Part shown: piece after piece, positions 1 through 64,000 of the stretch
How positions within the stretch are numbered: the stretch's first letter is position 1
Layout: the number at the start of each line of letters is the position of its first letter
NCBI GenBank assembly: GCA_023664665.1
Contig: JAMPEY010000007.1
Coordinates: 14,899 to 78,898, forward strand
Reading direction: 5' to 3'
Origin: Lachnoclostridium sp.
GTDB taxonomy: Bacteria; Bacillota; Clostridia; Lachnospirales; Lachnospiraceae
DNA: 64,000 bases
The notes under the pieces: generated by a model
Databases searched by the model: none
Seen by the model: the letters and a program-made list of their open reading frames with translations, nothing else
What the model was told of the DNA's origin: nothing
Made by a program: the position numbers and the translations under genes

Positions 1-7
1 TTTCCAA

Positions 8-727
8 ATGGCGTCCACAGGCGAAGCGGGTATGGGCAGCGTGCGGGTTCCCCGCTCTTTCAACCGCTGCAACTTAAAGGGTAAAGATATTACCTCCCTC
101 ACCAGAGACACCGTTGTCACCGGACAGCTGGTGGATGATCAACTGTATCTGCTGACGGCAGGAAGCCAAAATCCCGTTTTTTATAAAATGAACACGGATA
201 AATCGAACCGGGTGGATCTGGCAGACTACAATATCAACCCCGCCTGTGTGGCAAACAGCACGATTTATTACAGCGGCACCCAAAGCGACCACTATCTCTA
301 TTCCTTAAATACCACAACGGATATTTCCTCTGTGGTGTGGGAGGGCAATTTATGCTATCCTGTCATAGATGGGGATTATGTGTACTATATGGACATGGGA
401 AATGATTATAGGATATGCCGCTATTCCATGTCTCAGGGAGTTGTTGAAGTTCTGACCAATGACCGCGCCGATTGCTTTAATGTGGGTTCCGGCTATGTGT
501 ATTACCAGAAAAACGGCAGAGATCCTCAATTAATCTGCATGCGCACGGACGGCTCCGACAAAAAGGTGGTGGCAGTAGGCAATTTTACTCATATCAATAT
601 GACATCACGCTATGCCTATTTTCAGGATTTCTCAGACGAAACCACCCTGTACCACACCTATCTGGGCAGCGATTATGCGGAAGTCTTTTACGGGGCTCAG
701 GTAATGGGAGAAGCAGAAGCAAAATAG
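8..727 (+). CDS. DUF5050-like beta-propeller repeat protein (repeated D-Y-V-Y-Y motifs); probably 5'-partial, the frame is open to the window edge
   Basis: Repeated ~45-aa units each with a YVYY/YAYF motif typical of DUF5050/YWTD-like propellers. No stop codon between position 1 and the first ATG. Confidence 0.45.
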   Translation: MASTGEAGMGSVRVPRSFNRCNLKGKDITSLTRDTVVTGQLVDDQLYLLTAGSQNPVFYKMNTDKSNRVDLADYNINPACVANSTIYYSGTQSDHYLYSLNTTTDISSVVWEGNLCYPVIDGDYVYYMDMGNDYRICRYSMSQGVVEVLTNDRADCFNVGSGYVYYQKNGRDPQLICMRTDGSDKKVVAVGNFTHINMTSRYAYFQDFSDETTLYHTYLGSDYAEVFYGAQVMGEAEAK

Positions 728-729
728 CT

Positions 730-1125
730 TCACTCCTCGATATGGTCAAGCCCCTGACTTAAGATGGTTACGATATGAGCATCCGCCGGCGCATAAAAAA
801 TGGTCTTGCCTTCCCTTCGGTTTTTCACAAGTCCCATCTGCTTTAACACACGAAGCTGATGGGATATGGCTGATTGGGAGATTCCTAACAGATTTGCGAT
901 ATCATAAACACACATTTCCGAACACAAAAGGGCGTTTAAGATTTTTAACCGGGTGACATCCCCAAACACCTTAAAGAAGTCCGCAAGCTCCTGCAGTTCC
1001 TCCTCCGGCGGCATCTTCTCTTCCACCTTGTCTATAATTTTCCGATTGAGATGCATATATGAATTTTCTTCCATGGGTAACTCCTTTTTCCATGATTCTG
1101 CGCCAGCAGAATCATTATACCTCAT
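730..1125 (-). CDS. ArsR/SmtB family metalloregulator-type transcriptional regulator
   Basis: Winged-HTH signature LKILNALL..C..CVYDIANLLGISQSAISHQLRVLKQMGLV. Start codon overlaps the apbE stop as ATGA, suggesting translational coupling. Confidence 0.8.
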   Translation of the reverse strand: MRYNDSAGAESWKKELPMEENSYMHLNRKIIDKVEEKMPPEEELQELADFFKVFGDVTRLKILNALLCSEMCVYDIANLLGISQSAISHQLRVLKQMGLVKNRREGKTIFYAPADAHIVTILSQGLDHIEE

Positions 1126-2153
1126 TTTTCCGGTTTCGACAAACTAAAATATGACTGCATCCCTTCGGTCATGGAAATGCTGCCGTCCTCTCTCACAAAA
1201 AGCGCCTCCACGCCATACCGTTCCGCCAGCTCCATGCCTTTTTCTTCTCCCAGAACAAAACATGCGGTGGACAGAGCGTCGCTTAAAAAACCGTTCTTCG
1301 TCAGAATCGTGACGCTGCGGATGCCGCTTTGTGCGGGATATCCGGTTGCCGGGTCAATCAGATGATGATACCGAACGCCGTCTGCCTCCACATATCTCTC
1401 ATAATCTCCGGAAGTGGAAACACAACACTGTCCCGTGAGGGTTAAAACGCCGATACTGCCTCCTTGATTCTCAGGGTCTGCAATGGCGATCTTCCAAGGA
1501 CTTTTATCCGGCTTTTCCCCATAGGTCAATATGCTTCCTCCCACGGAGATAACTGCTCCCATTACCTCCCTTTCCTGCAGCAGGGCAAGGATTTCATCTA
1601 AAGCAATGCCTTTCCCCACAGCCCCCAAATCCAGAGCCATGCCCTCCGGCACACGGATACCATGGTTTTCCAAGGTCAGCTTTTCATATCCTGCCAGGGC
1701 AAGAGTCTCGGATAATTCGGTCTGAGCCGGAAGCCGGAACGAAGAATCCGGATTATCCGTGCTCATGCCCGCCCACGAATCGATATCCCAGAGTCCGACC
1801 ACTTCTCCTATGGTAATATCAAAGGCGCCCTCCGAATTCTCAGATATCTCCAGACATCTTGACAAAACCTCCTCCATTTCGGGAGTAAGGGGGATTTCGG
1901 CTTCTTTTCCCGCTTCCCCGTTAATGTCAAAAATCTCCGAACCTTCGACTCTTTTGGAAAGTGATTCTGTTTCCAGCCTTCGGATGCATGTCAGAACTTC
2001 ATCCGTGAAATCTTCCTTTGCATAAATCTGTTGGATGATTACCGTTCCCATGGCAGTATCTGTGTCAGTGTAATGTCTTGGACTTGTCCTGCCGCACCCG
2101 GTCAGGAATAGTACAAAACAGATGAAAAACAGCCGATAGAAAAATTTTGTCAT
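1122..2153 (-). CDS. apbE: FAD:protein FMN transferase ApbE, lipoprotein
   Basis: Lipobox LFLTGC at the N-terminus. Length and conserved ApbE motifs, e.g. DLGAVGKG, ILTLTGQCCVSTSGDYERY and HHLIDPATGYP. Confidence 0.85.
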   Translation of the reverse strand: MTKFFYRLFFICFVLFLTGCGRTSPRHYTDTDTAMGTVIIQQIYAKEDFTDEVLTCIRRLETESLSKRVEGSEIFDINGEAGKEAEIPLTPEMEEVLSRCLEISENSEGAFDITIGEVVGLWDIDSWAGMSTDNPDSSFRLPAQTELSETLALAGYEKLTLENHGIRVPEGMALDLGAVGKGIALDEILALLQEREVMGAVISVGGSILTYGEKPDKSPWKIAIADPENQGGSIGVLTLTGQCCVSTSGDYERYVEADGVRYHHLIDPATGYPAQSGIRSVTILTKNGFLSDALSTACFVLGEEKGMELAERYGVEALFVREDGSISMTEGMQSYFSLSKPEK

Positions 2154-2341
2154 ATGCTGTCACCTCTGCGTATTTCCTCAAATTCCGCAATCCACTCATA
2201 AATATAATATACATTAAGCCGGCATTCCTATCAAGAAATTTGTGAAATTCCCGCTGCCGTATGCTATAGCTATAGAACCCCTTTCTATGTTATAATATTA
2301 CTTATCGGAAGATTACCAAAAACGGAGGATTCAGCTTACAG

Positions 2342-2752
2342 ATGAAGTACAAAAAATTACAGGGAGAGCACAAATACATAACAGTTGCTATTTTAATGTC
2401 ACTTACTGTTTTTCTGCTGGCTCTCATCTGCATTTTATGGATTTTCCGCCCTGTTTCCCCGAAAGAAACCGTTGCGGATATTTACCAAAACGGGCGTTTA
2501 CTGCAAAGCATCCCTTTAAATACGGCAAAAGAACCTTTTTCTTTTACCGTCACAGGGGAAAATGCCTGTTTCAATGAAATCACGGTGAAAGACGGCGGCA
2601 TCTGCATCAGCGGCGCCAGTTGTCCCGACAAGCTCTGTATGCATCAGGGTTACATCCGCTCTTCCCTTCTGCCCATTACCTGTCTGCCCAACCGATTGGT
2701 GATTCAAGTACGGGAAACGGGCGATAACGCCCCCGATATGATTACTTATTGA
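2342..2752 (+). CDS. NusG domain II-containing membrane-anchored protein
   Basis: N-terminal TM helix followed by a small beta domain with a CxxxxC pair. Classic partner of Gx transporter genes. ATG at 2342. Confidence 0.55.
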   Translation: MKYKKLQGEHKYITVAILMSLTVFLLALICILWIFRPVSPKETVADIYQNGRLLQSIPLNTAKEPFSFTVTGENACFNEITVKDGGICISGASCPDKLCMHQGYIRSSLLPITCLPNRLVIQVRETGDNAPDMITY

Positions 2753-2781
2753 TAAATTCCTCTGCAAGAAAGGTGGAGCTT

Positions 2782-3339
2782 ATGAATGTTTTTCCCTTAA
2801 AACGCCTGACTGTCCTGAGCCTATTTTCCGCCCTGTCTCTGGCGGTCTTTGCCATAGAAAGCGCCATTCCTCCCCTTGTGCCCATTCCCGGCGTCAAGCT
2901 GGGAATCGCCAATATCATAACCCTGATTGTCATAAGCAATTATTCGGACCGGGACGCCCTCTTGGTGCTTCTTGTGCGGATTGTGCTGTCTTCCCTTTTC
3001 TTCGGGCAGGCTATGAGCTTCCTCTACAGCTTGACGGGAGGCCTTTTGTGCCTGCTTGCCATGGGACTTGCAAACCGCGCCCTCCGGGGACATTTTCTGT
3101 TTCTTACAAGCATTTTCGGAGCCATTTTCCACAATCTGGGGCAAATCGGAGTCGCCCTGCTCCTGACTTCCACCTTGGGAGTGGCTGCCTATCTGCCCTT
3201 TTTAATCTTAAGCGGTATCATCACCGGGCTTTTCACCGGACTTTGCGCCGGTTTTCTCAATTGTTATCTAACGCCTCTAACATCCGGCTCACGGTCTGTC
3301 CGGTCAGAGGATGACGGTAATTGGGGGCAATCTCACTGA
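2782..3339 (+). CDS. Gx transporter family protein (often misannotated heptaprenyl diphosphate synthase component I)
   Basis: Polytopic membrane protein with IESAIPPLVPIPGVKLGIANIITLIV. RBS AAAGGTGGAG precedes the ATG at 2782. The 3' end overlaps folBK convergently by ~80 nt. Confidence 0.6.
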   Translation: MNVFPLKRLTVLSLFSALSLAVFAIESAIPPLVPIPGVKLGIANIITLIVISNYSDRDALLVLLVRIVLSSLFFGQAMSFLYSLTGGLLCLLAMGLANRALRGHFLFLTSIFGAIFHNLGQIGVALLLTSTLGVAAYLPFLILSGIITGLFTGLCAGFLNCYLTPLTSGSRSVRSEDDGNWGQSH

Positions 3340-4102
3340 GGGGCTTTAACACAAAATAGCGGTTTTGTAAATCTATATGGGGAATCACCAGTTCGTCGTC
3401 CTCATACACCAGCTTATCATAAAAAAGAATATCCAAATCCAGCGTTCTGGGACCCCAGCGCAGAGTTCGTTCCCGCCCCGCCGCCTGCTCCAGCTCATGC
3501 AACACCGCAAGCAGATTTTTAGGCGAAAGCAGTGTTTTCACCTCGACTGCCCCATTTAAAAAATCCTCCTGTTCCACACCGCCGTAAGGTTTTGTAGTTA
3601 AAAGTTCTGATATTTTGCATATTTTTGTATGGGATTTGGAGTCCAATGTCTCCAGTGCGTTTCTGATAAAGGCTTCCCTGTCCCCCATATTGGAACCTAC
3701 GGACAAGTAAACCCTGTGCCAGCCCCTGTGTATCTGAACCGAGACGGAGCCAAAGGGAAGCCCGATGGGCGCTTTGGGCTTACGGATTTCCAACGCAACC
3801 TCCTCTATCAGGGGAAATTCGCACAAAATCGCTTTCGCCAGCTCCTCCGCCACGGCTTCCAGCAGTTTATAAGTATGGCTCTGCATCCATTCGGCAATAA
3901 AATGACAAACCTCGCCGTAATCCGTGGAAAACTCCAACTCATCCGTGACGCCTGCCGGAAAAGTATCCCCATATAGCGTGGCATTGACATAAAAAAGCTG
4001 TCCTTTCTCCTGTTCCTCAGGATATACACCGTGATGAGCGAATATCTCCAACTCTTCTATTTTGATTTTATCTTTCGTTACCTGATAGCACATATTTTCC
4101 AT
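3257..4102 (-). CDS. folK: Bifunctional dihydroneopterin aldolase / 6-hydroxymethyl-7,8-dihydropterin pyrophosphokinase (FolB-FolK fusion)
   Basis: N-terminal FolB motifs (ELEIFAHHGVYPEEQEKGQLF). C-terminal HPPK motifs (YLSVGSNMGD, GPRTLDLDIL). Confidence 0.85.
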   Translation of the reverse strand: MENMCYQVTKDKIKIEELEIFAHHGVYPEEQEKGQLFYVNATLYGDTFPAGVTDELEFSTDYGEVCHFIAEWMQSHTYKLLEAVAEELAKAILCEFPLIEEVALEIRKPKAPIGLPFGSVSVQIHRGWHRVYLSVGSNMGDREAFIRNALETLDSKSHTKICKISELLTTKPYGGVEQEDFLNGAVEVKTLLSPKNLLAVLHELEQAAGRERTLRWGPRTLDLDILFYDKLVYEDDELVIPHIDLQNRYFVLKPLSEIAPNYRHPLTGQTVSRMLEALDNN

Positions 4103-4114
4103 TTGGCTCCTCTC

Positions 4115-5029
4115 TTATGACGCTTCCGCTTTTAGAACCGCCTCAGCCATGCGGATAGCCCGGACATTCTCTTTAACATCATGCACCCGCACAAAACTAC
4201 AGCCCTTCATTACCCCGATCACGGAAGCTGCCAGAGTTCCTTCCAGACATTCTGCCGGCGGAAGATGTAATGTTCTGCCGATCACGGATTTCCGGCTGCA
4301 TCCCAATAAAACCGGAAAATCGAGGGCTTTCAGACTTTCCAGCGCATTCAGTATTTCCAGATTGTTCTCATAGGTTTTGCCAAAGCCAATACCGGGGTCC
4401 AGAATGATTTTTTCCCTTGCAATCCGCGCCCGCTCCGCAATCTTTACGGTATCGGCCAAATCTGCCAGCACATCCTGTATGACATTTCTATAGTCCGCCT
4501 GTTTTCTGTTGTGCATAAGACAGCAGGGCAGACCGCTTTCTGCAATCACCGACGCCATTTTTTCGTCATATTTTAATCCCCAGATATCATTAATCAGGTC
4601 AACTCCCCCACGGATTCCCGCGGATGCCACCCCGCTCTTGTAGGTATCCAAAGAGACAGGAATGTCAAAGCGTGCCCGAATGGCCTCAATCACAGGCAAA
4701 ACTCTGGAAATCTCCTCTTCTTCCGACACAAAATCCGCGCCCGGTCTGGTGGATTCTCCTCCCACATCCACTATATCCACGCCTTCCTCCAGCATGGTTT
4801 CCACATGATAAAGCGCCCGGTCTCTGTCATTCCATCTGCCCCCGTCCGAAAAGGAATCCGGTGTTACATTCAGAATGCCCATGATATAAGTATGCTCTTT
4901 TGTGTCAAACTCCCGATTGCCGATTTTCATGCTAACCCCCATTCCGCCTCCGGCGGCTTTCGTATCCGATTGGCAATATCCTGCATTTTTTATAATTTTA
5001 TTTTCAGGTTTTTCTTTCCTGCCTTCCAA
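4115..5029 (-). CDS. folP: Dihydropteroate synthase (true start probably the internal Met near 4943)
   Basis: GILNVTPDSFSDGG pterin-binding signature. Full DHPS TIM-barrel length. Confidence 0.9.
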   Translation of the reverse strand: MEGRKEKPENKIIKNAGYCQSDTKAAGGGMGVSMKIGNREFDTKEHTYIMGILNVTPDSFSDGGRWNDRDRALYHVETMLEEGVDIVDVGGESTRPGADFVSEEEEISRVLPVIEAIRARFDIPVSLDTYKSGVASAGIRGGVDLINDIWGLKYDEKMASVIAESGLPCCLMHNRKQADYRNVIQDVLADLADTVKIAERARIAREKIILDPGIGFGKTYENNLEILNALESLKALDFPVLLGCSRKSVIGRTLHLPPAECLEGTLAASVIGVMKGCSFVRVHDVKENVRAIRMAEAVLKAEAS

Positions 5030-5472
5030 TTACAGTTTTTCTCCTCGGTACAGGCAAAACAGGCCCGGCTGGCTTTGTCCGCCCGATACAATATTCCCTT
5101 AAGGTTCCGCTCACCCGCCGACTTTTCATCCCGATGTCCAAGAATCGCTTCCACAATTCTACGGCTTTCTTCCTCCGAAAAATCACAGTCTTTTAAAATA
5201 ACAGGTGCAATTTCTGCCCCTGCCATTTCATGGGGAGTTCCGTCCTCATATTGTATATGTTTTCCCAAATCATGTAAAAGCGCCGCGGCATAAATCCATT
5301 CTCTGTCCAGCTCCGGCTCTTCCTCCAGACGAAGGATTTCTCCGATTCTTGCCACATCCAAAAAATGCGCCATATCATGACGGCAGAAGCGTCTGTCCGC
5401 TTCTGCCTCCTGATTTTTTCTTAAATGATGCAAAAATAAGTCATGATTTAATATTTTATCTATTCTATCCAT
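4990..5472 (-). CDS. HD-domain phosphohydrolase embedded in the folate operon
   Basis: H..HD..K metal-binding motif (LLHDLGKH), ~160 aa. Lies between folE and folP on the same strand. Confidence 0.7.
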   Translation of the reverse strand: MDRIDKILNHDLFLHHLRKNQEAEADRRFCRHDMAHFLDVARIGEILRLEEEPELDREWIYAAALLHDLGKHIQYEDGTPHEMAGAEIAPVILKDCDFSEEESRRIVEAILGHRDEKSAGERNLKGILYRADKASRACFACTEEKNCNWKAGKKNLKIKL

Positions 5473-5582
5473 GTTTCACTCATTTCTTTTATTCCAAAAG
5501 ACACACAGCCTGATTATCCATAAGACGAACCACCATTCGCCAGATGAAATTTATCCGCCTTATGACAATACAGGCAGGAATC

Positions 5583-6140
5583 TCAAAGCTTCAACATTTT
5601 ATAGAACTGCTCCTGTAATTTTGCGTCTTCCTGAAAAACTCCCCTGACGGCAACACTGACGGTCTTGCTTCCGGGCTTTTTTATGCCCCTCATGGTCATA
5701 CACATATGTTCCGCTTCCAGCATTACCATAACACCCCGGGGCGCCAGATGCTCCATAATGGCGTCGGCAATCTGCCCCGTCATCTGCTCCTGTATCTGGA
5801 GTCTCTTGGCATAAGTCTCTACCGTTCTGGCAATCTTGCTCAGTCCCACCACCTTGCCGTCCGGAATATATGCCACATGGGCTTTTCCGTAAAAAGGCAT
5901 CAGATGGTGCTCACAGGTGGAATAAAATACAATGTCCTTCTCTAAAACCATCTCGTTATGCCGGACAGAAAATACTTTGGACAAATGCTCCGCTGCATCT
6001 TCTTCCATTCCGCCGTAAATTTCCTCATACATTCTGGCAATCCGGTCTGGCGTTTCCTTAAGGCCTTCCCTGTTTATGTCTTCTCCGATTCCCTCTAATA
6101 AGAGCTTCACACCTTCTTTTATCTTTTCATGGTCTACCAT
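5583..6140 (-). CDS. folE: GTP cyclohydrolase I
   Basis: [10 protein letters not shown] and RLQIQE motifs. 185 aa. Confidence 0.92.
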
Positions 6141-6233
6141 GGTCAGCCTCCACGCTACGACTGCTTTTAGAAATAACTGACATCAAAATCTCGTCAGGGA
6201 TGCGTAGCCGTCCTTTGCACAAGAATCCGCCTT

Positions 6234-7532
6234 CTATGAAGCATGCTCTGCAATCGCAATCAACTTTCCCAAATAAGAAAGGGAACCAAATGCCAATATG
6301 ACATCCTCACTGCCTGCCAGCAGCATGCTCATCTCCACCGCTTCTTCCAGACTGTCCACCGCCGTCACATCAGGATGCACCAAAGCAATCTCTTTTGCCA
6401 GCTCATAAGCCGGCAGCGCCCGCGCATTGTCCGGCGGCGTCACCGTAATTATCTGGTCCGCATATTTGTGGGTCAGGCTTATGATTTTTTCATACTCCTT
6501 GTCCTTCAATACTCCCATTATATAAATAATTCTCTTATTTGTAAAATAGAATTCTATAGAATTTGCAAGTTTTTGCGCCGCATCTTCGTTGTGGGCGCCG
6601 TCCACAATAAAAAGGGGCTTTTTTCTGATAACCTCAAAACGCCCCCTCCATTCGGTTTCCTTAAGCCCCCTGCGCAAATCCTCTTCCTTCACCGCAAATC
6701 CCCGGTCGGTCAAAGAACGCACCGCCTCCACCGCCAGTATGGCATTGTCAATCTGAAACTGCCCTGCCAGCGTAATCTCCAGATTTTTCATGCCGTCATA
6801 GTCAAATTTCTGCCTCCCGATGCCAAAGCGAATGCGGCCAGCCTTTGTCCCATCCGCTATAGTGAGCGGACACTGCTTTTCCCGCGCCGCTCGTTCTATC
6901 ACATCCATAACTATGGGCTGCTGTTTCATGACTACTACCCGGCATCCTTCTTTGATGATTCCGACTTTCTGCGCCGCAATTTTGTCCAGAGTATTGCCCA
7001 GAAATTTCATATGATCCATTCCCACAGATGAAATAACAGATGTTATTGTTGTGGTAATCAGATTGGTAGCGTCCTCTGTTCCTCCCATTCCCGTCTCCAA
7101 AACCACAATATCGCAGCCTTTTTTCCGAAAATACCGGAATGCCAGCGCCGTTTCCGCCTCAAAAAGCGTGGGAGCGGCAAATCCTTCCGCCGTCATCTCT
7201 TCACAGATAAGCTTGATGATTTCCAATCCCTCGCAGAGCGCCGCTTTGGAAATGGGCTTCTCGTTTACCTGAATCTTCTCCCGATACTCAAAAATAACCG
7301 GAGAAAAATATCTTCCCACCTTGTATCCCGCACATTGTAACACGGTCGAGATATAAGCAAGGACAGAGCCCTTGCCGTTGGTTCCCGCAATATGCACGAA
7401 TTTCAGCTCATTTTGGGGATTTCCCAGCCGCCTGCACAACTCCTTTATACTGTCAAGCCCCGGCACTATACCATGGGCGCTCAAAGATTCCACATATTCC
7501 ATTGCCTGTCTGTAATTCACACTAACCCTCAT
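6234..7532 (-). CDS. folC: Dihydrofolate synthase / folylpolyglutamate synthase
   Basis: HIAGTNGKGS P-loop. Mur-ligase family architecture. Confidence 0.9.
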   Translation of the reverse strand: MRVSVNYRQAMEYVESLSAHGIVPGLDSIKELCRRLGNPQNELKFVHIAGTNGKGSVLAYISTVLQCAGYKVGRYFSPVIFEYREKIQVNEKPISKAALCEGLEIIKLICEEMTAEGFAAPTLFEAETALAFRYFRKKGCDIVVLETGMGGTEDATNLITTTITSVISSVGMDHMKFLGNTLDKIAAQKVGIIKEGCRVVVMKQQPIVMDVIERAAREKQCPLTIADGTKAGRIRFGIGRQKFDYDGMKNLEITLAGQFQIDNAILAVEAVRSLTDRGFAVKEEDLRRGLKETEWRGRFEVIRKKPLFIVDGAHNEDAAQKLANSIEFYFTNKRIIYIMGVLKDKEYEKIISLTHKYADQIITVTPPDNARALPAYELAKEIALVHPDVTAVDSLEEAVEMSMLLAGSEDVILAFGSLSYLGKLIAIAEHAS

Positions 7533-7756
7533 TTCTGAGCGACTTGTCGCGAAGAGATGCCATCAAGGCTATTTGTTTTCGCCCGGAAACAAATAGCAAT
7601 ATACAATTCCCGCATGTACCGCAGACTTGCGCCTATGATACTGCTAACAATAAAAAAACTGCCTGAAAATGTTTAATTTCATGTCAAAAAACCCATACTA
7701 TCCTTACTCACACTATTCCACAATTTGGTTTACGACTTAATCATAGAAAGGAAAGA

Positions 7757-8182
7757 ATGAATTTTCTCAAAAAATTAAAACAAGACTTTATATTCTGCGG
7801 CGTCGCCGGATGGTGCATGGAAATCATCTTTACGGCTCTCGCCGCTCTGCGGCGCAGGGATTTCAAACTAAAAGGAACTACCTCCCTCTGGATGTTTCCC
7901 ATCTACGGAAGCGTGGCATTCCTCTCACCCATCATGAAACTGTTAAAGAAAAAGCTCGTATGGCTCCGGGGATTTACTTATATGGCTCTGATTTTTTCCG
8001 CGGAATATACCGCCGGTTCCCTGTTAAACAGGCTCAGGCTCTGCCCTTGGGACTACCGCCGCAGCCGCTTTCACATCAAGCGCATTATTCGTTTGGATTA
8101 TGCCCCTAATTGGTTCGGCGCAGGGCTGTTATTTGAATATCTGCTCCGACGAAGAAACCGCCCAAAAAGGACGGTTTCTTAA
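7757..8182 (+). CDS. Small polytopic membrane protein, PF06541-like (putative ABC-transporter type IV family)
   Basis: WMFPIYG and PWDYR motifs in a ~140 aa, 4-TM protein. Confidence 0.4.
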   Translation: MNFLKKLKQDFIFCGVAGWCMEIIFTALAALRRRDFKLKGTTSLWMFPIYGSVAFLSPIMKLLKKKLVWLRGFTYMALIFSAEYTAGSLLNRLRLCPWDYRRSRFHIKRIIRLDYAPNWFGAGLLFEYLLRRRNRPKRTVS

Positions 8183-8183
8183 A

Positions 8184-8564
8184 TCACACATCATCCACAT
8201 CACCGATTTCTCCCGAGCCGATATCCAGCATATTCACGGTGCGCCTCTTCAATCTTGCCGCTTCGGATTCTTTTAAAATAAACTCTTTAATCACCTTAGA
8301 ATTTTTGATGTGAAGAAGCATCAGCTTCGGGTGGGTAGTATCACCGGTATAACAGGTAACAGTGCCCAATTTGAACATTTTCTCAAACAGCGTTGCGGAA
8401 TGCTCCACATCCTGCACCTTATACATATAGCAGTCGTTCTCCACCGTCTTTAACAGTCCTGCGGAAATAGTAATCACATCATCTTTGATTGTATACTTGG
8501 TAAAAGTAAAGGGCAGACCCAAAAAAATCCACCGTTTTCTTTCTATAAAAGCTACTTCGCCCAT
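8184..8564 (-). CDS. Bacterial PH (bPH_2, YdbS/YdbT-like) domain protein
   Basis: ITISAGLL..........V..A..........LGTV motif pattern of bPH_2. Confidence 0.5.
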   Translation of the reverse strand: MGEVAFIERKRWIFLGLPFTFTKYTIKDDVITISAGLLKTVENDCYMYKVQDVEHSATLFEKMFKLGTVTCYTGDTTHPKLMLLHIKNSKVIKEFILKESEAARLKRRTVNMLDIGSGEIGDVDDV

Positions 8565-8687
8565 TTTTTCCTCCCTTGTGTGAAATATTTGTAGATAAAT
8601 ACATTATAATCCATATCCGCACTTTATGCAAGTCACCAACCCCGATGCAAGCCGCTTGACTCGTTACTCGCGGGAATCAATTCCCCC

Positions 8688-8745
8688 TGCATGCAGTTTG
8701 TATGCGGTTTATATGCAGTTTGCATGCGGTTTGCGCGCATTTCGC
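8688..8745. repeat. Degenerate tandem ~12-bp repeat (TGCATGCGGTTT / TATGCAGTTTG x4-5) in an intergenic region
   Basis: Read directly between the bPH gene start and the end of the 330-aa membrane-protein gene. Preceded by the GGGAAT-ca-ATTCCC palindrome. Confidence 0.5.
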
Positions 8746-8774
8746 TTGTATTACACATAGGACCCGTTTTGCGG

Positions 8775-9767
8775 TCAGCCTCTCACGATTTCAAATCCGT
8801 ATAATTCCGCCATCCGCTCCACTTGCAGCTTAAAATCCCGATTGCCTTTTGTCAGCAGATTTCCGGAGGAATATTGGTCGAAAGCGGTATAAAGAATAAA
8901 ACCATAGCTTTCTCCCCGTTCCGTCTTTATAACTTTCACCTCAACCCGTGTGATCTGTGCCCAGCTTAACTGCACAGGCTTCCGAAACACATAGCTAAGT
9001 TCCAGCCCGTGATCGGAATATTTCCAATACCTCCTTGTCTGCAAAGGCAGTAAGACAAGAAGAGCCGCTGTCGGCAGAACCGCCATAATCAGGCATACTT
9101 TTCCCGCGGAAAGACTTTGTTCAAAAAGCGCTACCGCCAAAGAGTGCCGGGACATCTCTACAATTCCCGACATGATAAATGCGGAAATCCCCATAGCAAA
9201 CAAAACCGCCAGAAGAATCAGCCCCGGATCCATGCAGAGTCTGCCCGTATTTGCCGAAAAAGTCCCCGTTTTTTCCTTCTGCTGTTCCTTCTTATAGTCT
9301 TTACATTGGCGGATTGCCATATCATAAAAAGCGTTGTAATTTATCATGGTAATGTCCGCGGCGACTACCCTCTTTCCTTCCCTGTCAACAAGGGTAAATC
9401 CCACGCTTCCCGTTTTGACCATGCCTCCCAGCAGACTCCATTTAACCACCTTAGGCTTACGGAATTTCAGATTCAGCAAAATCGTTTCCTTATCAAAATA
9501 AATGCGTTCCCGGGACACGAGCCTTGCCCCTGCGATTCCTTCCGCAACAATAACTACAGGCAGCACCACAGCCAATGACACATAGAAAATCAATTCCCCC
9601 GTCCACTCCACACTGTCATCCATACACATCAGTCCCAAAAAGACCAAAACCATCTCCTCTATGACAACTCCCAAAATCGACACGATCATGAATTTTGTTT
9701 CTATTTTGGGAGAATTGCGCACCTCTACACAGCCCTCTGGAAATTGCTCCGATAAATTGGCACTCAT
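8775..9767 (-). CDS. Membrane protein with two TM-pair plus PH-like modules (YdbT-like)
   Basis: Two repeats of hydrophobic helix pairs, each followed by a soluble ~90 aa segment. Adjacent to the bPH gene. Confidence 0.35.
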   Translation of the reverse strand: MSANLSEQFPEGCVEVRNSPKIETKFMIVSILGVVIEEMVLVFLGLMCMDDSVEWTGELIFYVSLAVVLPVVIVAEGIAGARLVSRERIYFDKETILLNLKFRKPKVVKWSLLGGMVKTGSVGFTLVDREGKRVVAADITMINYNAFYDMAIRQCKDYKKEQQKEKTGTFSANTGRLCMDPGLILLAVLFAMGISAFIMSGIVEMSRHSLAVALFEQSLSAGKVCLIMAVLPTAALLVLLPLQTRRYWKYSDHGLELSYVFRKPVQLSWAQITRVEVKVIKTERGESYGFILYTAFDQYSSGNLLTKGNRDFKLQVERMAELYGFEIVRG

Positions 9768-9921
9768 TTGTTTTTACCTCTGTTTTGTTTCATTTTATCA
9801 CAACTTCATGAACCCGTAAACAACAGTTTTTCCACATTGTTTTGAATATCTTTTGAATATCTCTTGCAACCGACTGCCGAAAATGGTAAGATAATAAAAA
9901 TGTGTGCAAGGAGGTAATAAC

Positions 9922-10461
9922 ATGATTGCTAAAGAATGTATCACCGGGCGCAGAAGCATCCGTCAATTCACCAATCAGCCCGTATCCCATGAACTGCTTG
10001 CCGATATTATCCGGACTGCCGCTTTTGCTCCCAGTTGGAAGAATACTCAGATTACCCGTTACATTGCAGTGGAAGGTGAGACCAAAGAAAAATTGGCCCA
10101 GTGCACCAGTGCGTTTCCCGGTAACGGCAAAATTATCGCAAATGCACCTATGGTAATCGCCGTCACCATTGTAAAGGGACGCAGCGGTTTTGAGCGGGAC
10201 GGCTCCTATTCAACCGTCAAGGGAGATTCCTGGCAGATGTTCGATGCCGGTGTTGCCAGTGAAGCCTTTTGCCTTGCCGCTTATGAACAGGGTCTCGGCA
10301 CCGTCATTATGGGCATCTTTGATGTGGCTGAGGCAGCCAGACTATTGGAGGTTCCTGAAGAAAGGGAACTTGTTGCATTGATTCCCATCGGCTATCCCGC
10401 TGAAACTCCCGCCGCTCCGAAACGGAAGGATGTGGAGGATTTGTTATCCTATAAATCATAA
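9922..10461 (+). CDS. Nitroreductase family protein
   Basis: CITGRRSIRQF NADH-nitroreductase N-terminal signature. RBS AAGGAGG is 6 nt before the ATG at 9922. Confidence 0.8.
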   Translation: MIAKECITGRRSIRQFTNQPVSHELLADIIRTAAFAPSWKNTQITRYIAVEGETKEKLAQCTSAFPGNGKIIANAPMVIAVTIVKGRSGFERDGSYSTVKGDSWQMFDAGVASEAFCLAAYEQGLGTVIMGIFDVAEAARLLEVPEERELVALIPIGYPAETPAAPKRKDVEDLLSYKS

Positions 10462-10466
10462 AAATG

Positions 10467-10494
10467 TCGAAGGGGTTTCCCTTCGATATTTTTA
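10467..10494 (+). terminator. Rho-independent terminator after the nitroreductase gene
   Basis: TCGAAGGG-gttt-CCCTTCGA hairpin followed by TATTTTTA. Confidence 0.55.
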
Positions 10495-10539
10495 TGGATA
10501 TCACCTAAATGAATTTAGTCGTGTAGAAATGAGGAAAAT

Positions 10540-11454
10540 ATGAGACATTTAATGAGCCCGCTTGATTTTACCACTGAAGAATTGGACAAGCTCTTTGACC
10601 TTGCCAACGATATTGAAAATAACCCGCAAAAATACGCCCACGCCTGTGACGGCAGGATTCTGGCAACCTGTTTCTATGAACCCAGCACCCGCACCCGTCT
10701 AAGCTTTGAATCCGCCATGACCAGACTCGGCGGAAGCGTCATCGGTTTCTCCGATGCAGGCTCCTCCTCCGCCGCAAAAGGAGAAAGCGTATCCGATACC
10801 ATCCGCATCATTTCCTGCTATGCGGATATCTGTGCCATGAGGCATCCAAAGGAGGGCGCTCCCATGGTTGCCGCAGAAAAATCTTCCATTCCCGTCATCA
10901 ATGCCGGAGACGGAGGACATCAGCATCCCACCCAGACTTTGACAGATTTACTTACCATCAGAAGCCTGAAGGGACGGCTCAATGATTTTACCATCGGCCT
11001 GTGCGGCGACTTAAAGTTCGGCCGCACCGTACACTCACTTATTCATGCATTGGTGCGCTATGAGGGCATCCGCTTCATCTTCATTTCCCCCGAAGAGCTG
11101 CGGGTTCCCGATTACATTACGGATATGCTGAAAGAAAAAGAGATACCCTATGAAGAGGTCGTCCGTCTGGAAAATGTCATGCCCCAACTTGACCTTCTCT
11201 ATATGACCCGTGTTCAGAAAGAGCGTTTTTTCAATGAGGAAGATTATGTCCGCTTGAAAGACTTCTATATTCTGGACTTGGCCAAAATGGAGCTTGCCGG
11301 AGAGAATATGCTGGTGCTCCACCCCCTTCCCAGGGTAAACGAAATTTCCGTGGAAGTGGACGAAGACCCGAGAGCCGCTTATTTTAAGCAGGCACAGTAC
11401 GGTGTGTATGTAAGAATGGCGTTGATACTGACCTTGCTGCAGATTCATATATAA
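10540..11454 (+). CDS. pyrB: Aspartate carbamoyltransferase catalytic subunit
   Basis: STRTRLSFE and HPTQ motifs. Confidence 0.92.
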
Positions 11455-11550
11455 GTCGGCCGACAGACCGAACAAATCATATATCAAAAATAAATAACTA
11501 TCGTTATTCTTGAGTCAATATTCTTTGCCTTGTGCGGAAACGGAGGAAAT

Positions 11551-11982
11551 ATGTTAAATGTAGGAAAAATCGAAGAGGGATTTGTCTTGGACCATATCAA
11601 AGCAGGAAAAAGCCTTTCCCTTTATGAGCATCTCCAATTGGACAGACAGGACTGCACCGTGGCGATTATCAAAAACGCCCGCAGCAATAAAATGGAGAAA
11701 AAGGATATTTTAAAGGTGGAATGTGATATTGATACTCTGGATTTGGATGTACTTGCTTTTATCGACCACAACATTACCGTAAATGTCATCAAAAACGGCG
11801 AAATTGTGGAAAAAAAGGAATTGGTGCTCCCCAAACAGATTAAGAATGTCATCAAATGCCATAACCCCAGATGCATTACTTCCATCGAACAGGGTCTTCC
11901 CCATGTCTTTAACCTTGCAGACGAGGAAAGAGGAATCTACCGCTGCAAATATTGTGAGGAGAAGTATTCAGAAAAGGCATAG
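11551..11982 (+). CDS. pyrI: Aspartate carbamoyltransferase regulatory subunit
   Basis: C-terminal Zn domain CHNPRCITS...YRCKYCE. GGAGG RBS precedes the ATG at 11551. Confidence 0.9.
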   Translation: MLNVGKIEEGFVLDHIKAGKSLSLYEHLQLDRQDCTVAIIKNARSNKMEKKDILKVECDIDTLDLDVLAFIDHNITVNVIKNGEIVEKKELVLPKQIKNVIKCHNPRCITSIEQGLPHVFNLADEERGIYRCKYCEEKYSEKA

Positions 11983-12251
11983 CATTTTCCAGCACTTGAT
12001 ATAACAGGCAAAATACTGCTTCCATGGATGACCCATGGTATATGCACCGTCGGCATATGTGCCGTATGCGCTGCCGCCGGCATGCCACATAAGCAGCATT
12101 ACCAACAGTATGATCAACACGGATTTGATTCTGCCTCCCAGCTTCCATTCCAACTCTTCCAACAACATAAAAAGCCCCCCGCAATATTTGTCCATATTTA
12201 AACATTATGCGGGGGACTTTCTTTTTATGCCTGTGAATCAATACAAAGTTG

Positions 12252-12333
12252 GAAGAATCCGCTTGCGGATTCTTCTCGGAATGAAGATTTTCTTAGGTCA
12301 GGTATTTTCTGACCTTAGAAAATCTTCATTCCG
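12252..12333. repeat. Compound palindromic element (24-nt perfect hairpin GAAGAATCCGC-TT-GCGGATTCTTC plus 26-bp inverted repeat with CTTAGAAAATCTTCATTCCG arms), immediately 3' of secDF
   Basis: Directly read. A near-identical copy lies at 45873..45973, with related copies at 44015..44182 and 51755..51846. Confidence 0.7.
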
Positions 12334-12335
12334 TT

Positions 12336-14603
12336 TTATGCTTTTGCCTTCTTGGGCGGGAATTTCATCCGAAATACATACCACAGCGCCCCAGCCAGAC
12401 ATACGGAAGAATATGCGCCGCAGACAATACCTACCATTAAGGGAAGGGCAAAGTCACGGATGCTGGTTACACCGAAGACATACAGCGCCGCCACCATGAC
12501 AAAGGTGGTCAGGGAGGTAAAGATGCTTCTGGACAAGGTCTGTTGAATACTCTTGTTGACTACATCCTTCAAATCCTCTTTCCTGCTCATCACCGCCATA
12601 TTTTCACGGATACGGTCAAAGATAACGATGGTCGCATTGATGGAATAACCCACAATGGTCAACATGCAGGCGATAAAGGTATTGCCCACCGACACCCTTG
12701 CCGCCGCATAGAATGCAAGCACCACCAGTACATCATGGAGCAGGGCGATAATGCTGCCTGCGCCAAAACGAATGTCACTGAAGCGGACACGGATATAAAG
12801 TAACATACAGATAATCGCGATAACCACCGCAAGAATAGTATCCGACTTCATTTCCCCGCTGATGGTGGAGCTGATGGTTTCCGATGTAATCAATGCTTTC
12901 TCCACACCAAAGTTGTCAATCAGCATCTGTTCCATCTGTTCTCTTTGTTCCACATTTAACGCGTTGGTCTTAAAAATTGCCTCATTGGAATCCTGCACGG
13001 TCTGTACCTGTACCGCGCTGCCCGTAAGCTCCTCAATCAGAGGCACCACCTGTGCGGTAAGCTCCTCTAATGTCTTTGCCTCATTAAAATTCACCGTGGT
13101 AGCTGTACCGCCCTTAAATTCCAGACTATAGTTCAAAATATCGTTCCCCTTGGAAGCGTTGACTCCCATTACCACAAATCCCGCCACAATCACGGCAAGG
13201 GATGCGCCGAAGAAAATTGTCCTCTTGGACAGGAAATCCACGATTTTCTTTTCCTTCCTGCCTACGCCGTACCATTTCTCACTCTTTAAGCCCAGAGCAT
13301 AGAACGCATTTAAGATCCACCTTGTGACAACCAGAGCGGTAAACATGGACAATACAATACCTAACGCCAGAGTCTGGGCAAATCCCTTGATGGTTCCGGG
13401 TCCTAAGAAGAGTAACACCACAGCGGCGATAAGAGTAGTCACATTTCCGTCGATAATTGCGGACAGCGCTTTGTCGAATCCTATTTTTATCGCTTCCCGC
13501 ACAGTTCTTCCTGCCGCCAGTTCCTCACGGATACGGGCGAAAATAATCACATTGGCGTCCACCGCCATTCCGATGGAAAGAATGATGCCTGCCACACCGG
13601 AAAGGGTCAATGTCATATCAAAACCGTTCAACAAAAGCACGATTAATGCCACATACAGGCATAATGCCAGCACGGACGCAAAGCCCGGCAGCAGATACAC
13701 CGCAATCATGAACACCGCTACAATGGCAAAACCAATGACTCCTGCCTTTAAGCTGGTCTCAATGGCTTCCTCCCCAAGTTGTGCGCCCACCACCTTGGAA
13801 TGCAGTTCCTCAAGTTCCAGCTTGAGACCGCCGATACGGATGGTGGAAGCCAGATTCTCCGCAGCCTCAAAACTTTCCATAGGGGAAATCTGCGCGCTTC
13901 CGTCCGTGAAGACACCGTTTACACCAGGTACGCTCACAAAATTTCCGTCATAATAAATGGCAAGGGTCTCGCCCTTCTCATAAGCATTTCTGGTAGCCGT
14001 CGCAAATTTTTCCCTGCCTTCCTCGGTCATGGTCAAATCTACCGCATACACACTGTTTCCCAGCCTGTCCTGCGTGGAACCCGCACGGGCTTCCGCAACA
14101 TCCGTACCTACCAGAGCGATGGAGCCATCCTCAAGAAGGACATCGATGGATTTGTTGAGCACATAGGTATATCCTGTCGTTCCGTCCGCTCCCTGTACTA
14201 TCTGTGAGGAATAGTTTTTGCTGCCATCGGGACCTGTCTCCGAAATAAAGTACAGCGCGCCGGGTCTGCCCAATTCCTGCAAAATAGCATTGGCATTGCT
14301 GACGCCGGGAATTTCAATATTAATTCTGTTAGCGCCTTCCTGATACACAATTGCTTCTTTATTATAATTCTCCACACGCTTCTGGAGCTTTGCAATGGTA
14401 TCGCTCATATCCGTCTGGTCAGGAGTTTCTTCCCCCACCGCCTGATAGGTGATGCTGACTCCTCCCGCCAGATCAAGTCCCAGACTAATGTCTGATGCGC
14501 TTGCAGTGCCCTCCGCATCCGTACCGTAGATATCCACATAGGATACGCCTGCCAGAACCAGCAGCAGACACAGCAAAATAATAACCGCCTTGCTCTTTTT
14601 CAT
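12336..14603 (-). CDS. secDF: Protein translocase subunit SecDF (fused)
   Basis: 755 aa with 12 TM helices, periplasmic-type domains and SecD/SecF motifs. Confidence 0.9.
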   Translation of the reverse strand: MKKSKAVIILLCLLLVLAGVSYVDIYGTDAEGTASASDISLGLDLAGGVSITYQAVGEETPDQTDMSDTIAKLQKRVENYNKEAIVYQEGANRINIEIPGVSNANAILQELGRPGALYFISETGPDGSKNYSSQIVQGADGTTGYTYVLNKSIDVLLEDGSIALVGTDVAEARAGSTQDRLGNSVYAVDLTMTEEGREKFATATRNAYEKGETLAIYYDGNFVSVPGVNGVFTDGSAQISPMESFEAAENLASTIRIGGLKLELEELHSKVVGAQLGEEAIETSLKAGVIGFAIVAVFMIAVYLLPGFASVLALCLYVALIVLLLNGFDMTLTLSGVAGIILSIGMAVDANVIIFARIREELAAGRTVREAIKIGFDKALSAIIDGNVTTLIAAVVLLFLGPGTIKGFAQTLALGIVLSMFTALVVTRWILNAFYALGLKSEKWYGVGRKEKKIVDFLSKRTIFFGASLAVIVAGFVVMGVNASKGNDILNYSLEFKGGTATTVNFNEAKTLEELTAQVVPLIEELTGSAVQVQTVQDSNEAIFKTNALNVEQREQMEQMLIDNFGVEKALITSETISSTISGEMKSDTILAVVIAIICMLLYIRVRFSDIRFGAGSIIALLHDVLVVLAFYAAARVSVGNTFIACMLTIVGYSINATIVIFDRIRENMAVMSRKEDLKDVVNKSIQQTLSRSIFTSLTTFVMVAALYVFGVTSIRDFALPLMVGIVCGAYSSVCLAGALWYVFRMKFPPKKAKA

Positions 14604-14691
14604 GATTTTTTGTCCTTTCTGTCTTTTTGTTTCCTATTCTTATGATTTTATTCTTATGATTCACTCTTTTCGCTGCAGGCTTTTATTTTCT

Positions 14692-16089
14692 TCAGGATTC
14701 TTGCTCTTCCTCCGCCTGCGCCGCCTTCAGCATAATGGCGCATTCTATTCTTTTTCTTTGCAATTCGCAGCCTATGTCATACGCATCGTTGATATTTCCG
14801 TGGAAATTATAAGAATTTGCCGCACAACCGCCGCTGCAATAAAATTTGGCAAAACATTTTTTGCATTTTTCCTTAGCGTACACATTACAGCATTTAAACT
14901 CGTCCCTGATATCTTCCCTGAGAATGCCTTCCTCCACATTCCCCATGAGGAACGCCTCATTTCCCACAAACTGATGACAGGGATACAAATCCCCCCACGG
15001 GGTTACGGCAAGATATTCCGTGCCGGAGCCGCATCCCGAAAGCCGCTTCGCCACACAGGGACCACCCTGCAAGTCTATCATAAAATGGAAGAAATGAAAA
15101 CCCTTCCCCTCTTTATTTCTTTTTAACATCTCCACTGCCAGTCTGTCATATTCCTCTTTCAGTTTGGGGATGTCCTCCTCCGTAATCGCATAAGGTTCCG
15201 AGGGCGGCGCCACTACCGGTTCTACGGATATCTGCCGAAACCCTAAATCCGCAAGATGCAGCACATCCTGCGAAAAATCCGTATTATAGTGGGTAAATGT
15301 GCCTCGCACATAATAATTGGTCTGTTCCCTGCTCTCAACCACTTTCTTAAACTTTGGAACAATCAGGTCATAGCTGCCCTGTCCGCCCCGAAAGGGCCGC
15401 ATCTTATCATGGACTTCCTTCCTTCCGTCTATGCTTAAAACAATGTTTGCCATCTCCTTATTGGCAAATTCCAAAATCTCATCGTTCAGCAATACCCCGT
15501 TGGTGGTGAGGGTAAACCGGAATTTCTTATTATGGGGCGCTTCCAGACTCCTTCCGTACTCTACAAGCTTCTTTACCACCGAAAAGTTCATCAAAGGTTC
15601 TCCCCCAAAGAAGTCCACCTCCAGATTCACCCGGCTGCCGGAATTAGCCACCAGAAAATCCAATGCCTTTTTACCCACTTCAAAGCTCATGAATGCACGC
15701 TCTCCGTGGTACTCTCCCTTTCCCGCAAAACAATACTCACAGGCAAGATTACAGTCATGGGCAATATGCAGGCAGAGAGCCTTCACCACTGTCTGCCTGT
15801 TCTTAAAATCAAAAATATAGTTTTCATAAATATCCGGAGCAAAAAGCTGTCCCGCCTTTTCCAGCGCAAGCACTTCTTCCACGGCTTCCTCAATTTCTTC
15901 CTGCGGATAAGGAAGCTTTTCCATATTTAAGACCGCCGCCTTAATGATATCGCTGTCCTTGATCCCTTCCGTCACAAGGGGCTCTATCAAAGGTATGATG
16001 TCATACACGATGGCATCCGTTATATGGACGGCTCCGCTGTTTACATCCATGACAATATGATATCCATTGTTCTTGTATCGGTGTATCAC
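14692..16089 (-). CDS. SCIFF radical SAM maturase (ranthipeptide synthase, SPASM domain)
   Basis: CNLACEYC radical-SAM cluster motif. C-terminal Cys-rich SPASM domain. N-terminus MIHRYKNNGYHIVMDVNSGAVH is typical of TIGR03974. Located directly downstream of the SCIFF peptide. Confidence 0.85.
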   Translation of the reverse strand: MIHRYKNNGYHIVMDVNSGAVHITDAIVYDIIPLIEPLVTEGIKDSDIIKAAVLNMEKLPYPQEEIEEAVEEVLALEKAGQLFAPDIYENYIFDFKNRQTVVKALCLHIAHDCNLACEYCFAGKGEYHGERAFMSFEVGKKALDFLVANSGSRVNLEVDFFGGEPLMNFSVVKKLVEYGRSLEAPHNKKFRFTLTTNGVLLNDEILEFANKEMANIVLSIDGRKEVHDKMRPFRGGQGSYDLIVPKFKKVVESREQTNYYVRGTFTHYNTDFSQDVLHLADLGFRQISVEPVVAPPSEPYAITEEDIPKLKEEYDRLAVEMLKRNKEGKGFHFFHFMIDLQGGPCVAKRLSGCGSGTEYLAVTPWGDLYPCHQFVGNEAFLMGNVEEGILREDIRDEFKCCNVYAKEKCKKCFAKFYCSGGCAANSYNFHGNINDAYDIGCELQRKRIECAIMLKAAQAEEEQES

Positions 16090-16157
16090 GGTTCAATCCT
16101 TTCACACAAACAAGCAGCGACCGGAATCGCTGCTCACCTTAGTCTCATGCTGTTTGA

Positions 16158-16301
16158 TTATTTCATCTTTTCGCAACTCTGGTTCCCTACTGTACATGAA
16201 GTCTTGCAAGCGGACTGACAGGATGTCTGGCACTCGCCGCAACCGCCCTTTTTCATGGATTCTTTCAAATCTCTGGTGGTCAAAGTTTTAATATGTTTCA
16301 T
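16158..16301 (-). CDS. SCIFF (six-cysteines-in-forty-five) ranthipeptide precursor, 47 aa. The ORF track shows a 79-aa frame; the real start is the internal Met.
   Basis: MKHIKTLTTRDLKESMKKGGCGECQTSCQSACKTSCTVGNQSCEKMK matches the TIGR03973 consensus almost residue for residue. AGGAGG RBS lies 7 nt upstream of the ATG at 16301. Confidence 0.88.
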   Translation of the reverse strand: MKHIKTLTTRDLKESMKKGGCGECQTSCQSACKTSCTVGNQSCEKMK

Positions 16302-16355
16302 TACAAATAACCTCCTTAGTGGTCTTATCCGCCTTACGGCGGAACAATTAAATGT

Positions 16356-16383
16356 AGTATAACATAAACTCTCCATTTGTAAA
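16356..16383 (-). promoter_or_regulatory. Putative sigma-A promoter of the SCIFF operon (TTTACA-16-TGtTATACT, extended -10)
   Basis: Hexamers read on the minus strand ~55 nt upstream of the SCIFF ATG. A GC hairpin CCGCC-gtaa-GGCGG lies in the leader. Confidence 0.4.
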
Positions 16384-16438
16384 AGGGTTTTTTCCAAAAT
16401 TCTGATAAATTTTTTCAGGGCGGAATTTCAATCGGACT

Positions 16439-16481
16439 GCATTATGCAGCTAAGTGCATTATGCAGCTGGGTGCATTATGC
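16439..16481. repeat. Three tandem 17-bp direct repeats, each containing the palindrome GCATnATGC, upstream of the SCIFF promoter
   Basis: GCATTATGCAGCTAAGT / GCATTATGCAGCTGGGT / GCATTATGCGGCCGAGC read directly. Confidence 0.7.
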
Positions 16482-16494
16482 GGCCGAGCCGGAT

Positions 16495-16869
16495 TCAACT
16501 TACCATACCCCCCAGCATTCCGCCTCCGATACACAGTACCATGGTCGTAAAAAAAGAATTTCCCAGCTCTCCCACGGAGCGGTTTATCGCAAAGGACATC
16601 ACCGCCAGCACCAGAAAATATAAAACTCCCATCACAAGTCCCCACAGAAATTTCCGGTTCTGCATCTTCTTTCCCGCCAGAAACCCCGCCAAAAAGGTGG
16701 ATATCACATAAATGGCGATAATGGCGACGGACACAATGCCCGCCCCGATGCCCGCCTTATAAAGCAGCAGGGCAAGCAGCATTAACAACACGGCAGTCAC
16801 TATGTAGGAAAATAAAAGACTCTTTAAAAAGAAAAGCAGCGGTACCTTTTTTTCCTGATATTTTTCCAA
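16495..16869 (-). CDS. Small 4-TM membrane protein of unknown function
   Basis: 124 aa, four hydrophobic helices, Gly-rich C-terminus. Lies between the SCIFF locus and corC. Confidence 0.4.
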   Translation of the reverse strand: MEKYQEKKVPLLFFLKSLLFSYIVTAVLLMLLALLLYKAGIGAGIVSVAIIAIYVISTFLAGFLAGKKMQNRKFLWGLVMGVLYFLVLAVMSFAINRSVGELGNSFFTTMVLCIGGGMLGGMVS

Positions 16870-17052
16870 ATCATGTTCCCCTCTTTCTTATTTTTAACTT
16901 AATCTCCACATCGCAGCTTTGCTACGACCAAATCCCGGAAATCCTCATTCTCTTCACAATAATATATTCCCCACATCCGTAAAACTTGACAACTATCCAT
17001 ATCTATTGTATATTCATTATTAACAAATCTATTACAGAAGGAGTGAACTTTT

Positions 17053-18378
17053 TTGGATACCCCCGGTGTCATACAATTTATTTCATTAATCGTACTGGTT
17101 ATTTTGTCAGGTTTCTTTTCTTCTGCGGAAACCGCCCTTACCACCTGTAACAGGGTGCGGATGCGCGCTCTGGAAGAAGAGGGCAGCAAACGCGCAGCGA
17201 CCGTCAATAAGATATTGGAAAACTACGGCAAAATGCTGAGTGCCATACTTATCGGAAATAATATTGTCAATCTTTATGCTGCCTCGCTTGCCACCACTCT
17301 GGCAATGCGGATTAATCTTGCCGTTGGCATTGCCACAGGCATTCTTACTCTGGTGGTGCTTCTGTTCGGTGAAATTGTCCCTAAGACTCTCGCAATGCTT
17401 TCCTCCGAAAAATTATCCCTCTTATACAGCGGCATTATTTATGGGCTGATGCATCTGCTGACCCCCGTTATTTTTCTGGTAGATAAAATATCGAATGCTA
17501 TTTTATTCATCCTGCGGGTGGACCCCAACAAAAAGGCTTCCACCATGACGGAGACTGAGCTGCGCACCTATGTGGATGTAAGCCATGAGGATGGTGTTAT
17601 TGAAACGGAAGAGCGGGAAATGATTTACAATGTGTTTGACTTTTCCGATGCTCTGGCAAAGGATATCATGATTCCCCGTATCAATATGGTCACCGTAGGG
17701 CTGGACGACACCTATGAACAGGTTCTCGGCGTGTTCAGCGAGTCCATGTACACCCGTCTTCCCGTCTATCAGGACGACAAGGATAATATTGTGGGACTTA
17801 TCAATATCAAGGATTTTATTCTGACAAAAAATCCGGAAGCTTTCCATATCAAAGATATCCTGCGGGATGCCCACTACACTTATGAGTATAAGAAAATTGC
17901 GGATCTGATGTATGAAATGCGTGAAAAAACCACTAATGTAGCCTTTGTCTTAAACGAATACGGCGCCGCCGTAGGAATGATTACCCTCGAGGATTTATTA
18001 GAGGAGATTGTAGGTGAAATCCGCGACGAATACGATCAGGACGAAGAGGAATTTATTCAGGCGGTGGACGAGCGCACTTATCTGGTGGAAGGCAGCATGA
18101 AACTGGATGACATCAACGATGCCCTGGGAACCAATCTGGACAGTGAGGACTATGATTCCATCGGCGGCATCATTATTGAATGCCTGAACCACCTTCCGGA
18201 GGACGGAGAAGAGGTCTCTCTGGAAAGCGGCATCCTCCTACAGGTGAAAGGCATCGACCAGAACCGCATTTCCAAAGTATTGATGACCCTGCCGGCGCCT
18301 CCGGAAGAAGAACAGGAAGCTTCTTTGGAAGAATCCGGAGTCAACGAAGAGACGGCGGAACAGGAAACAGAGTCCTAG
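17053..18378 (+). CDS. CNNM/CorC-HlyC family hemolysin-like Mg/Co efflux protein (DUF21-CBS-CorC_HlyC); probable TTG start
   Basis: N-terminal DUF21 TM region (SAETAL). CBS pair. C-terminal transporter-associated domain. Codon at 17053 is TTG, preceded by AGGAG. Confidence 0.85.
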   Translation: MDTPGVIQFISLIVLVILSGFFSSAETALTTCNRVRMRALEEEGSKRAATVNKILENYGKMLSAILIGNNIVNLYAASLATTLAMRINLAVGIATGILTLVVLLFGEIVPKTLAMLSSEKLSLLYSGIIYGLMHLLTPVIFLVDKISNAILFILRVDPNKKASTMTETELRTYVDVSHEDGVIETEEREMIYNVFDFSDALAKDIMIPRINMVTVGLDDTYEQVLGVFSESMYTRLPVYQDDKDNIVGLINIKDFILTKNPEAFHIKDILRDAHYTYEYKKIADLMYEMREKTTNVAFVLNEYGAAVGMITLEDLLEEIVGEIRDEYDQDEEEFIQAVDERTYLVEGSMKLDDINDALGTNLDSEDYDSIGGIIIECLNHLPEDGEEVSLESGILLQVKGIDQNRISKVLMTLPAPPEEEQEASLEESGVNEETAEQETES

Positions 18379-19378
18379 TTTTTTGCGGAACTGTCAAATA
18401 TGCCAGTTTCACCAACAGTCCGGAAAACGGCAGCAATAAAATAACAGATGTAATATTAAATAAGCTATGTATTGCCGCGATGCCAAAAGGCGTTGCGGCA
18501 TCCTGAAGAAGAGACAGCGGATGTAGTCGGCCGATAACCAAAAATGCCGTCATAAAGAACGCCGTACCTATTACATTAAAATATAAATGTATCAGTGTCG
18601 CGCGCTTTGCATTCGGGGAGGCTCCGATTCCCGCAAGCATTGCCGTGGCGCAGGTGCCGATATTCTGCCCCATAATCACAGGAATTGCCGCGCCATAGCT
18701 TATTTCTCCCGTCATGCATAGGATTTGCAGAATGCCTATGGATGCGGAGGATGACTGAATGGCGGCGGTAAATGCAGTTCCCGCAAGCATTCCCAACATA
18801 GGATGAAACGATAAACCTGTCAGCATATCCGTAAAAAATTTTTGATTCATAAGGGGCTTTACCGCTCCGCTCATCGTGTCCATGCCAAACATCAGCAGCG
18901 CGAACCCTACTAAAACAGCCGCAATTCTTTTTTGTCTGTCCCTGTGGGCGCCCATCTGCATAACCACCCCCACAATTGCCAAAACGGGAGCAAAAGAAGC
19001 CGGTTTTAACATTCGCACCAGAAAAGAAGAACTGTCAATTCCCGCAAGCCCCAGAATCCATGCTGTGACAGTGGTTCCCACATTAGCCCCCATGATAATG
19101 CCTGCCGCCTGCTCCAATGTCATGATTCCGGAACCGGTGAAGCCCACTGTCAGAACCGTCACTGCGGAAGATGACTGCATGAGCGCCGTTACGCCCGCGC
19201 CCACCAGCATGGCTTTTAACGGATTGGAAGCGGATTTTTTCAAGATATATTCCATCCTGCCGCCCTGAAATCCCTGCAGTCCTTCCCCCATAAGATTCAT
19301 TCCATACAAAAACAATGCAAGACCGCCCACCGCCGTTAAAAAGTCAAAGAAATCCATCTTTCCTCTCATTCCGTCCAC
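18341..19378 (-). CDS. Na+/phosphate cotransporter family protein (NptA-like)
   Basis: Two Na_Pi_cotrans repeats (QSSSA motifs). Confidence 0.8.
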   Translation of the reverse strand: MDGMRGKMDFFDFLTAVGGLALFLYGMNLMGEGLQGFQGGRMEYILKKSASNPLKAMLVGAGVTALMQSSSAVTVLTVGFTGSGIMTLEQAAGIIMGANVGTTVTAWILGLAGIDSSSFLVRMLKPASFAPVLAIVGVVMQMGAHRDRQKRIAAVLVGFALLMFGMDTMSGAVKPLMNQKFFTDMLTGLSFHPMLGMLAGTAFTAAIQSSSASIGILQILCMTGEISYGAAIPVIMGQNIGTCATAMLAGIGASPNAKRATLIHLYFNVIGTAFFMTAFLVIGRLHPLSLLQDAATPFGIAAIHSLFNITSVILLLPFSGLLVKLAYLTVPQKTRTLFPVPPSLR

Positions 19379-19914
19379 AAAGTCTGCAGAATGCCGTCCG
19401 CAATCGCCTGCGCAATGGCGTCAAACTGCTCGTCAAACAGAATATTGTCCGCGTCTGTATTGATAAATCCTACTTCCACCAGCACTGCAGGCATCTGCGT
19501 CTGATTCAATACCGCAAGATTATCCCTCTCATTGACTCCCTGATTCACAAAACCCACCTGTTCCAGCCTGTCATTGATGTTATATGCCATTCTGGCGGCA
19601 TTTCCGTATCTGTTATAGACAAGGGACTCCACTCCCGTATATTGATTGGGAAAAGGGCTGGAATTGCGGTGAATGGACACAAAATAATCCGCTCCCGCTT
19701 CATTCGCCTCCTGTGCTTTCGCAGAAGGAGCCTCATAAATATCCGTTGTTCTGGTATAATAGACATCCACGCCGTTTCTTTCCAAAATATTACCTACGGC
19801 CAAGGTTAACGCAAGAACATCATCCTTTTCCTGCCGTCCGTTGTAAACGGCTCCCGGATTGGCGCCCCCGTGTCCTGCGTCCAATGCGATCAAAGGCATA
19901 AAAATACCTCCCAC
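19366..19914 (-). CDS. N-acetylmuramoyl-L-alanine amidase (Amidase_3, CwlD-like)
   Basis: ALDAGHGG and SIHRNS zinc-ligand motifs. Confidence 0.8.
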   Translation of the reverse strand: MGGIFMPLIALDAGHGGANPGAVYNGRQEKDDVLALTLAVGNILERNGVDVYYTRTTDIYEAPSAKAQEANEAGADYFVSIHRNSSPFPNQYTGVESLVYNRYGNAARMAYNINDRLEQVGFVNQGVNERDNLAVLNQTQMPAVLVEVGFINTDADNILFDEQFDAIAQAIADGILQTLWTE

Positions 19915-19962
19915 ACTCTTTCTCTATTCTATGCGGGAGGGTATGTATTTGTGACAACAACA

Positions 19963-22200
19963 CTAATTATTTTTTGGCAGCCGCTGCCATGTCCCCATAA
20001 GCCGATATGCGTTTATATGGGTATAAACGATTTCTTCGTCAGATGTACGGAATGTGTGCCCGGTCAGGTTTCCCAATGCATCATAGGTTTTATCCTCCTG
20101 CTTTACCACATTTCCCTCTTCATCAAAGCAGTCAATATGCACGCAATTCCCATATGGGTCATATTGATATTCGTCCCATTTTAACAAATTTTTGTCCGCA
20201 TCATACACCAATTCCTTAGTGGCATGACCGGCTTCGTTATATTCGTACCACTCAATTACGCTTCCATCTCCGTCATACATGATTTTTTTACGCCTAACCT
20301 CATTTTCGTCATACTCCATCTCACACAGGGATGTCAGACTGCCATCACTGCGGTAGGCTGCATATTTAAGAGTATAACCTCTTTGGTCATAAGTTCTTTC
20401 TGTCCAAGAATCCATCCTGCCATCCTGATAAAAATAAGTGGTTTCTTTATGATGATAAGCATTGTCATGCTCAGCTTTATCCGGCTCGGCATCATCATGC
20501 TCATAACGGATTTCCTTCCGGCTCAATATGTCTTCTCCCTCATATTCTATGCTCCTTACCAATCTTCCCTCATTGTCATATGCATTATCAAAGCGCATAA
20601 CAATCTGTCTTTCACCACCATAAATTTCAAATTCGGTATATTGGATTACATTTCCCGCAGCATCACATTGATACTCGTATTCCTTATGGTTTACCGCCTG
20701 TCCGTCCGCATCATAGCTTACATCCTTTATAACTTCTCCCTTGTCATTATACTGCCACTCCTCCCAGCGGTCGATTTCCCCGTCCGCTCCATACCTTATA
20801 TCCTTCACAAGATTGCCGAAGGAGCCGTACTGATACTCTTCTTTTTTTCCATATTTATCATAGGTTATCGACTTTACCGGCATACCTCTGTCATACTCAT
20901 AAGCACACCGATAAAGCAGCTCCCCTTCTTTGTCATACTGCCTGTATTCTGTCTGGCTGCCGTTTTCGTCATATTCGTACTCTTTCCGCCAGTCATACTC
21001 TTCGTGATATTCCGCCAGTTCATCATTATAGCGGTGGGTGAACCAGAGGGTTCTGCCGTTTTCATCATACCCATACTCTTCCTGATACAGCATTTCACCG
21101 TTATGATAGCGGATGCATTTTGTCAATTCCCCATTCTCTCCATATTCTCTCTCCCAGCCGCTCTGCATCCGCCCCTTCTGGGAATAGTACAGGTTTTTTA
21201 CCTCATTTCCATGCGCATCATACACATACTGCCAGCTCATTTCCTGTAAGAACTGCTTGTTTCTATACCGTTTCGTCTTTGCTAATATCAGATTCTTCTT
21301 AAGAGAAGCAAATCGCTCCGCCAGTCCGTCATCTTTTGCTGCTTCTGCACCGTCCCGCAAAGCTTCCGCTGCCAATCCATACTCGCCACGGAGCATATAA
21401 ATATCCGCTTCGCGCCCATAAGCTTTTGCCGGGCGCGATGGAAGCAAGGCATTCTCTATTGAACCATTAGATAGCCCTGCTTCTTTGGACTGTCCTGTTT
21501 CTGTGGTTTTGCCTAACCCTCCAGATGCCCCTGTTTCCCCTGACTCTTCTGCCTTTCCAGACTCTCCCGTTTCCTGCTCCAATTCCTCCGGAAGCGGAAT
21601 GCCAGGCAGTCCTCCTTCTGTCTCTTCTATCGCATCTGTTTTGTCCGCCTTGTCTGTCTTATCTGCCTTCTCCAGCTTTTCCACTGTCTTGTCATCATGA
21701 AGGACATAAACATCTTCCCCCATGAGAATATAGCCCTCGTCCTCGCTATAGAGAATATCATAATAGCCTGCCTTCAAAACGGCACTGCTGTAATGATTGT
21801 CCTGCTTATGAATCCAGACAAAATGCTCACAAAAATAGTAATCAATAATGGTATTGCCCGTTTCCCCATACATACAAAGCTGGTACCTGAGCAGCTTTCC
21901 GTCACGGTCGCTGTATTTCACTAACAGCGCTCCGTTGTCGCTGTCCGCCGGGAAATCGCTTTCCTCAATAATTAATGCAGGGAACGCTTCTCCCGCGTCC
22001 TCACCGGAATCCATAGCATCACTTGTATACAAAGAAACAAATTGATTTATGTACTCTTCCATCTCCTGCGAAATATTGATTCCACCAATTTCCGCCTCTG
22101 TGCTCTGTGTTCCGGCGCCGCCCGTCCATGCGCAGGAAGACAGGGCAAGACAGATTGCGAAAAGGAACAAATTATATCTTATATTGCTTACGCTAACCAT
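19963..22200 (-). CDS. YD-repeat (RHS-like repeat) lipoprotein with acidic low-complexity linker; no recognisable C-terminal toxin domain
   Basis: Lipobox LALSSC. KADKTDKADKTD and SG-rich linker. More than 20 degenerate YD repeats (Y.YD..GN...). No PxxxxDPxGL RHS core or HNH/toxin tail seen. Confidence 0.55.
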   Translation of the reverse strand: MVSVSNIRYNLFLFAICLALSSCAWTGGAGTQSTEAEIGGINISQEMEEYINQFVSLYTSDAMDSGEDAGEAFPALIIEESDFPADSDNGALLVKYSDRDGKLLRYQLCMYGETGNTIIDYYFCEHFVWIHKQDNHYSSAVLKAGYYDILYSEDEGYILMGEDVYVLHDDKTVEKLEKADKTDKADKTDAIEETEGGLPGIPLPEELEQETGESGKAEESGETGASGGLGKTTETGQSKEAGLSNGSIENALLPSRPAKAYGREADIYMLRGEYGLAAEALRDGAEAAKDDGLAERFASLKKNLILAKTKRYRNKQFLQEMSWQYVYDAHGNEVKNLYYSQKGRMQSGWEREYGENGELTKCIRYHNGEMLYQEEYGYDENGRTLWFTHRYNDELAEYHEEYDWRKEYEYDENGSQTEYRQYDKEGELLYRCAYEYDRGMPVKSITYDKYGKKEEYQYGSFGNLVKDIRYGADGEIDRWEEWQYNDKGEVIKDVSYDADGQAVNHKEYEYQCDAAGNVIQYTEFEIYGGERQIVMRFDNAYDNEGRLVRSIEYEGEDILSRKEIRYEHDDAEPDKAEHDNAYHHKETTYFYQDGRMDSWTERTYDQRGYTLKYAAYRSDGSLTSLCEMEYDENEVRRKKIMYDGDGSVIEWYEYNEAGHATKELVYDADKNLLKWDEYQYDPYGNCVHIDCFDEEGNVVKQEDKTYDALGNLTGHTFRTSDEEIVYTHINAYRLMGTWQRLPKNN

Positions 22201-22457
22201 ATAGTCTCCCTTGTGTTTGTATTTCTATATTGGCATTATTCCTCTATTTCCGTTTCTCCAAACGCAATATCCCGGTAGAAAAGTGTGTCGTCAATCGTTG
22301 CAACATAATATTCCATATTTTCTTTATCCAGCTTTTTAATCATACATATATTAGGACTCGAAAAATTACGGTTGCGAAAATATAACTGAATATGTGCACT
22401 CCGGTTATTATATTTCTCATATACTATCCATTTCCGTTCCTACATTTTGACCCATGT

Positions 22458-23579
22458 TCAATGTTCAAACGCCGCAAAGTATTCCTGTGCCTTCTGCAGG
22501 GATAGATTCAGCTTTGCCTGCAGCCGCTCCAGAATGTCACTCTCCGAAAGCCCGCAATCCAGCCCTGTTTCTATAATTCCTTGCATAATACCTCTCGCAA
22601 GTCCTTGTTCTATTCCATCTTCCATGCCCCTCTCATACTCCTCAGTGCGTATGGCTCTTTCGTATGCCTCTTCGTCAAATTCATAGATGCTCATATGCCT
22701 TACCTCCGCCTTGTTCAACAAAAGGAAATCTTTCAGGATTCCTTCTTTAATGCATTCATCCACTGCACGGTCCACTGCTTCCTCCAAAGGCATAACGGCA
22801 GCGTATTCCCTTACCCTGTCCACATATTGCATATACTCCTTGAGGGTTGGGCACTTCTCCTTTAATTCCTCATTGTATCCCTCGTTGATATTGATGATCT
22901 GCACCATGAGCTCCAGCTGCGGTTCAGTCCCTTCCTTAGGGAAAATGGGACCCTTCGGGGAATCAGCCTTTTCCAAGGGACATCTTGTGTCCTTCGGGAA
23001 TGTATCCTTTCCCAGAGGACATTTTATGTCCTTCGGAAAGGCATCCGAGAGCCTCATGAGCTGCCTTTCCGGAAACGGACTTACTCCGTTGTAGAATACA
23101 ATAAAATGCGGCGCCGGGAGGGGGATTCTCCTGCTCCCATAGATATTTTCCCCTGCCGTAAGCTTTGCGTATTCCTCCGACACATACTGCAGGAAGCGGA
23201 ACGGCATGTTGAAGTTTATGGTGGATTGGCGCTCATACAGATGCAGCCGTAGCTCCACCAGAAATGCCAGATCGTTCTTGACCCCCATATAGACGGCATT
23301 CTCCAAGGTCACGATTTTAAGCTCCTCCGGGTCCCTGCAACCACTCCCACTGACCGCATTGTACAGCTCCAGCAAGTTCCTTTTGTCACCGAACAGCATC
23401 CGAAACACCGTGTCCCTGTACTGCCTCTTTGCCTGCGGGGGCTTCCCCTGTGGTTTTCTCCCCGGTCGGCTTTTCTCCGGCAGTTCTTCCGCCTGCCGCC
23501 TTTTCTCCTGTTGTTTCAAATTTCCTCCTTCCCATGGAAACCGAAAGGAAAAAACAGCCCTAGCGTTCACGGAATCCAT
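22458..23579 (-). CDS. Rpn/YhgA-like PD-(D/E)XK nuclease family protein (putative transposase, Transposase_31-like) with DUF4351-like tail
   Basis: D..F...F ... E.Q.S ... M.FR...Y ... LP...FIVFYNG pattern. Glu/Gly-rich helical C-terminus. K/R/P-rich 55-aa N-terminal extension. Confidence 0.5.
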   Translation of the reverse strand: MDSVNARAVFSFRFPWEGGNLKQQEKRRQAEELPEKSRPGRKPQGKPPQAKRQYRDTVFRMLFGDKRNLLELYNAVSGSGCRDPEELKIVTLENAVYMGVKNDLAFLVELRLHLYERQSTINFNMPFRFLQYVSEEYAKLTAGENIYGSRRIPLPAPHFIVFYNGVSPFPERQLMRLSDAFPKDIKCPLGKDTFPKDTRCPLEKADSPKGPIFPKEGTEPQLELMVQIININEGYNEELKEKCPTLKEYMQYVDRVREYAAVMPLEEAVDRAVDECIKEGILKDFLLLNKAEVRHMSIYEFDEEAYERAIRTEEYERGMEDGIEQGLARGIMQGIIETGLDCGLSESDILERLQAKLNLSLQKAQEYFAAFEH

Positions 23580-23831
23580 GCCTTATAAGATGTTTGGAAA
23601 TAAAAGCACAGATTTCGTTGAAATACATGAGAGAACTCCCTATCTGGAACGGCTGCGCCGCCTAAGATTCAAAGAATATATGCTTTGGGTTTATTGTATC
23701 AGAATATACGCATATGCGCAATACTTTTTACTTGTTTTAACATATAATTCCCGCATTATTGAATAATTGGATATAATATTGTGATAGTTCCCACATTTTC
23801 AAATCAATTAATCAAGTTCTATCGCAAAATA

Positions 23832-25652
23832 TTAAATCGCGAATTGACTATTATACAAATTTGCATAAAATCCGCCCTTCGCCAGCAGGCTCTCATGGTT
23901 GCCCTGCTCAATGATATTTCCATCCTTCATCACCAGAATCACATCCGCTTCCTGAATGGTGGACAGGCGGTGCGCCACGATAAAGCTGGTCCTGCCTTCC
24001 ATCATCTTTGCAAAAGCCTTCTGAATCCGAATCTCCGTGCGGGTATCAATAGAGGAGGTAGCTTCGTCCAATATCAGCATGGGCGGCAGGCACAGCATCA
24101 CTCTGGCAATGCACAAAAGCTGTTTCTGCCCTTGGGAAAGGCTTCCGCCGTCCTCCGTAATCACAGTGTCATAGCCCTGTGGCAGACGCTTGATAAAACT
24201 GTGGGCATGGGATGCCTTTGCCGCCTGAATGACCTCATCCTCCGTAGCTTCCGGTTTACCCATACGGATATTGTCCCGGATAGTGCCGCTGCGCAGCCAA
24301 GTATCCTGCAATACCATTCCATAGCCGGTGCGCAGGCTCCCTCGGGTAATCTCCCTAATATCCGTGCCGTCCACGCAGATACTGCCCCCATTCACATCAT
24401 AAAACCGCATTAGCAGATTGATGATCGTAGTCTTTCCACAGCCCGTAGGTCCCACGATTGCCACCCGCTGCCCCGGTTTTACCTGTAAATTAAAATCTTC
24501 AATCAGCTTTTTCTCCGGAACATATTGGAAATATACATGACTCAGGCTTACATTTCCGCTCGCATCGGCAAGTACCTTCGCCCCTTCGCTGTCCGGCGTC
24601 TGAGATTCTTCCTCAATCAGCTCAAAAATACGGGATGCACACACTAAGGCGTTCTGAAGTTCAGTAATAACACCCGATATTTCATTAAAGGGTTTTGTAT
24701 ATTGGTTTGCATAACTCAAGAAAATGGACAACTGCCCTACGCTGAATCCCCTGGTAATGGCAAAGAAAGCGCCACAGATTCCCACTCCCGCATACACCAA
24801 GCTATTAACAAAACGGGTGGCGGGATTGGTGATAGAGGAGAAAAAAATCGCTTTCAGGGAACATTTCTGTAATCTGCCGTTAATTTCGGCAAACTGCTCT
24901 CTCACCGCAGCTTCTCTGGAAAAAGTCTTCACCAGCTTCTGATTGTCTATGACTTCCTCTATCAACGAAGTCTGCTCTCCCCTTGTCACGGTCTGCTCCT
25001 GAAACATGGCATGGGTTCTGGTAGCAATAAATTTGGCAACCAAAAACGATACCGGGGTGATACACACTACCACCAGCGTAATGGGAATATTGGTCAGAAA
25101 CATAAAGCCTAATGTGCCGAAAATGGTCAATACCCCGGTAAAAAGCTGGGTGAATCCCATCAGCAGACCATCTGCGAAAGTATCCACATCCGCAATAATA
25201 CGGCTTACGATATCTCCATAGGCATGGGCATCCAGATATTTTAAAGAAAGCGTTTCCAGCTTGGCAAACGCCTCTTCCCTGATATCCTTAATCACATGAT
25301 AAGTAATATAATTGTTGCAGGTATTCATCACCCACTGCGCCGCTGCCGTAATTAACATAACAACTGCTATTTTTAATATAATGGCAGATATCTGTTGCAT
25401 ATCCACCTTTCCCCTGCCAAGCAGCAAGTCCACCGCATTGCCGGTCAGAATAGGAACATACAAAGTAAGCGCTACCGTGAGCGCCGCCAGCAAAACGGAC
25501 AGCGCCACGCTGATACGGTATTTTTTGATATAACGCAAAACTTTTCGTATGGTTTCCTTTTGTGCGGGTTTTGTTTGTGAAGTTTGATTTTTGCCCATGC
25601 TGATAACCATGCCTTTCCAATAACCTGCAGACCCTTTTTCGTTACTTTTCAT
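23832..25652 (-). CDS. ABC exporter, fused permease-ATPase (heterodimer partner A)
   Basis: 6-TM domain plus Walker A GPTGCGKTT, LSQGQKQ signature and Walker B ILDEATS. Confidence 0.88.
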   Translation of the reverse strand: MKSNEKGSAGYWKGMVISMGKNQTSQTKPAQKETIRKVLRYIKKYRISVALSVLLAALTVALTLYVPILTGNAVDLLLGRGKVDMQQISAIILKIAVVMLITAAAQWVMNTCNNYITYHVIKDIREEAFAKLETLSLKYLDAHAYGDIVSRIIADVDTFADGLLMGFTQLFTGVLTIFGTLGFMFLTNIPITLVVVCITPVSFLVAKFIATRTHAMFQEQTVTRGEQTSLIEEVIDNQKLVKTFSREAAVREQFAEINGRLQKCSLKAIFFSSITNPATRFVNSLVYAGVGICGAFFAITRGFSVGQLSIFLSYANQYTKPFNEISGVITELQNALVCASRIFELIEEESQTPDSEGAKVLADASGNVSLSHVYFQYVPEKKLIEDFNLQVKPGQRVAIVGPTGCGKTTIINLLMRFYDVNGGSICVDGTDIREITRGSLRTGYGMVLQDTWLRSGTIRDNIRMGKPEATEDEVIQAAKASHAHSFIKRLPQGYDTVITEDGGSLSQGQKQLLCIARVMLCLPPMLILDEATSSIDTRTEIRIQKAFAKMMEGRTSFIVAHRLSTIQEADVILVMKDGNIIEQGNHESLLAKGGFYANLYNSQFAI

Positions 25653-25807
25653 GATTTCCCATATAATCTTCCATGCCGAAGCAGCCTACTGCAATGATAT
25701 ACAATGCAGTTTTGGCATATTGCTTTGGTTCCTCATGTTATGTCATTGCCGTGCCATACTAATACTTCCAACAGCAAGTTCAAACATAAAATGTTATCAC
25801 AAGCCGC

Positions 25808-27643
25808 TCATTTCTCTTTCTCCTGCTTCGGATATTGGGAATAATAAATTTCCTGATATACCGTACAATTTGACAGCAACTCTTCATGGGTGCCTGCCCC
25901 TGCCATCTCCCCATCGTCCAGCACAATAATCTTATCCGCCTGCCGTATGGTGGATGCCCTCTGGGACACGATAAAAGTAGTGATCGGGTTCCCTTTATCA
26001 TCCGTCCCCAAATCCCGCAGAGCTTTTCGCAGTTTTGCGTCCGTGGCGTAGTCCAAAGCCGATGCGCTGTCATCCAAAATCAGGATTTCCGGCCTCCGCA
26101 CAAGTGCCCGGGCGATAGTCAGCCTCTGTCTCTGCCCGCCGGAAAGATTTTTACCGTTCTGGGCAATCTCGGCGTCCAGCTTTTTGTCCTTACCTTCCAC
26201 AACTTCCCTTGCCTGAGCAATATCAATGGCGTGCCACAGCTCTTCCTCCGAAGCGTCTTCCTTTCCCCACAGCAGATTGCTCCGGACAGTTCCCTTAAAA
26301 AGCACCGCTTTTTGCGGCACCACACCGATTCGCTGTCTCAATTCTTCCGCAGACATCTGCCCGATATTCGTTCCCTCCAGATAAATGCCACCCTCCGTCA
26401 CGGGATAAAAACCGGGAATCATGTTTATTAGAGAGGTTTTCCCGGAGCCGGTTCCCCCGATGATACCGATGGTTTCTCCACGGTTTACCGTGAAATTTAT
26501 ATCATGAAGGGTTTCCGCCCCCGCTCCTTCATAGGTGAGTCCCACATGGTCAAATACCAGATAGGGGGCATCCCTCCGGGAAATCCCATTCCCTGCTTTA
26601 CTCCTATGAAATTCCAATTCTCCGGCGCAAATGTCTTCTTTAGATACCGCTCCCTCAAAATTGCTCTCCCCGCCTGCAATCTCAAACACCGCCGACACGC
26701 GCCCTGCACTGGCGAGAGCTTTGGTCAGCAGAATGATCAGATTTGCCAGCTTCACCAGCTCCACCAGAATCTGGGACATATAATTGATAATGGCGACTAC
26801 TTCACCCTGAGTTAAATTTCCTATATTTACCTGAATTCCGCCTATGTAAATCAGCGCGATAATGGCTCCGTTTACAATAACATATGTTATTGGATTCATG
26901 CAGGCGCTTATTTTTCCTACATACATCTGCGCAGCCGCCAAAGCGTCCGTATTTTCCCGAAACCGTGTTTCCTCCTGCTCCTCCTGATGAAAAGCCCGGA
27001 TTACCCTGACTCCGGTAAGGTTTTCCCTTGTGATGCCCAGCACCCTGTCCAGCCTGTTCTGCACATTTCTGTACAGGGGCATGGTCCAAAGCATGATTCC
27101 GAAAACCACAACGCCAAGCAGTGGTATCGCCACCACAAATACAAGAGCGCTCTTTACATCAATGGTAAAAGCCATAATCATGGCGCCGAAAACAATAATC
27201 GGCGAACGCAAAAACAGGCGCAGCACCATATTGACTCCCGACTGCACCTGATTGATGTCGCTGGTCATCCGGGTAATCATGGTGGAAGTGCCGGCCTTAT
27301 CAATATTCGTAAAATTCAGGGACTGAATATGGTCAAACAGCGCCTGCCGCAGCTTCGTGGAAAATCCCACCGCCGCCTTTGCCGCAAAAAACTGCGCCGT
27401 GACAGAGGATACAAGCCCCACCACGCCCAAAGCAAAAAGGCACAGTCCCATTTTTGCGATATACCCCATATCCTTATTGGCAATGCCGATATCAATAATA
27501 TTTGTCATCACCAAAGGAACCAAAAGCTCAAAGAAAGCCTCCAGCAGCTTAAACAGCGGCGCCAGCACCGATTCTTTTTTATAATCCTTAAGATAAATCA
27601 TTAATTTTTTCATAATCGCAGCATTCTTCCTCATCCCGCACAC
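25808..27643 (-). CDS. ABC exporter, fused permease-ATPase (heterodimer partner B)
   Basis: 6-TM domain plus Walker A GGTGSGKTS, LSGGQRQR signature and Walker B ILDDSAS. Confidence 0.88.
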   Translation of the reverse strand: MCGMRKNAAIMKKLMIYLKDYKKESVLAPLFKLLEAFFELLVPLVMTNIIDIGIANKDMGYIAKMGLCLFALGVVGLVSSVTAQFFAAKAAVGFSTKLRQALFDHIQSLNFTNIDKAGTSTMITRMTSDINQVQSGVNMVLRLFLRSPIIVFGAMIMAFTIDVKSALVFVVAIPLLGVVVFGIMLWTMPLYRNVQNRLDRVLGITRENLTGVRVIRAFHQEEQEETRFRENTDALAAAQMYVGKISACMNPITYVIVNGAIIALIYIGGIQVNIGNLTQGEVVAIINYMSQILVELVKLANLIILLTKALASAGRVSAVFEIAGGESNFEGAVSKEDICAGELEFHRSKAGNGISRRDAPYLVFDHVGLTYEGAGAETLHDINFTVNRGETIGIIGGTGSGKTSLINMIPGFYPVTEGGIYLEGTNIGQMSAEELRQRIGVVPQKAVLFKGTVRSNLLWGKEDASEEELWHAIDIAQAREVVEGKDKKLDAEIAQNGKNLSGGQRQRLTIARALVRRPEILILDDSASALDYATDAKLRKALRDLGTDDKGNPITTFIVSQRASTIRQADKIIVLDDGEMAGAGTHEELLSNCTVYQEIYYSQYPKQEKEK

Positions 27644-28379
27644 AGCAGGCTATTTTATAACCCTCGGACAAACTGCCCTCGGACAGACTGCCTGAAGGCA
27701 GACTGTATTCCGCCCAGGAAGTGCCTTTCAGCCACCGGACATCCAACTCGCTGAAATCCCTGCCGGCAGCATCCGCAATTCCTTCTCCCGTCATCTTTCC
27801 ATAAGCTTCCTTGCGGGTCCAAAGCCGGAAAAAAGCCTCCGTTCTCTCTTTTTCGGAAAGTCCGGCTAACCATTCCCTCTCTCTCTCATGGAAAAAACGA
27901 TTGCTGATTTGCCGTTCCCTGACGGTTTTCTGCTTCTGAATGTCCACTCCCACCTCATGCTCCGACACCACACATATCACATAATCGCCGGAGTGGGATA
28001 AATTAAAAAACAGGGGAATATCCCTAAAATAAGGTTTTCCCCTTTTTCCGTAAATATAAGAAGGAGAAAGCGGCACAGGCAGTTCCTCTACAAGCCGGGC
28101 AAGGGACAATTCCTCCACTAACCCTCCGGCAAGCCGGGCACCTTTGGCAAGCCGGGCACCCTCAACAAGTTGAGGGGGGAGTGTATGCACTGTATACATT
28201 GTATGCACTGTATACAATGACCACTGTATCAGAAGTCCGGCTCCGGCACAGGCTCTTCTCTTCTCCGGCAGGACGATTGACTCCATTTTCTTTAACCGTT
28301 CCCGATCTATTTTTTTAAGAACCGCTTCCTCCATGGCGTCCAAGTCCGCCACATTGAGAAGATAACCTCTCGCCCGCAT
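27588..28379 (-). CDS. Sfp-type 4'-phosphopantetheinyl transferase (start taken at the internal Met just after aspS)
   Basis: FNLSHSGDYVICVVS...GVDIQ and WTRKEAYGK motifs. Confidence 0.7.
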   Translation of the reverse strand: MRARGYLLNVADLDAMEEAVLKKIDRERLKKMESIVLPEKRRACAGAGLLIQWSLYTVHTMYTVHTLPPQLVEGARLAKGARLAGGLVEELSLARLVEELPVPLSPSYIYGKRGKPYFRDIPLFFNLSHSGDYVICVVSEHEVGVDIQKQKTVRERQISNRFFHEREREWLAGLSEKERTEAFFRLWTRKEAYGKMTGEGIADAAGRDFSELDVRWLKGTSWAEYSLPSGSLSEGSLSEGYKIACCVRDEEECCDYEKINDLS

Positions 28380-28398
28380 TTTCCTGCCCCTGTCCTTA

Positions 28399-30201
28399 TT
28401 ATACTTCCTTTTCTTCCTCCGCCCGGACAATCCGGATACCCAGCTCTTCCAGTTGAATCCCGTCCACCACATTGGGCGCATCCGTCATCAGGCAGGAGGC
28501 ATCCTTTACCTTGGGGAACGCAATCACCTCACGAATGTTGTCGGCTCCGGCAAGCAGCATCACAAAACGGTCCAATCCGATTGCCAGTCCTGCGTGGGGC
28601 GGAACGCCGTACTTAAACGCATTCAACAGAAATCCAAAACGCTCATACGCCTGCTCCCTCGTAAAGCCCAGCACCTCAAACATCTTCTCCTGTATGTCAT
28701 TCTGGAAAATTCTCACGCTGCCGCCGCCCAGCTCAATGCCGTTTAACACAATATCATATGCCTTGGCGCGCACTTCCCCGGGTTTTGTATCAAGCAGAGC
28801 CAAATCCTCTTCCATCAGCATGGTAAAAGGATGGTGCATTGCCACAAAACGGTTCTCCTCCTCGCTCCACTCAAGCAGAGGAAACTCGGTTATCCACAAA
28901 AAGTTAAATGCAGAATTATCAATCAGCTGGAGCTGCTTTGCCAACTCACAGCGCAGCGCCCCCAAAACCGACCATACAATTTTCAATTTATCCGCCGCGA
29001 AAAACAGTAAATCCCCCGGCTTCCCTTTCATAACCTCCACCAGCGCCTTTAATTTCTCTTCCGTCATAAACTTTGCAAAGGAAGATTTATAGGAGCCGTC
29101 CGGCTGTACGGATAAATAAGCCAGCCCCTTTGCTCCATAACCCTTGGCAAATTCAATCAGGGCGTCGATTTTCTTCCGGGGCATTTCCGCCTGTCCTTTG
29201 ACATTGATTCCCCTTACGCTGCCGCCTGCCTCCAAAGCCGAAGTAAATACCGCAAACCCGCAATCCGCCACGGTTTCGGACACATCGGTAAGCTCCATTC
29301 CAAAGCGGGTGTCCGGCTTATCCGAGCCAAAACGGTCCATGGCTTCTTTCCATGTCATGCGGGGCATGGGAAGCTTCACCTCCAGCCCCACCGCTTCCCT
29401 GCAGACCTTTTGCACCATACGCTCCGTCACATCAATCACATCGTCCACATCCACAAAGGACATTTCCATATCCATCTGGGTAAATTCCGGCTGCCTGTCC
29501 GCTCTCAAATCCTCATCCCTGAAGCATTTTGCCAATTGAAAATAGCGGTCATAACCGGAACACATTAAAAGCTGCTTAAACAACTGAGGGGATTGGGGCA
29601 GCGCATAAAAAGTCCCCGGATGCACACGGCTGGGCACCAGATAATCCCTTGCGCCCTCCGGTGTGGATTTTGTTAAAATGGGAGTCTCCATCTCCAAAAA
29701 GCCTTCTCCGCTCATAAAAGCCCTGATGGATGTAGTAATCGCGCTTCTAAGCATTAAATTTTTCTGCAGATCCGGTCTGCGCAAATCCAGATAACGATAT
29801 TTCAGACGCAGCTCTTCCTTGGTCTTAGAATCCGCTTCCACGGGAAAGGGAGGGGTCTCCGCCTCGGACAAGATACGCACCTGTGTAGCGCGGACCTCGA
29901 TTTCTCCCGTTGCCAGATTCTCATTTGCCGCCGCCTCACGCTTCTCCACTTTACCTACGACTGCCGCCACAAATTCACTTCTCAGTCTGGCAGCCTTTTC
30001 AAAATTTTCCGTCCCGCAGTCGCTCTCCTCAAAAATAATCTGCAAAATGCCTGCCCGGTCCCGCAAATCCACAAAAATAATGCCGCCCTTGTTTCTCTGC
30101 TTCTGCACCCAGCCCATCACCGTGACGGTCTCTCCGATATTCGCGGAGGATAACTCCCCACAGCGGTGTGTTCTCTTTAAACCCTTCATTGACTCTGCCA
30201 T
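28399..30201 (-). CDS. aspS: Aspartate--tRNA ligase
   Basis: Class II aaRS motifs (FRDEDLRADRQPEFTQ, GGGSVR), OB-fold N-terminus, 600 aa. Confidence 0.95.
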   Translation of the reverse strand: MAESMKGLKRTHRCGELSSANIGETVTVMGWVQKQRNKGGIIFVDLRDRAGILQIIFEESDCGTENFEKAARLRSEFVAAVVGKVEKREAAANENLATGEIEVRATQVRILSEAETPPFPVEADSKTKEELRLKYRYLDLRRPDLQKNLMLRSAITTSIRAFMSGEGFLEMETPILTKSTPEGARDYLVPSRVHPGTFYALPQSPQLFKQLLMCSGYDRYFQLAKCFRDEDLRADRQPEFTQMDMEMSFVDVDDVIDVTERMVQKVCREAVGLEVKLPMPRMTWKEAMDRFGSDKPDTRFGMELTDVSETVADCGFAVFTSALEAGGSVRGINVKGQAEMPRKKIDALIEFAKGYGAKGLAYLSVQPDGSYKSSFAKFMTEEKLKALVEVMKGKPGDLLFFAADKLKIVWSVLGALRCELAKQLQLIDNSAFNFLWITEFPLLEWSEEENRFVAMHHPFTMLMEEDLALLDTKPGEVRAKAYDIVLNGIELGGGSVRIFQNDIQEKMFEVLGFTREQAYERFGFLLNAFKYGVPPHAGLAIGLDRFVMLLAGADNIREVIAFPKVKDASCLMTDAPNVVDGIQLEELGIRIVRAEEEKEV

Positions 30202-30222
30202 TTTCCCAAACCCTCGATTCTG

Positions 30223-31497
30223 TTATTCTTCTTTTCCGTTCTTAAGCGGCTCCCTGTAAAACTCCTCAAAGCTCTCATAGCCTTCCTTTAAAAGCTGTTC
30301 TTTCTGGAATTTCTTATTTTTATTCATGCGCACCACCAACACCTGACTGCCGTCTTTTCTGGCTTCCTGCGCTTTGGCGATAACCCTGCACAATTCTTCC
30401 CCTGCAACGCCTTTTTCTATCAGATAGGCAATCTTTCTGGGGCTTTCGGGAATTTGGAATCCCCTTTCCATCAACAGCAGCACAATGCGCTCAAAGCCAA
30501 TGGAAAAACCGCATGCCGGAACATTATTTCCGGTAAAGCGTCCTACCATCTCATCATAACGCCCTCCGCCTCCGCAGCTTCCGCCGAATTCCGGCATTGC
30601 AATCTCAAAAATCGTTCCGGTATAATAGGACATTCCCCTCACCAGCGTAGGGTCAAACACTAACTCGAAGCTATCCTCTTTGGTGACACCCACACTTTCC
30701 ATAATTTCCGCAAAAGATGTCATCACCCCGTCGTCCAGATACCCGGAAAGCTTCTCTGCCAGATAAGAAATGCCGTTGTCCGCCTTCTCCACCTCGCTAA
30801 ACAGTTCCAGATACTTGTCACACTGCTCTTTGCCAAAACCATCTGCCAAAAGCTCGGACTTCACTCCTTCCAAGCCAATCTTGTCCATCTTATCCAGAGT
30901 GATAAACACACTGTCATAGTCCGACTCCGCAAACCCTGCATAAGCCGCCATTCCCTTTAAAATACGCCTGTCATTTAACCGAATCTGAAAACCCGAAAAT
31001 CCTAACTTGGTCAAGGTTGTGGTGGTGGCGAGAATCAGTTCTATCTCAGCCAGATTGGAAGCCTCGCCCAAAATATCTATGTCACACTGCATAAATTGGC
31101 GGTATCTTCCCCTCTGGGGATTATCCGCGCGCCACACATTGCCCATCTGCAGCGCCTTAAAGGGAGCGGGGAGCTCCGCCGCATGATTGGAATAAAACCG
31201 TACCAGGGGCACCGTTAAATCATAGCGCAGACCACTGTCCACCACATCTTCTTCAGAAAGAGCTTCCGCCACATTCAACTTGTCCCCTCTCTTTAATATC
31301 TTAAAAATCAGCTTCTCATTCTCTCCGCCCTGCCTGCTGCTCAAATTTGCAATATTTTCCACACAGGGAGTCTCGATGGAGGTAAAGCCGAATTTACCGT
31401 AAGTCTCCTTAATCACGCCGATTACATAATCCCTGATTCTCATTTCTTCCGGCAAAATATCCTTCATACCCTTTGTGGGCTTCTTACTCAGCGCCAT
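30223..31497 (-). CDS. hisS: Histidine--tRNA ligase
   Basis: GMKDILP and RYDLTVPLVR class II motifs. Confidence 0.95.
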   Translation of the reverse strand: MALSKKPTKGMKDILPEEMRIRDYVIGVIKETYGKFGFTSIETPCVENIANLSSRQGGENEKLIFKILKRGDKLNVAEALSEEDVVDSGLRYDLTVPLVRFYSNHAAELPAPFKALQMGNVWRADNPQRGRYRQFMQCDIDILGEASNLAEIELILATTTTLTKLGFSGFQIRLNDRRILKGMAAYAGFAESDYDSVFITLDKMDKIGLEGVKSELLADGFGKEQCDKYLELFSEVEKADNGISYLAEKLSGYLDDGVMTSFAEIMESVGVTKEDSFELVFDPTLVRGMSYYTGTIFEIAMPEFGGSCGGGGRYDEMVGRFTGNNVPACGFSIGFERIVLLLMERGFQIPESPRKIAYLIEKGVAGEELCRVIAKAQEARKDGSQVLVVRMNKNKKFQKEQLLKEGYESFEEFYREPLKNGKEE

Positions 31498-31543
31498 AAT
31501 ATCCCTCGTTTCTACTTTTTAATGATACCGATTTACTTCTTAC

Positions 31544-31572
31544 ATGATATATTTTTTCCCTGAAACTGTCAA
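31544..31572 (-). promoter_or_regulatory. Putative hisS-aspS promoter (TTGACA-17-TATCAT) with a short leader; no T-box detected
   Basis: Hexamers read on the minus strand ~45 nt upstream of the hisS ATG. Confidence 0.35.
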
Positions 31573-31735
31573 TATTTATCCGCATCCCTTTTTCATGATT
31601 TCCGCAAAAAACACTTGACTGACCGGCTTCCTGTTATTATAATAATATTGCGGTTAGTGATTGCTAACCGCATGTCCTTAATTAACTTTTGCTTACTGCT
31701 ATTTCATAATAAACATAACAGAAAGGAAATAACAC

Positions 31736-31912
31736 ATGTTATCTTGGCTTACTTTAAATGCGGGAAACATTATCGTCAGCGCCCTGCTCATAGCAATCGT
31801 ATCTCTTATTATCGCCAAATTGGTAAAGGATAAGAAAAAAGGCAAGTCCTCCTGCGGCTGTGGCTGTGCAAATTGCGCTTTAAACGGGCAGTGCCACAAA
31901 AAGCCGGATTAA
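31736..31912 (+). CDS. FeoB-associated Cys-rich membrane protein family, 58 aa (below the ORF-track cutoff)
   Basis: MLSWLTLNAGNIIVSALLIAIVSLIIAKLVKDKKKGKSSCGCGCANCALNGQCHKKPD: one TM helix, then a KDKKKG..C.C.C..C tail. RBS AAAGGA upstream. Confidence 0.6.
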   Translation: MLSWLTLNAGNIIVSALLIAIVSLIIAKLVKDKKKGKSSCGCGCANCALNGQCHKKPD

Positions 31913-31932
31913 TCCCCAATCGGATGTGCCCT

Positions 31933-32847
31933 TTACTCTGCCCGTATAATCTCCCTCACAACAAACTGAGGCGACTTATTCAGGGAAATATAAATTCTTC
32001 CGATATACTCCCCTATCAGACCCAGCATAATCAGATTCAGTCCCCCGATAAACAAGAGCACCGCCATCAGGGCGCTGAATCCCATGACATAATTGAGACC
32101 CAGCAGTTTGCGCACTATGGTTACAATGCCGTAGATAAAACCCGCCACTGCCGAAAAGAAACCGCAGGCGGTGGCAATGCGCAGGGGTTTCACGCTGAAT
32201 GCCGTGAATCCGTTCATCCACAGCTTCACCAGCTTACTGAAGGTATATCCTGACTGCCCTACTTCCCGCTCCCTGTGAGTAATATCGATATTGATAATAT
32301 CCTTTGTAGTCCTAAGCACCAATCCCATTACATAGGGATAAGGATTTTCATATTTCTTCATTTCCTCAACGATAAAGCGCTTTGCCGCAAAATAACTGGA
32401 AATCTGCAGATTCTTGGGCTTGTCCAGCAAAACTACCGCCATCAGATCATTGATTTTACTGCCGAAATTCCTAAAACCGGAATGCTTTTTATTCTCATAA
32501 TGGGCATATGCCACATCATGTCCCTGCCTCACTGCGTCAATGAGTTTACGGGCTTCATTTGCCGGCGTCTGTCCGTCATCGTCCAGACACACGATAATAT
32601 CGCCGCCCACTTGATGGAATCCTGCCATCAGCGCCGCATGCTGACCGAAATTTTCGCTCAGGTTCACTCCCACAATATTCTTATTATCGTTACATAGTTT
32701 ACGGATGACCTCAAAGGTATTGTCCGGCGATGCGTCGTTTACCAAAATAATCTCAAACGCCTCATCCTTTATGGTATCTTTAATCTCGTCCACCACTTTT
32801 TCAATGGTCTTCTCCGAATTATAGCAGGGTATCACAAAGCTGATCAT
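31933..32847 (-). CDS. GT2 family polyprenyl-phosphate glycosyltransferase (GtrB/CsbB/DPM1-like)
   Basis: VIPCYNSEKTI ... LVNDASPDNT ... LDDDGQ motifs. Two C-terminal TM helices. Confidence 0.8.
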   Translation of the reverse strand: MISFVIPCYNSEKTIEKVVDEIKDTIKDEAFEIILVNDASPDNTFEVIRKLCNDNKNIVGVNLSENFGQHAALMAGFHQVGGDIIVCLDDDGQTPANEARKLIDAVRQGHDVAYAHYENKKHSGFRNFGSKINDLMAVVLLDKPKNLQISSYFAAKRFIVEEMKKYENPYPYVMGLVLRTTKDIINIDITHREREVGQSGYTFSKLVKLWMNGFTAFSVKPLRIATACGFFSAVAGFIYGIVTIVRKLLGLNYVMGFSALMAVLLFIGGLNLIMLGLIGEYIGRIYISLNKSPQFVVREIIRAE

Positions 32848-32887
32848 CCATTTTCTCCTGTCCGGTTTCCCTATTATTTGTACTTTT

Positions 32888-32916
32888 CATTCTATCATTG
32901 CCGCCCGATTTGTCAA
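32888..32916 (-). promoter_or_regulatory. Putative promoter of the GT2 gene (TTGACA-16-TAGAAT)
   Basis: Read on the minus strand ~40 nt upstream of the GT2 ATG. Confidence 0.35.
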
Positions 32917-32934
32917 GATTTTTCAACCCGCAAG

Positions 32935-32969
32935 GAAAAGGCTGCCGTATCGGTACTCCTACGGCAGCC
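32935..32969 (-). terminator. Rho-independent terminator after hydA
   Basis: GGCTGCCGTA-n10-TACGGCAGCC hairpin followed by TTTTCC on the minus strand. Confidence 0.55.
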
Positions 32970-32983
32970 TGCAAGTCTTACTG

Positions 32984-34690
32984 TCAATATTCTACATGAA
33001 GTAATTCATGGGCTTTGTGGGACAGGGGCTTTTCCAGAAAACTCTTATAACATTCTTCAATCTCAGGGTTTTCATGGGAGAACCGCAGGGGATTCTTCTG
33101 ATCCAGATCATAGAGGACTCCCGTTCTCGCCGGCACATCCGCACCGCCGTCATGAATCGGCTGACCGCCGCCGTTTACACAGCCGCCGGGACATGCCATA
33201 ACCTCAACAAAGTCATAGACCGCCTCGCCCTTGTCAATTCTTTCCATAAGCTTCCTTGCATTCACAAGACCGCTTACTATGGCAATCTTAATCTCATCTC
33301 CGTTCATATCCACGGTGGCTTCCCTGATACCGTCCGTTCCCCGTACATAGCGGAAGAAATCGGGATCCGGATTCTTGCCGGTCACCACAAAATATGCCGT
33401 TCTGAGCGCTGCCTCCATCACGCCGCCCGTTGCGCCGAAAATAACGCCTGCACCGGTATGTACCCCAAGGGGCTTGTCAAAATCATCCTCCGGCACATTT
33501 TCCGGTCTCACATAATATGCTTTCAAAAGCCTTGCCACTTCCCTTGTAGTCAGCACTTCGTCCACATCGCGTCCCGTTCCTGCGCTGTCCATGCCCCCGA
33601 GAGTAATTTCCCTCTTTTTGGAAACACAGGGCATCAGGGAAACCACAAACAGCTTGGAAGGATCCACTCCCAGAATCTGTGCATAATAAGATTTTGCAAT
33701 GGCTCCGAACATCTGCTGGGGAGACTTCGCGCTGGACAGCCTGCTTACATACTGCGGATATTGGGTATGCAGGAAATTCACCCAGCCGGGACAGCAGGAA
33801 GTAAACATGGGAAGCTTTTTCTCCCGGATTTCGGAAAGCCTTCCCAAAAATTCATTGCCTTCCTCCATAATGGTCAAATCTGCGGAAAAGTTGGTGTCAA
33901 AAATATAGTCAAATCCTATTTTTCTCAGACAGCCCACCAATTTCTCCTGCGTCGCAATCTCTCTGGGAAGTCCGAAATCTTCTCCCCATGCGGTGCGCAC
34001 CGCCGGAGCAATCTGCACAATGGTAATCTTCTCCGGATCTTCCACCGCATCCAATACCCTGCCCACATCATCTCTCTCCCGAAGGGCGCCTACTGGGCAG
34101 TTTACGATACACTGTCCGCACAGGGTACAATCCACATCCTCAATCTTTTGACCGTTGCATACATTAACCGTGGTTCTTGCTCCGGTATTTACCACATCCC
34201 AGATATCCATTCCCTGAACCTTATCGCACACCTGTACGCATCTCATACATTTAATGCATTTTGAAGAATCCCTTACCAGAGGGAATTTCTTATTGACAGG
34301 GGCCTCTTCCGGATGTACCTCATAGGGCATATCGGTAATGTTCAAATCATTTGCTATGGTCTGCAGGCTGCAATTACCGCTGCGCACACAGGTAGCGCAC
34401 TGGAAGTTATGCTGGGACAAAATCAGCTTCACATTGGTCTTCCGCACCAATCTTGCCTTATGGCTGTGCGTATGAACGCGCATGCCCTCTTCCACTACAC
34501 TGTTGCAGGCCGTCACGCATCTGTCCATGCCTTCCACTTCTACCACGCATACCCTGCAGGCGCCGATTTCATTGATATCCTTCAGATAGCATAATGTGGG
34601 GATATTGATTCCGGCGGATTTGGCAGCTTCTAAAATTGTAGTTCCTTCCTCTACGGAAATATTGATATCATTGATACACAAATTTACCAT
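32984..34690 (-). CDS. hydA: [FeFe]-hydrogenase catalytic subunit (group A, HydA/HndD-like) with N-terminal 2Fe-2S and 4Fe-4S ferredoxin domains
   Basis: N-terminal 2Fe-2S fold (CYLKDINEIGACRVCVVEV). Multiple CxxCxxCxxxCP motifs. H-cluster motifs TSCCPGW and MPCVSKK. Confidence 0.9.
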   Translation of the reverse strand: MVNLCINDINISVEEGTTILEAAKSAGINIPTLCYLKDINEIGACRVCVVEVEGMDRCVTACNSVVEEGMRVHTHSHKARLVRKTNVKLILSQHNFQCATCVRSGNCSLQTIANDLNITDMPYEVHPEEAPVNKKFPLVRDSSKCIKCMRCVQVCDKVQGMDIWDVVNTGARTTVNVCNGQKIEDVDCTLCGQCIVNCPVGALRERDDVGRVLDAVEDPEKITIVQIAPAVRTAWGEDFGLPREIATQEKLVGCLRKIGFDYIFDTNFSADLTIMEEGNEFLGRLSEIREKKLPMFTSCCPGWVNFLHTQYPQYVSRLSSAKSPQQMFGAIAKSYYAQILGVDPSKLFVVSLMPCVSKKREITLGGMDSAGTGRDVDEVLTTREVARLLKAYYVRPENVPEDDFDKPLGVHTGAGVIFGATGGVMEAALRTAYFVVTGKNPDPDFFRYVRGTDGIREATVDMNGDEIKIAIVSGLVNARKLMERIDKGEAVYDFVEVMACPGGCVNGGGQPIHDGGADVPARTGVLYDLDQKNPLRFSHENPEIEECYKSFLEKPLSHKAHELLHVEY

Positions 34691-36540
34691 TTCTCTTTTC
34701 GCCCTCCTCTAAATGAACCGTATCCAAAGTGATCGCAGCGTAAGCATCTTCCGGCCTCCTGACATGCCTCCTCGCAAGTCATGGACAACTCAATGGGCTC
34801 GAAATCCTTCTTCCTGTCGCCGGAATTTCTAAAGGCAAGCTCCACTCTGCCGCAGGGAGCTTTATTCGTATAAGCGGGCTCCGGAATATCAACTCCGCTG
34901 ACAATCTCATGATGGAAGCCCAGATATTCGTCAATATTGGCTGCCGCCACCTTTCCTGCGGCAATGGCTCTGATAACGGTAGCAGGACCCGTCACGCAGT
35001 CGCCTCCCGCAAAGATGCCCGGCAGATTCATGATTTCACTGCTGTTCAACGCATCAATCGCGCCTCTCTTCACGCTGATGCCAAATTCTTCAAAAGGTTT
35101 TGACACGATTCCCTGTCCAATGGCTACCAGAATCAAATCGCATTCGATTTTCTCCTCCGGCAGATCGGCATTCTTGGGAGAGGGTCTTCCGTGGGAAACA
35201 CTGCTGATCATCTGGGGCTGTACCACCAATGCTTTCACATGATTGTTTTCGTCCGTTTCGATTCGCACGGGGGCTTTTAATTCCACAACCTCGCAGCCCT
35301 CCGCCTCGGCTCCGTCCACTTCTTCCCTGAGGGCGGTCATATCCGCTTTGCGCCTTCTGTATACAATGCTTACCTTCTCGGCTCCCAGTCTTACGGAAGA
35401 ACGCGCCACATCCATTGCCACATTTCCGCCGCCGATGACTACTACCTTCTTACCGGAATAATCAGGCATCACACCGTCACCAATACTTCTGAGCATCTCA
35501 ACCGCAGAAATCACTCCTTCGGCGTCCTCGCCCTCCAAGCCGATTTTTTTGTCCGTATGGGCACCGATTGCTATGTAAAGGGCATCATAATCTTTCTTCA
35601 AATCCGTAATGGAGATGTCTTCACCTACGCTGATTTGGGTCTTTACCTCAATGCCTGCGGAAAGAATGGCGTTAATCTCCGCATCCAGACGCTTTCTGGG
35701 AAGACGGTAATTGGGAATTCCATAACGCAGCATCCCTCCCAACTGCTTCCTCTGTTCGTAAATCACTACCTTATGTCCCATCAGGGAAAGGTAATAAGCA
35801 GCACTTAAACCTCCGGGACCGCCGCCGATGACCGCCACGCGCTTACCTGTCTGGGGCGCACATTCGGGAATCGGCACATCTCCCGCCATATCCACCGCTA
35901 CCCTCTTTAATCCCCTGATGTTCACCGGAGCGTCAATCATGGTGCGCTTACATCTGTTTTCACAGGGATGCTCACAAATCAGGGCACAGGTCACGGGCAG
36001 GGGATTGTCCTTGCGAATCAAACGCACGGCATCCGCGTACCGCTTCTCCGCCACCAGCGCAATATAACCCGGTACATCCACCCCTGCGGGACAGAGCGTT
36101 GCGCAGGGAACCGGCTGACTACTGTTACAGGTGCAGTGATGGGCTCTGACATGGGATACGAAATCCTCCCTGCAGCCCTCCAGACACCTAAGCACCATTC
36201 CTGCCGCTTCAAAACCAATGGCACAGTCCGCAGACTGATAAATGCTTTCCGCCGTCAATTTGATAACATCCAGAGTGTCCATATCTGCTTTTCCGTTCAG
36301 TACATCCTCCAAAAGCCGTACAATCTGGTCAAGACCCACACGGCAGGGAACACATTTGCCGCAGGACTGCGCCAGACACATCCTTACAAAGGAACATACC
36401 AAATCAACGGAACACAAACCCGGCGGGCTTGCCGCAATCCGCCTCTCCAGATCGGAATACAAGGCCTCCATGGTAATCTGCGCCTTGTTTTTTGTATGAA
36501 TGCTTAATCTGCTCATCTTTCCTCTCATTCCGCCGCGCAA
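34684..36540 (-). CDS. NAD(P)H-oxidoreductase partner of the hydrogenase: NuoF-C-terminal-like Fe-S module fused to a GltD-like FAD/NAD(P) domain
   Basis: CGKCVPCR (NuoF-type 4Fe-4S), then VAVIGGGPGGLSAAYYL and VVVIGGGNVAMD Rossmann motifs. Start overlaps the hydA stop. Confidence 0.8.
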   Translation of the reverse strand: MRGGMRGKMSRLSIHTKNKAQITMEALYSDLERRIAASPPGLCSVDLVCSFVRMCLAQSCGKCVPCRVGLDQIVRLLEDVLNGKADMDTLDVIKLTAESIYQSADCAIGFEAAGMVLRCLEGCREDFVSHVRAHHCTCNSSQPVPCATLCPAGVDVPGYIALVAEKRYADAVRLIRKDNPLPVTCALICEHPCENRCKRTMIDAPVNIRGLKRVAVDMAGDVPIPECAPQTGKRVAVIGGGPGGLSAAYYLSLMGHKVVIYEQRKQLGGMLRYGIPNYRLPRKRLDAEINAILSAGIEVKTQISVGEDISITDLKKDYDALYIAIGAHTDKKIGLEGEDAEGVISAVEMLRSIGDGVMPDYSGKKVVVIGGGNVAMDVARSSVRLGAEKVSIVYRRRKADMTALREEVDGAEAEGCEVVELKAPVRIETDENNHVKALVVQPQMISSVSHGRPSPKNADLPEEKIECDLILVAIGQGIVSKPFEEFGISVKRGAIDALNSSEIMNLPGIFAGGDCVTGPATVIRAIAAGKVAAANIDEYLGFHHEIVSGVDIPEPAYTNKAPCGRVELAFRNSGDRKKDFEPIELSMTCEEACQEAGRCLRCDHFGYGSFRGGRKEKW

Positions 36541-36824
36541 GCGGCATTTTAATCAGCGGGAACTTTGGGACGCACAGCGTCACAAATTCCGAGATTGAAA
36601 ATTTTTAATTTTCAATCTTTTCCTCCATGTTACGATTGCTTTTCTAAGTACGACTAACTTTGGTATTTCTCAAACTTCCTTTTATTTCAAAACCCTACGA
36701 ATGCCCCACGCATTCCCCCTCTCCTATTTTTTCGTCCGTTCCATACAGCTTTCTTACTCTGATAAAATAAGTATAGCATAGTACACCGCTTCCGCGCAAT
36801 TTATATTTAGTCAGCCGGTAAATT

Positions 36825-38378
36825 CTATTGTTGGCTGTCTTCATATTTGAAATAATCAAAATCCGCCGCTTTCCTGCTGCCGCAGCCGCCATTGTTGGCA
36901 TAAATGCCCACCAGGGTTCCGGTATGACGCTTGGGGTCGTCAGGGACGCCCTCATCGCACAGGTAAATACAGTTCTTTAACGCCCCTATAGGTATCCACT
37001 CTTCGCCGTCATAACTGTAATAAAAAATTCTGTCCAGCTTATCCACTTCCACTTTTAAATGCACCGGGGCTTCTTTCACATCAGCAATCTCCGCCACCAG
37101 CTCCTCTCCATGGTTCCTGTTGATCACAAGCTGTATTTTCCTGCCTCCCTCATAGCACAGCGCGCATCTTGCATAAGTGGCTGTGCTGTAATAACAGGTC
37201 AGCCCCGCCTGCTCCCCGTCCTTGTCAGGGTAAAATTCCACCTTGGTCCAAGCCTTGTAGGAAAGCTCCTGCTCCCTGCGAAGCAGGGTATTCTTGGCAC
37301 GAATCTCGTTTAACTGACCGTCTCTGGTCCAAATGCGGAAATAGCCGGGACGCTCCGTCAAAGACCACGAGCCGTTATCGGGATTCCGTACAAATTCCCA
37401 TTCTAAATTCAGCTTACTGTCATCAAAATCATCCGACAGATTCCGCTCGTAAACGCATTCCGGCAAATCCGGCGCCGTCTGGGTCAGGCTGGGGCCCTTT
37501 CCCTCATTTACGGTAAACCAGCCGTCCTCGGTCCACCGAACCGGGTCTAAGGCAGACTCCCTGCCCACAGTGGTATATTTTCCCTGATTGGGTCTTCCGC
37601 AGAGATAATAACACCACCACTGTCCGTTCTGATCCTGTACCAGCTTCCCATGCCCCGTCCTCTGAATGGGCGCATCGGGGTCCGTCTGGCGCATCACCGG
37701 ATTGTAGGGAGAATTTTCATAAACACCATAAAGCTCCCTGCTCCTGCCCACATTGATTCTATGACCGTAACCGGTGCCGCCCTCCGCAAGAATCGCGTAA
37801 TAATAACCGTCCTTCTTCATGAGATGGGGACCCTCCGGACATCTTTCGCCCGTGCCTTCCCATGCCGTCCTTACGGGTCCCGCCAAAGAAAGCCCGTCCG
37901 CGCTTAAGGGAACCGTCCGTGCCGCCTTGGCAATCACCATGTATTTGCTTCCGTCATCATCCACAAACAGCGAAGGGTCAATATCGTCCACTTCCAGACA
38001 TACGGGTTTGCTGTAAGGTCCTTCCGGCTTGTCGGACACCATCACAAGCTGTCTGCGCATCACATTATTATCCCGCTTGCCGTCTGCATTGAGGCGCAAT
38101 GTCGCGTAAATATAAAACTTTCCGTCCACATATTCCAAATCCGGCGCCCAGATACCGTGGGAGTCTTTTGTTTCACTCAAATCCAGCCATTCCGAATTCG
38201 TAACGGCATGCCCTATAATATGCCAATGCACCATATCCCTGGAATGGGAAATGGGGATTGCCGGAAAATACTGAAAGCTGGAATTGACCATGTAATAATC
38301 ATCCCCCACCCTGATAACGGACGGATCCGGGAAAAATCCCCTCTGCACCGGATTGTGGTAAACTCTCTGCTCTGCCAT
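36825..38378 (-). CDS. Glycoside hydrolase family 43 beta-xylosidase/alpha-L-arabinofuranosidase with C-terminal beta-sandwich domain
   Basis: N-terminal FPDPSVIRVGDDYYMV and internal WAPD / ..EGPH.. GH43 catalytic motifs. Confidence 0.85.
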   Translation of the reverse strand: MAEQRVYHNPVQRGFFPDPSVIRVGDDYYMVNSSFQYFPAIPISHSRDMVHWHIIGHAVTNSEWLDLSETKDSHGIWAPDLEYVDGKFYIYATLRLNADGKRDNNVMRRQLVMVSDKPEGPYSKPVCLEVDDIDPSLFVDDDGSKYMVIAKAARTVPLSADGLSLAGPVRTAWEGTGERCPEGPHLMKKDGYYYAILAEGGTGYGHRINVGRSRELYGVYENSPYNPVMRQTDPDAPIQRTGHGKLVQDQNGQWWCYYLCGRPNQGKYTTVGRESALDPVRWTEDGWFTVNEGKGPSLTQTAPDLPECVYERNLSDDFDDSKLNLEWEFVRNPDNGSWSLTERPGYFRIWTRDGQLNEIRAKNTLLRREQELSYKAWTKVEFYPDKDGEQAGLTCYYSTATYARCALCYEGGRKIQLVINRNHGEELVAEIADVKEAPVHLKVEVDKLDRIFYYSYDGEEWIPIGALKNCIYLCDEGVPDDPKRHTGTLVGIYANNGGCGSRKAADFDYFKYEDSQQ

Positions 38379-38409
38379 AAAGCTTCTCCTTTTCTTCTCC
38401 TGCCCTTCT

Positions 38410-38721
38410 CTAGTGACCCCAAACCTGAAAAGTAGCCGACACTATTTTTTCCACATCTTCCACGGATATATCTGCCGCTTCCGCCATTTCCTGAATACTG
38501 GCGCCGCCCTTTGTCTGCATGCGGACCACCGTATCCACTGCCTTCTTTGTGTACTCCTCCAAACCAAACTCTTCTCTGAGCGATGACATAGTTTCTTTTT
38601 CCTCCCTTTTATATTGCGTATTAGGCATTTGCGAAACTCTGGTTTTTGTAGAGTGTCGTTGTACAGATTGCACATTCCACCGCAGACGCGCTCTCGCTCC
38701 GTGAAAAACGCAGTGGTACAT
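38410..38721 (-). CDS. Small hypothetical protein; the real start is probably an internal Met (MPNTQYK or MSSLREEF)
   Basis: The ORF N-terminus overlaps a large palindromic terminator-like structure. The C-terminal 60 aa are acidic/helical. Confidence 0.25.
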   Translation of the reverse strand: MYHCVFHGARARLRWNVQSVQRHSTKTRVSQMPNTQYKREEKETMSSLREEFGLEEYTKKAVDTVVRMQTKGGASIQEMAEAADISVEDVEKIVSATFQVWGH

Positions 38722-38762
38722 AAGATGCTAAAGTACAGCATCTAAGTACCAGCGTTTTTCAA
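38707..38762. terminator. Bidirectional terminator-like nested palindrome (GAAAAACGC..GTAC-n-GTAC..GCGTTTTTC) inside a larger ~140-bp inverted repeat (38655..38800)
   Basis: Directly read: outer arms TTGTACAGATTGCACATTCC / GGAACATGCAATCTGCACAA; inner stem flanked by A5/T5 runs. Confidence 0.45.
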
Positions 38763-38837
38763 GGGTCTGCTTGTGGAACATGCAATCTGCACAACTCGGT
38801 TTATGAAAGTTTGAGTTTCGCAATTACCTAATATTGC

Positions 38838-40493
38838 TTATTCGTCAAAATGAACCAATACATAACCGTCCTGAAGCGAGATAGAGCCTTCCGCGGGCCA
38901 TCCCGGCAGGGAATCCCCGATTTTCCGCGCCTGCTCTAAAATTTCCTTGTCAGAAACCGTGGAAAACTCATGCCCATGCATCTTAAGAAATGCAATCATC
39001 TCTCGATTCGTCCCGTCAAAGGCGTCAAAAGCCCATTGGATAAAAGGATACTGCGCCTCTCCGATAAAACAATAACCCTGAGGCTGGAAATACTTTTCCT
39101 TCAAATGTTCATCCACCAAATCCGTAATCCTCGCAATCATGCGGTACTGCCATGAACCGTACCCCACATAATAATCGGAAACAAATTCATAGGGTACGCT
39201 GTCATGCCCGGTAAATACCACAGGCAAATCGGTTCCGTAAGCCTTCTCCACCTCATATGCCACTTGGCTTAAGACCTCTCTGGTATATTCATATTTTTGA
39301 TAATCCTTGTAAAAATTTCTGTTCATCATGGCTGCCTGATTCCAAAGCAGCACAATGCCCAAAAAAGAAACCGCATACCTTAAGTAAGGAACGCTCTTTT
39401 TCTTCTGTTCAAACGCCCTGTAAATCATCAGCACGCCCGCTGCCGCAAAAAAGGGCAGATACTGGCAGGCGCGGTATAAAGTTATCTCAGCCGTGGCTAC
39501 CGTCAGAAGAAACGGGGTTATCAGCATGCCCGCAAACAAAACCGGATACCACAAATTTTTCTTTCGCACTGCCATGACTATGGCATAAACTCCCATACAG
39601 ATACAGGCAATCTCATAGACAGTAACCGGCAGATACACCAAAGCGTTGACATGGTACACCACCCAGAACCTCTTCACCAGCATAAAGAAATCAAGCAGTC
39701 CTTCTTTTCCCCGAAATAAGGTAAACATCTCTGTCAGACTTCTCTGGGGCAGAATACCTACCGCATCCTGCAATCCAAACAGCACAGTCATAAGCGGGAT
39801 GGTAATGCTGCGCAATACCACGCATCCTGCGCTCAATAGGGCGCCTGTTCCCAGATTTTTTGCCAGATGGGAAAAGGTCAGTTTATCCTTTCCCCCTGCT
39901 CCCCGAAGAAATACTATGAGCAAAATCCCCAAAATATACAAGATAATCAACGATTCGTAGCATCCTGAGGCAATCCATACAAACGCCATGCTGCCCAGAT
40001 ACGCCGACAGCTTCCCGCGTCCTGTCCTCTCCATGCCTTCCATAAAAGAAAGAAGCGCCAGCCCCGTCAAAACATAGCCTAAATCGACACCGTCATGATA
40101 ATAATAGATATATACCTCACTGAGAATGGGATTGGACAGAAAGACACAGGCAAACAGGGTATAGCCCCAAATTCCTGTCTCCTGCCCGAAAATTCTTCTC
40201 AGCAGAACCGCAAACAGCGTGACTCCCAGCATCAGAAGAAGCACTCCCACAAGTTCCAACATAAAGGGGGTAAAATCCGACAGATGAAACAGTTTATTCA
40301 CCAGAAAAACCGTCCATCTCCCCATTACAACTTCCAAGCCTTCTTCTAAATACAAGCTTACCGCCGTATCGTCAATCCCGATGCTATAGTGGGTAACGGC
40401 AAATCCATAACTGCATGCCGCGGTCAGACACAGCATTACCATATATGTCTTCTGACGCCAGAACCAACCGATTTCCTGTAATAAACGCTTCAC
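38838..40493 (-). CDS. Polytopic membrane protein, putative GtrC-like glucosyltransferase (Glucos_trans_II-like), paralog 1
   Basis: ~10 TM helices, N-terminus MKRLLQEI.W....Y..ML.L....YGFA.T.YSIGIDDTAV, soluble C-terminal ~130 aa domain. Confidence 0.4.
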   Translation of the reverse strand: MKRLLQEIGWFWRQKTYMVMLCLTAACSYGFAVTHYSIGIDDTAVSLYLEEGLEVVMGRWTVFLVNKLFHLSDFTPFMLELVGVLLLMLGVTLFAVLLRRIFGQETGIWGYTLFACVFLSNPILSEVYIYYYHDGVDLGYVLTGLALLSFMEGMERTGRGKLSAYLGSMAFVWIASGCYESLIILYILGILLIVFLRGAGGKDKLTFSHLAKNLGTGALLSAGCVVLRSITIPLMTVLFGLQDAVGILPQRSLTEMFTLFRGKEGLLDFFMLVKRFWVVYHVNALVYLPVTVYEIACICMGVYAIVMAVRKKNLWYPVLFAGMLITPFLLTVATAEITLYRACQYLPFFAAAGVLMIYRAFEQKKKSVPYLRYAVSFLGIVLLWNQAAMMNRNFYKDYQKYEYTREVLSQVAYEVEKAYGTDLPVVFTGHDSVPYEFVSDYYVGYGSWQYRMIARITDLVDEHLKEKYFQPQGYCFIGEAQYPFIQWAFDAFDGTNREMIAFLKMHGHEFSTVSDKEILEQARKIGDSLPGWPAEGSISLQDGYVLVHFDE

Positions 40494-40522
40494 TCCGATA
40501 AATACCTCTCTGTTTTAAAACG

Positions 40523-42172
40523 CTACAACTTTACCAAAACATAACCGTTCTGCAGGGAAATAGAGCCTTCCTGCGGCCAGCGGGGCATAGTCTCCCCGAT
40601 TTCTCTGGCTCTCTTTATTTCCTCTTTATCCGCTATGGTTGTGAAGGAATAGCCGTGCATTTCCAGAAACCGGATCAGCTCACGGTTTGTACCGTCAAAG
40701 GCGTCAAATCCCCAGCGTATCATGGGCAGATTTTTCTCCCCGATAAAGCAATATCCCTGAGGTTCAAAATATTTTTCCTTCAAATGCTCATCCACCAAAT
40801 CCGTAATTCCCGCAATCATACGATATTGCAGGGAATCATAACCCACATAATAATCCTTCATAAATTCATAAGGCAGCTCATACTCTCCCACCAGCACAAG
40901 GGGTACTTCCCTGCCATACTGCTTTTCCACATCATAAGCAATTCCCGTAAGCGTCTCTTTTGTCAGTTCATACTCCCTATAATCCATATAGAAATCCCGA
41001 TTCATCATAAACGCCTGATTGTATATCAGAATTACTCCCCCGAAAACCGCTGCATATCTCCAATATCTGCTATATTTCCACTGTCCGAATGCCCGATAAA
41101 GCAACAGCATCCCCAGTGCGGCAAAAAAAGGTAAATATTGGCAGGAACGATAAAAGGTTACATGTGCCTCTATCATTGTCAGCAAAAAAGGAGTAATCAA
41201 CATTCCCACAAACAGAACCGGATACCATATATTTTTCTTCCGCAGGGCCGCTGCAACCGCATAAATCCCCACACAGACACAGGCAAGCTCGTATACCGTA
41301 ATCGGCAGATAAACCAATGCATTAACATGATATACCAGCCAAAATCTCTTTATCAGCATAAAAAATTCCGATAAACCTTCTCTTCCCCGAAACAATTCCG
41401 ACATCTCGAAGAGGCTCCTTCTTGCCGACACACTCTCCATATTCTGCAATTGAAAAATCATTGTCATTGCTTCAAGGATAACATTGCGCAAAAGGATGCT
41501 GCCCACGCTCAGCAGTGCTCCGATTCCAAGATGCTTCGCCACATGGAGAAAAGTCAGTTTTTCCTTTCCCGTCATTCCCCTGAGAAACAAAATGACTAAA
41601 ATTCCCAAAATATACAAAATCAGGAAAGATTCGTAGCATCCTACCGCAGCCCATATAAACAGCATACTTCCCAGATAACTCCACAATTTTTCGCGCCCCT
41701 TTGCCTGTTCCATCCCATCCATAAAGAACATCAGGGCAAGCGCAGTCAAAATATAGCCCAAATCCACACCTGTATGGTAATAATATACATATATTTTACT
41801 TATCATGGGATTGGACAAAAACATGCAGGCAAAAAGAATATATCCCCAAATTCCTACCTTCTCGCCAAAAATCCTTTTCAATAGGACGGCAAATAAAGTA
41901 ACACCCAGCATCAAAAGAAGAACCCCTGCCAACTCCATCATAAAGGGCGTAAAATCCGACATGTGAAACAGCTTGTTTATCAAAAATACGGTCCATCTTC
42001 CCCTAACTACGGTCAATCCATCCTCCAGATACAATCCTACGGCAGTATCATCAATGCCGATGCTGTAACCGGTGATTGCAAATCCATATCCGCACAGGGC
42101 GGTAAGGCACAACATCGCCACATATATTTTTTGATGTAAAAACCAAGTGATTTCCCGTGATAGGCGTTTCAT
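40523..42172 (-). CDS. Polytopic membrane protein, putative GtrC-like glucosyltransferase, paralog 2 (tandem duplicate)
   Basis: Collinear with and ~60-65% identical to 38838..40493 over the full length. Confidence 0.4.
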   Translation of the reverse strand: MKRLSREITWFLHQKIYVAMLCLTALCGYGFAITGYSIGIDDTAVGLYLEDGLTVVRGRWTVFLINKLFHMSDFTPFMMELAGVLLLMLGVTLFAVLLKRIFGEKVGIWGYILFACMFLSNPMISKIYVYYYHTGVDLGYILTALALMFFMDGMEQAKGREKLWSYLGSMLFIWAAVGCYESFLILYILGILVILFLRGMTGKEKLTFLHVAKHLGIGALLSVGSILLRNVILEAMTMIFQLQNMESVSARRSLFEMSELFRGREGLSEFFMLIKRFWLVYHVNALVYLPITVYELACVCVGIYAVAAALRKKNIWYPVLFVGMLITPFLLTMIEAHVTFYRSCQYLPFFAALGMLLLYRAFGQWKYSRYWRYAAVFGGVILIYNQAFMMNRDFYMDYREYELTKETLTGIAYDVEKQYGREVPLVLVGEYELPYEFMKDYYVGYDSLQYRMIAGITDLVDEHLKEKYFEPQGYCFIGEKNLPMIRWGFDAFDGTNRELIRFLEMHGYSFTTIADKEEIKRAREIGETMPRWPQEGSISLQNGYVLVKL

Positions 42173-42354
42173 GCAAATGATATTCCTCTCAAATATATTT
42201 AAAAGCTTTTGCGCATGGTTTCATTGTACCACATTTCCCTCATTTCAACAATCACAAAAAAACAACCGGGAACCTTCGAGATTTCCCGGCTGTTTTTCTT
42301 ATTCCTGTCTCTTTCTGTCAATCCTGTGCTTTTCAACTTACATGATTCGCAGTC

Positions 42355-44171
<1,817 letters not shown>

Positions 44172-44182
<11 letters not shown>

Positions 44183-44459
44183 ATATTGCCAAGATGTCAC
44201 TCTGTCTTACAATAATATATTCTTCCTCTTCCAGCTTCACTTCCGTGCCTGCGTACTTAGAGAAAATAACTTTATCTCCTGCCTTGACTTCCATCTTGAT
44301 TTCCTTGCCGTCAACCACACCGCCGGGGCCTACTGCGATTACTTCCGCCTGCTGGGGTTTCTCTTTACTCTGTCCGGGCAAAACAATACCGGATTTGGTT
44401 GTGTCTTCCGCCACCATCTGTTTCAATACCACTCTGTCGCCTAAAGGTACTAATTTCAT
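44172..44459 (-). CDS. groS: Co-chaperonin GroES
   Basis: [13 protein letters not shown] ... 95 aa. Confidence 0.96.
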
Positions 44460-44494
44460 AAATCATGCCTCCTTAATCATCACTTTGCTGTTTG

Positions 44495-44521
44495 TTAGCA
44501 CTCTTTGCATTCGAGTGCTAA
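44495..44521. promoter_or_regulatory. CIRCE operator (HrcA binding site): TTAGCACTC-N9-GAGTGCTAA, perfect
   Basis: Exact consensus 36 nt upstream of the groES ATG. Putative promoter TTGCCA-17-TAATAT at 44534..44562 on the minus strand. Confidence 0.9.
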
Positions 44522-44751
44522 TCACTAAAACATATATTAGTTTTATATGTAAAACTTGGCAAACGCATTCACGCTCCATTAAATTTTATTTTCTTCTGTT
44601 TTCTTTTGTTTACTCTCTTTTTCTCTTATTTTCTTACTTCAATGTCAAAAAGCAGATTTTATATTTCCTTTATAATTTAGGACTTACGCCAGTAATATTT
44701 TGTACACAGCAGGACCACTGTAGGTGCCTGCAAAATCGGTTGTCCTCCCAT

Positions 44752-44782
44752 AAAAAAACGGCAGCCTGTGAACAGGCTGCCG
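44752..44782 (-). terminator. Rho-independent terminator of the 44791..45840 gene
   Basis: CGGCAGCCTG-ttca-CAGGCTGCCG followed by TTTTTTTA on the minus strand, 9 nt after the stop. Confidence 0.65.
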
Positions 44783-44790
44783 CGCTTTTC

Positions 44791-45840
44791 TTAATTGCCG
44801 AAAGGACCCGCGGAACCGATTTTCACCATGGTTCCCTTGATGTCCTGTTCGTAAACCCTGTTGCGTATCGTGGGCACCGCTCCCAGCAGCAGGAATACAT
44901 AAATCATAACCAGATTGAGAACATAGGACGACATGAGTTCTTCTCTGAAAACATCAAAAACCATCGTGGGCACCATCCGGTAACAGTCAAATAGATTGAA
45001 CCCCCAATCTCCCAACCCGGCTTGCGTAAGAAGCTTGATTGCCCAGTCCAGCTGATTGCCGAAATAGGTCATGACCATCATGATCACGAAACCGATGACC
45101 ACTCCCTTTTTCGTCAGCTTGCCTCCCAGCTTCTCATAGCCCTTCAACACGCCGATTGCCATCACTACGCCGGAAATAGACGCCACATATCCGAACGACC
45201 CCAGCAACACGATGCAGAGCACACCCAAAAGGGAACCGAGAAGCGCTCCCACAACGCCGCCGATGACATTTTCTTTTTTCTGCTGTTCCTGCTGCGCCAA
45301 TACCGTCAAATTACCGCGCATTCCCGTCTCACATTCCTCACACACCTGAAAATAGGAATTTACCAGACGATAACCGGAAACCTCTCCCGGTCTTCCGCAG
45401 GAGGCGCAGCAGGATACAAACCCTTTTTGACGCAGGAAACCCGTGAAAGCGCCCAGCGCCTCCCCCAGACTTTCTTTCAGCTTCTCGGCGTTTGCCTGAT
45501 TTTTCATATAAGCAATCACGCTGTTGTTCTTCTGTTCACACCTTGCAATGGGCTTGACCGACTTGGCGAATGTCTTCAAATCCGCCGCACTCAGCGCTCC
45601 GCCGTATTCGTTTCTTGCCGAAACATAAATACACAGCATATAGGGATAGGAACTGTTCGGCGCATAGACCATAACCTGATATTCATTCTTATATCCGTAC
45701 AGTACATCGTTGGCGGCATCATAAGACAACCCCACCGCCATCGCCAACATGGCATATTTCTCCGAATATTTACTCATTTCAAACTTATCCTCCGCATACA
45801 ACAGGAACCGCTTTGCAAACCCTGTTGTCATGTATCGCAA
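44791..45840 (-). CDS. Hypothetical protein: N-terminal soluble domain, CxxC...CxxC zinc ribbon, C-terminal 3-4 TM helices
   Basis: CCASCGRPG...CEEC motif. Gly-rich TM region. No recognisable family. Confidence 0.4.
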   Translation of the reverse strand: MRYMTTGFAKRFLLYAEDKFEMSKYSEKYAMLAMAVGLSYDAANDVLYGYKNEYQVMVYAPNSSYPYMLCIYVSARNEYGGALSAADLKTFAKSVKPIARCEQKNNSVIAYMKNQANAEKLKESLGEALGAFTGFLRQKGFVSCCASCGRPGEVSGYRLVNSYFQVCEECETGMRGNLTVLAQQEQQKKENVIGGVVGALLGSLLGVLCIVLLGSFGYVASISGVVMAIGVLKGYEKLGGKLTKKGVVIGFVIMMVMTYFGNQLDWAIKLLTQAGLGDWGFNLFDCYRMVPTMVFDVFREELMSSYVLNLVMIYVFLLLGAVPTIRNRVYEQDIKGTMVKIGSAGPFGN

Positions 45841-45872
45841 GCTTCTGCCTGCGATACTTCTACCAACAAAAT

Positions 45873-45973
45873 GAAGAATCCGCTTGCGGATTCTTCGCGG
45901 AATGACTTAGATTTTCCATGCGCTCCAGCGCTATGGGTTGGATACCTTCCAACCTTAGAAAATCTTCATTCCG
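45873..45973. repeat. Compound palindromic element, near-identical to 12252..12333, abutting the stop codon of 45974..46642
   Basis: GAAGAATCCGCTTGCGGATTCTTC plus a long inverted repeat ending CCTTAGAAAATCTTCATTCCG. Confidence 0.7.
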
Positions 45974-46642
45974 TTAACACTTAATTTCCAGATAGCCCAG
46001 CAGCTTGCTTGTGTCATACTCCTCCAGCACGCCCAGATTGGAATCATAGAACTTGCCGTCATAGTGTACCAGATAATGGCAGAAACGCCCCATCTTTTCC
46101 ATTAAAATCGCGCACTTGGGAAGCACGGTGTCCCGTCCCTCGGTGTACACGATGATATCCGTATGGTCAATTCCGTAATAGTTTAATGCGGAAATCACGC
46201 GCCCCATAGTTGCCTGCCACTCCCTGCAGTCCATAACGCTGATCACTTCGGCAATGGTCACGCCTGCCAGCATAGCCACACAGGACTGTCCGCAAAGTCC
46301 GTCCTCGGGCTGAATGATGACATCAATACCATCAATCTTGCGAATAGGATTCTCAAAACTGTAAGGGCTGTTCTGATCCATGCGGATCAGGGAACCGTTT
46401 ACATGCAGCAGAATCTTGTGGGGAACACCCAGCTCTACATTCACTTTGGATTCGTCCGCTATATGAATCTCATAATTTCCCTTCTCCTTGGGATGCAGTT
46501 CGCAGTCGATAATCTTATTGTCAAGCACTACATCGCCGATGATGACTTCTCTCTGCTTACACACCTCCCATACATTGAAAGGTATCTGGATTGTGTAACC
46601 CTGATCTTTCTTTTCTACCGTGGATTCAAAAAAATATCTCAT
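45974..46642 (-). CDS. Hypothetical protein: DUF1905-like N-terminal beta domain plus C-terminal papain/C39-like cysteine-peptidase-like domain
   Basis: DGLCGQSCVAMLAGV (Gln...Cys as in C39 QxxxxxCGxAC) and a downstream HYLVHYDG His. The N-terminal ~90 aa resemble DUF1905. Confidence 0.3.
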   Translation of the reverse strand: MRYFFESTVEKKDQGYTIQIPFNVWEVCKQREVIIGDVVLDNKIIDCELHPKEKGNYEIHIADESKVNVELGVPHKILLHVNGSLIRMDQNSPYSFENPIRKIDGIDVIIQPEDGLCGQSCVAMLAGVTIAEVISVMDCREWQATMGRVISALNYYGIDHTDIIVYTEGRDTVLPKCAILMEKMGRFCHYLVHYDGKFYDSNLGVLEEYDTSKLLGYLEIKC

Positions 46643-46736
46643 GTCTTCGTTCCTCCATTCCGGCGCTGCGCGCCTGTGTTATTTATTTTAACAAATTTTG
46701 CTATCATTGAAAACCATTTTTTGAAAAGTTTTTTAT

Positions 46737-48086
46737 CTAAATCCCTAACAGCATGCCTGCCACCTGAAAATAAACCAGAAGCGACAGCGCGTCCACGATA
46801 GTAGTGATAAAAGGACTCGCCATCACCGCCGGGTCAAACCCCAGCTTCTTGGCTCCGATGGGCAGGATACAACCCACCAGCATAGCCATCAGCACCGCTA
46901 CCACCAGAGTAAGGCACACTACCAAAGATACCGTAAGACCCACCCTGTCAAAAAGCATCAGCTTTGCAAAATTTGCCGCCGCCAGCGACACTCCGCACAA
47001 AAGCGCCACACGGATTTCCTTCCAGACTACCCCCGGCACATCCCTGTATGCAATCTCCCCCAGAGATAATCCGCGGATAACCGTAACGCTCGCCTGCCCT
47101 CCCGCATTGCCTCCCGTGTCCATCAGCATGGGGATAAACGCAATCAGAGAAGCATATACGCTGAGCGCCTCCTCAAAGGAAGTGATGATGGCTCCCGTAA
47201 AGGTTGCCGACACCATCAGAAGCAGCAGCCACGGAATCCTTTTCTGATAGGTTTCCCATACGGAGGTCTTCATATAAGGCTTGTCGCTGGGCACGATAGC
47301 CGCCATTTTTTCCATATCCTCCGTGGTCTCTTCCTCCATGATATCCACCACATCGTCCACGGTGATGATGCCTACCAGACGGTTTTCATTATCCACCACC
47401 GGCATGGAAGTAAAATCATATTTCTGGAACTGCCTTGCAACCTCCTCCTGATCCATCAGGGTATGGATGGCAATGACATTTTCATGCATGATCTCTCCGA
47501 TGATTTCGTCTCCCCCGCTCAACAAAAGATACCGAAGCGCCACGGTTCCCAACAGCTTTCTCTGCGCATCCAGCACATAGCAGATATTGATGGTTTCCGA
47601 ATCCACCCCAACCTTACGGATGCGCTCAATCGCCTGATTCACGGTGAGATTTTCCTTCAAATCCACATACTCCACCGTCATGATGCTTCCGGCGGAATCC
47701 TCCGGATAACGCAGCAAATGGTTAATATCCCTGCGGGTATCGGGACTGGCATTTGCAAGCAGCCTTTTTACGATATTGGCGGGCATCTCCTCCAAAAGGT
47801 CTGTGGCATCGTCCGCCATCAGATTATTGATGATGTTGGCAGCCTCCTTTTCGGAGAGGGAAGTAATGATCGTCTGCTGGTTGTCCACTTCCAGATAGGA
47901 GAAAATATCCGCCGCCAAATCCTTGGGAAGAATGCGGAAAACCTTTAACATATCTTCTTTTTCCAATTCCTCCATCATGCCTGCGATATCCGCGTCATTC
48001 AGCTCTGCCAGATATTGGCGCAGCTTTGTGTACTGCTTTGTCCGAAGAAGCTCCAAAAGCTCCTCAAAATCCTTTACTTTTTCCAT
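46737..48086 (-). CDS. mgtE: Magnesium transporter MgtE
   Basis: MgtE_N, CBS pair and C-terminal 5-TM domain with GNAGGQ motif. Confidence 0.9.
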   Translation of the reverse strand: MEKVKDFEELLELLRTKQYTKLRQYLAELNDADIAGMMEELEKEDMLKVFRILPKDLAADIFSYLEVDNQQTIITSLSEKEAANIINNLMADDATDLLEEMPANIVKRLLANASPDTRRDINHLLRYPEDSAGSIMTVEYVDLKENLTVNQAIERIRKVGVDSETINICYVLDAQRKLLGTVALRYLLLSGGDEIIGEIMHENVIAIHTLMDQEEVARQFQKYDFTSMPVVDNENRLVGIITVDDVVDIMEEETTEDMEKMAAIVPSDKPYMKTSVWETYQKRIPWLLLLMVSATFTGAIITSFEEALSVYASLIAFIPMLMDTGGNAGGQASVTVIRGLSLGEIAYRDVPGVVWKEIRVALLCGVSLAAANFAKLMLFDRVGLTVSLVVCLTLVVAVLMAMLVGCILPIGAKKLGFDPAVMASPFITTIVDALSLLVYFQVAGMLLGI

Positions 48087-48120
48087 AACTATCCTCCATG
48101 CCGGAACCCTTTAGCGTTAT

Positions 48121-48777
48121 TCATTCCGCTTTACAATTCCGCATATCTATGAAGTACAGCTTCCGCAGTTCTTCCACTTTTGCCCTTCCCATGGTGGCAT
48201 CCGCCAAATCCTTGCACATTTTGTCCTTTAACGGTATGGGAATGCGGATTTTTAACAAAACCTCTTCCCCATACGCACTCTCGAAGGGCTCGATTCCCTG
48301 CCTCTCCAAAAGATACAGAACCTTGCCCACTCCGTTATAGTCCGTCTCTATCTTAAGTTCGCATCCATATCGCATCATTCCCGTTTCACAGGCGTTTAAG
48401 CCTTCTTTTACCGCCTGGGTATACGCCCTTACCAAACCGCCCGTTCCAAGCAGCGTGCCGCCGAAATATCTTGTGACCACTACCGCCACATTGCGCATGC
48501 CCTCCGCAAGAAGCGTCTCCAGCATGGGTCTTCCGGCAGTCCCGCTGGGTTCTCCGTCATCACTGCATCTGGTTATCTCACCCCTTGCGCCGATTACAAA
48601 CGCCGAACAGTTGTGGGTGGCATCCCAATATTTCTTTTTCATCTCCTCTATAAATGCCGCCGCTTCCTCTTCCGTCTCACATTTTCGCACCGTGGCAAGG
48701 AATCTGGATTTCTTCTCCACAATTTCCCCCTGCCCTCCGGACAGCAGCACCTTATACTCGTTTGCCTGATTATCCAT
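48121..48777 (-). CDS. yigZ: YigZ / IMPACT family protein (UPF0029), start at internal MDNQ
   Basis: HNCSAFV and DDGEPSGTAGRPML signature. Confidence 0.8.
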   Translation of the reverse strand: MDNQANEYKVLLSGGQGEIVEKKSRFLATVRKCETEEEAAAFIEEMKKKYWDATHNCSAFVIGARGEITRCSDDGEPSGTAGRPMLETLLAEGMRNVAVVVTRYFGGTLLGTGGLVRAYTQAVKEGLNACETGMMRYGCELKIETDYNGVGKVLYLLERQGIEPFESAYGEEVLLKIRIPIPLKDKMCKDLADATMGRAKVEELRKLYFIDMRNCKAE

Positions 48778-49033
48778 TCCCGCTTCCTTTTCCTTACCGC
48801 CATGCCGCAGATTATCTTTATAAAAGTGTAGCATAATCTTCCAAAAATGTGAAACAATTATTAAATAAAGAAAGAAAAACTTTCCATAGATGACAATATT
48901 TGGTATAATATAGCTTGCAAAGCGTACATCAAAGCTCCATACAAACATACCTGTCAGTCACACATGCTTTGCATATCTGCATACTTTGCATATCTGCATA
49001 ATTTGCATATCTGCAAAGAGAAAGGCGAACTAC

Positions 49034-51709
49034 ATGAATTACAGCAAAAAAGGTGTTTATGCCAAACAAAAGGAATTAAGTTCAAAATCCTCTAAATTTT
49101 TGAAAAAAATCATACTTACCTGTTTTAAGGTGGTTCTGATAGCTATTGTCAGCGTGGGAATCTGCTGCGTTGCCGCCGGAATCGGCGCTTTCAAGGGCAT
49201 CCTTGCCTGCACCCCCAACATCCGCTTAAGCGATGTGGTGGCTTCCGGTCAGGCAACCATAGTCTACGACTGTGAGGGCAATGCGCTGGACCAGTATGTC
49301 AGCACCAACTCCAACCGTATTGAAGTCACCTTGGACCAGGTTCCCAAGAACTTACAGCTTGCTTTTGTGGCTCTTGAAGACGCTCGTTTTTATGACCACA
49401 ACGGTATTGACGTAAAGGGAATCGTCCGCGCCGGCTATGTGTTCCTTGCATCCGGCGGGAAGCGTAAGGAGGGCGCCAGCACCATCACCCAGCAGCTTCT
49501 GAAAAATACGATCTTCACCGACTGGACCTCCGAGGGTGATAATGACATCAAACAGATCAAGCGTAAGATACAGGAACAGTACCTAGCCCTTGAAATTACC
49601 AAGAACTTCACCAAGGACGAGGTTTTGATCCGTTATCTGAACGCCATTAACTTAGGACAGAATACTCTGGGCGTGGAAGCCGCGTCACAGCGTTATTTCG
49701 GCAAATCCTGCAGCGAGCTTACCCTGTCGGAATGTGCCGTGATTGCCAGCATCACCCAGAATCCTTCCAGATATAACCCGCTGCGCCATCCCGAAAACAA
49801 TAAGGACCGCCGGAAAAAATGCCTGAACGATATGTTGGACTTAAACTTCATCACAGATGCACAATATGCGGAAGCTATGGCGGATACCGAGGATGTTTAT
49901 GAACGCATCGGGCTTTATGACACCCATCTTCAGGAAAACAATACCACCTCCGGCTCCTATTTTTCCGATGCCGTATATGAACAGGTTTTAAAGGATTTAA
50001 AAGCCGCCGGATACAATGATACCATTGCCGGAAATCTGCTGACTTCCGGAGGACTTCGCATAGAGTCCACCATGGACCCTTCCATCCAGAAAATCATGGA
50101 TGAGGAATTTGAAAATCCCGACAACTTCAGCCCCAGCGTCAAATGGTATCTGACCTATGCCCTGACCATCCATGACGCCAATGACGAAAAGCACAATTTC
50201 AGCAAGGAAAACATGATGACCTGGTTCCAGAGTCATGTGGACAAAAACTTTAACCTGATTTTCTCCTCTCAGGACGCCGCGCAGGAAGCCATTGTCACTT
50301 ACCGTACGGCAATGCTTACGGAGCTGGGCGTGGCGGACGAGCCGTCCAATTATGAGGAGAGCATTTCCATGACTCCTCAGCCTCAGGCCGCTATGGTAGT
50401 CCAAGACCAAAGCACCGGGTATGTGGTAGCCATGGTGGGCGGCAGAGGTACAAAGGAGGGGCGGCGTACCCTGAACAGGGCAATGAGTTCCACCCGTTCG
50501 CCCGGTTCCACCTTTAAGGTATTGGCATCTTTTGCCCCGGCTCTTGACAGCGCCGGTAAAACCCTTGCCACAGTCTATAACGACGCGCCTTTCTGTTATG
50601 ACGACGGCACTCCCATAAATAACTGGTATACCACCGGTTATAAAGGTATCTGCTCCATCCGCTATGCCATAGAGCAGTCCTTAAACATTATTGCCGTTAA
50701 GAACCTGACCGTTATCACACCGCAGCTTGGCTATGACTATCTGCTGAACTTCGGATTCACCACTATAACGGACGGCGAAATGATTAAGGGCAGATTCTAC
50801 ACCGATGTGAGGCAGCCCCTCGCCTTGGGCGGACTGACCCATGGCACCTCCCCTTATGAATTAAATGCCGCCTATGCGGCTATTGCCAATCAGGGTGTTT
50901 ATGTGGAGCCAAAGCTTTATACCAGAGTTCTGGACTCGGACGGCAATGTGATTTTGGATAATACTGCCCCCAACTCCCACCGTGTGATCAAAGAAACCAC
51001 CGCCTTTTTGCTGACGGACGCCATGGTGGATGTGGTTACCATCGGCAACGGCACTATGACGCGCTTTGATGACAATATGGCAATCGCGGGCAAGACCGGA
51101 ACCAGCACCGAATATGTGGATGTATGGTTTGCGGGCTTTACCCCTTATTATACCGGCACCGTGTGGACAGGCTATGACAACAATGTAGGTATGAACAATA
51201 ATGTTCCGAACAAGGAAACTGACTGCTCCAAAAAAATATGGGCGGCGGTCATGAAGCGGGTTCACGAAAATCTGCCCAGAGCCCAGTTTCCCACGCCTCC
51301 GGATATCGTACAGATTGAAATCTGTTCTAAGTCCGGAAAACTGCCCGTGCCTGGTCTTTGTGATGCAACCACGCGCACGGAATACTTCGAGCAGGGAACG
51401 GAGCCTACGGAAAGCTGTACCATCCACTACCGCGGCAACATCTGCGCTTACGACCATCTGCCGGCAAGCCCTGACTGTCCTTTCACATATGAGGGCGAGG
51501 GAAGCTTCCCTCTGGCGGAGGAAGAGGCTCTGATCAGCGGCTCCACCGTAATTATGGAAAATGAGGACGGCTCACAGACCATCCTGTCCACCCCCGTTAC
51601 CCGCACTTACTGCCACCATGACGCCGCTTTCTTTGCGGACCCGAATTATGAAGCGATTCTGAGTCAAGAGCAGTGGCAGCTAAACGGCGGCTCGGATGAC
51701 GACGATTAA
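49034..51709 (+). CDS. Penicillin-binding protein 1A family (bifunctional transglycosylase/transpeptidase) with long C-terminal extension
   Basis: GT51 motifs (EDARFYDHNGID, RKIQEQ), TP motifs (STFK, SLN, KTGT), N-terminal TM anchor. Confidence 0.88.
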   Translation: MNYSKKGVYAKQKELSSKSSKFLKKIILTCFKVVLIAIVSVGICCVAAGIGAFKGILACTPNIRLSDVVASGQATIVYDCEGNALDQYVSTNSNRIEVTLDQVPKNLQLAFVALEDARFYDHNGIDVKGIVRAGYVFLASGGKRKEGASTITQQLLKNTIFTDWTSEGDNDIKQIKRKIQEQYLALEITKNFTKDEVLIRYLNAINLGQNTLGVEAASQRYFGKSCSELTLSECAVIASITQNPSRYNPLRHPENNKDRRKKCLNDMLDLNFITDAQYAEAMADTEDVYERIGLYDTHLQENNTTSGSYFSDAVYEQVLKDLKAAGYNDTIAGNLLTSGGLRIESTMDPSIQKIMDEEFENPDNFSPSVKWYLTYALTIHDANDEKHNFSKENMMTWFQSHVDKNFNLIFSSQDAAQEAIVTYRTAMLTELGVADEPSNYEESISMTPQPQAAMVVQDQSTGYVVAMVGGRGTKEGRRTLNRAMSSTRSPGSTFKVLASFAPALDSAGKTLATVYNDAPFCYDDGTPINNWYTTGYKGICSIRYAIEQSLNIIAVKNLTVITPQLGYDYLLNFGFTTITDGEMIKGRFYTDVRQPLALGGLTHGTSPYELNAAYAAIANQGVYVEPKLYTRVLDSDGNVILDNTAPNSHRVIKETTAFLLTDAMVDVVTIGNGTMTRFDDNMAIAGKTGTSTEYVDVWFAGFTPYYTGTVWTGYDNNVGMNNNVPNKETDCSKKIWAAVMKRVHENLPRAQFPTPPDIVQIEICSKSGKLPVPGLCDATTRTEYFEQGTEPTESCTIHYRGNICAYDHLPASPDCPFTYEGEGSFPLAEEEALISGSTVIMENEDGSQTILSTPVTRTYCHHDAAFFADPNYEAILSQEQWQLNGGSDDDD

Positions 51710-51754
51710 TACATTCTTTTTACGCTAATCCTCCATGCCGCCTCCGGCGGCTCA

Positions 51755-51846
51755 TATCTGAGTGTGAAGCTTTAGAATTTCTTATGTCTGCGTACTAAAG
51801 AGGGGCGTTTACACACCCTCTTGCAGACTTAGAAATTCTCTTCACA
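51755..51846. repeat. Palindromic element between convergent PBP1A and 51847..52125 (arms GTGTGAAG..TTAGAATTTCT / AGAAATTCTCTTCACAC with inner AAGAGGG..CCCTCTT hairpin)
   Basis: Directly read. Shares the TTAGAAWTTC core with the other elements. Confidence 0.55.
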
Positions 51847-52125
51847 CTACAACCCTTTGATTTCCTTGATTTTCGCCTGTAGCTTGGCGATGCCGTTTTC
51901 GGCGTTGGCAATGGTGCGACACTGCTTTTGGAAATCCGCATCCGGCATATCCTTGAACTGTTCATAATAGAGCTTTCCTATCTCCGTATAATTCTTTTTG
52001 ATGACATCCTCACAGGTGGAAATGCGGCTCTTTAAATTTACAATCTCCGCCACATCCTTTGCCTTATCCACTGCTTCCTGCCCCTTCTCAGTAATCACAT
52101 CCCCAATCTTTTCCAAAAAATCCAT
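51847..52125 (-). CDS. Small hypothetical helical protein (92 aa)
   Basis: ORF with good coding periodicity and charged helical composition. No family recognised. Confidence 0.3.
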   Translation of the reverse strand: MDFLEKIGDVITEKGQEAVDKAKDVAEIVNLKSRISTCEDVIKKNYTEIGKLYYEQFKDMPDADFQKQCRTIANAENGIAKLQAKIKEIKGL

Positions 52126-52267
52126 GGCTTTCCGCTCCTTCCTCTAACCTTATTATCCATACTATAAGTATAGCCTTTTCTTTCCGAAGCCGCAAGTTAT
52201 TCATTGCATATTTATAATGAGTTATGCTATAATAAGACCATGATTATTTTTTGACAGAGGTGATTTC

Positions 52268-52555
52268 ATGCAGCCCTTATATACTACATTAAAAGTGAAC
52301 AATGAGATTGAATTGTGCGAGGTCAATGACCCGGAATGTAAGCAGATTATAGAACGGGAACTTCTTAAAAAGCGGATTTCTTACTATATCCGCTGGCAGA
52401 AGTCCTCCTTTTTCAGCCGTTCCAAAGATTCCTGCATTATCTGCATCAACGATAATTCCAGAGATGAAGCGGAAAACATTGTGCGCAACATCTGTGATGA
52501 AGCCGGATACAATGTGAAATTTCTTTTAAAAAAGTCCCCGAATAATTATCTGTAA
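52268..52555 (+). CDS. Small hypothetical protein (95 aa)
   Basis: ORF only. Confidence 0.3.
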   Translation: MQPLYTTLKVNNEIELCEVNDPECKQIIERELLKKRISYYIRWQKSSFFSRSKDSCIICINDNSRDEAENIVRNICDEAGYNVKFLLKKSPNNYL

Positions 52556-52773
52556 GAATCAAAATCAAACTTATGATAGCGCTTATGCATTGCGCCATAG
52601 CGGAATCTTGCCATCTCATTCCCGGCAAGGACTTCCTCTTCCTTCCCCTTAAACTGACAGCGGAGGCAGTAATATTCCTCCTTGTCCTTATCGTAAAACA
52701 TATCCATATCCAAGTCCCTCATAAAGCATGAGGGACATCTGTAATTCAGTCTGCCCTTTCCAGCCTGAGCCAT
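52546..52773 (-). CDS. Small zinc-ribbon protein (CPSC...CLRC), start overlaps the end of the 631-aa gene
   Basis: Two CxxC pairs 22 residues apart. Overlaps the upstream gene by 28 nt. Confidence 0.3.
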   Translation of the reverse strand: MAQAGKGRLNYRCPSCFMRDLDMDMFYDKDKEEYYCLRCQFKGKEEEVLAGNEMARFRYGAMHKRYHKFDFDSYR

Positions 52774-54641
52774 GTGGTCATTACCTCCTTATCCTTTATT
52801 TCCGCGCTATACCCCAAGGTAAACATGGGAGAAAAAGCATAACCTTCCCTTACATATCCTTCCGCCGCCATACCGCCGCTGTCCTGCTCATTACACCCCA
52901 CTGCGATATTATCACATCGCAGTGCGATATACTCACATCGCAGTGATAGCCGGGTCTTTATCTGCGGTATCACGGCTGCTGCCTCTTCCGCCCCCGCCAT
53001 CTTCAACTCCCTGCATTTATATTCATAAACAAGGCTTTCCACAGTTTTACCTTTTTGACAGGAAAGCGTAATGCCCGTCATGTCCTCGGAGTATTCGGTG
53101 GTGCCGTAGCAGGCTACTATATACTCGTCAATCTCTACTTCTACATCGGGATTGCTCATTTCCAAAATCTTTCTCTCTATCTTAATCTCCGAGCTTCCCT
53201 CCGTAAAAGAAATCACGGACTGCAATTTCACCGTCAAATCGGAAAACACAATCTCCACAGGGTCAAGGGTCAGAATGCGGGTATTTCCCTCCTGTGAAAA
53301 ATGCGCTTTGGTACGGCAGAGGCAGAGGTCAACCTCCTCGCCATGATAACGCAGCTTCGCGCTTCTGACGGTTCCCTCCCCCGCATAATGGGTAAAATAG
53401 CCTGCCCGGTACTTCTCCTGTATCAAAAAAGGATAAGAAGCATCCGTCACATGCTCCGTACCGATGCCCACCGGCCATTCAAGCTTTGCCGCATAAGGGC
53501 GGAGGTCCACAATGGCGCCGCCCTGATCCATATTGACGCAGACTCTCATATACGGGTCACAGTACCAGAAAAGCTGTTTGTCGGAACCATAGAGGATATC
53601 CCTCCAAAGTGCGCATTCCGGCTCGGTATAAGTCCTTTTTTGGCGGTAATAATCGGCAAACTCAGCCATGGTCATATCGGTGAGCTTCCCCTCCTTCTTT
53701 AACTCACCGTAATACTTCATACCGTCCTCATAACTCTTTCTTAAAAGCTCATAGGGCTGCTCCCAGCGTCCCATCTTGTTTAACCACCCGGGCCCCACAA
53801 ACATCATATTATAGGCATAGCCGTTATTGTACTTCTCAAGGCTGCGGTATTGGTCAATCAAATTATAAAGGTAAGGGTACTCCCAAGTCTCGGTATCATA
53901 AATCATACCCCGCAGCACATTCTGGGGATGGGTTCCGAAATTGGAGCCGTTGCCGTCATAGCAGGCAAGCAAATCCCTTGAAAGATGGGGGATTGCCACG
54001 ATTCCGCTGTCCTCCTCCTCATTTGCCGCCGGCGCATGGGTATTCTGTTTCGAGGGAATCCAAGGCGCCCAAGGGCCTCCGTCCATAAAGGTATACCATG
54101 AATTGTTGCAGGTATGGTACGCCTTGGGTCCCTCCTCCCAACATGTGGCAACCGCACATTTTACGGAAGGATACTTTTCTTTGATATAATTGGTCAAATC
54201 CGCATCCATATAATAAGAGCCTGTAGACTCCGGGTAAAAACCGAATCTCTCATAAAACTTGCCGAACACATCCTCCACAATAGATTTCTTGTCCTCCATG
54301 GAAAACATCCAGATACAGAAATCCTTGGTCCTGTATTTTTCCCGAAACTCCGTACAGGGCAGCCCCAGCAAAGAGAGAGAAATCTCATCGCCGTATTTCT
54401 CATGATGCTCCTTTGCAATCTCCACGGCTTCATCGTTAAATAAAGATGCATATGTCATTTGTATCGTGGTCTTTAAACCGTTTTGGTGAGCAGTCTCCTG
54501 CTGAAATTTAAAGATGTCCAAGGACTCTGTCAAAAGCGCCTTTCTTCCGATATCCTCTTCTTTTCCATGTCCGGTGACTTTCTCCGCATACTCCGGCACC
54601 ATCTCGGGACGATGGATGATGTTCACAACAAACTTATCCAT
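52746..54641 (-). CDS. Uncharacterised 631-aa protein in the galactan-utilisation operon (candidate glycoside hydrolase)
   Basis: Long ORF on the same strand and 14 nt downstream of GH53. No family signature recognised by eye. Trp/Tyr-rich as in carbohydrate-active enzymes. Confidence 0.5.
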   Translation of the reverse strand: MDKFVVNIIHRPEMVPEYAEKVTGHGKEEDIGRKALLTESLDIFKFQQETAHQNGLKTTIQMTYASLFNDEAVEIAKEHHEKYGDEISLSLLGLPCTEFREKYRTKDFCIWMFSMEDKKSIVEDVFGKFYERFGFYPESTGSYYMDADLTNYIKEKYPSVKCAVATCWEEGPKAYHTCNNSWYTFMDGGPWAPWIPSKQNTHAPAANEEEDSGIVAIPHLSRDLLACYDGNGSNFGTHPQNVLRGMIYDTETWEYPYLYNLIDQYRSLEKYNNGYAYNMMFVGPGWLNKMGRWEQPYELLRKSYEDGMKYYGELKKEGKLTDMTMAEFADYYRQKRTYTEPECALWRDILYGSDKQLFWYCDPYMRVCVNMDQGGAIVDLRPYAAKLEWPVGIGTEHVTDASYPFLIQEKYRAGYFTHYAGEGTVRSAKLRYHGEEVDLCLCRTKAHFSQEGNTRILTLDPVEIVFSDLTVKLQSVISFTEGSSEIKIERKILEMSNPDVEVEIDEYIVACYGTTEYSEDMTGITLSCQKGKTVESLVYEYKCRELKMAGAEEAAAVIPQIKTRLSLRCEYIALRCDNIAVGCNEQDSGGMAAEGYVREGYAFSPMFTLGYSAEIKDKEVMTTWLRLERAD

Positions 54642-54655
54642 GCTCTTTCTCCTTT

Positions 54656-55849
54656 TTATTTTTGATTATCAGGTAATGGTGAAAAATCCCGTATGACAGA
54701 AAGCGCAGGCAGGGCATTGCCCTCATAGTCGAACAGTGCCTGATTTGCCCATTCATTCCCTCCGGGTCCCCCATCCTCTATATAAGCAAGGGACTCCTCG
54801 TTTGCCCATCCGCATCCGGGGACGGGAATCCACGCCGGTTCCCAATAATAAAAGCCTCTTCCCTTTCCGTTCGGAATCTGTGCAATGCGCTCCATCACCT
54901 TCTGCATGAAAGCCCCCTGTCCCTCCCTTGTCATGGGAAATTCAAGATTTTCCACCAAGTGAGGCTTGGTCGCCATGCCCTTTCGCTCATTGGCGGCGAG
55001 CTTCTCATAACCGGCATAATCCTCCATCGTATAACCCATGGAAACCTCCACCAACACGATTTCCTTGTCATAACGATTTGCCAAATCATTCATATTAAAG
55101 GTCAGATCATCAATGGTGCCGTGCCAGAAAGGATAATAGGACAGCCCGATCAAGTCAAATGCTTCCCCACGCTGCATATACTCGTCAAACCACTGGCGGC
55201 ATCTTGCATTGTTGCCGCCGCAGTCCAAATGCAGCATCACGGGGGCGTCCGGCACAATTTCCCTCACAGCCCTGATTCCCGCATTCAGGAACTTTGCAAT
55301 ATTATCATAACAGCCCTCCGCCCCAAGGGGCCACAAAAGCCCATTAGTCACTTCATTGCCCACCTGAACCATATCCGGCAGTAAATCCCTTTCTTTTAAG
55401 TTTATTAGGGTTTCTTTGGTATAGTCATAAACTGCATGTTCCAACTCTTCCACACTATAATTCTTCCATGCCTTGGGCGGAAACTGCTTCCCCGGATCCG
55501 CCCAGAAATCGCTATATTGGAAATCCAAAAGATAACTATATCCCAATGCCCTGCCTTCTTTAGCCAATTCGACCAATTTGTCAAAATCATTCGTTCCACC
55601 CCCATATGATTTTCTATGGGGGGTCCCATATGATTTTCCATGAGGGTCCCCATATGACTTTCCATGGGGGTTCCCCGCCGGACTGTAGGGGTCGTTCCAC
55701 AGCCTGAGGCGCAAAGAATCCGCCCCATAATTTTTCAGGATGGAGAGGGCGGATTCCTCTTTTCCGCCATCATAATACCTTGCGCCACATTCCCTTTCCT
55801 CGATAAGCGATGAAACATCCATCCCCTTGATAAACTTACTCAAAGCCAT
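54656..55849 (-). CDS. ganB: GH53 arabinogalactan endo-beta-1,4-galactanase with an inserted 8-aa x3 tandem repeat
   Basis: LRLRLW, VQVGNEV (acid/base) and VLVEVSMGY (nucleophile) motifs. Confidence 0.82.
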   Translation of the reverse strand: MALSKFIKGMDVSSLIEERECGARYYDGGKEESALSILKNYGADSLRLRLWNDPYSPAGNPHGKSYGDPHGKSYGTPHRKSYGGGTNDFDKLVELAKEGRALGYSYLLDFQYSDFWADPGKQFPPKAWKNYSVEELEHAVYDYTKETLINLKERDLLPDMVQVGNEVTNGLLWPLGAEGCYDNIAKFLNAGIRAVREIVPDAPVMLHLDCGGNNARCRQWFDEYMQRGEAFDLIGLSYYPFWHGTIDDLTFNMNDLANRYDKEIVLVEVSMGYTMEDYAGYEKLAANERKGMATKPHLVENLEFPMTREGQGAFMQKVMERIAQIPNGKGRGFYYWEPAWIPVPGCGWANEESLAYIEDGGPGGNEWANQALFDYEGNALPALSVIRDFSPLPDNQK

Positions 55850-55997
55850 AAAAATTCCCTTTCTGTATTACTTTCCCATCTTGCCTTTGCTTTTTCTTTT
55901 CTTGTCTTACGATTTCTCTCTTGTTTAAGCGAGTGCTTCAGGAAAATGCCCTTCTCTCCGGTCTGCGATTCCCCAGCGCTCCATGACTGCCCCGTCC

Positions 55998-56840
55998 CTA
56001 TCCTTTCACGGCTCCGCCCGTCACGCCTTCCACATAGAATTTCTGCATAATCATGAACAATACGGAAATGGGAATGGATACCAGCACGCCGCCCGCGCAG
56101 AACTGCGTAAAATATCTGTTGATCAAACTCTTCTCCAGCATATTATAAAGTCCGATTGCCACAGTCCATTGAGAAGAAATACCGGAATTCAAAATCATCT
56201 TGGCATATACGAAATCCATCCAGGGTATCAGGAAAGAACTGATAACCGTATATACGATAATCGGCCTGCTTATGGGAAGCACCACTCTCCAAAAGATGAC
56301 GGCCTCGCTTGCCCCATCCAGAAAAGCCGCCTCATGCAGGGAAGTCGGTATCGTGTCGAAGAACCCTTTCGCAATCAGATAGCCCAGACCGGCTCCTGCG
56401 GAATATACCAGAATCAAGCCAAAATGGGTATTGGTCAGATTGAATGTCTTTAAAATAAAATATACCGCTATCATGGACAGCACACCCGGAAAGAGATTCA
56501 CGATGACCGCTATATTCATCAAAGGCTTACGCATGGGAAAGCGCATACAGGATGTCGCATACGCCACCATCAATACAAATATGGTGGAAATCGCACAGGT
56601 AAAGCAGGCAATCACAAATGTGTTTTTGAACCAATTGGGAAACTGCGCCACACTGTCTGCGGAAAACAGCAGATTCTTATAACCCTGCAGACTCCACTCC
56701 TCCGGGAAAAAAGTGCCGGTATTAATCCCGGTGTATGAGTTGAAGGAAGTTGCTGCCAGCCAGACAATGGGGAGCAGCCAGATAAATGCAAGAACCGCCA
56801 ATACCAGATTATTGACAATGATTTTTATTGTTTTCTTCAT
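55998..56840 (-). CDS. Carbohydrate ABC transporter permease (MalG/GanQ-like)
   Basis: EAA-loop motif (EAAFLDGAS...), 6 TM helices. Confidence 0.88.
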   Translation of the reverse strand: MKKTIKIIVNNLVLAVLAFIWLLPIVWLAATSFNSYTGINTGTFFPEEWSLQGYKNLLFSADSVAQFPNWFKNTFVIACFTCAISTIFVLMVAYATSCMRFPMRKPLMNIAVIVNLFPGVLSMIAVYFILKTFNLTNTHFGLILVYSAGAGLGYLIAKGFFDTIPTSLHEAAFLDGASEAVIFWRVVLPISRPIIVYTVISSFLIPWMDFVYAKMILNSGISSQWTVAIGLYNMLEKSLINRYFTQFCAGGVLVSIPISVLFMIMQKFYVEGVTGGAVKG

Positions 56841-58294
56841 TATCTGTATGCCTCCTCTCTATCCCCTTTCAGGAAGCGGTTAAATGCCACCAGCGTAAAC
56901 GCGGCGCAAATGATGAACACGATAATGCCGATTGCCGACGCCATCTTGTAATTGTAATAGTTTTGTGTCAGATTAAACAGCCAGGTAATCAACAGATCCG
57001 TTTCTTTTCCCTGGGCGTTTGCCATCATCTGATCCGTAGTAACATAAACATCCTGTGTCAACAGATAGATGACATTAAAATTGTTAATATTTTTCACAAA
57101 ATCCGTCACCAGGGCGGGACCCGTCACAAACAGCATATAAGGCATGGTAATATGCCTGAAAGTCTGGGCAGGGGTAGCCCCGTCAATCCTCGCGCTCTCC
57201 AACTGGTCCACGGGTATATTCATCAATACGCCGGTAGCGATTAACATCTGATAAGGCACTCCGATCCATATATTGATCAGAATGATCATCACATGCGCCC
57301 ACCCGGGAGCGGACAGAAACGGAATATAACTGGTGCCGATCGCCCCGATACTTCTCAGCCAACCGGTTAACCCGATACTCTCGCAAAGGGTATTCATGAT
57401 GCCGTTATTGGCAAAAAAATTCCGCACAAGGAGCAGGGATACAAACTGCGGAACCGCAATGGTAACAACAAAAAGCGTACGCCACATTTTCGGCAGTTTG
57501 GTATATTTGCTGTTAAGCAGTATGGACAGAAGAATACCTCCCAGATAAGTGGTGAGCGTGGCAAACACCGCCCAAACCAAAGTCCACACCAGAATCTTGC
57601 GAAAGGCATATCCGAAAGAGACTGTCAGACTTCCGCTGAACAGATTCTTAAAATTCTGAAAGCCCACCCAGGTGAACAATGCGCTGGGCGGCATATGCTG
57701 CTGGTCGTAGTTGGTAAAGGCAACCGCTATCAGTACAAACAAAGGAACAATGGTAAATAATACCACTCCCGCCACGGGAAGCGCCAGCAGCGTGATATGA
57801 AATTTTTCATTGACAAGAGCCCTTATATCTTCCTTAAAAGTATTGATATGTTCTCCTGCCTGCGCTTTCTGCTGCAAACGATAACAGACTGTTACATTAT
57901 ACATCCACACCGCCAGCGAGACCGCCCATACCACGAGACTGAATACCGAAAAAAGCAAAATCATAAAGGAATCGTCATAGTCGTTGAACTCATTCTTCAT
58001 AGTGACAATATTGAATATGGATTCCTGCTGCACAGTACCCAATGTGTGGAACTTCGACACATATTCGCCCGCAAATGCAATAGAATACCAGATGACCGCA
58101 GCTTCAAACAGGGTCATTAAAATCCCCTTTATAAACTGCTTTCTCCGAATATACCCCGCACCCATCCATAGCAAAGATAATTTTACAAAAATATCGCCTT
58201 TAATCACACTGCGTCCGAAATTTTTAAAAAATCCGCCGATTGCGGCAAAAAACGCCTTCCATCCCGATTTGCCTTTATTCATTCTTCCTCTCAT
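56840..58294 (-). CDS. Carbohydrate ABC transporter permease with extended N-terminus (MalF/GanP-like)
   Basis: 484 aa, 8 TM helices, EAA-like loop (ESARIDGATPAQTF). Confidence 0.88.
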   Translation of the reverse strand: MRGRMNKGKSGWKAFFAAIGGFFKNFGRSVIKGDIFVKLSLLWMGAGYIRRKQFIKGILMTLFEAAVIWYSIAFAGEYVSKFHTLGTVQQESIFNIVTMKNEFNDYDDSFMILLFSVFSLVVWAVSLAVWMYNVTVCYRLQQKAQAGEHINTFKEDIRALVNEKFHITLLALPVAGVVLFTIVPLFVLIAVAFTNYDQQHMPPSALFTWVGFQNFKNLFSGSLTVSFGYAFRKILVWTLVWAVFATLTTYLGGILLSILLNSKYTKLPKMWRTLFVVTIAVPQFVSLLLVRNFFANNGIMNTLCESIGLTGWLRSIGAIGTSYIPFLSAPGWAHVMIILINIWIGVPYQMLIATGVLMNIPVDQLESARIDGATPAQTFRHITMPYMLFVTGPALVTDFVKNINNFNVIYLLTQDVYVTTDQMMANAQGKETDLLITWLFNLTQNYYNYKMASAIGIIVFIICAAFTLVAFNRFLKGDREEAYR

Positions 58295-58311
58295 TCCTTT
58301 ACCGGTTATTC

Positions 58312-59667
58312 TTACTGTGCCAAAGGAGCTGTGGCGCCTGTCAGCAAATCATCCAATGCTTTCTGGATTTCTTCTTTGTTATCCCTATTAAATGTTCCCT
58401 GAGCAATATTTTCCCCAAAAGTCTTTGTGGTATCCCAATAGTTATCGCCAACCAACTGAATCACTCCGTAAGCAGACTGCTCCGCCAATGCGGCTATTGC
58501 AACATTTGCCTTTACTTCATCGGAAGAAGCCGCATTAATGTTGGAAGGGCCGAGCGCTCTTTCATTAAAACGAATTACCTGATTCTCCTCATTGGTAATC
58601 CACTCTGCCAATAACGCCGCCCATCCCGCGTTCTGTGAATAGGCGTTTACACCTACCAGTTTACAGCCGATTACGGAACCCTGCTGAACCTGTTGACCGT
58701 TTACGGTAAAGGTAGGAAGCTTTGTCGCCGCATAACCGTCTCCAAAGACTTTCTGCGCCGCTTCCGCATCCCAGACACCGGAAACCACTGCACACAAATC
58801 TCCGGAAGCAATCTGGTTGGACAAATCATTGTCCGCCACTGCCATAAATGCGCTGTTCCCGGCGATATCCAACATGCCCTGCACTACCTGTACCCCTGTG
58901 TATCCCGCCTTAGAAGTCTGGTTCCAATCCATATCCGTGCCTCCGTCTTCCCTCTTTTCGGTGATAAATCCCGCACCATAGAAGAAAGAAGCATTATACC
59001 ATCCGGAAGCCAAAGTCATGCCGACCCTTTTGCCACCCCTGCCGGCAGCCTCAAGCAGAGTATCCCAGCTCTTTGCATCATCGGCAGACACAATATTGGA
59101 ATTATAGAACAGGAAATAACCGTTATCGGCCGTCATGGGAAATGCGTACAAGGTATCCTTGTATGTGGCTGCTTCCACAGAACCGGAAGAATTTGCGTTT
59201 TTTATATCAACCACACCCTTGCCGGCGTACGCCTTTAACGCGTCATCCAAAGAATCGATGGACATGAGCGCACCGGCATCAACCAAGGTAGGAAGCTGGT
59301 CGGAAGCAAACGCATATACATCCGCCGCAGCCTGAATATCCGTCAGCACGGTATCCCTCGCGGTAGCTTCGGACTCCACGCCAAGCTGAATATTAAAATT
59401 TGCCTTATCCCCATAATTCTCTTTGAAAGAATCAATCATTTCCTGAAGCATCTTCTGGTCTTCCTCCGCTCCCCAGATTCTTAAGGATACATTCTGTAAT
59501 CCGCCGCCGGAAGCTGTCTCCCCGGAATCGGAAACGCTGCTTTCCTGCGTTCCCGTATTCTTGCTGCAGGCAGCAAATGTAAATACCATGGCTGCTGCCA
59601 TAAACAATGCAACTGCTTTTTTCACTTTTCTTACCTCCCTGTTAAATATTGACTTTATTTCAGTCAT
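58312..59667 (-). CDS. Extracellular solute-binding lipoprotein (SBP family 1) of the sugar ABC transporter
   Basis: Lipobox FAACSKN, 451 aa, typical family-1 SBP composition. Confidence 0.85.
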   Translation of the reverse strand: MTEIKSIFNREVRKVKKAVALFMAAAMVFTFAACSKNTGTQESSVSDSGETASGGGLQNVSLRIWGAEEDQKMLQEMIDSFKENYGDKANFNIQLGVESEATARDTVLTDIQAAADVYAFASDQLPTLVDAGALMSIDSLDDALKAYAGKGVVDIKNANSSGSVEAATYKDTLYAFPMTADNGYFLFYNSNIVSADDAKSWDTLLEAAGRGGKRVGMTLASGWYNASFFYGAGFITEKREDGGTDMDWNQTSKAGYTGVQVVQGMLDIAGNSAFMAVADNDLSNQIASGDLCAVVSGVWDAEAAQKVFGDGYAATKLPTFTVNGQQVQQGSVIGCKLVGVNAYSQNAGWAALLAEWITNEENQVIRFNERALGPSNINAASSDEVKANVAIAALAEQSAYGVIQLVGDNYWDTTKTFGENIAQGTFNRDNKEEIQKALDDLLTGATAPLAQ

Positions 59668-59783
59668 TATGTCCTTTTACACATCTATTATTCAAATTCA
59701 GTATATCCCCCTTAATGCGCTTTAATCATCCACAACAAAAATAGGACCGACTTTTCAGTCGGTCCCACATGATAAATCTTATA

Positions 59784-60140
59784 TTATGATTCGGAATTCT
59801 TTTCGATGCATTGTATAATCTGTTCCTGTACAGGAAGAATATCCACCAAAAGCTCCCTTGCTTTCTCCGGATTGCCTGCTCGCAGCTCATTTACAATCTC
59901 AGTATAGGCTTCATACAACGGGGTTATGGACAAGTTTCCCGAAGTCCCCTTAATGGCATGGGTTTTCTCAATGGCAACCGTGCAGTCTGCCGCATCAAAA
60001 TCCGGAGCCAGGGAATTCTCCCTGAGCGTTTTGACAAAAGAACCTAAGAGCCTCTTATAAAGAGCTTCATTTCCCATAATGCGCTTCAGTCCTTCGTCGA
60101 CATTTACACCTAAATCCCTCAATTCATCCAATAAGCTCAC
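59784..60140 (-). CDS. Stand-alone Hpt (histidine phosphotransfer) domain protein
   Basis: HAIKGTSGNL motif, 118 aa four-helix-bundle size. Confidence 0.65.
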   Translation of the reverse strand: MSLLDELRDLGVNVDEGLKRIMGNEALYKRLLGSFVKTLRENSLAPDFDAADCTVAIEKTHAIKGTSGNLSITPLYEAYTEIVNELRAGNPEKARELLVDILPVQEQIIQCIEKNSES

Positions 60141-60242
60141 TGAAAATCCCTCCTTTTTCTAAAATTTTGCTGCCGCATTATGATAATCAAGCTAATGCGG
60201 CAGCTTTTAAGCTAAACTGTATACTTATCAGTTGGATTGAAA

Positions 60243-61745
60243 TTAATATTTTCCAAAATCGTCTCCAAGAGAAATTACCTGCTCATTGGAGCTTACCTGA
60301 GAAGGGTATGAGGAGGAACCGCCTCTAAAGGAAGCCGATCCGCCTGCAGAGCCGGAACCCAGATTGTAGATGGAGAGCATCTCTCTCATTCTGGACGCCT
60401 GATTGGACAGTTCTTCGCTGGCTGCCGCACACTCCTCGCTGGTAGCGGAGTTGGTCTGTACTACCTGAGATACCTGTGTGATTGCCTGCTCGATCTGTGC
60501 AACTGCAGTTGCCTGATAGTTGGAGGACTCTGCAATATTGTTGATAATAAGTTCGCTTTCCTGTACCACCTTGGTAATCTCTTCCATTGCCTTTGCCGTA
60601 TTCTCTGCAATTCTGGAACCGGAGTTTACATTCTCAATGGAACCTTCAATCAGTTCAGCAGTCTCTGCCGATGCTGCCGCACTCTTTGCCGCAAGGCTTC
60701 TTACTTCCTCGGCAACCACTGCGAAACCTTTTCCTGCCTCGCCTGCTCTTGCTGCCTCAACTGCTGCGTTCAGTGCAAGGATGTTGGTCTGGAATGCAAT
60801 ATCATCAATGGTCTTGATAATCTTGGAAATGCTTTCGGATGACTTGTTGATATCCTGCATGGCAACCATCATATCCTGCATCTGCTGATTGCCCTGTTTT
60901 ACATCATCGATTGCCTTTGCAACCAGAGTTGCCGCATCATTTGCCTGTTCCGCATTCTGCTTGGTCTTCTCTGCGATTTCATCGATAGAAGCGGTAATCT
61001 CCTGAATAGCGCTTGCCTGCTCTGTGGAGCCCTGTGCCAATGCCTGACTGGCGCTTGCCACCTGTGAAGAGCTTACGGTAACCTGAGAACCTGCCTCGCT
61101 GATATTGGACAGTGTATGAAGGTTGTCATCCACCAGCTTCTTAAGGGAGTTGCCCAGCAAGTCTTCCGGAGACTTCGGCGTAACCTTGATGGTCAGGTTG
61201 CCGTTTGACACTTCCTCTGCAATCTGCGCCTGATACTTAATGTTGTCAATCACCTGTGTATACTTATCTACCAGCTCGCCGAACTCATCGTTATTGTACT
61301 TCACCAGCTTAATATTCACACGCCCCATAGCGATGTCGCTGGCTGCATTGGACAGCTGTGTGACAGACTTGTTGATAATCTTTATCAAAGAGAATGCAAT
61401 CATAAGAGTTACTATCACTGAAAATATAATCATTGCAAAGCTGATAATATTAGATATCGTTGCAATCTGGTTGATATTCTGCATATCATCTGTTTTCACT
61501 GCAGTAAGCGCATCTGTAAGAACCTGTGACTTCGATGAATCTGCGCCGATTTGAACTAATGTTTCCTCAACTGTCTTGAATTCTTCTTCCTGCATCTTTG
61601 TGATGGAATTTGTAATCCGGTTCACGGATGACATCCCGACTATCACATTAATAATGGTAAGCAGAATCGGGATTGCAAAACCAATAATCATTTTTGTTTT
61701 CATCTTCATGTTTTTCATTGTTTCATACCTCTCATTCCTCTTCAA
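60243..61745 (-). CDS. Methyl-accepting chemotaxis protein (TM-HAMP-signalling domain)
   Basis: Highly conserved MCP signalling hairpin ([37 protein letters not shown]). Confidence 0.92.
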
Positions 61746-62274
61746 TATTCATTTCACTTGCTTGTTCCACAACTGATAAGTCTTCGTCGTTCAACAATTT
61801 GTCGGGGTCTAACAAAAGCTTTACCGCATCGCCCACTTTACCGATACCATATACATATTTGTTCTGTATCTTATCAACGCGTCCGAATGTAGGCGGCGGC
61901 AGTATGTTCTCTTCCCTGATTTCAACAACTTCTGCAATCTGCTCTACAATCAGTCCAACCATCATAGACTTCACGCTGATGACAATGATGCAGGTTCTGT
62001 CGTTATACTCAAAAGGGGGCTGTTTGAATCTCAGCCGAACATCAACCACGGGAATGACTTTTCCGCGCAAATTGATAAGACCTTTGATATAATCCTCCGT
62101 TTCCGGAATTGCCGTAATCGTCTGTAGCTGAATAATTTCATTTACATATTGGATTTCCAGCCCGAAGAACTCTTTTCCGGATTTGAAGGTCATATACTTT
62201 CCTTTTTGCGTATCACGCTCATATGGATCGACATAATCTTCCATCTGTCTCCTCAGTTCGATTTCTTCATCCAT
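61732..62274 (-). CDS. cheW: Chemotaxis coupling protein CheW
   Basis: CheW-like domain, 180 aa. Overlaps the MCP start. Confidence 0.88.
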
Positions 62275-62302
62275 GTGATATACCGTTCCTTTCTATAATT
62301 TT

Positions 62303-64000
62303 TTATTCTATCAATCCGGCTGCATCCAATATCAGGGCAATGCTTCCATCTCCAAGCTGTGTACAGCCTGACAGCCCTTTAACCTTCTTGATATAAGAGG
62401 GAATCGGTTTCACAACGATTTCCTGTTCCCCAACCAGTCTGTCAACTAAAAGACAAACTCTCTTATCCTCTACCTCAAGAATTAACATTACGCCATTCTC
62501 TACGGATTCCTGATAATGCTCCAGACCATACCATTTGCCCAGCTTGAGCACAGGGAAACAGTCACCTCGTATCATGACATATTCATCGCCGTTAGGCTCC
62601 TGAATCATCATGTCTTCCCTTACACGAACAAATTCCTTAATCGCGCCGGTCTCCATGACAAAGGAAGAATCTCCGATTTCCATGACTATACCGTCTATAA
62701 TGGCAAGCGTCAGCGGAATCTTAAGGCTCATGATACTTCCCATGCCCGGCGTACTCTCAATTTCCAGAGCGCCGCCGATTGCCTGAATATTCTGGACTAC
62801 CACATCCATTCCGACACCTCGTCCCGAATACTCCGTGACTTGTTCGTTGGTGGAGAAGCCCGGCAGGGTAATGAGTTGATAAACTTCCTTGTCGCTATAT
62901 GCGCTGTCCGGCTTATTGTCATCCAAAATCCCCTGCTTCCTTGCCTTGGCGAGTATCTTCTCCCTGTCAAGTCCCGCGCCGTCATCCTCCACGGAAATCC
63001 ATACTTTTCCGGCTTCCGTTTTTGCCGACAAGGTAACCGTACCTTTCTCGGATTTCCCGTGTTCCTTACGCTCCTCTTTCGACTCGATTCCATGGTCTAC
63101 GGAGTTTCTGACAATATGCATCAACGGGTCGGAAATATGCTCGATGATGTTCTTATCCACCTCTGTATTTTCGCCTACCATCACAAACTCAATGTCTTTT
63201 CCAAGCTTTCTGGATACATCAAAGACAATTCTGTTCATCTTCTGGAAGGTATTTGCCAGAGGCACCATCCTCATGGACATAATCACATTCTGCAGATCCG
63301 TGGAAATCTTTGATAACTGTGCCGCCGCTTTATTGAAGTTATCCAGATTTAAGCCCGGAACCCTCAAATCGGAGTTCTGCAGTACCACCGATTCCTGAAT
63401 GACCAATTCGCCGATCAGCTCCATCAACTGATCCATCTTGCTGATATTCACACTGATAAAGGCAGCCTTTTCCACTTTCGGCTTATCCTTTGCCAGCTTT
63501 TTCTTTTTGCCCGGTTCCTTTGACTGGATAACGAAATCACCGGGAGCAATGGCATCCTTTGCAGGCTTCTTCTCCTGCGCCTTTTCCTCCGCCTCTTTCG
63601 TTTCTTCAGCCTCGTGGACTCTCGCTTCTATATCTTCTACACTGGAATCCAGATCGATTGCCGGCGCAATCGGATGGTCATCACCAAAGTCAAAGCCCTG
63701 ATGAAATTCTTCAGGTTTACACTCGTAGATATCCACCTTTTCGATGTCATATCCCTCACCGATATATTCCCTGATTTCCGCCTCCGAGCACTGCGCCTGA
63801 AGGAGAATTTTAAATCCGTCCTTCAAAATGGTCTCTGCGCTGGATTCATCGGCAATGATGTCCTCCGGCGAATACAAAATATCTTCCGCAATCTCCTTCA
63901 ATGCATACACAGTCTTGTATGCATGGACATTTGCCATCTCCGTTTCCTGAAAAAAGGTAATGTAAATCTTGTAAAAGCGACTGTCTTTTGTGGCTACCGG
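62303..64000 (-). CDS. cheA: Chemotaxis histidine kinase CheA, 5'-partial (frame open to the window edge beyond the annotated Met at 63937)
   Basis: P3 dimerisation, HATPase_c (DDGAGLD, GRGVGMDVV) and P5 CheW-like domains. No stop codon between 63938 and 64000 in frame. Confidence 0.88.
   Translation of the reverse strand, partial: PVATKDSRFYKIYITFFQETEMANVHAYKTVYALKEIAEDILYSPEDIIADESSAETILKDGFKILLQAQCSEAEIREYIGEGYDIEKVDIYECKPEEFHQGFDFGDDHPIAPAIDLDSSVEDIEARVHEAEETKEAEEKAQEKKPAKDAIAPGDFVIQSKEPGKKKKLAKDKPKVEKAAFISVNISKMDQLMELIGELVIQESVVLQNSDLRVPGLNLDNFNKAAAQLSKISTDLQNVIMSMRMVPLANTFQKMNRIVFDVSRKLGKDIEFVMVGENTEVDKNIIEHISDPLMHIVRNSVDHGIESKEERKEHGKSEKGTVTLSAKTEAGKVWISVEDDGAGLDREKILAKARKQGILDDNKPDSAYSDKEVYQLITLPGFSTNEQVTEYSGRGVGMDVVVQNIQAIGGALEIESTPGMGSIMSLKIPLTLAIIDGIVMEIGDSSFVMETGAIKEFVRVREDMMIQEPNGDEYVMIRGDCFPVLKLGKWYGLEHYQESVENGVMLILEVEDKRVCLLVDRLVGEQEIVVKPIPSYIKKVKGLSGCTQLGDGSIALILDAAGLIE

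Follow-up and report, generated by a model that had tools for sequence, protein, structure and literature searches.

A family of modular palindromic elements, probably mobile, at the 3′ ends of open reading frames in mouse-gut Lachnospiraceae

A stretch of 64,000 nucleotides of Lachnospiraceae DNA, analysed here as a whole and hereafter called the window, carries four copies of a structured repeat, all on the minus strand. We read these copies as members of a family of non-autonomous, modular, non-coding palindromic insertion elements, REP/BIME-like in behaviour, that probably spread as DNA and would act in the 3′ untranslated regions of messages; we put the probability of this reading at roughly 0.55. 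The family is uncatalogued, yet of a broadly known kind; its placement is what is unusual.

The copies in the window were located with a covariance model trained on 36 copies from outside it, which gave minus-strand bit scores of 101.6 (copy 1, 12252–12344), 94.7 (copy 2, 45873–45984), 45.4 (copy 3, in the groES–groEL spacer) and 31.5 (copy 4). A second, broader covariance model returned the same four window loci and no others, with copies 3 and 4 scoring 59.6 and 38.8 bits, respectively. Two weak model matches were set aside: the one at 38693–38772 sits in a different, larger palindrome, and the one at 5383–5457 was judged unconvincing. All four loci folded into structures much more stable than those of shuffled sequences (z −4.6 to −11.7). 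The motif CTTAGAAWWTC occurs six times in the window against an expectation of 0.19, every time on the plus strand. The component features, with SL1 and SL2 denoting the two stem-loops of a unit, are the following.

12252–12275, minus strand: SL2 of copy 1, a perfect 10-bp hairpin, in gene sense GAAGAATCCG-CAAG-CGGATTCTTC
12277–12333, minus strand: SL1 of copy 1, a long stem-loop, in gene sense CGGAATGAAGATTTTCTAAGGTCAG-loop-CTGACCTAAGAAAATCTTCATTCCG
12336–12338, minus strand: TAA stop codon of secDF, with a 2-nt gap to SL1 (which ends at 12333)
44015–44059, minus strand: partial second unit in the groES–groEL spacer, with a duplicate 3′ arm GAAATTCTAAGTTGTTC and a second SL2 variant GGGAGAATTGTAAGAGATTCTCTC
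44080–44101, minus strand: SL2 variant of copy 3, GGAGAATCGCAAGCGATTCTCC
44103–44181, minus strand: SL1 of copy 3 in the groES–groEL spacer, outer stem AACAACTAAG/CTAAGTTGTT
45873–45896, minus strand: SL2 of copy 2, identical to that of copy 1 and followed by ATTTTGTTGG
45898–45973, minus strand: SL1 of copy 2, outer and middle helices as in copy 1
about 45936–45954 and about 45916–45936, minus strand: inner hairpins of copy 2 SL1, plus a 3-nt bulge
45974–45976, minus strand: TAA stop codon of a 222-aa gene, with zero gap to SL1 (which ends at 45973)
51719–51751, minus strand: distal module of copy 4, a GC hairpin GCCGCCGGAGGCGGC (51737–51751) followed by ATGGAGGATTAGCG
51761–51848, minus strand: SL1 of copy 4, of the GTGTGA class, outer stem AGTGTGAAG/CTTCACACT, with a nested palindrome in the loop

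The original prediction had described two almost identical elements, each made of a perfect 24-nt hairpin and an inverted repeat and each beginning within 0–3 nt of a stop codon, and copies 1 and 2 confirm this description. The hairpin GAAGAATCCGCTTGCGGATTCTTC is present exactly at both 12252–12275 and 45873–45896, where chance predicts no such match. The inverted repeat of copy 1 has 25-nt arms (12277–12301 and 12309–12333) with 96% complementarity, and CTAAG on each arm produces a conserved A·A mismatch. Copy 2 shares these outer arms (CGGAATGA/TCATTCCG and AGATTTTC/GAAAATCT), interrupted by the bulge and the two inner hairpins, the second of which, CCATAGCGCTGGAGCGCATGG, is an optional nested module present in other genomes too. 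The gene ending at copy 1 encodes a 755-aa product, and SecD_SecF Pfam domains were found on a protein 99% identical to it. For the 222-aa protein ending at copy 2, a proposed DUF1905/peptidase-like label drew a Pfam match to DUF1905 only below threshold. A diverged relative predicted at 51755 is a genuine copy; its outer stem (51840–51848) overlaps the TAG stop codon of the 92-aa gene (51847–51849), and it has no SL2. Its distal module corresponds to SL4 plus the GGAAGTGTGAA-like tail that full-length elements carry in other genomes. Related copies also occupy the groES–groEL spacer, where the supposed triple array amounts to one full unit (44080–44191) and the partial unit. The outer stem of copy 3 takes in the final two groES codons and the stop codon (44172–44174, inside the arm at 44165–44180).

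All relatives share one two-hairpin fold design, with a minimal unit of about 85–120 nt and units of 85–200 nt overall. At the 5′ end the consensus reads CGGAATGA or (A)GTGTGA. SL1 is a 20–25-bp stem with CTAAG on both arms, giving the fixed A·A mismatch, and with a variable, covarying inner hairpin that carries the loop AAAGUAC. SL2 (GAAGAATCCGCAAGCGGATTCTTC) is usually present 1–2 nt after SL1 and has the conserved base GRAGAA/UUCUYC. Longer copies append a variable SL3, the linker ATTGATTGTTTGTGCC, a GC hairpin (SL4) and the tail GGAAGTGTGAA, which repeats an optional prefix, AAGTGTGAA. Small palindromes are nested in the loops of family members. A mini-ORF in the 5′ arm (MKIF) was considered and dropped, as the GTGTGA class lacks the ATG. 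Bases were paired in 97.3% of stem cells, with compensatory changes at 29 of 31 pairs, compared with 34–54% pairing in slid controls. These cells comprised 2000 Watson–Crick pairs, 16 G-U pairs, 31 A-C mismatches and 26 others. A sense-RNA wobble signature was sought in the stem alignment and not found, A-C mismatches outnumbering G-U pairs; this lack of G-U enrichment points to upkeep of the palindromes in DNA.

A genome scan seeded with 18 nt of SL2 identified at least 112 tiles, of which at least about 60 have the full compound element and come from Lachnospiraceae metagenome-assembled genomes (MAGs). Two genomes contributed at least 15 and at least 11 tiles with the compound element, and the covariance model, run on the tiles of the scan, recovered at least 14 additional copies without the seed. 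Extrapolation from the window and from tile density, as opposed to counting, suggests about 100–300 copies per genome. The carriers are mouse-gut Lachnospiraceae of the Acetatifactor and 'Lachnoclostridium sp. NALB' type, and the family is specific to this lineage. Dozens of copies beside unrelated genes in several genomes uphold the original view of a dispersed repeat family in its own right, and a duplicated gene fragment is ruled out because the flanking genes are unrelated. The expectation that such repeats are poorly catalogued was also correct for Rfam 15 and the searchable literature. Across the whole window Rfam 15 gave no match at gathering score, and permissive E-value scans returned chance-level matches only. 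A search of the literature for the SL2 sequence string retrieved no paper, and searches on Lachnospiraceae REP and on MITE or stop-codon repeats retrieved nothing about the family. In Proteobacteria, small palindromic repeats have been studied in depth; for gut Clostridia, no comparable family was found in the literature and libraries searched. No match turned up in collections of phage, plasmid and viral sequences either, so that descent from a phage or a plasmid was dropped.

Orientation and distance to ORF ends were counted across copies, and the predicted placement at gene 3′ ends was borne out with a complete strand bias. Element and upstream gene shared a strand in 62 of 62 cases. The downstream gene was on the same strand in 48 of 58 cases, often within 100 nt, and convergent in the other 10; no copy lay in a promoter region between divergent genes. 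Of 70 copies, 58 stand where a sense ORF of 80 aa or more ends, the commonest stop positions being 1 nt before SL1 or inside the 5′ arm. Among these 58, the gap between stop and element was 0–3 nt in 30 and 4–17 nt in seven, all with the prefix AGTGTGAA; elsewhere the stop overlapped the start of SL1 (4), lay in the 5′ arm (13) or lay deeper (4), its position ranging from 17 nt upstream of the stem to more than 45 nt inside it. Twelve of the 70 copies had no long ORF ending there, and those inspected were later array units or followed other modules. A constraint imposed by ribosome-binding sites cannot be the cause of the locking to ORF ends, which persists in front of convergent downstream genes. 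In 54 of 55 tiles the G-rich strand was the sense strand; this count confounds gene orientation with replication direction, and tile GC skew could not separate the two. Genes with an element at the 3′ end include secDF, groES, ackA and proB.

On the left, most copies are flanked by T[AG]A(A), and TGAA closes the tail. An insertion target as short as T[AG]A(A) does not account for the use of true stop codons over other intergenic TAA/TGA sites. Some copies have an outer stem that pairs with coding bases specific to the gene (AACAACTAA in groES of the window and of L114, GTATGAAGAG in L129), and simple cut-and-paste insertion does not predict such pairing. The element is longer than originally described and modular, often contains the stop codon and, as described below, is insertion-polymorphic among close relatives.

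The end of secDF, compared through SecDF homologues, is filled in the window, retains a copy shortened by an internal deletion of 66 nt in a relative that is 99% identical, and is empty at 93% and 81% identity. The deletion is of the slippage type, between GATTTTC and GGATTC. The one clean pair of empty and filled sites (L197 versus the window) has a junction that allows a target-site duplication of 2–3 nt, AA(C), or none. The end of the 222-aa gene is empty in L193 and filled in both the window and NALB_7823_23; all three helices differ between the two filled sites, which have 95% identical flanks, and the right junction is too diverged to read. The groES–groEL spacer measures 16–60 nt in most of 78 relatives, and the few lineages with elements there carry different subclasses, each at the stop codon. 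The empty, filled, swapped and partly deleted states of orthologous sites indicate recent insertions. Hypothetically, AAGTGTGAA might be a target-site duplication or att core; one empty site only (AAGTGCTAA, in L193) resembles it.

We propose that the element spreads as DNA and is mobilised in trans by a putative enzyme, likely of a type that recognises folded single-stranded hairpins, as in the REP/RAYT and IS200/IS605 systems. Entry would take place at or directly after a stop codon, next to the T[AG]A(A) flank, and the TGAA at the end of the tail would recreate the entry site, which could explain tandem arrays. A tblastn search for a partner protein, using an approximate IS608 TnpA query, found no match in about 0.5 Mb of element-rich tiles; the query matched only L160, an unrelated human-gut contig. 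Because the element lies inside transcription units, we infer that it is co-transcribed into the 3′ untranslated region or between cistrons. Its stable hairpins could then act as barriers to 3′ exonucleases, as signals for processing by endonucleases or RNase III, or as both, and would thereby fix the relative stability of mRNA segments, such as groES against groEL. Such a role in RNA stability or processing, akin to the stabiliser half of the original prediction, is plausible and has a clostridial precedent in the Ruminiclostridium cellulolyticum cip-cel operon, in which intergenic stem-loops set processing and stability (PMC10311766). A more speculative and rather doubtful extension is that the element homes to stop codons, either because its motif (C)TAAG or T[AG]AA is the stop itself or because the CUAAG × CUAAG A·A hairpin works with the terminating ribosome. 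Under homing at the DNA level, the putative hairpin-recognising enzyme would insert the element in sense at ORF ends, sometimes donating a stop codon and a few C-terminal residues. Relatedly, the final codons of the gene might be copied in inverted form and so extend the outer stems.

The mobile-element reading has to be weighed against explanations that need no dedicated mobility. It is possible, though unlikely, that the hairpins are a cis-acting structured RNA motif selected locus by locus, with the DNA spread incidental. In that case the CUAAG × CUAAG A·A internal loop, the AAAGUAC loop and SL2 would be recognition features for a protein or for the terminating ribosome, and a spacing of 0–2 nt from the stop would be functional, for example in termination, in recycling, in blocking re-initiation or in occluding entry of RNase or Rho. 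The complete sense orientation and the stop-codon locking even in convergent contexts agree with this, as do the conservation of loops and internal loops amid covarying helices and the recurrence of the same design with different helix sequences in distant lineages. One orthologous pair is also better conserved in the element (96 of 96 nt identical) than in the flanks (94.8%), a hint of constraint or of gene conversion and a poor fit to neutral selfish DNA. However, G-U pairs are not enriched on the sense strand, the stop position varies widely, the 99%-identical strain has lost most of its secDF copy, close relatives lack a copy and the housekeeping genes of most relatives do without the element. 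We regard as quite improbable that the elements arise in place, through replication template switching and ectopic gene conversion, the central hairpin nucleating inverted duplication of adjacent DNA into 'onion' layers. Gene-specific coding bases and stop codons in outer stems, the nearly complete Watson–Crick pairing, the exchange of whole helices between 95% identical flanks and the slippage-type deletion would all fit, and template switching has been documented as creating and repairing perfect stems (bioRxiv 10.1101/2021.04.15.439925). This process leaves unexplained the near-identical 90–120-nt copies beside dozens of unrelated genes, the restriction of new copies to ORF ends and a conserved asymmetry that comprises the A·A mismatch, the 3-nt bulge and the orientation of the CAAG loop (the same in about 93% of copies).

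Two further readings concern DNA binding and transcription termination. It is very unlikely that the repeats serve as duplex DNA targets to which a dimeric regulator, a topoisomerase or a nucleoid protein binds. IHF and gyrase do bind the BIMEs of E. coli, the two halves of SL2 form a perfect 11+11 palindrome and the CTAAG repeats are evenly spaced, but the sequence and spacing of the half-sites vary while complementarity is kept, in the swapped helices and in SL2, whose loop ranges from 4 to 8 nt on a retained stem. This pattern argues for a folded single strand, here a hairpin, and against a duplex operator; for a regulator site, moreover, there would be no need to stand strictly in sense at ORF ends. 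Least probable of all, and by now hardly tenable, is the terminator role included in the original prediction, in which the hairpins would be intrinsic or compound transcription terminators at operon ends. Stable hairpins do follow genes directly, a convergent gene follows the secDF copy, and one copy, at 45873, ends in a T-rich tail and was the only one called terminator-like by a scan. The family consensus nevertheless has no U-tract after SL1 or SL2, the post-SL2 tail being CGGCC.. or CGAAT..; a same-strand gene lies downstream in 48 of 58 cases, and one copy stands between groES and groEL. A separate canonical bidirectional terminator lies beyond the secDF copy at 12171–12220. Terminator scans called nothing in 11900–12500 and, in 51500–52000, called the short inner hairpin of copy 4 (51803–51818) and an unrelated site, but not SL1.

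The near-absolute sense locking to ORF ends goes beyond known mobilisation mechanisms, and the family offers a concrete system in which to seek one; either stop-codon-homing reading, if true, would define a new class of 'ORF-end-specific' element. The element sometimes supplies the stop codon and lengthens the protein, and it places 100–200 nt of very stable structure between genes that are presumably co-transcribed. In mouse-gut Lachnospiraceae, these properties matter for the calling of genes, the prediction of operons and terminators, the typing of strains and the breaks in MAG assemblies.

The REP is defined as a palindrome of 20–40 bp that carries a GTAG (or CGTC) tag at one end and is found in transcribed untranslated DNA, downstream of genes and between same-direction or convergent ORFs (PMC3733652). 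The suggestion that the repeats are REP/BIME-like or MITE-like holds for REP/BIME-like behaviour and fails for either class in the strict sense. REPs and BIMEs are known from Enterobacteria and Pseudomonas, and the REPs often flank an associated RAYT, an IS200/IS605-like tyrosine transposase. Like REPs and BIMEs, the elements occur in high copy number 3′ of genes, between same-direction or convergent ORFs; they form mosaic arrays of hairpin modules with conserved linkers, vary among strains and are proposed mRNA stabilisers. They differ in unit length (85–200 nt instead of 20–40 bp), in having no GTAG/CGTC tag, GTAG appearing only where a TAG stop precedes GTGTGA (window 51846 and L169), and in yielding no RAYT match in about 0.5 Mb of tiles. 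The strict sense orientation and the stop-codon-locked 5′ edge are features of the present family and not REP properties, and the host is a Firmicute clade unmentioned in the REP survey (PMC3733652). Terminal inverted repeats (TIRs) of the MITE type are absent: SL1 is internal, the 5′ end (CGGAATGA or GTGTGA) is not complementary to the 3′ end (..GGATTCTTC or ..GGAAGTGTGAA), and the ends of long copies are direct repeats. A parent insertion sequence was sought, and neither a longer version in the tiles nor a plasmid, phage or viral-contig match was found. The palindrome-associated elements (PATEs) derived from IS200/IS605, and related single-stranded DNA transposons recognised by their hairpins, resemble the family in lacking TIRs, in their imperfect hairpins with fixed mismatches or bulges, in their tandem arrays, in a short left-flank motif echoed at the 3′ end and in a single orientation along the G-rich strand; they differ in that no TnpA was matched here (approximate query, about 0.5 Mb) and in their targets, known to be 4–5 nt long, in comparison with which the candidate target T[AG]A(A) is both shorter and of lower specificity.

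Among Gram-positive bacteria, BOX of Streptococcus pneumoniae, EFAR of Enterococcus and bcr1 of the Bacillus cereus group are modular intergenic repeats, small and non-coding, that fold into hairpins as RNA and are frequently transcribed as part of 3′ untranslated regions; some have been reported near stop codons, and for some the mobilising function is unknown. The present family is likewise small, non-coding and modular, but shares no sequence similarity with them, and its link to ORF ends is near-absolute, about one-third of ORFs ending inside the element. Integron attC sites are similar in being imperfect palindromes directly after or overlapping a stop codon, with structure conserved above sequence, fixed unpaired bases and one orientation. 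Unlike attC sites, the elements have no GTTRRRY/RYYYAAC cores and form no cassette arrays beside an integrase, the copies being dispersed after core housekeeping genes (secDF, groES, ackA and proB). The cip-cel stem-loops, finally, are stable hairpins between the cistrons of a clostridial operon that protect processed ends and direct endonuclease cleavage (PMC10311766). Those hairpins are locus-specific, whereas the family described here is dispersed and insertion-polymorphic; processing and stabilisation of the cip-cel type would, by analogy, be its most likely consequence at the RNA level.

The window holds four copies of a compound palindromic element built of stem-loops (SL1, SL2 and, in long copies, SL3 and SL4), each directly 3' of a minus-strand gene as originally predicted. 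The exact 24-nt hairpin GAAGAATCCGCTTGCGGATTCTTC occurs twice (12252-12275 and 45873-45896; 0 matches in shuffles), and the core CTTAGAAWWTC six times, each time on the plus strand, against 0.19 expected. The four copies are:

12252-12333, minus strand: secDF copy (copy 1), 2 nt after the stop; SL1+SL2
45873-45973, minus strand: 222-aa gene copy (copy 2), no gap after the stop; SL1+SL2
44080-44181 (plus a partial unit, 44015-44059), minus strand: groES copy in the groES-groEL spacer (copy 3), stop within the stem; array of SL1+SL2, a duplicated 3' arm and a second SL2
51719-51848, minus strand: 92-aa gene copy (copy 4), stop overlapping the stem; SL1+SL4+tail, SL2 absent

The 25-nt arms adjoining the hairpin in copy 1 show 96% complementarity; in copy 2, inner hairpins break up the same outer arms. 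Folding of the four loci was far better than that of shuffled sequence on either strand (z -4.6 to -11.7). R1, a covariance model built from an alignment of 36 copies (A1), scored them at 101.6, 94.7, 45.4 and 31.5 bits, all on the minus strand, and the broader model R2 (69 copies) returned the same four loci and no others. The groES-groEL spacer does contain an array, as proposed, of the composition listed rather than a triple one. Pfam domains on proteins identical or 99% identical confirmed secDF and groES, and the suggested DUF1905-like nature of the 222-aa protein has a Pfam DUF1905 match that is sub-threshold.

Read in the sense of the upstream gene, the element starts with an optional prefix, AAGTGTGAA, followed by SL1, in which CGGAATGAAGATTTTCTAAGG and CCTAAGAAAATCTAAGTCATTCCG enclose an inner hairpin. 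The SL1 stem carries a fixed A.A mismatch because CTAAG stands on both arms, and its 3' arm usually has a 3-nt bulge belonging to another CTAAG. The inner hairpin has a conserved AAAGTAC loop on a 4-6 bp stem that varies among otherwise identical copies, always with covariation (TCAG/CTGA, TTGG/CCAA, CAGC/GCTG). SL2, with the conserved base GRAGAA/TTCTYC, starts 1-2 nt after SL1. A second class has GTGTGAGA/TCTCACAC in place of the outer stem CGGAATGA/TCATTCCG. Long copies go on with a variable SL3, the linker ATTGATTGTTTGTGCC, the GC hairpin SL4 and the tail GGCATGACTGGAAGTGTGAA, a repeat of the optional prefix. Both the SL1 loop and the linker can hold small extra palindromes, which also occur next to the inner hairpin; tandem arrays are present at five other loci (L042, L053, L063, L070, L169) and in the groES-groEL spacer of the window.

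The predicted family is real and considerably larger than originally proposed. Scanning a genome collection with 18 nt of the hairpin matched at least 112 genome tiles, and about 60 of those listed contain the same compound element, which establishes its dispersal; the other listed matches are chance hairpins from unrelated phyla. Among the listed matches, element-bearing tiles are without exception Lachnospiraceae MAGs, mostly from mouse gut going by MAG names. 'Bacillota bacterium NALB_7961_10' has at least 15 and 'Lachnoclostridium sp. NALB_7823_23', about 94-95% identical to the window in nucleotide sequence, at least 11; further carriers are Acetatifactor muris, several uncultured Acetatifactor, 'Clostridium sp. 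NALB_7961_30' and one Blautia MAG. R1 picked up at least 14 additional tile copies without the seed sequence. Only 5-7 copies were found in 594-627 kb around groES genes of other Lachnospiraceae; thus its expansion is confined to a narrow clade, with sporadic copies outside it. Judging by the window and tiles, density would be several copies per 100 kb, which by extrapolation rather than count suggests on the order of 100-300 per genome.

We examined gene context with a crude longest-first ORF caller. The upstream gene lies on the strand of the element in 62 of 62 cases, a complete strand bias; the next gene shares that strand in 48 and is convergent in 10. A direct search found a sense ORF of at least 80 aa ending at the element for 58 of 70 copies; of the other 12, those inspected are later array units or follow other modules. 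The stop lies 0-3 nt upstream of SL1 in 30 copies (mode 1 nt), overlaps its first bases in 4, falls within the 5' arm in 13 (TGA of GTGTGA or AATGAAG, or TAA of CTAAG) and lies deeper in the element in 4. Another 7 copies have gaps of 4-17 nt; each of these carries the AGTGTGAA prefix, which the stop abuts. By these counts, about one third of element-ended ORFs receive their stop and 2-26 codons from the element. A prefix at zero spacing yields the in-frame tandem stop TAA GTG TGA, and ORF ends of the form GAA/AAA GTG TGA are frequent, as would be expected from harmless loss of the first stop. At L043, L090, L062 and L007, ORFs of 231-808 aa continue for 16-60 nt inside the element, up to a CTAAG TAA stop; the element would then encode the C-termini as annotated (e.g. 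..KCERNEDFLR.. or ..SVNGMKIF). Random insertion with purifying selection, which predicts both orientations and scattered distances, was rejected. Nor does sparing of a downstream ribosome-binding site explain the locking, since it holds with a convergent next gene too (gaps -1 to 2 nt).

Three orthologous sites were compared. The filled secDF end of the window reads ..GCATAA/AACGGAATG..(element)..CTTCC/AACTTTGTATTG. In L196 (99% identical) only AACGGAATGAAGATTTTC/TTCCAACTTTG remains, with 66 nt deleted between two short repeats, GATTTTC and GGATTC; L197 (93%) is empty (..GCGTAA/ACTTGTGCAATTCG), and in two 81% relatives a terminator follows immediately. The 222-aa gene end is empty in L193 (..AAGTGCTAA/GAGAATG..ATG) and filled in the window (TAA/CGGAATGAAGATTTTCTAAGG.., with canonical SL2) and in NALB_7823_23 (TAA/GTGTGAAAAGATTTTCTAAG.., whose inner hairpin and SL2 both differ). 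Between these two, 95% identical in their flanks and fully identical in the junction segments and one nested palindrome, 3/3 helices differ in both arms. This helix swap means either module replacement via recombination with other copies or repeated insertion at the same point. Most of 78 related metagenomic loci have a groES-groEL spacer of 16-60 nt; in a few lineages (the window, L193, L114/L115, L119, L129 and L169) it holds elements of differing subclasses, each starting at the stop codon. A perfect CIRCE operator (TTAGCACTC-N9-GAGTGCTAA, 44495-44521) lies 5' of groES as usual, so the spacer elements are an addition and heat-shock control of the operon is conventional.

Across 69 copies, 97.3% of stem cells hold standard pairs and 29 of 31 stem pairs show two-sided changes. 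The covariation score was 0.484, compared with 0.13 for shuffles and 0.03-0.09 with partners slid. These pair-change counts overstate independent events, since the model guided the alignment and the copies are related; the contrast with the slid control is large despite kinship, and whole helices differ between subclasses. Stem cells other than Watson-Crick are few and show no sense-strand G-U enrichment (2000 Watson-Crick, 16 G-U, 31 A-C and 26 other). Such a pattern is predicted by maintenance as a DNA palindrome or by recent copying; selection on one RNA strand alone would predict more G-U. The SL2 stem is kept while its loop ranges from 4 to 8 nt, consistent with a folded single strand but not with a duplex operator. 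Gene-specific bases in the outer stem (AACAACTAA of groES in the window, L114 and L193; GTATGAAGAG in L129) hint that flanking DNA was copied in inverted form, for which replication template switching is a model (bioRxiv 10.1101/2021.04.15.439925), or that a native stop context resembling CTAAG was used.

Repeats of other kinds also occur. A different palindromic element of about 215 nt (38620-38835), a near-perfect hairpin of -107 to -112 kcal/mol with terminal inverted repeats ATTAGGCATTTGCGAAACTC, starts about 5 nt past the stop (38838-38840) of a minus-strand 551-aa gene; NALB_7823_23 has a 96.7% identical copy (L079 151-359). At the centre of this element, CATAAGATGCTAAAGTACAGCATCTAAG resembles the SL1 inner hairpin in opposite orientation. 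[quoted passage not shown] A solo GC hairpin (4925-4960, minus strand; GCCGCCGGAGGCGG, then AATGGGGGTTAGC) directly 5' of the ATG of an apparent folP-like gene, so named from its N-terminal translation, equals the SL4 module of long elements and the 51737-51751 hairpin; it may be either a remnant or a small palindromic unit in its own right. At 55601-55672 the 24-nt unit CCCATATGATTTTCTATGGGGGGT is repeated three times head-to-tail, each able to form a small hairpin CCCATA..TATGGG. Repeated short hairpins at 22965-23070 (GGACATCTTGTGTCCTTCGGG / GGACATTTTATGTCCTTCGG) gave weak covariance-model matches on both strands and were rejected as family members. An 8.1-kb block (36621-44758) of two tandem ~550-aa paralogues, groES and groEL is missing from the corresponding place in NALB_7823_23, where sequence beside the 319-aa gene runs straight into the counterpart of 36621-36513 (L194 4937-5045); this could be rearrangement, insertion or MAG mis-join. 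Adjacent minus-strand paralogues of about 550 aa (39057-42008) share 72-82% nucleotide identity at an offset of 1676-1679 nt.

The family thus consists of dispersed, modular, sense-only, ORF-end-locked and insertion-polymorphic palindromes, and the gene ends it affects belong to an important gut clade. The proposed terminator role did not hold: neither hairpin is followed by a U-tract, most copies lie inside operons, only the 45873 copy passed a terminator scan, and a separate canonical terminator lies downstream of the secDF copy. Being within transcription units, the element is probably transcribed; its hairpins (-40 to -64 kcal/mol) would block 3' exonucleases, serve as processing signals, or both, roles played by intergenic stem-loops of the clostridial cip-cel operon (PMC10311766). 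Most interesting is the precision with which true stop codons are hit: this locking to ORF ends suggests either that targeting is unusual or that the function of the element is tied to the end of translation.

The element would spread as DNA via a trans-acting enzyme that probably reads folded single-stranded hairpins. The G-rich strand is the sense strand in 54 of 55 tiles, a bias compatible with such a mechanism though confounded with gene orientation. A TnpA search with an approximate query sequence in a small sample of element-rich tiles gave no match. Rfam 15 had no match to the element, nor to the whole window at gathering score, and the element was not found in phage, plasmid and viral collections; the family appears undescribed in the libraries searched. 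It is not a member of the attC sites. The whole element lacks terminal inverted repeats, which sets aside a strict MITE. It is best classed with the interspersed palindromic repeats of bacterial 3' untranslated regions, a known kind, as REP/BIME-like. The likeness to REP/BIME is one of behaviour and membership in REP failed, as the units are too long and carry no GTAG or CGTC tag under the definition used here (PMC3733652, in which Firmicutes are unmentioned). A logic like that of REP/RAYT and IS200/IS605 would account for the tandem arrays too, and the element resembles these systems in its fixed mismatch and bulge and its lack of terminal inverted repeats; its left flank T[AG]A(A), mirrored by TGAA at its own tail, recalls the same logic.
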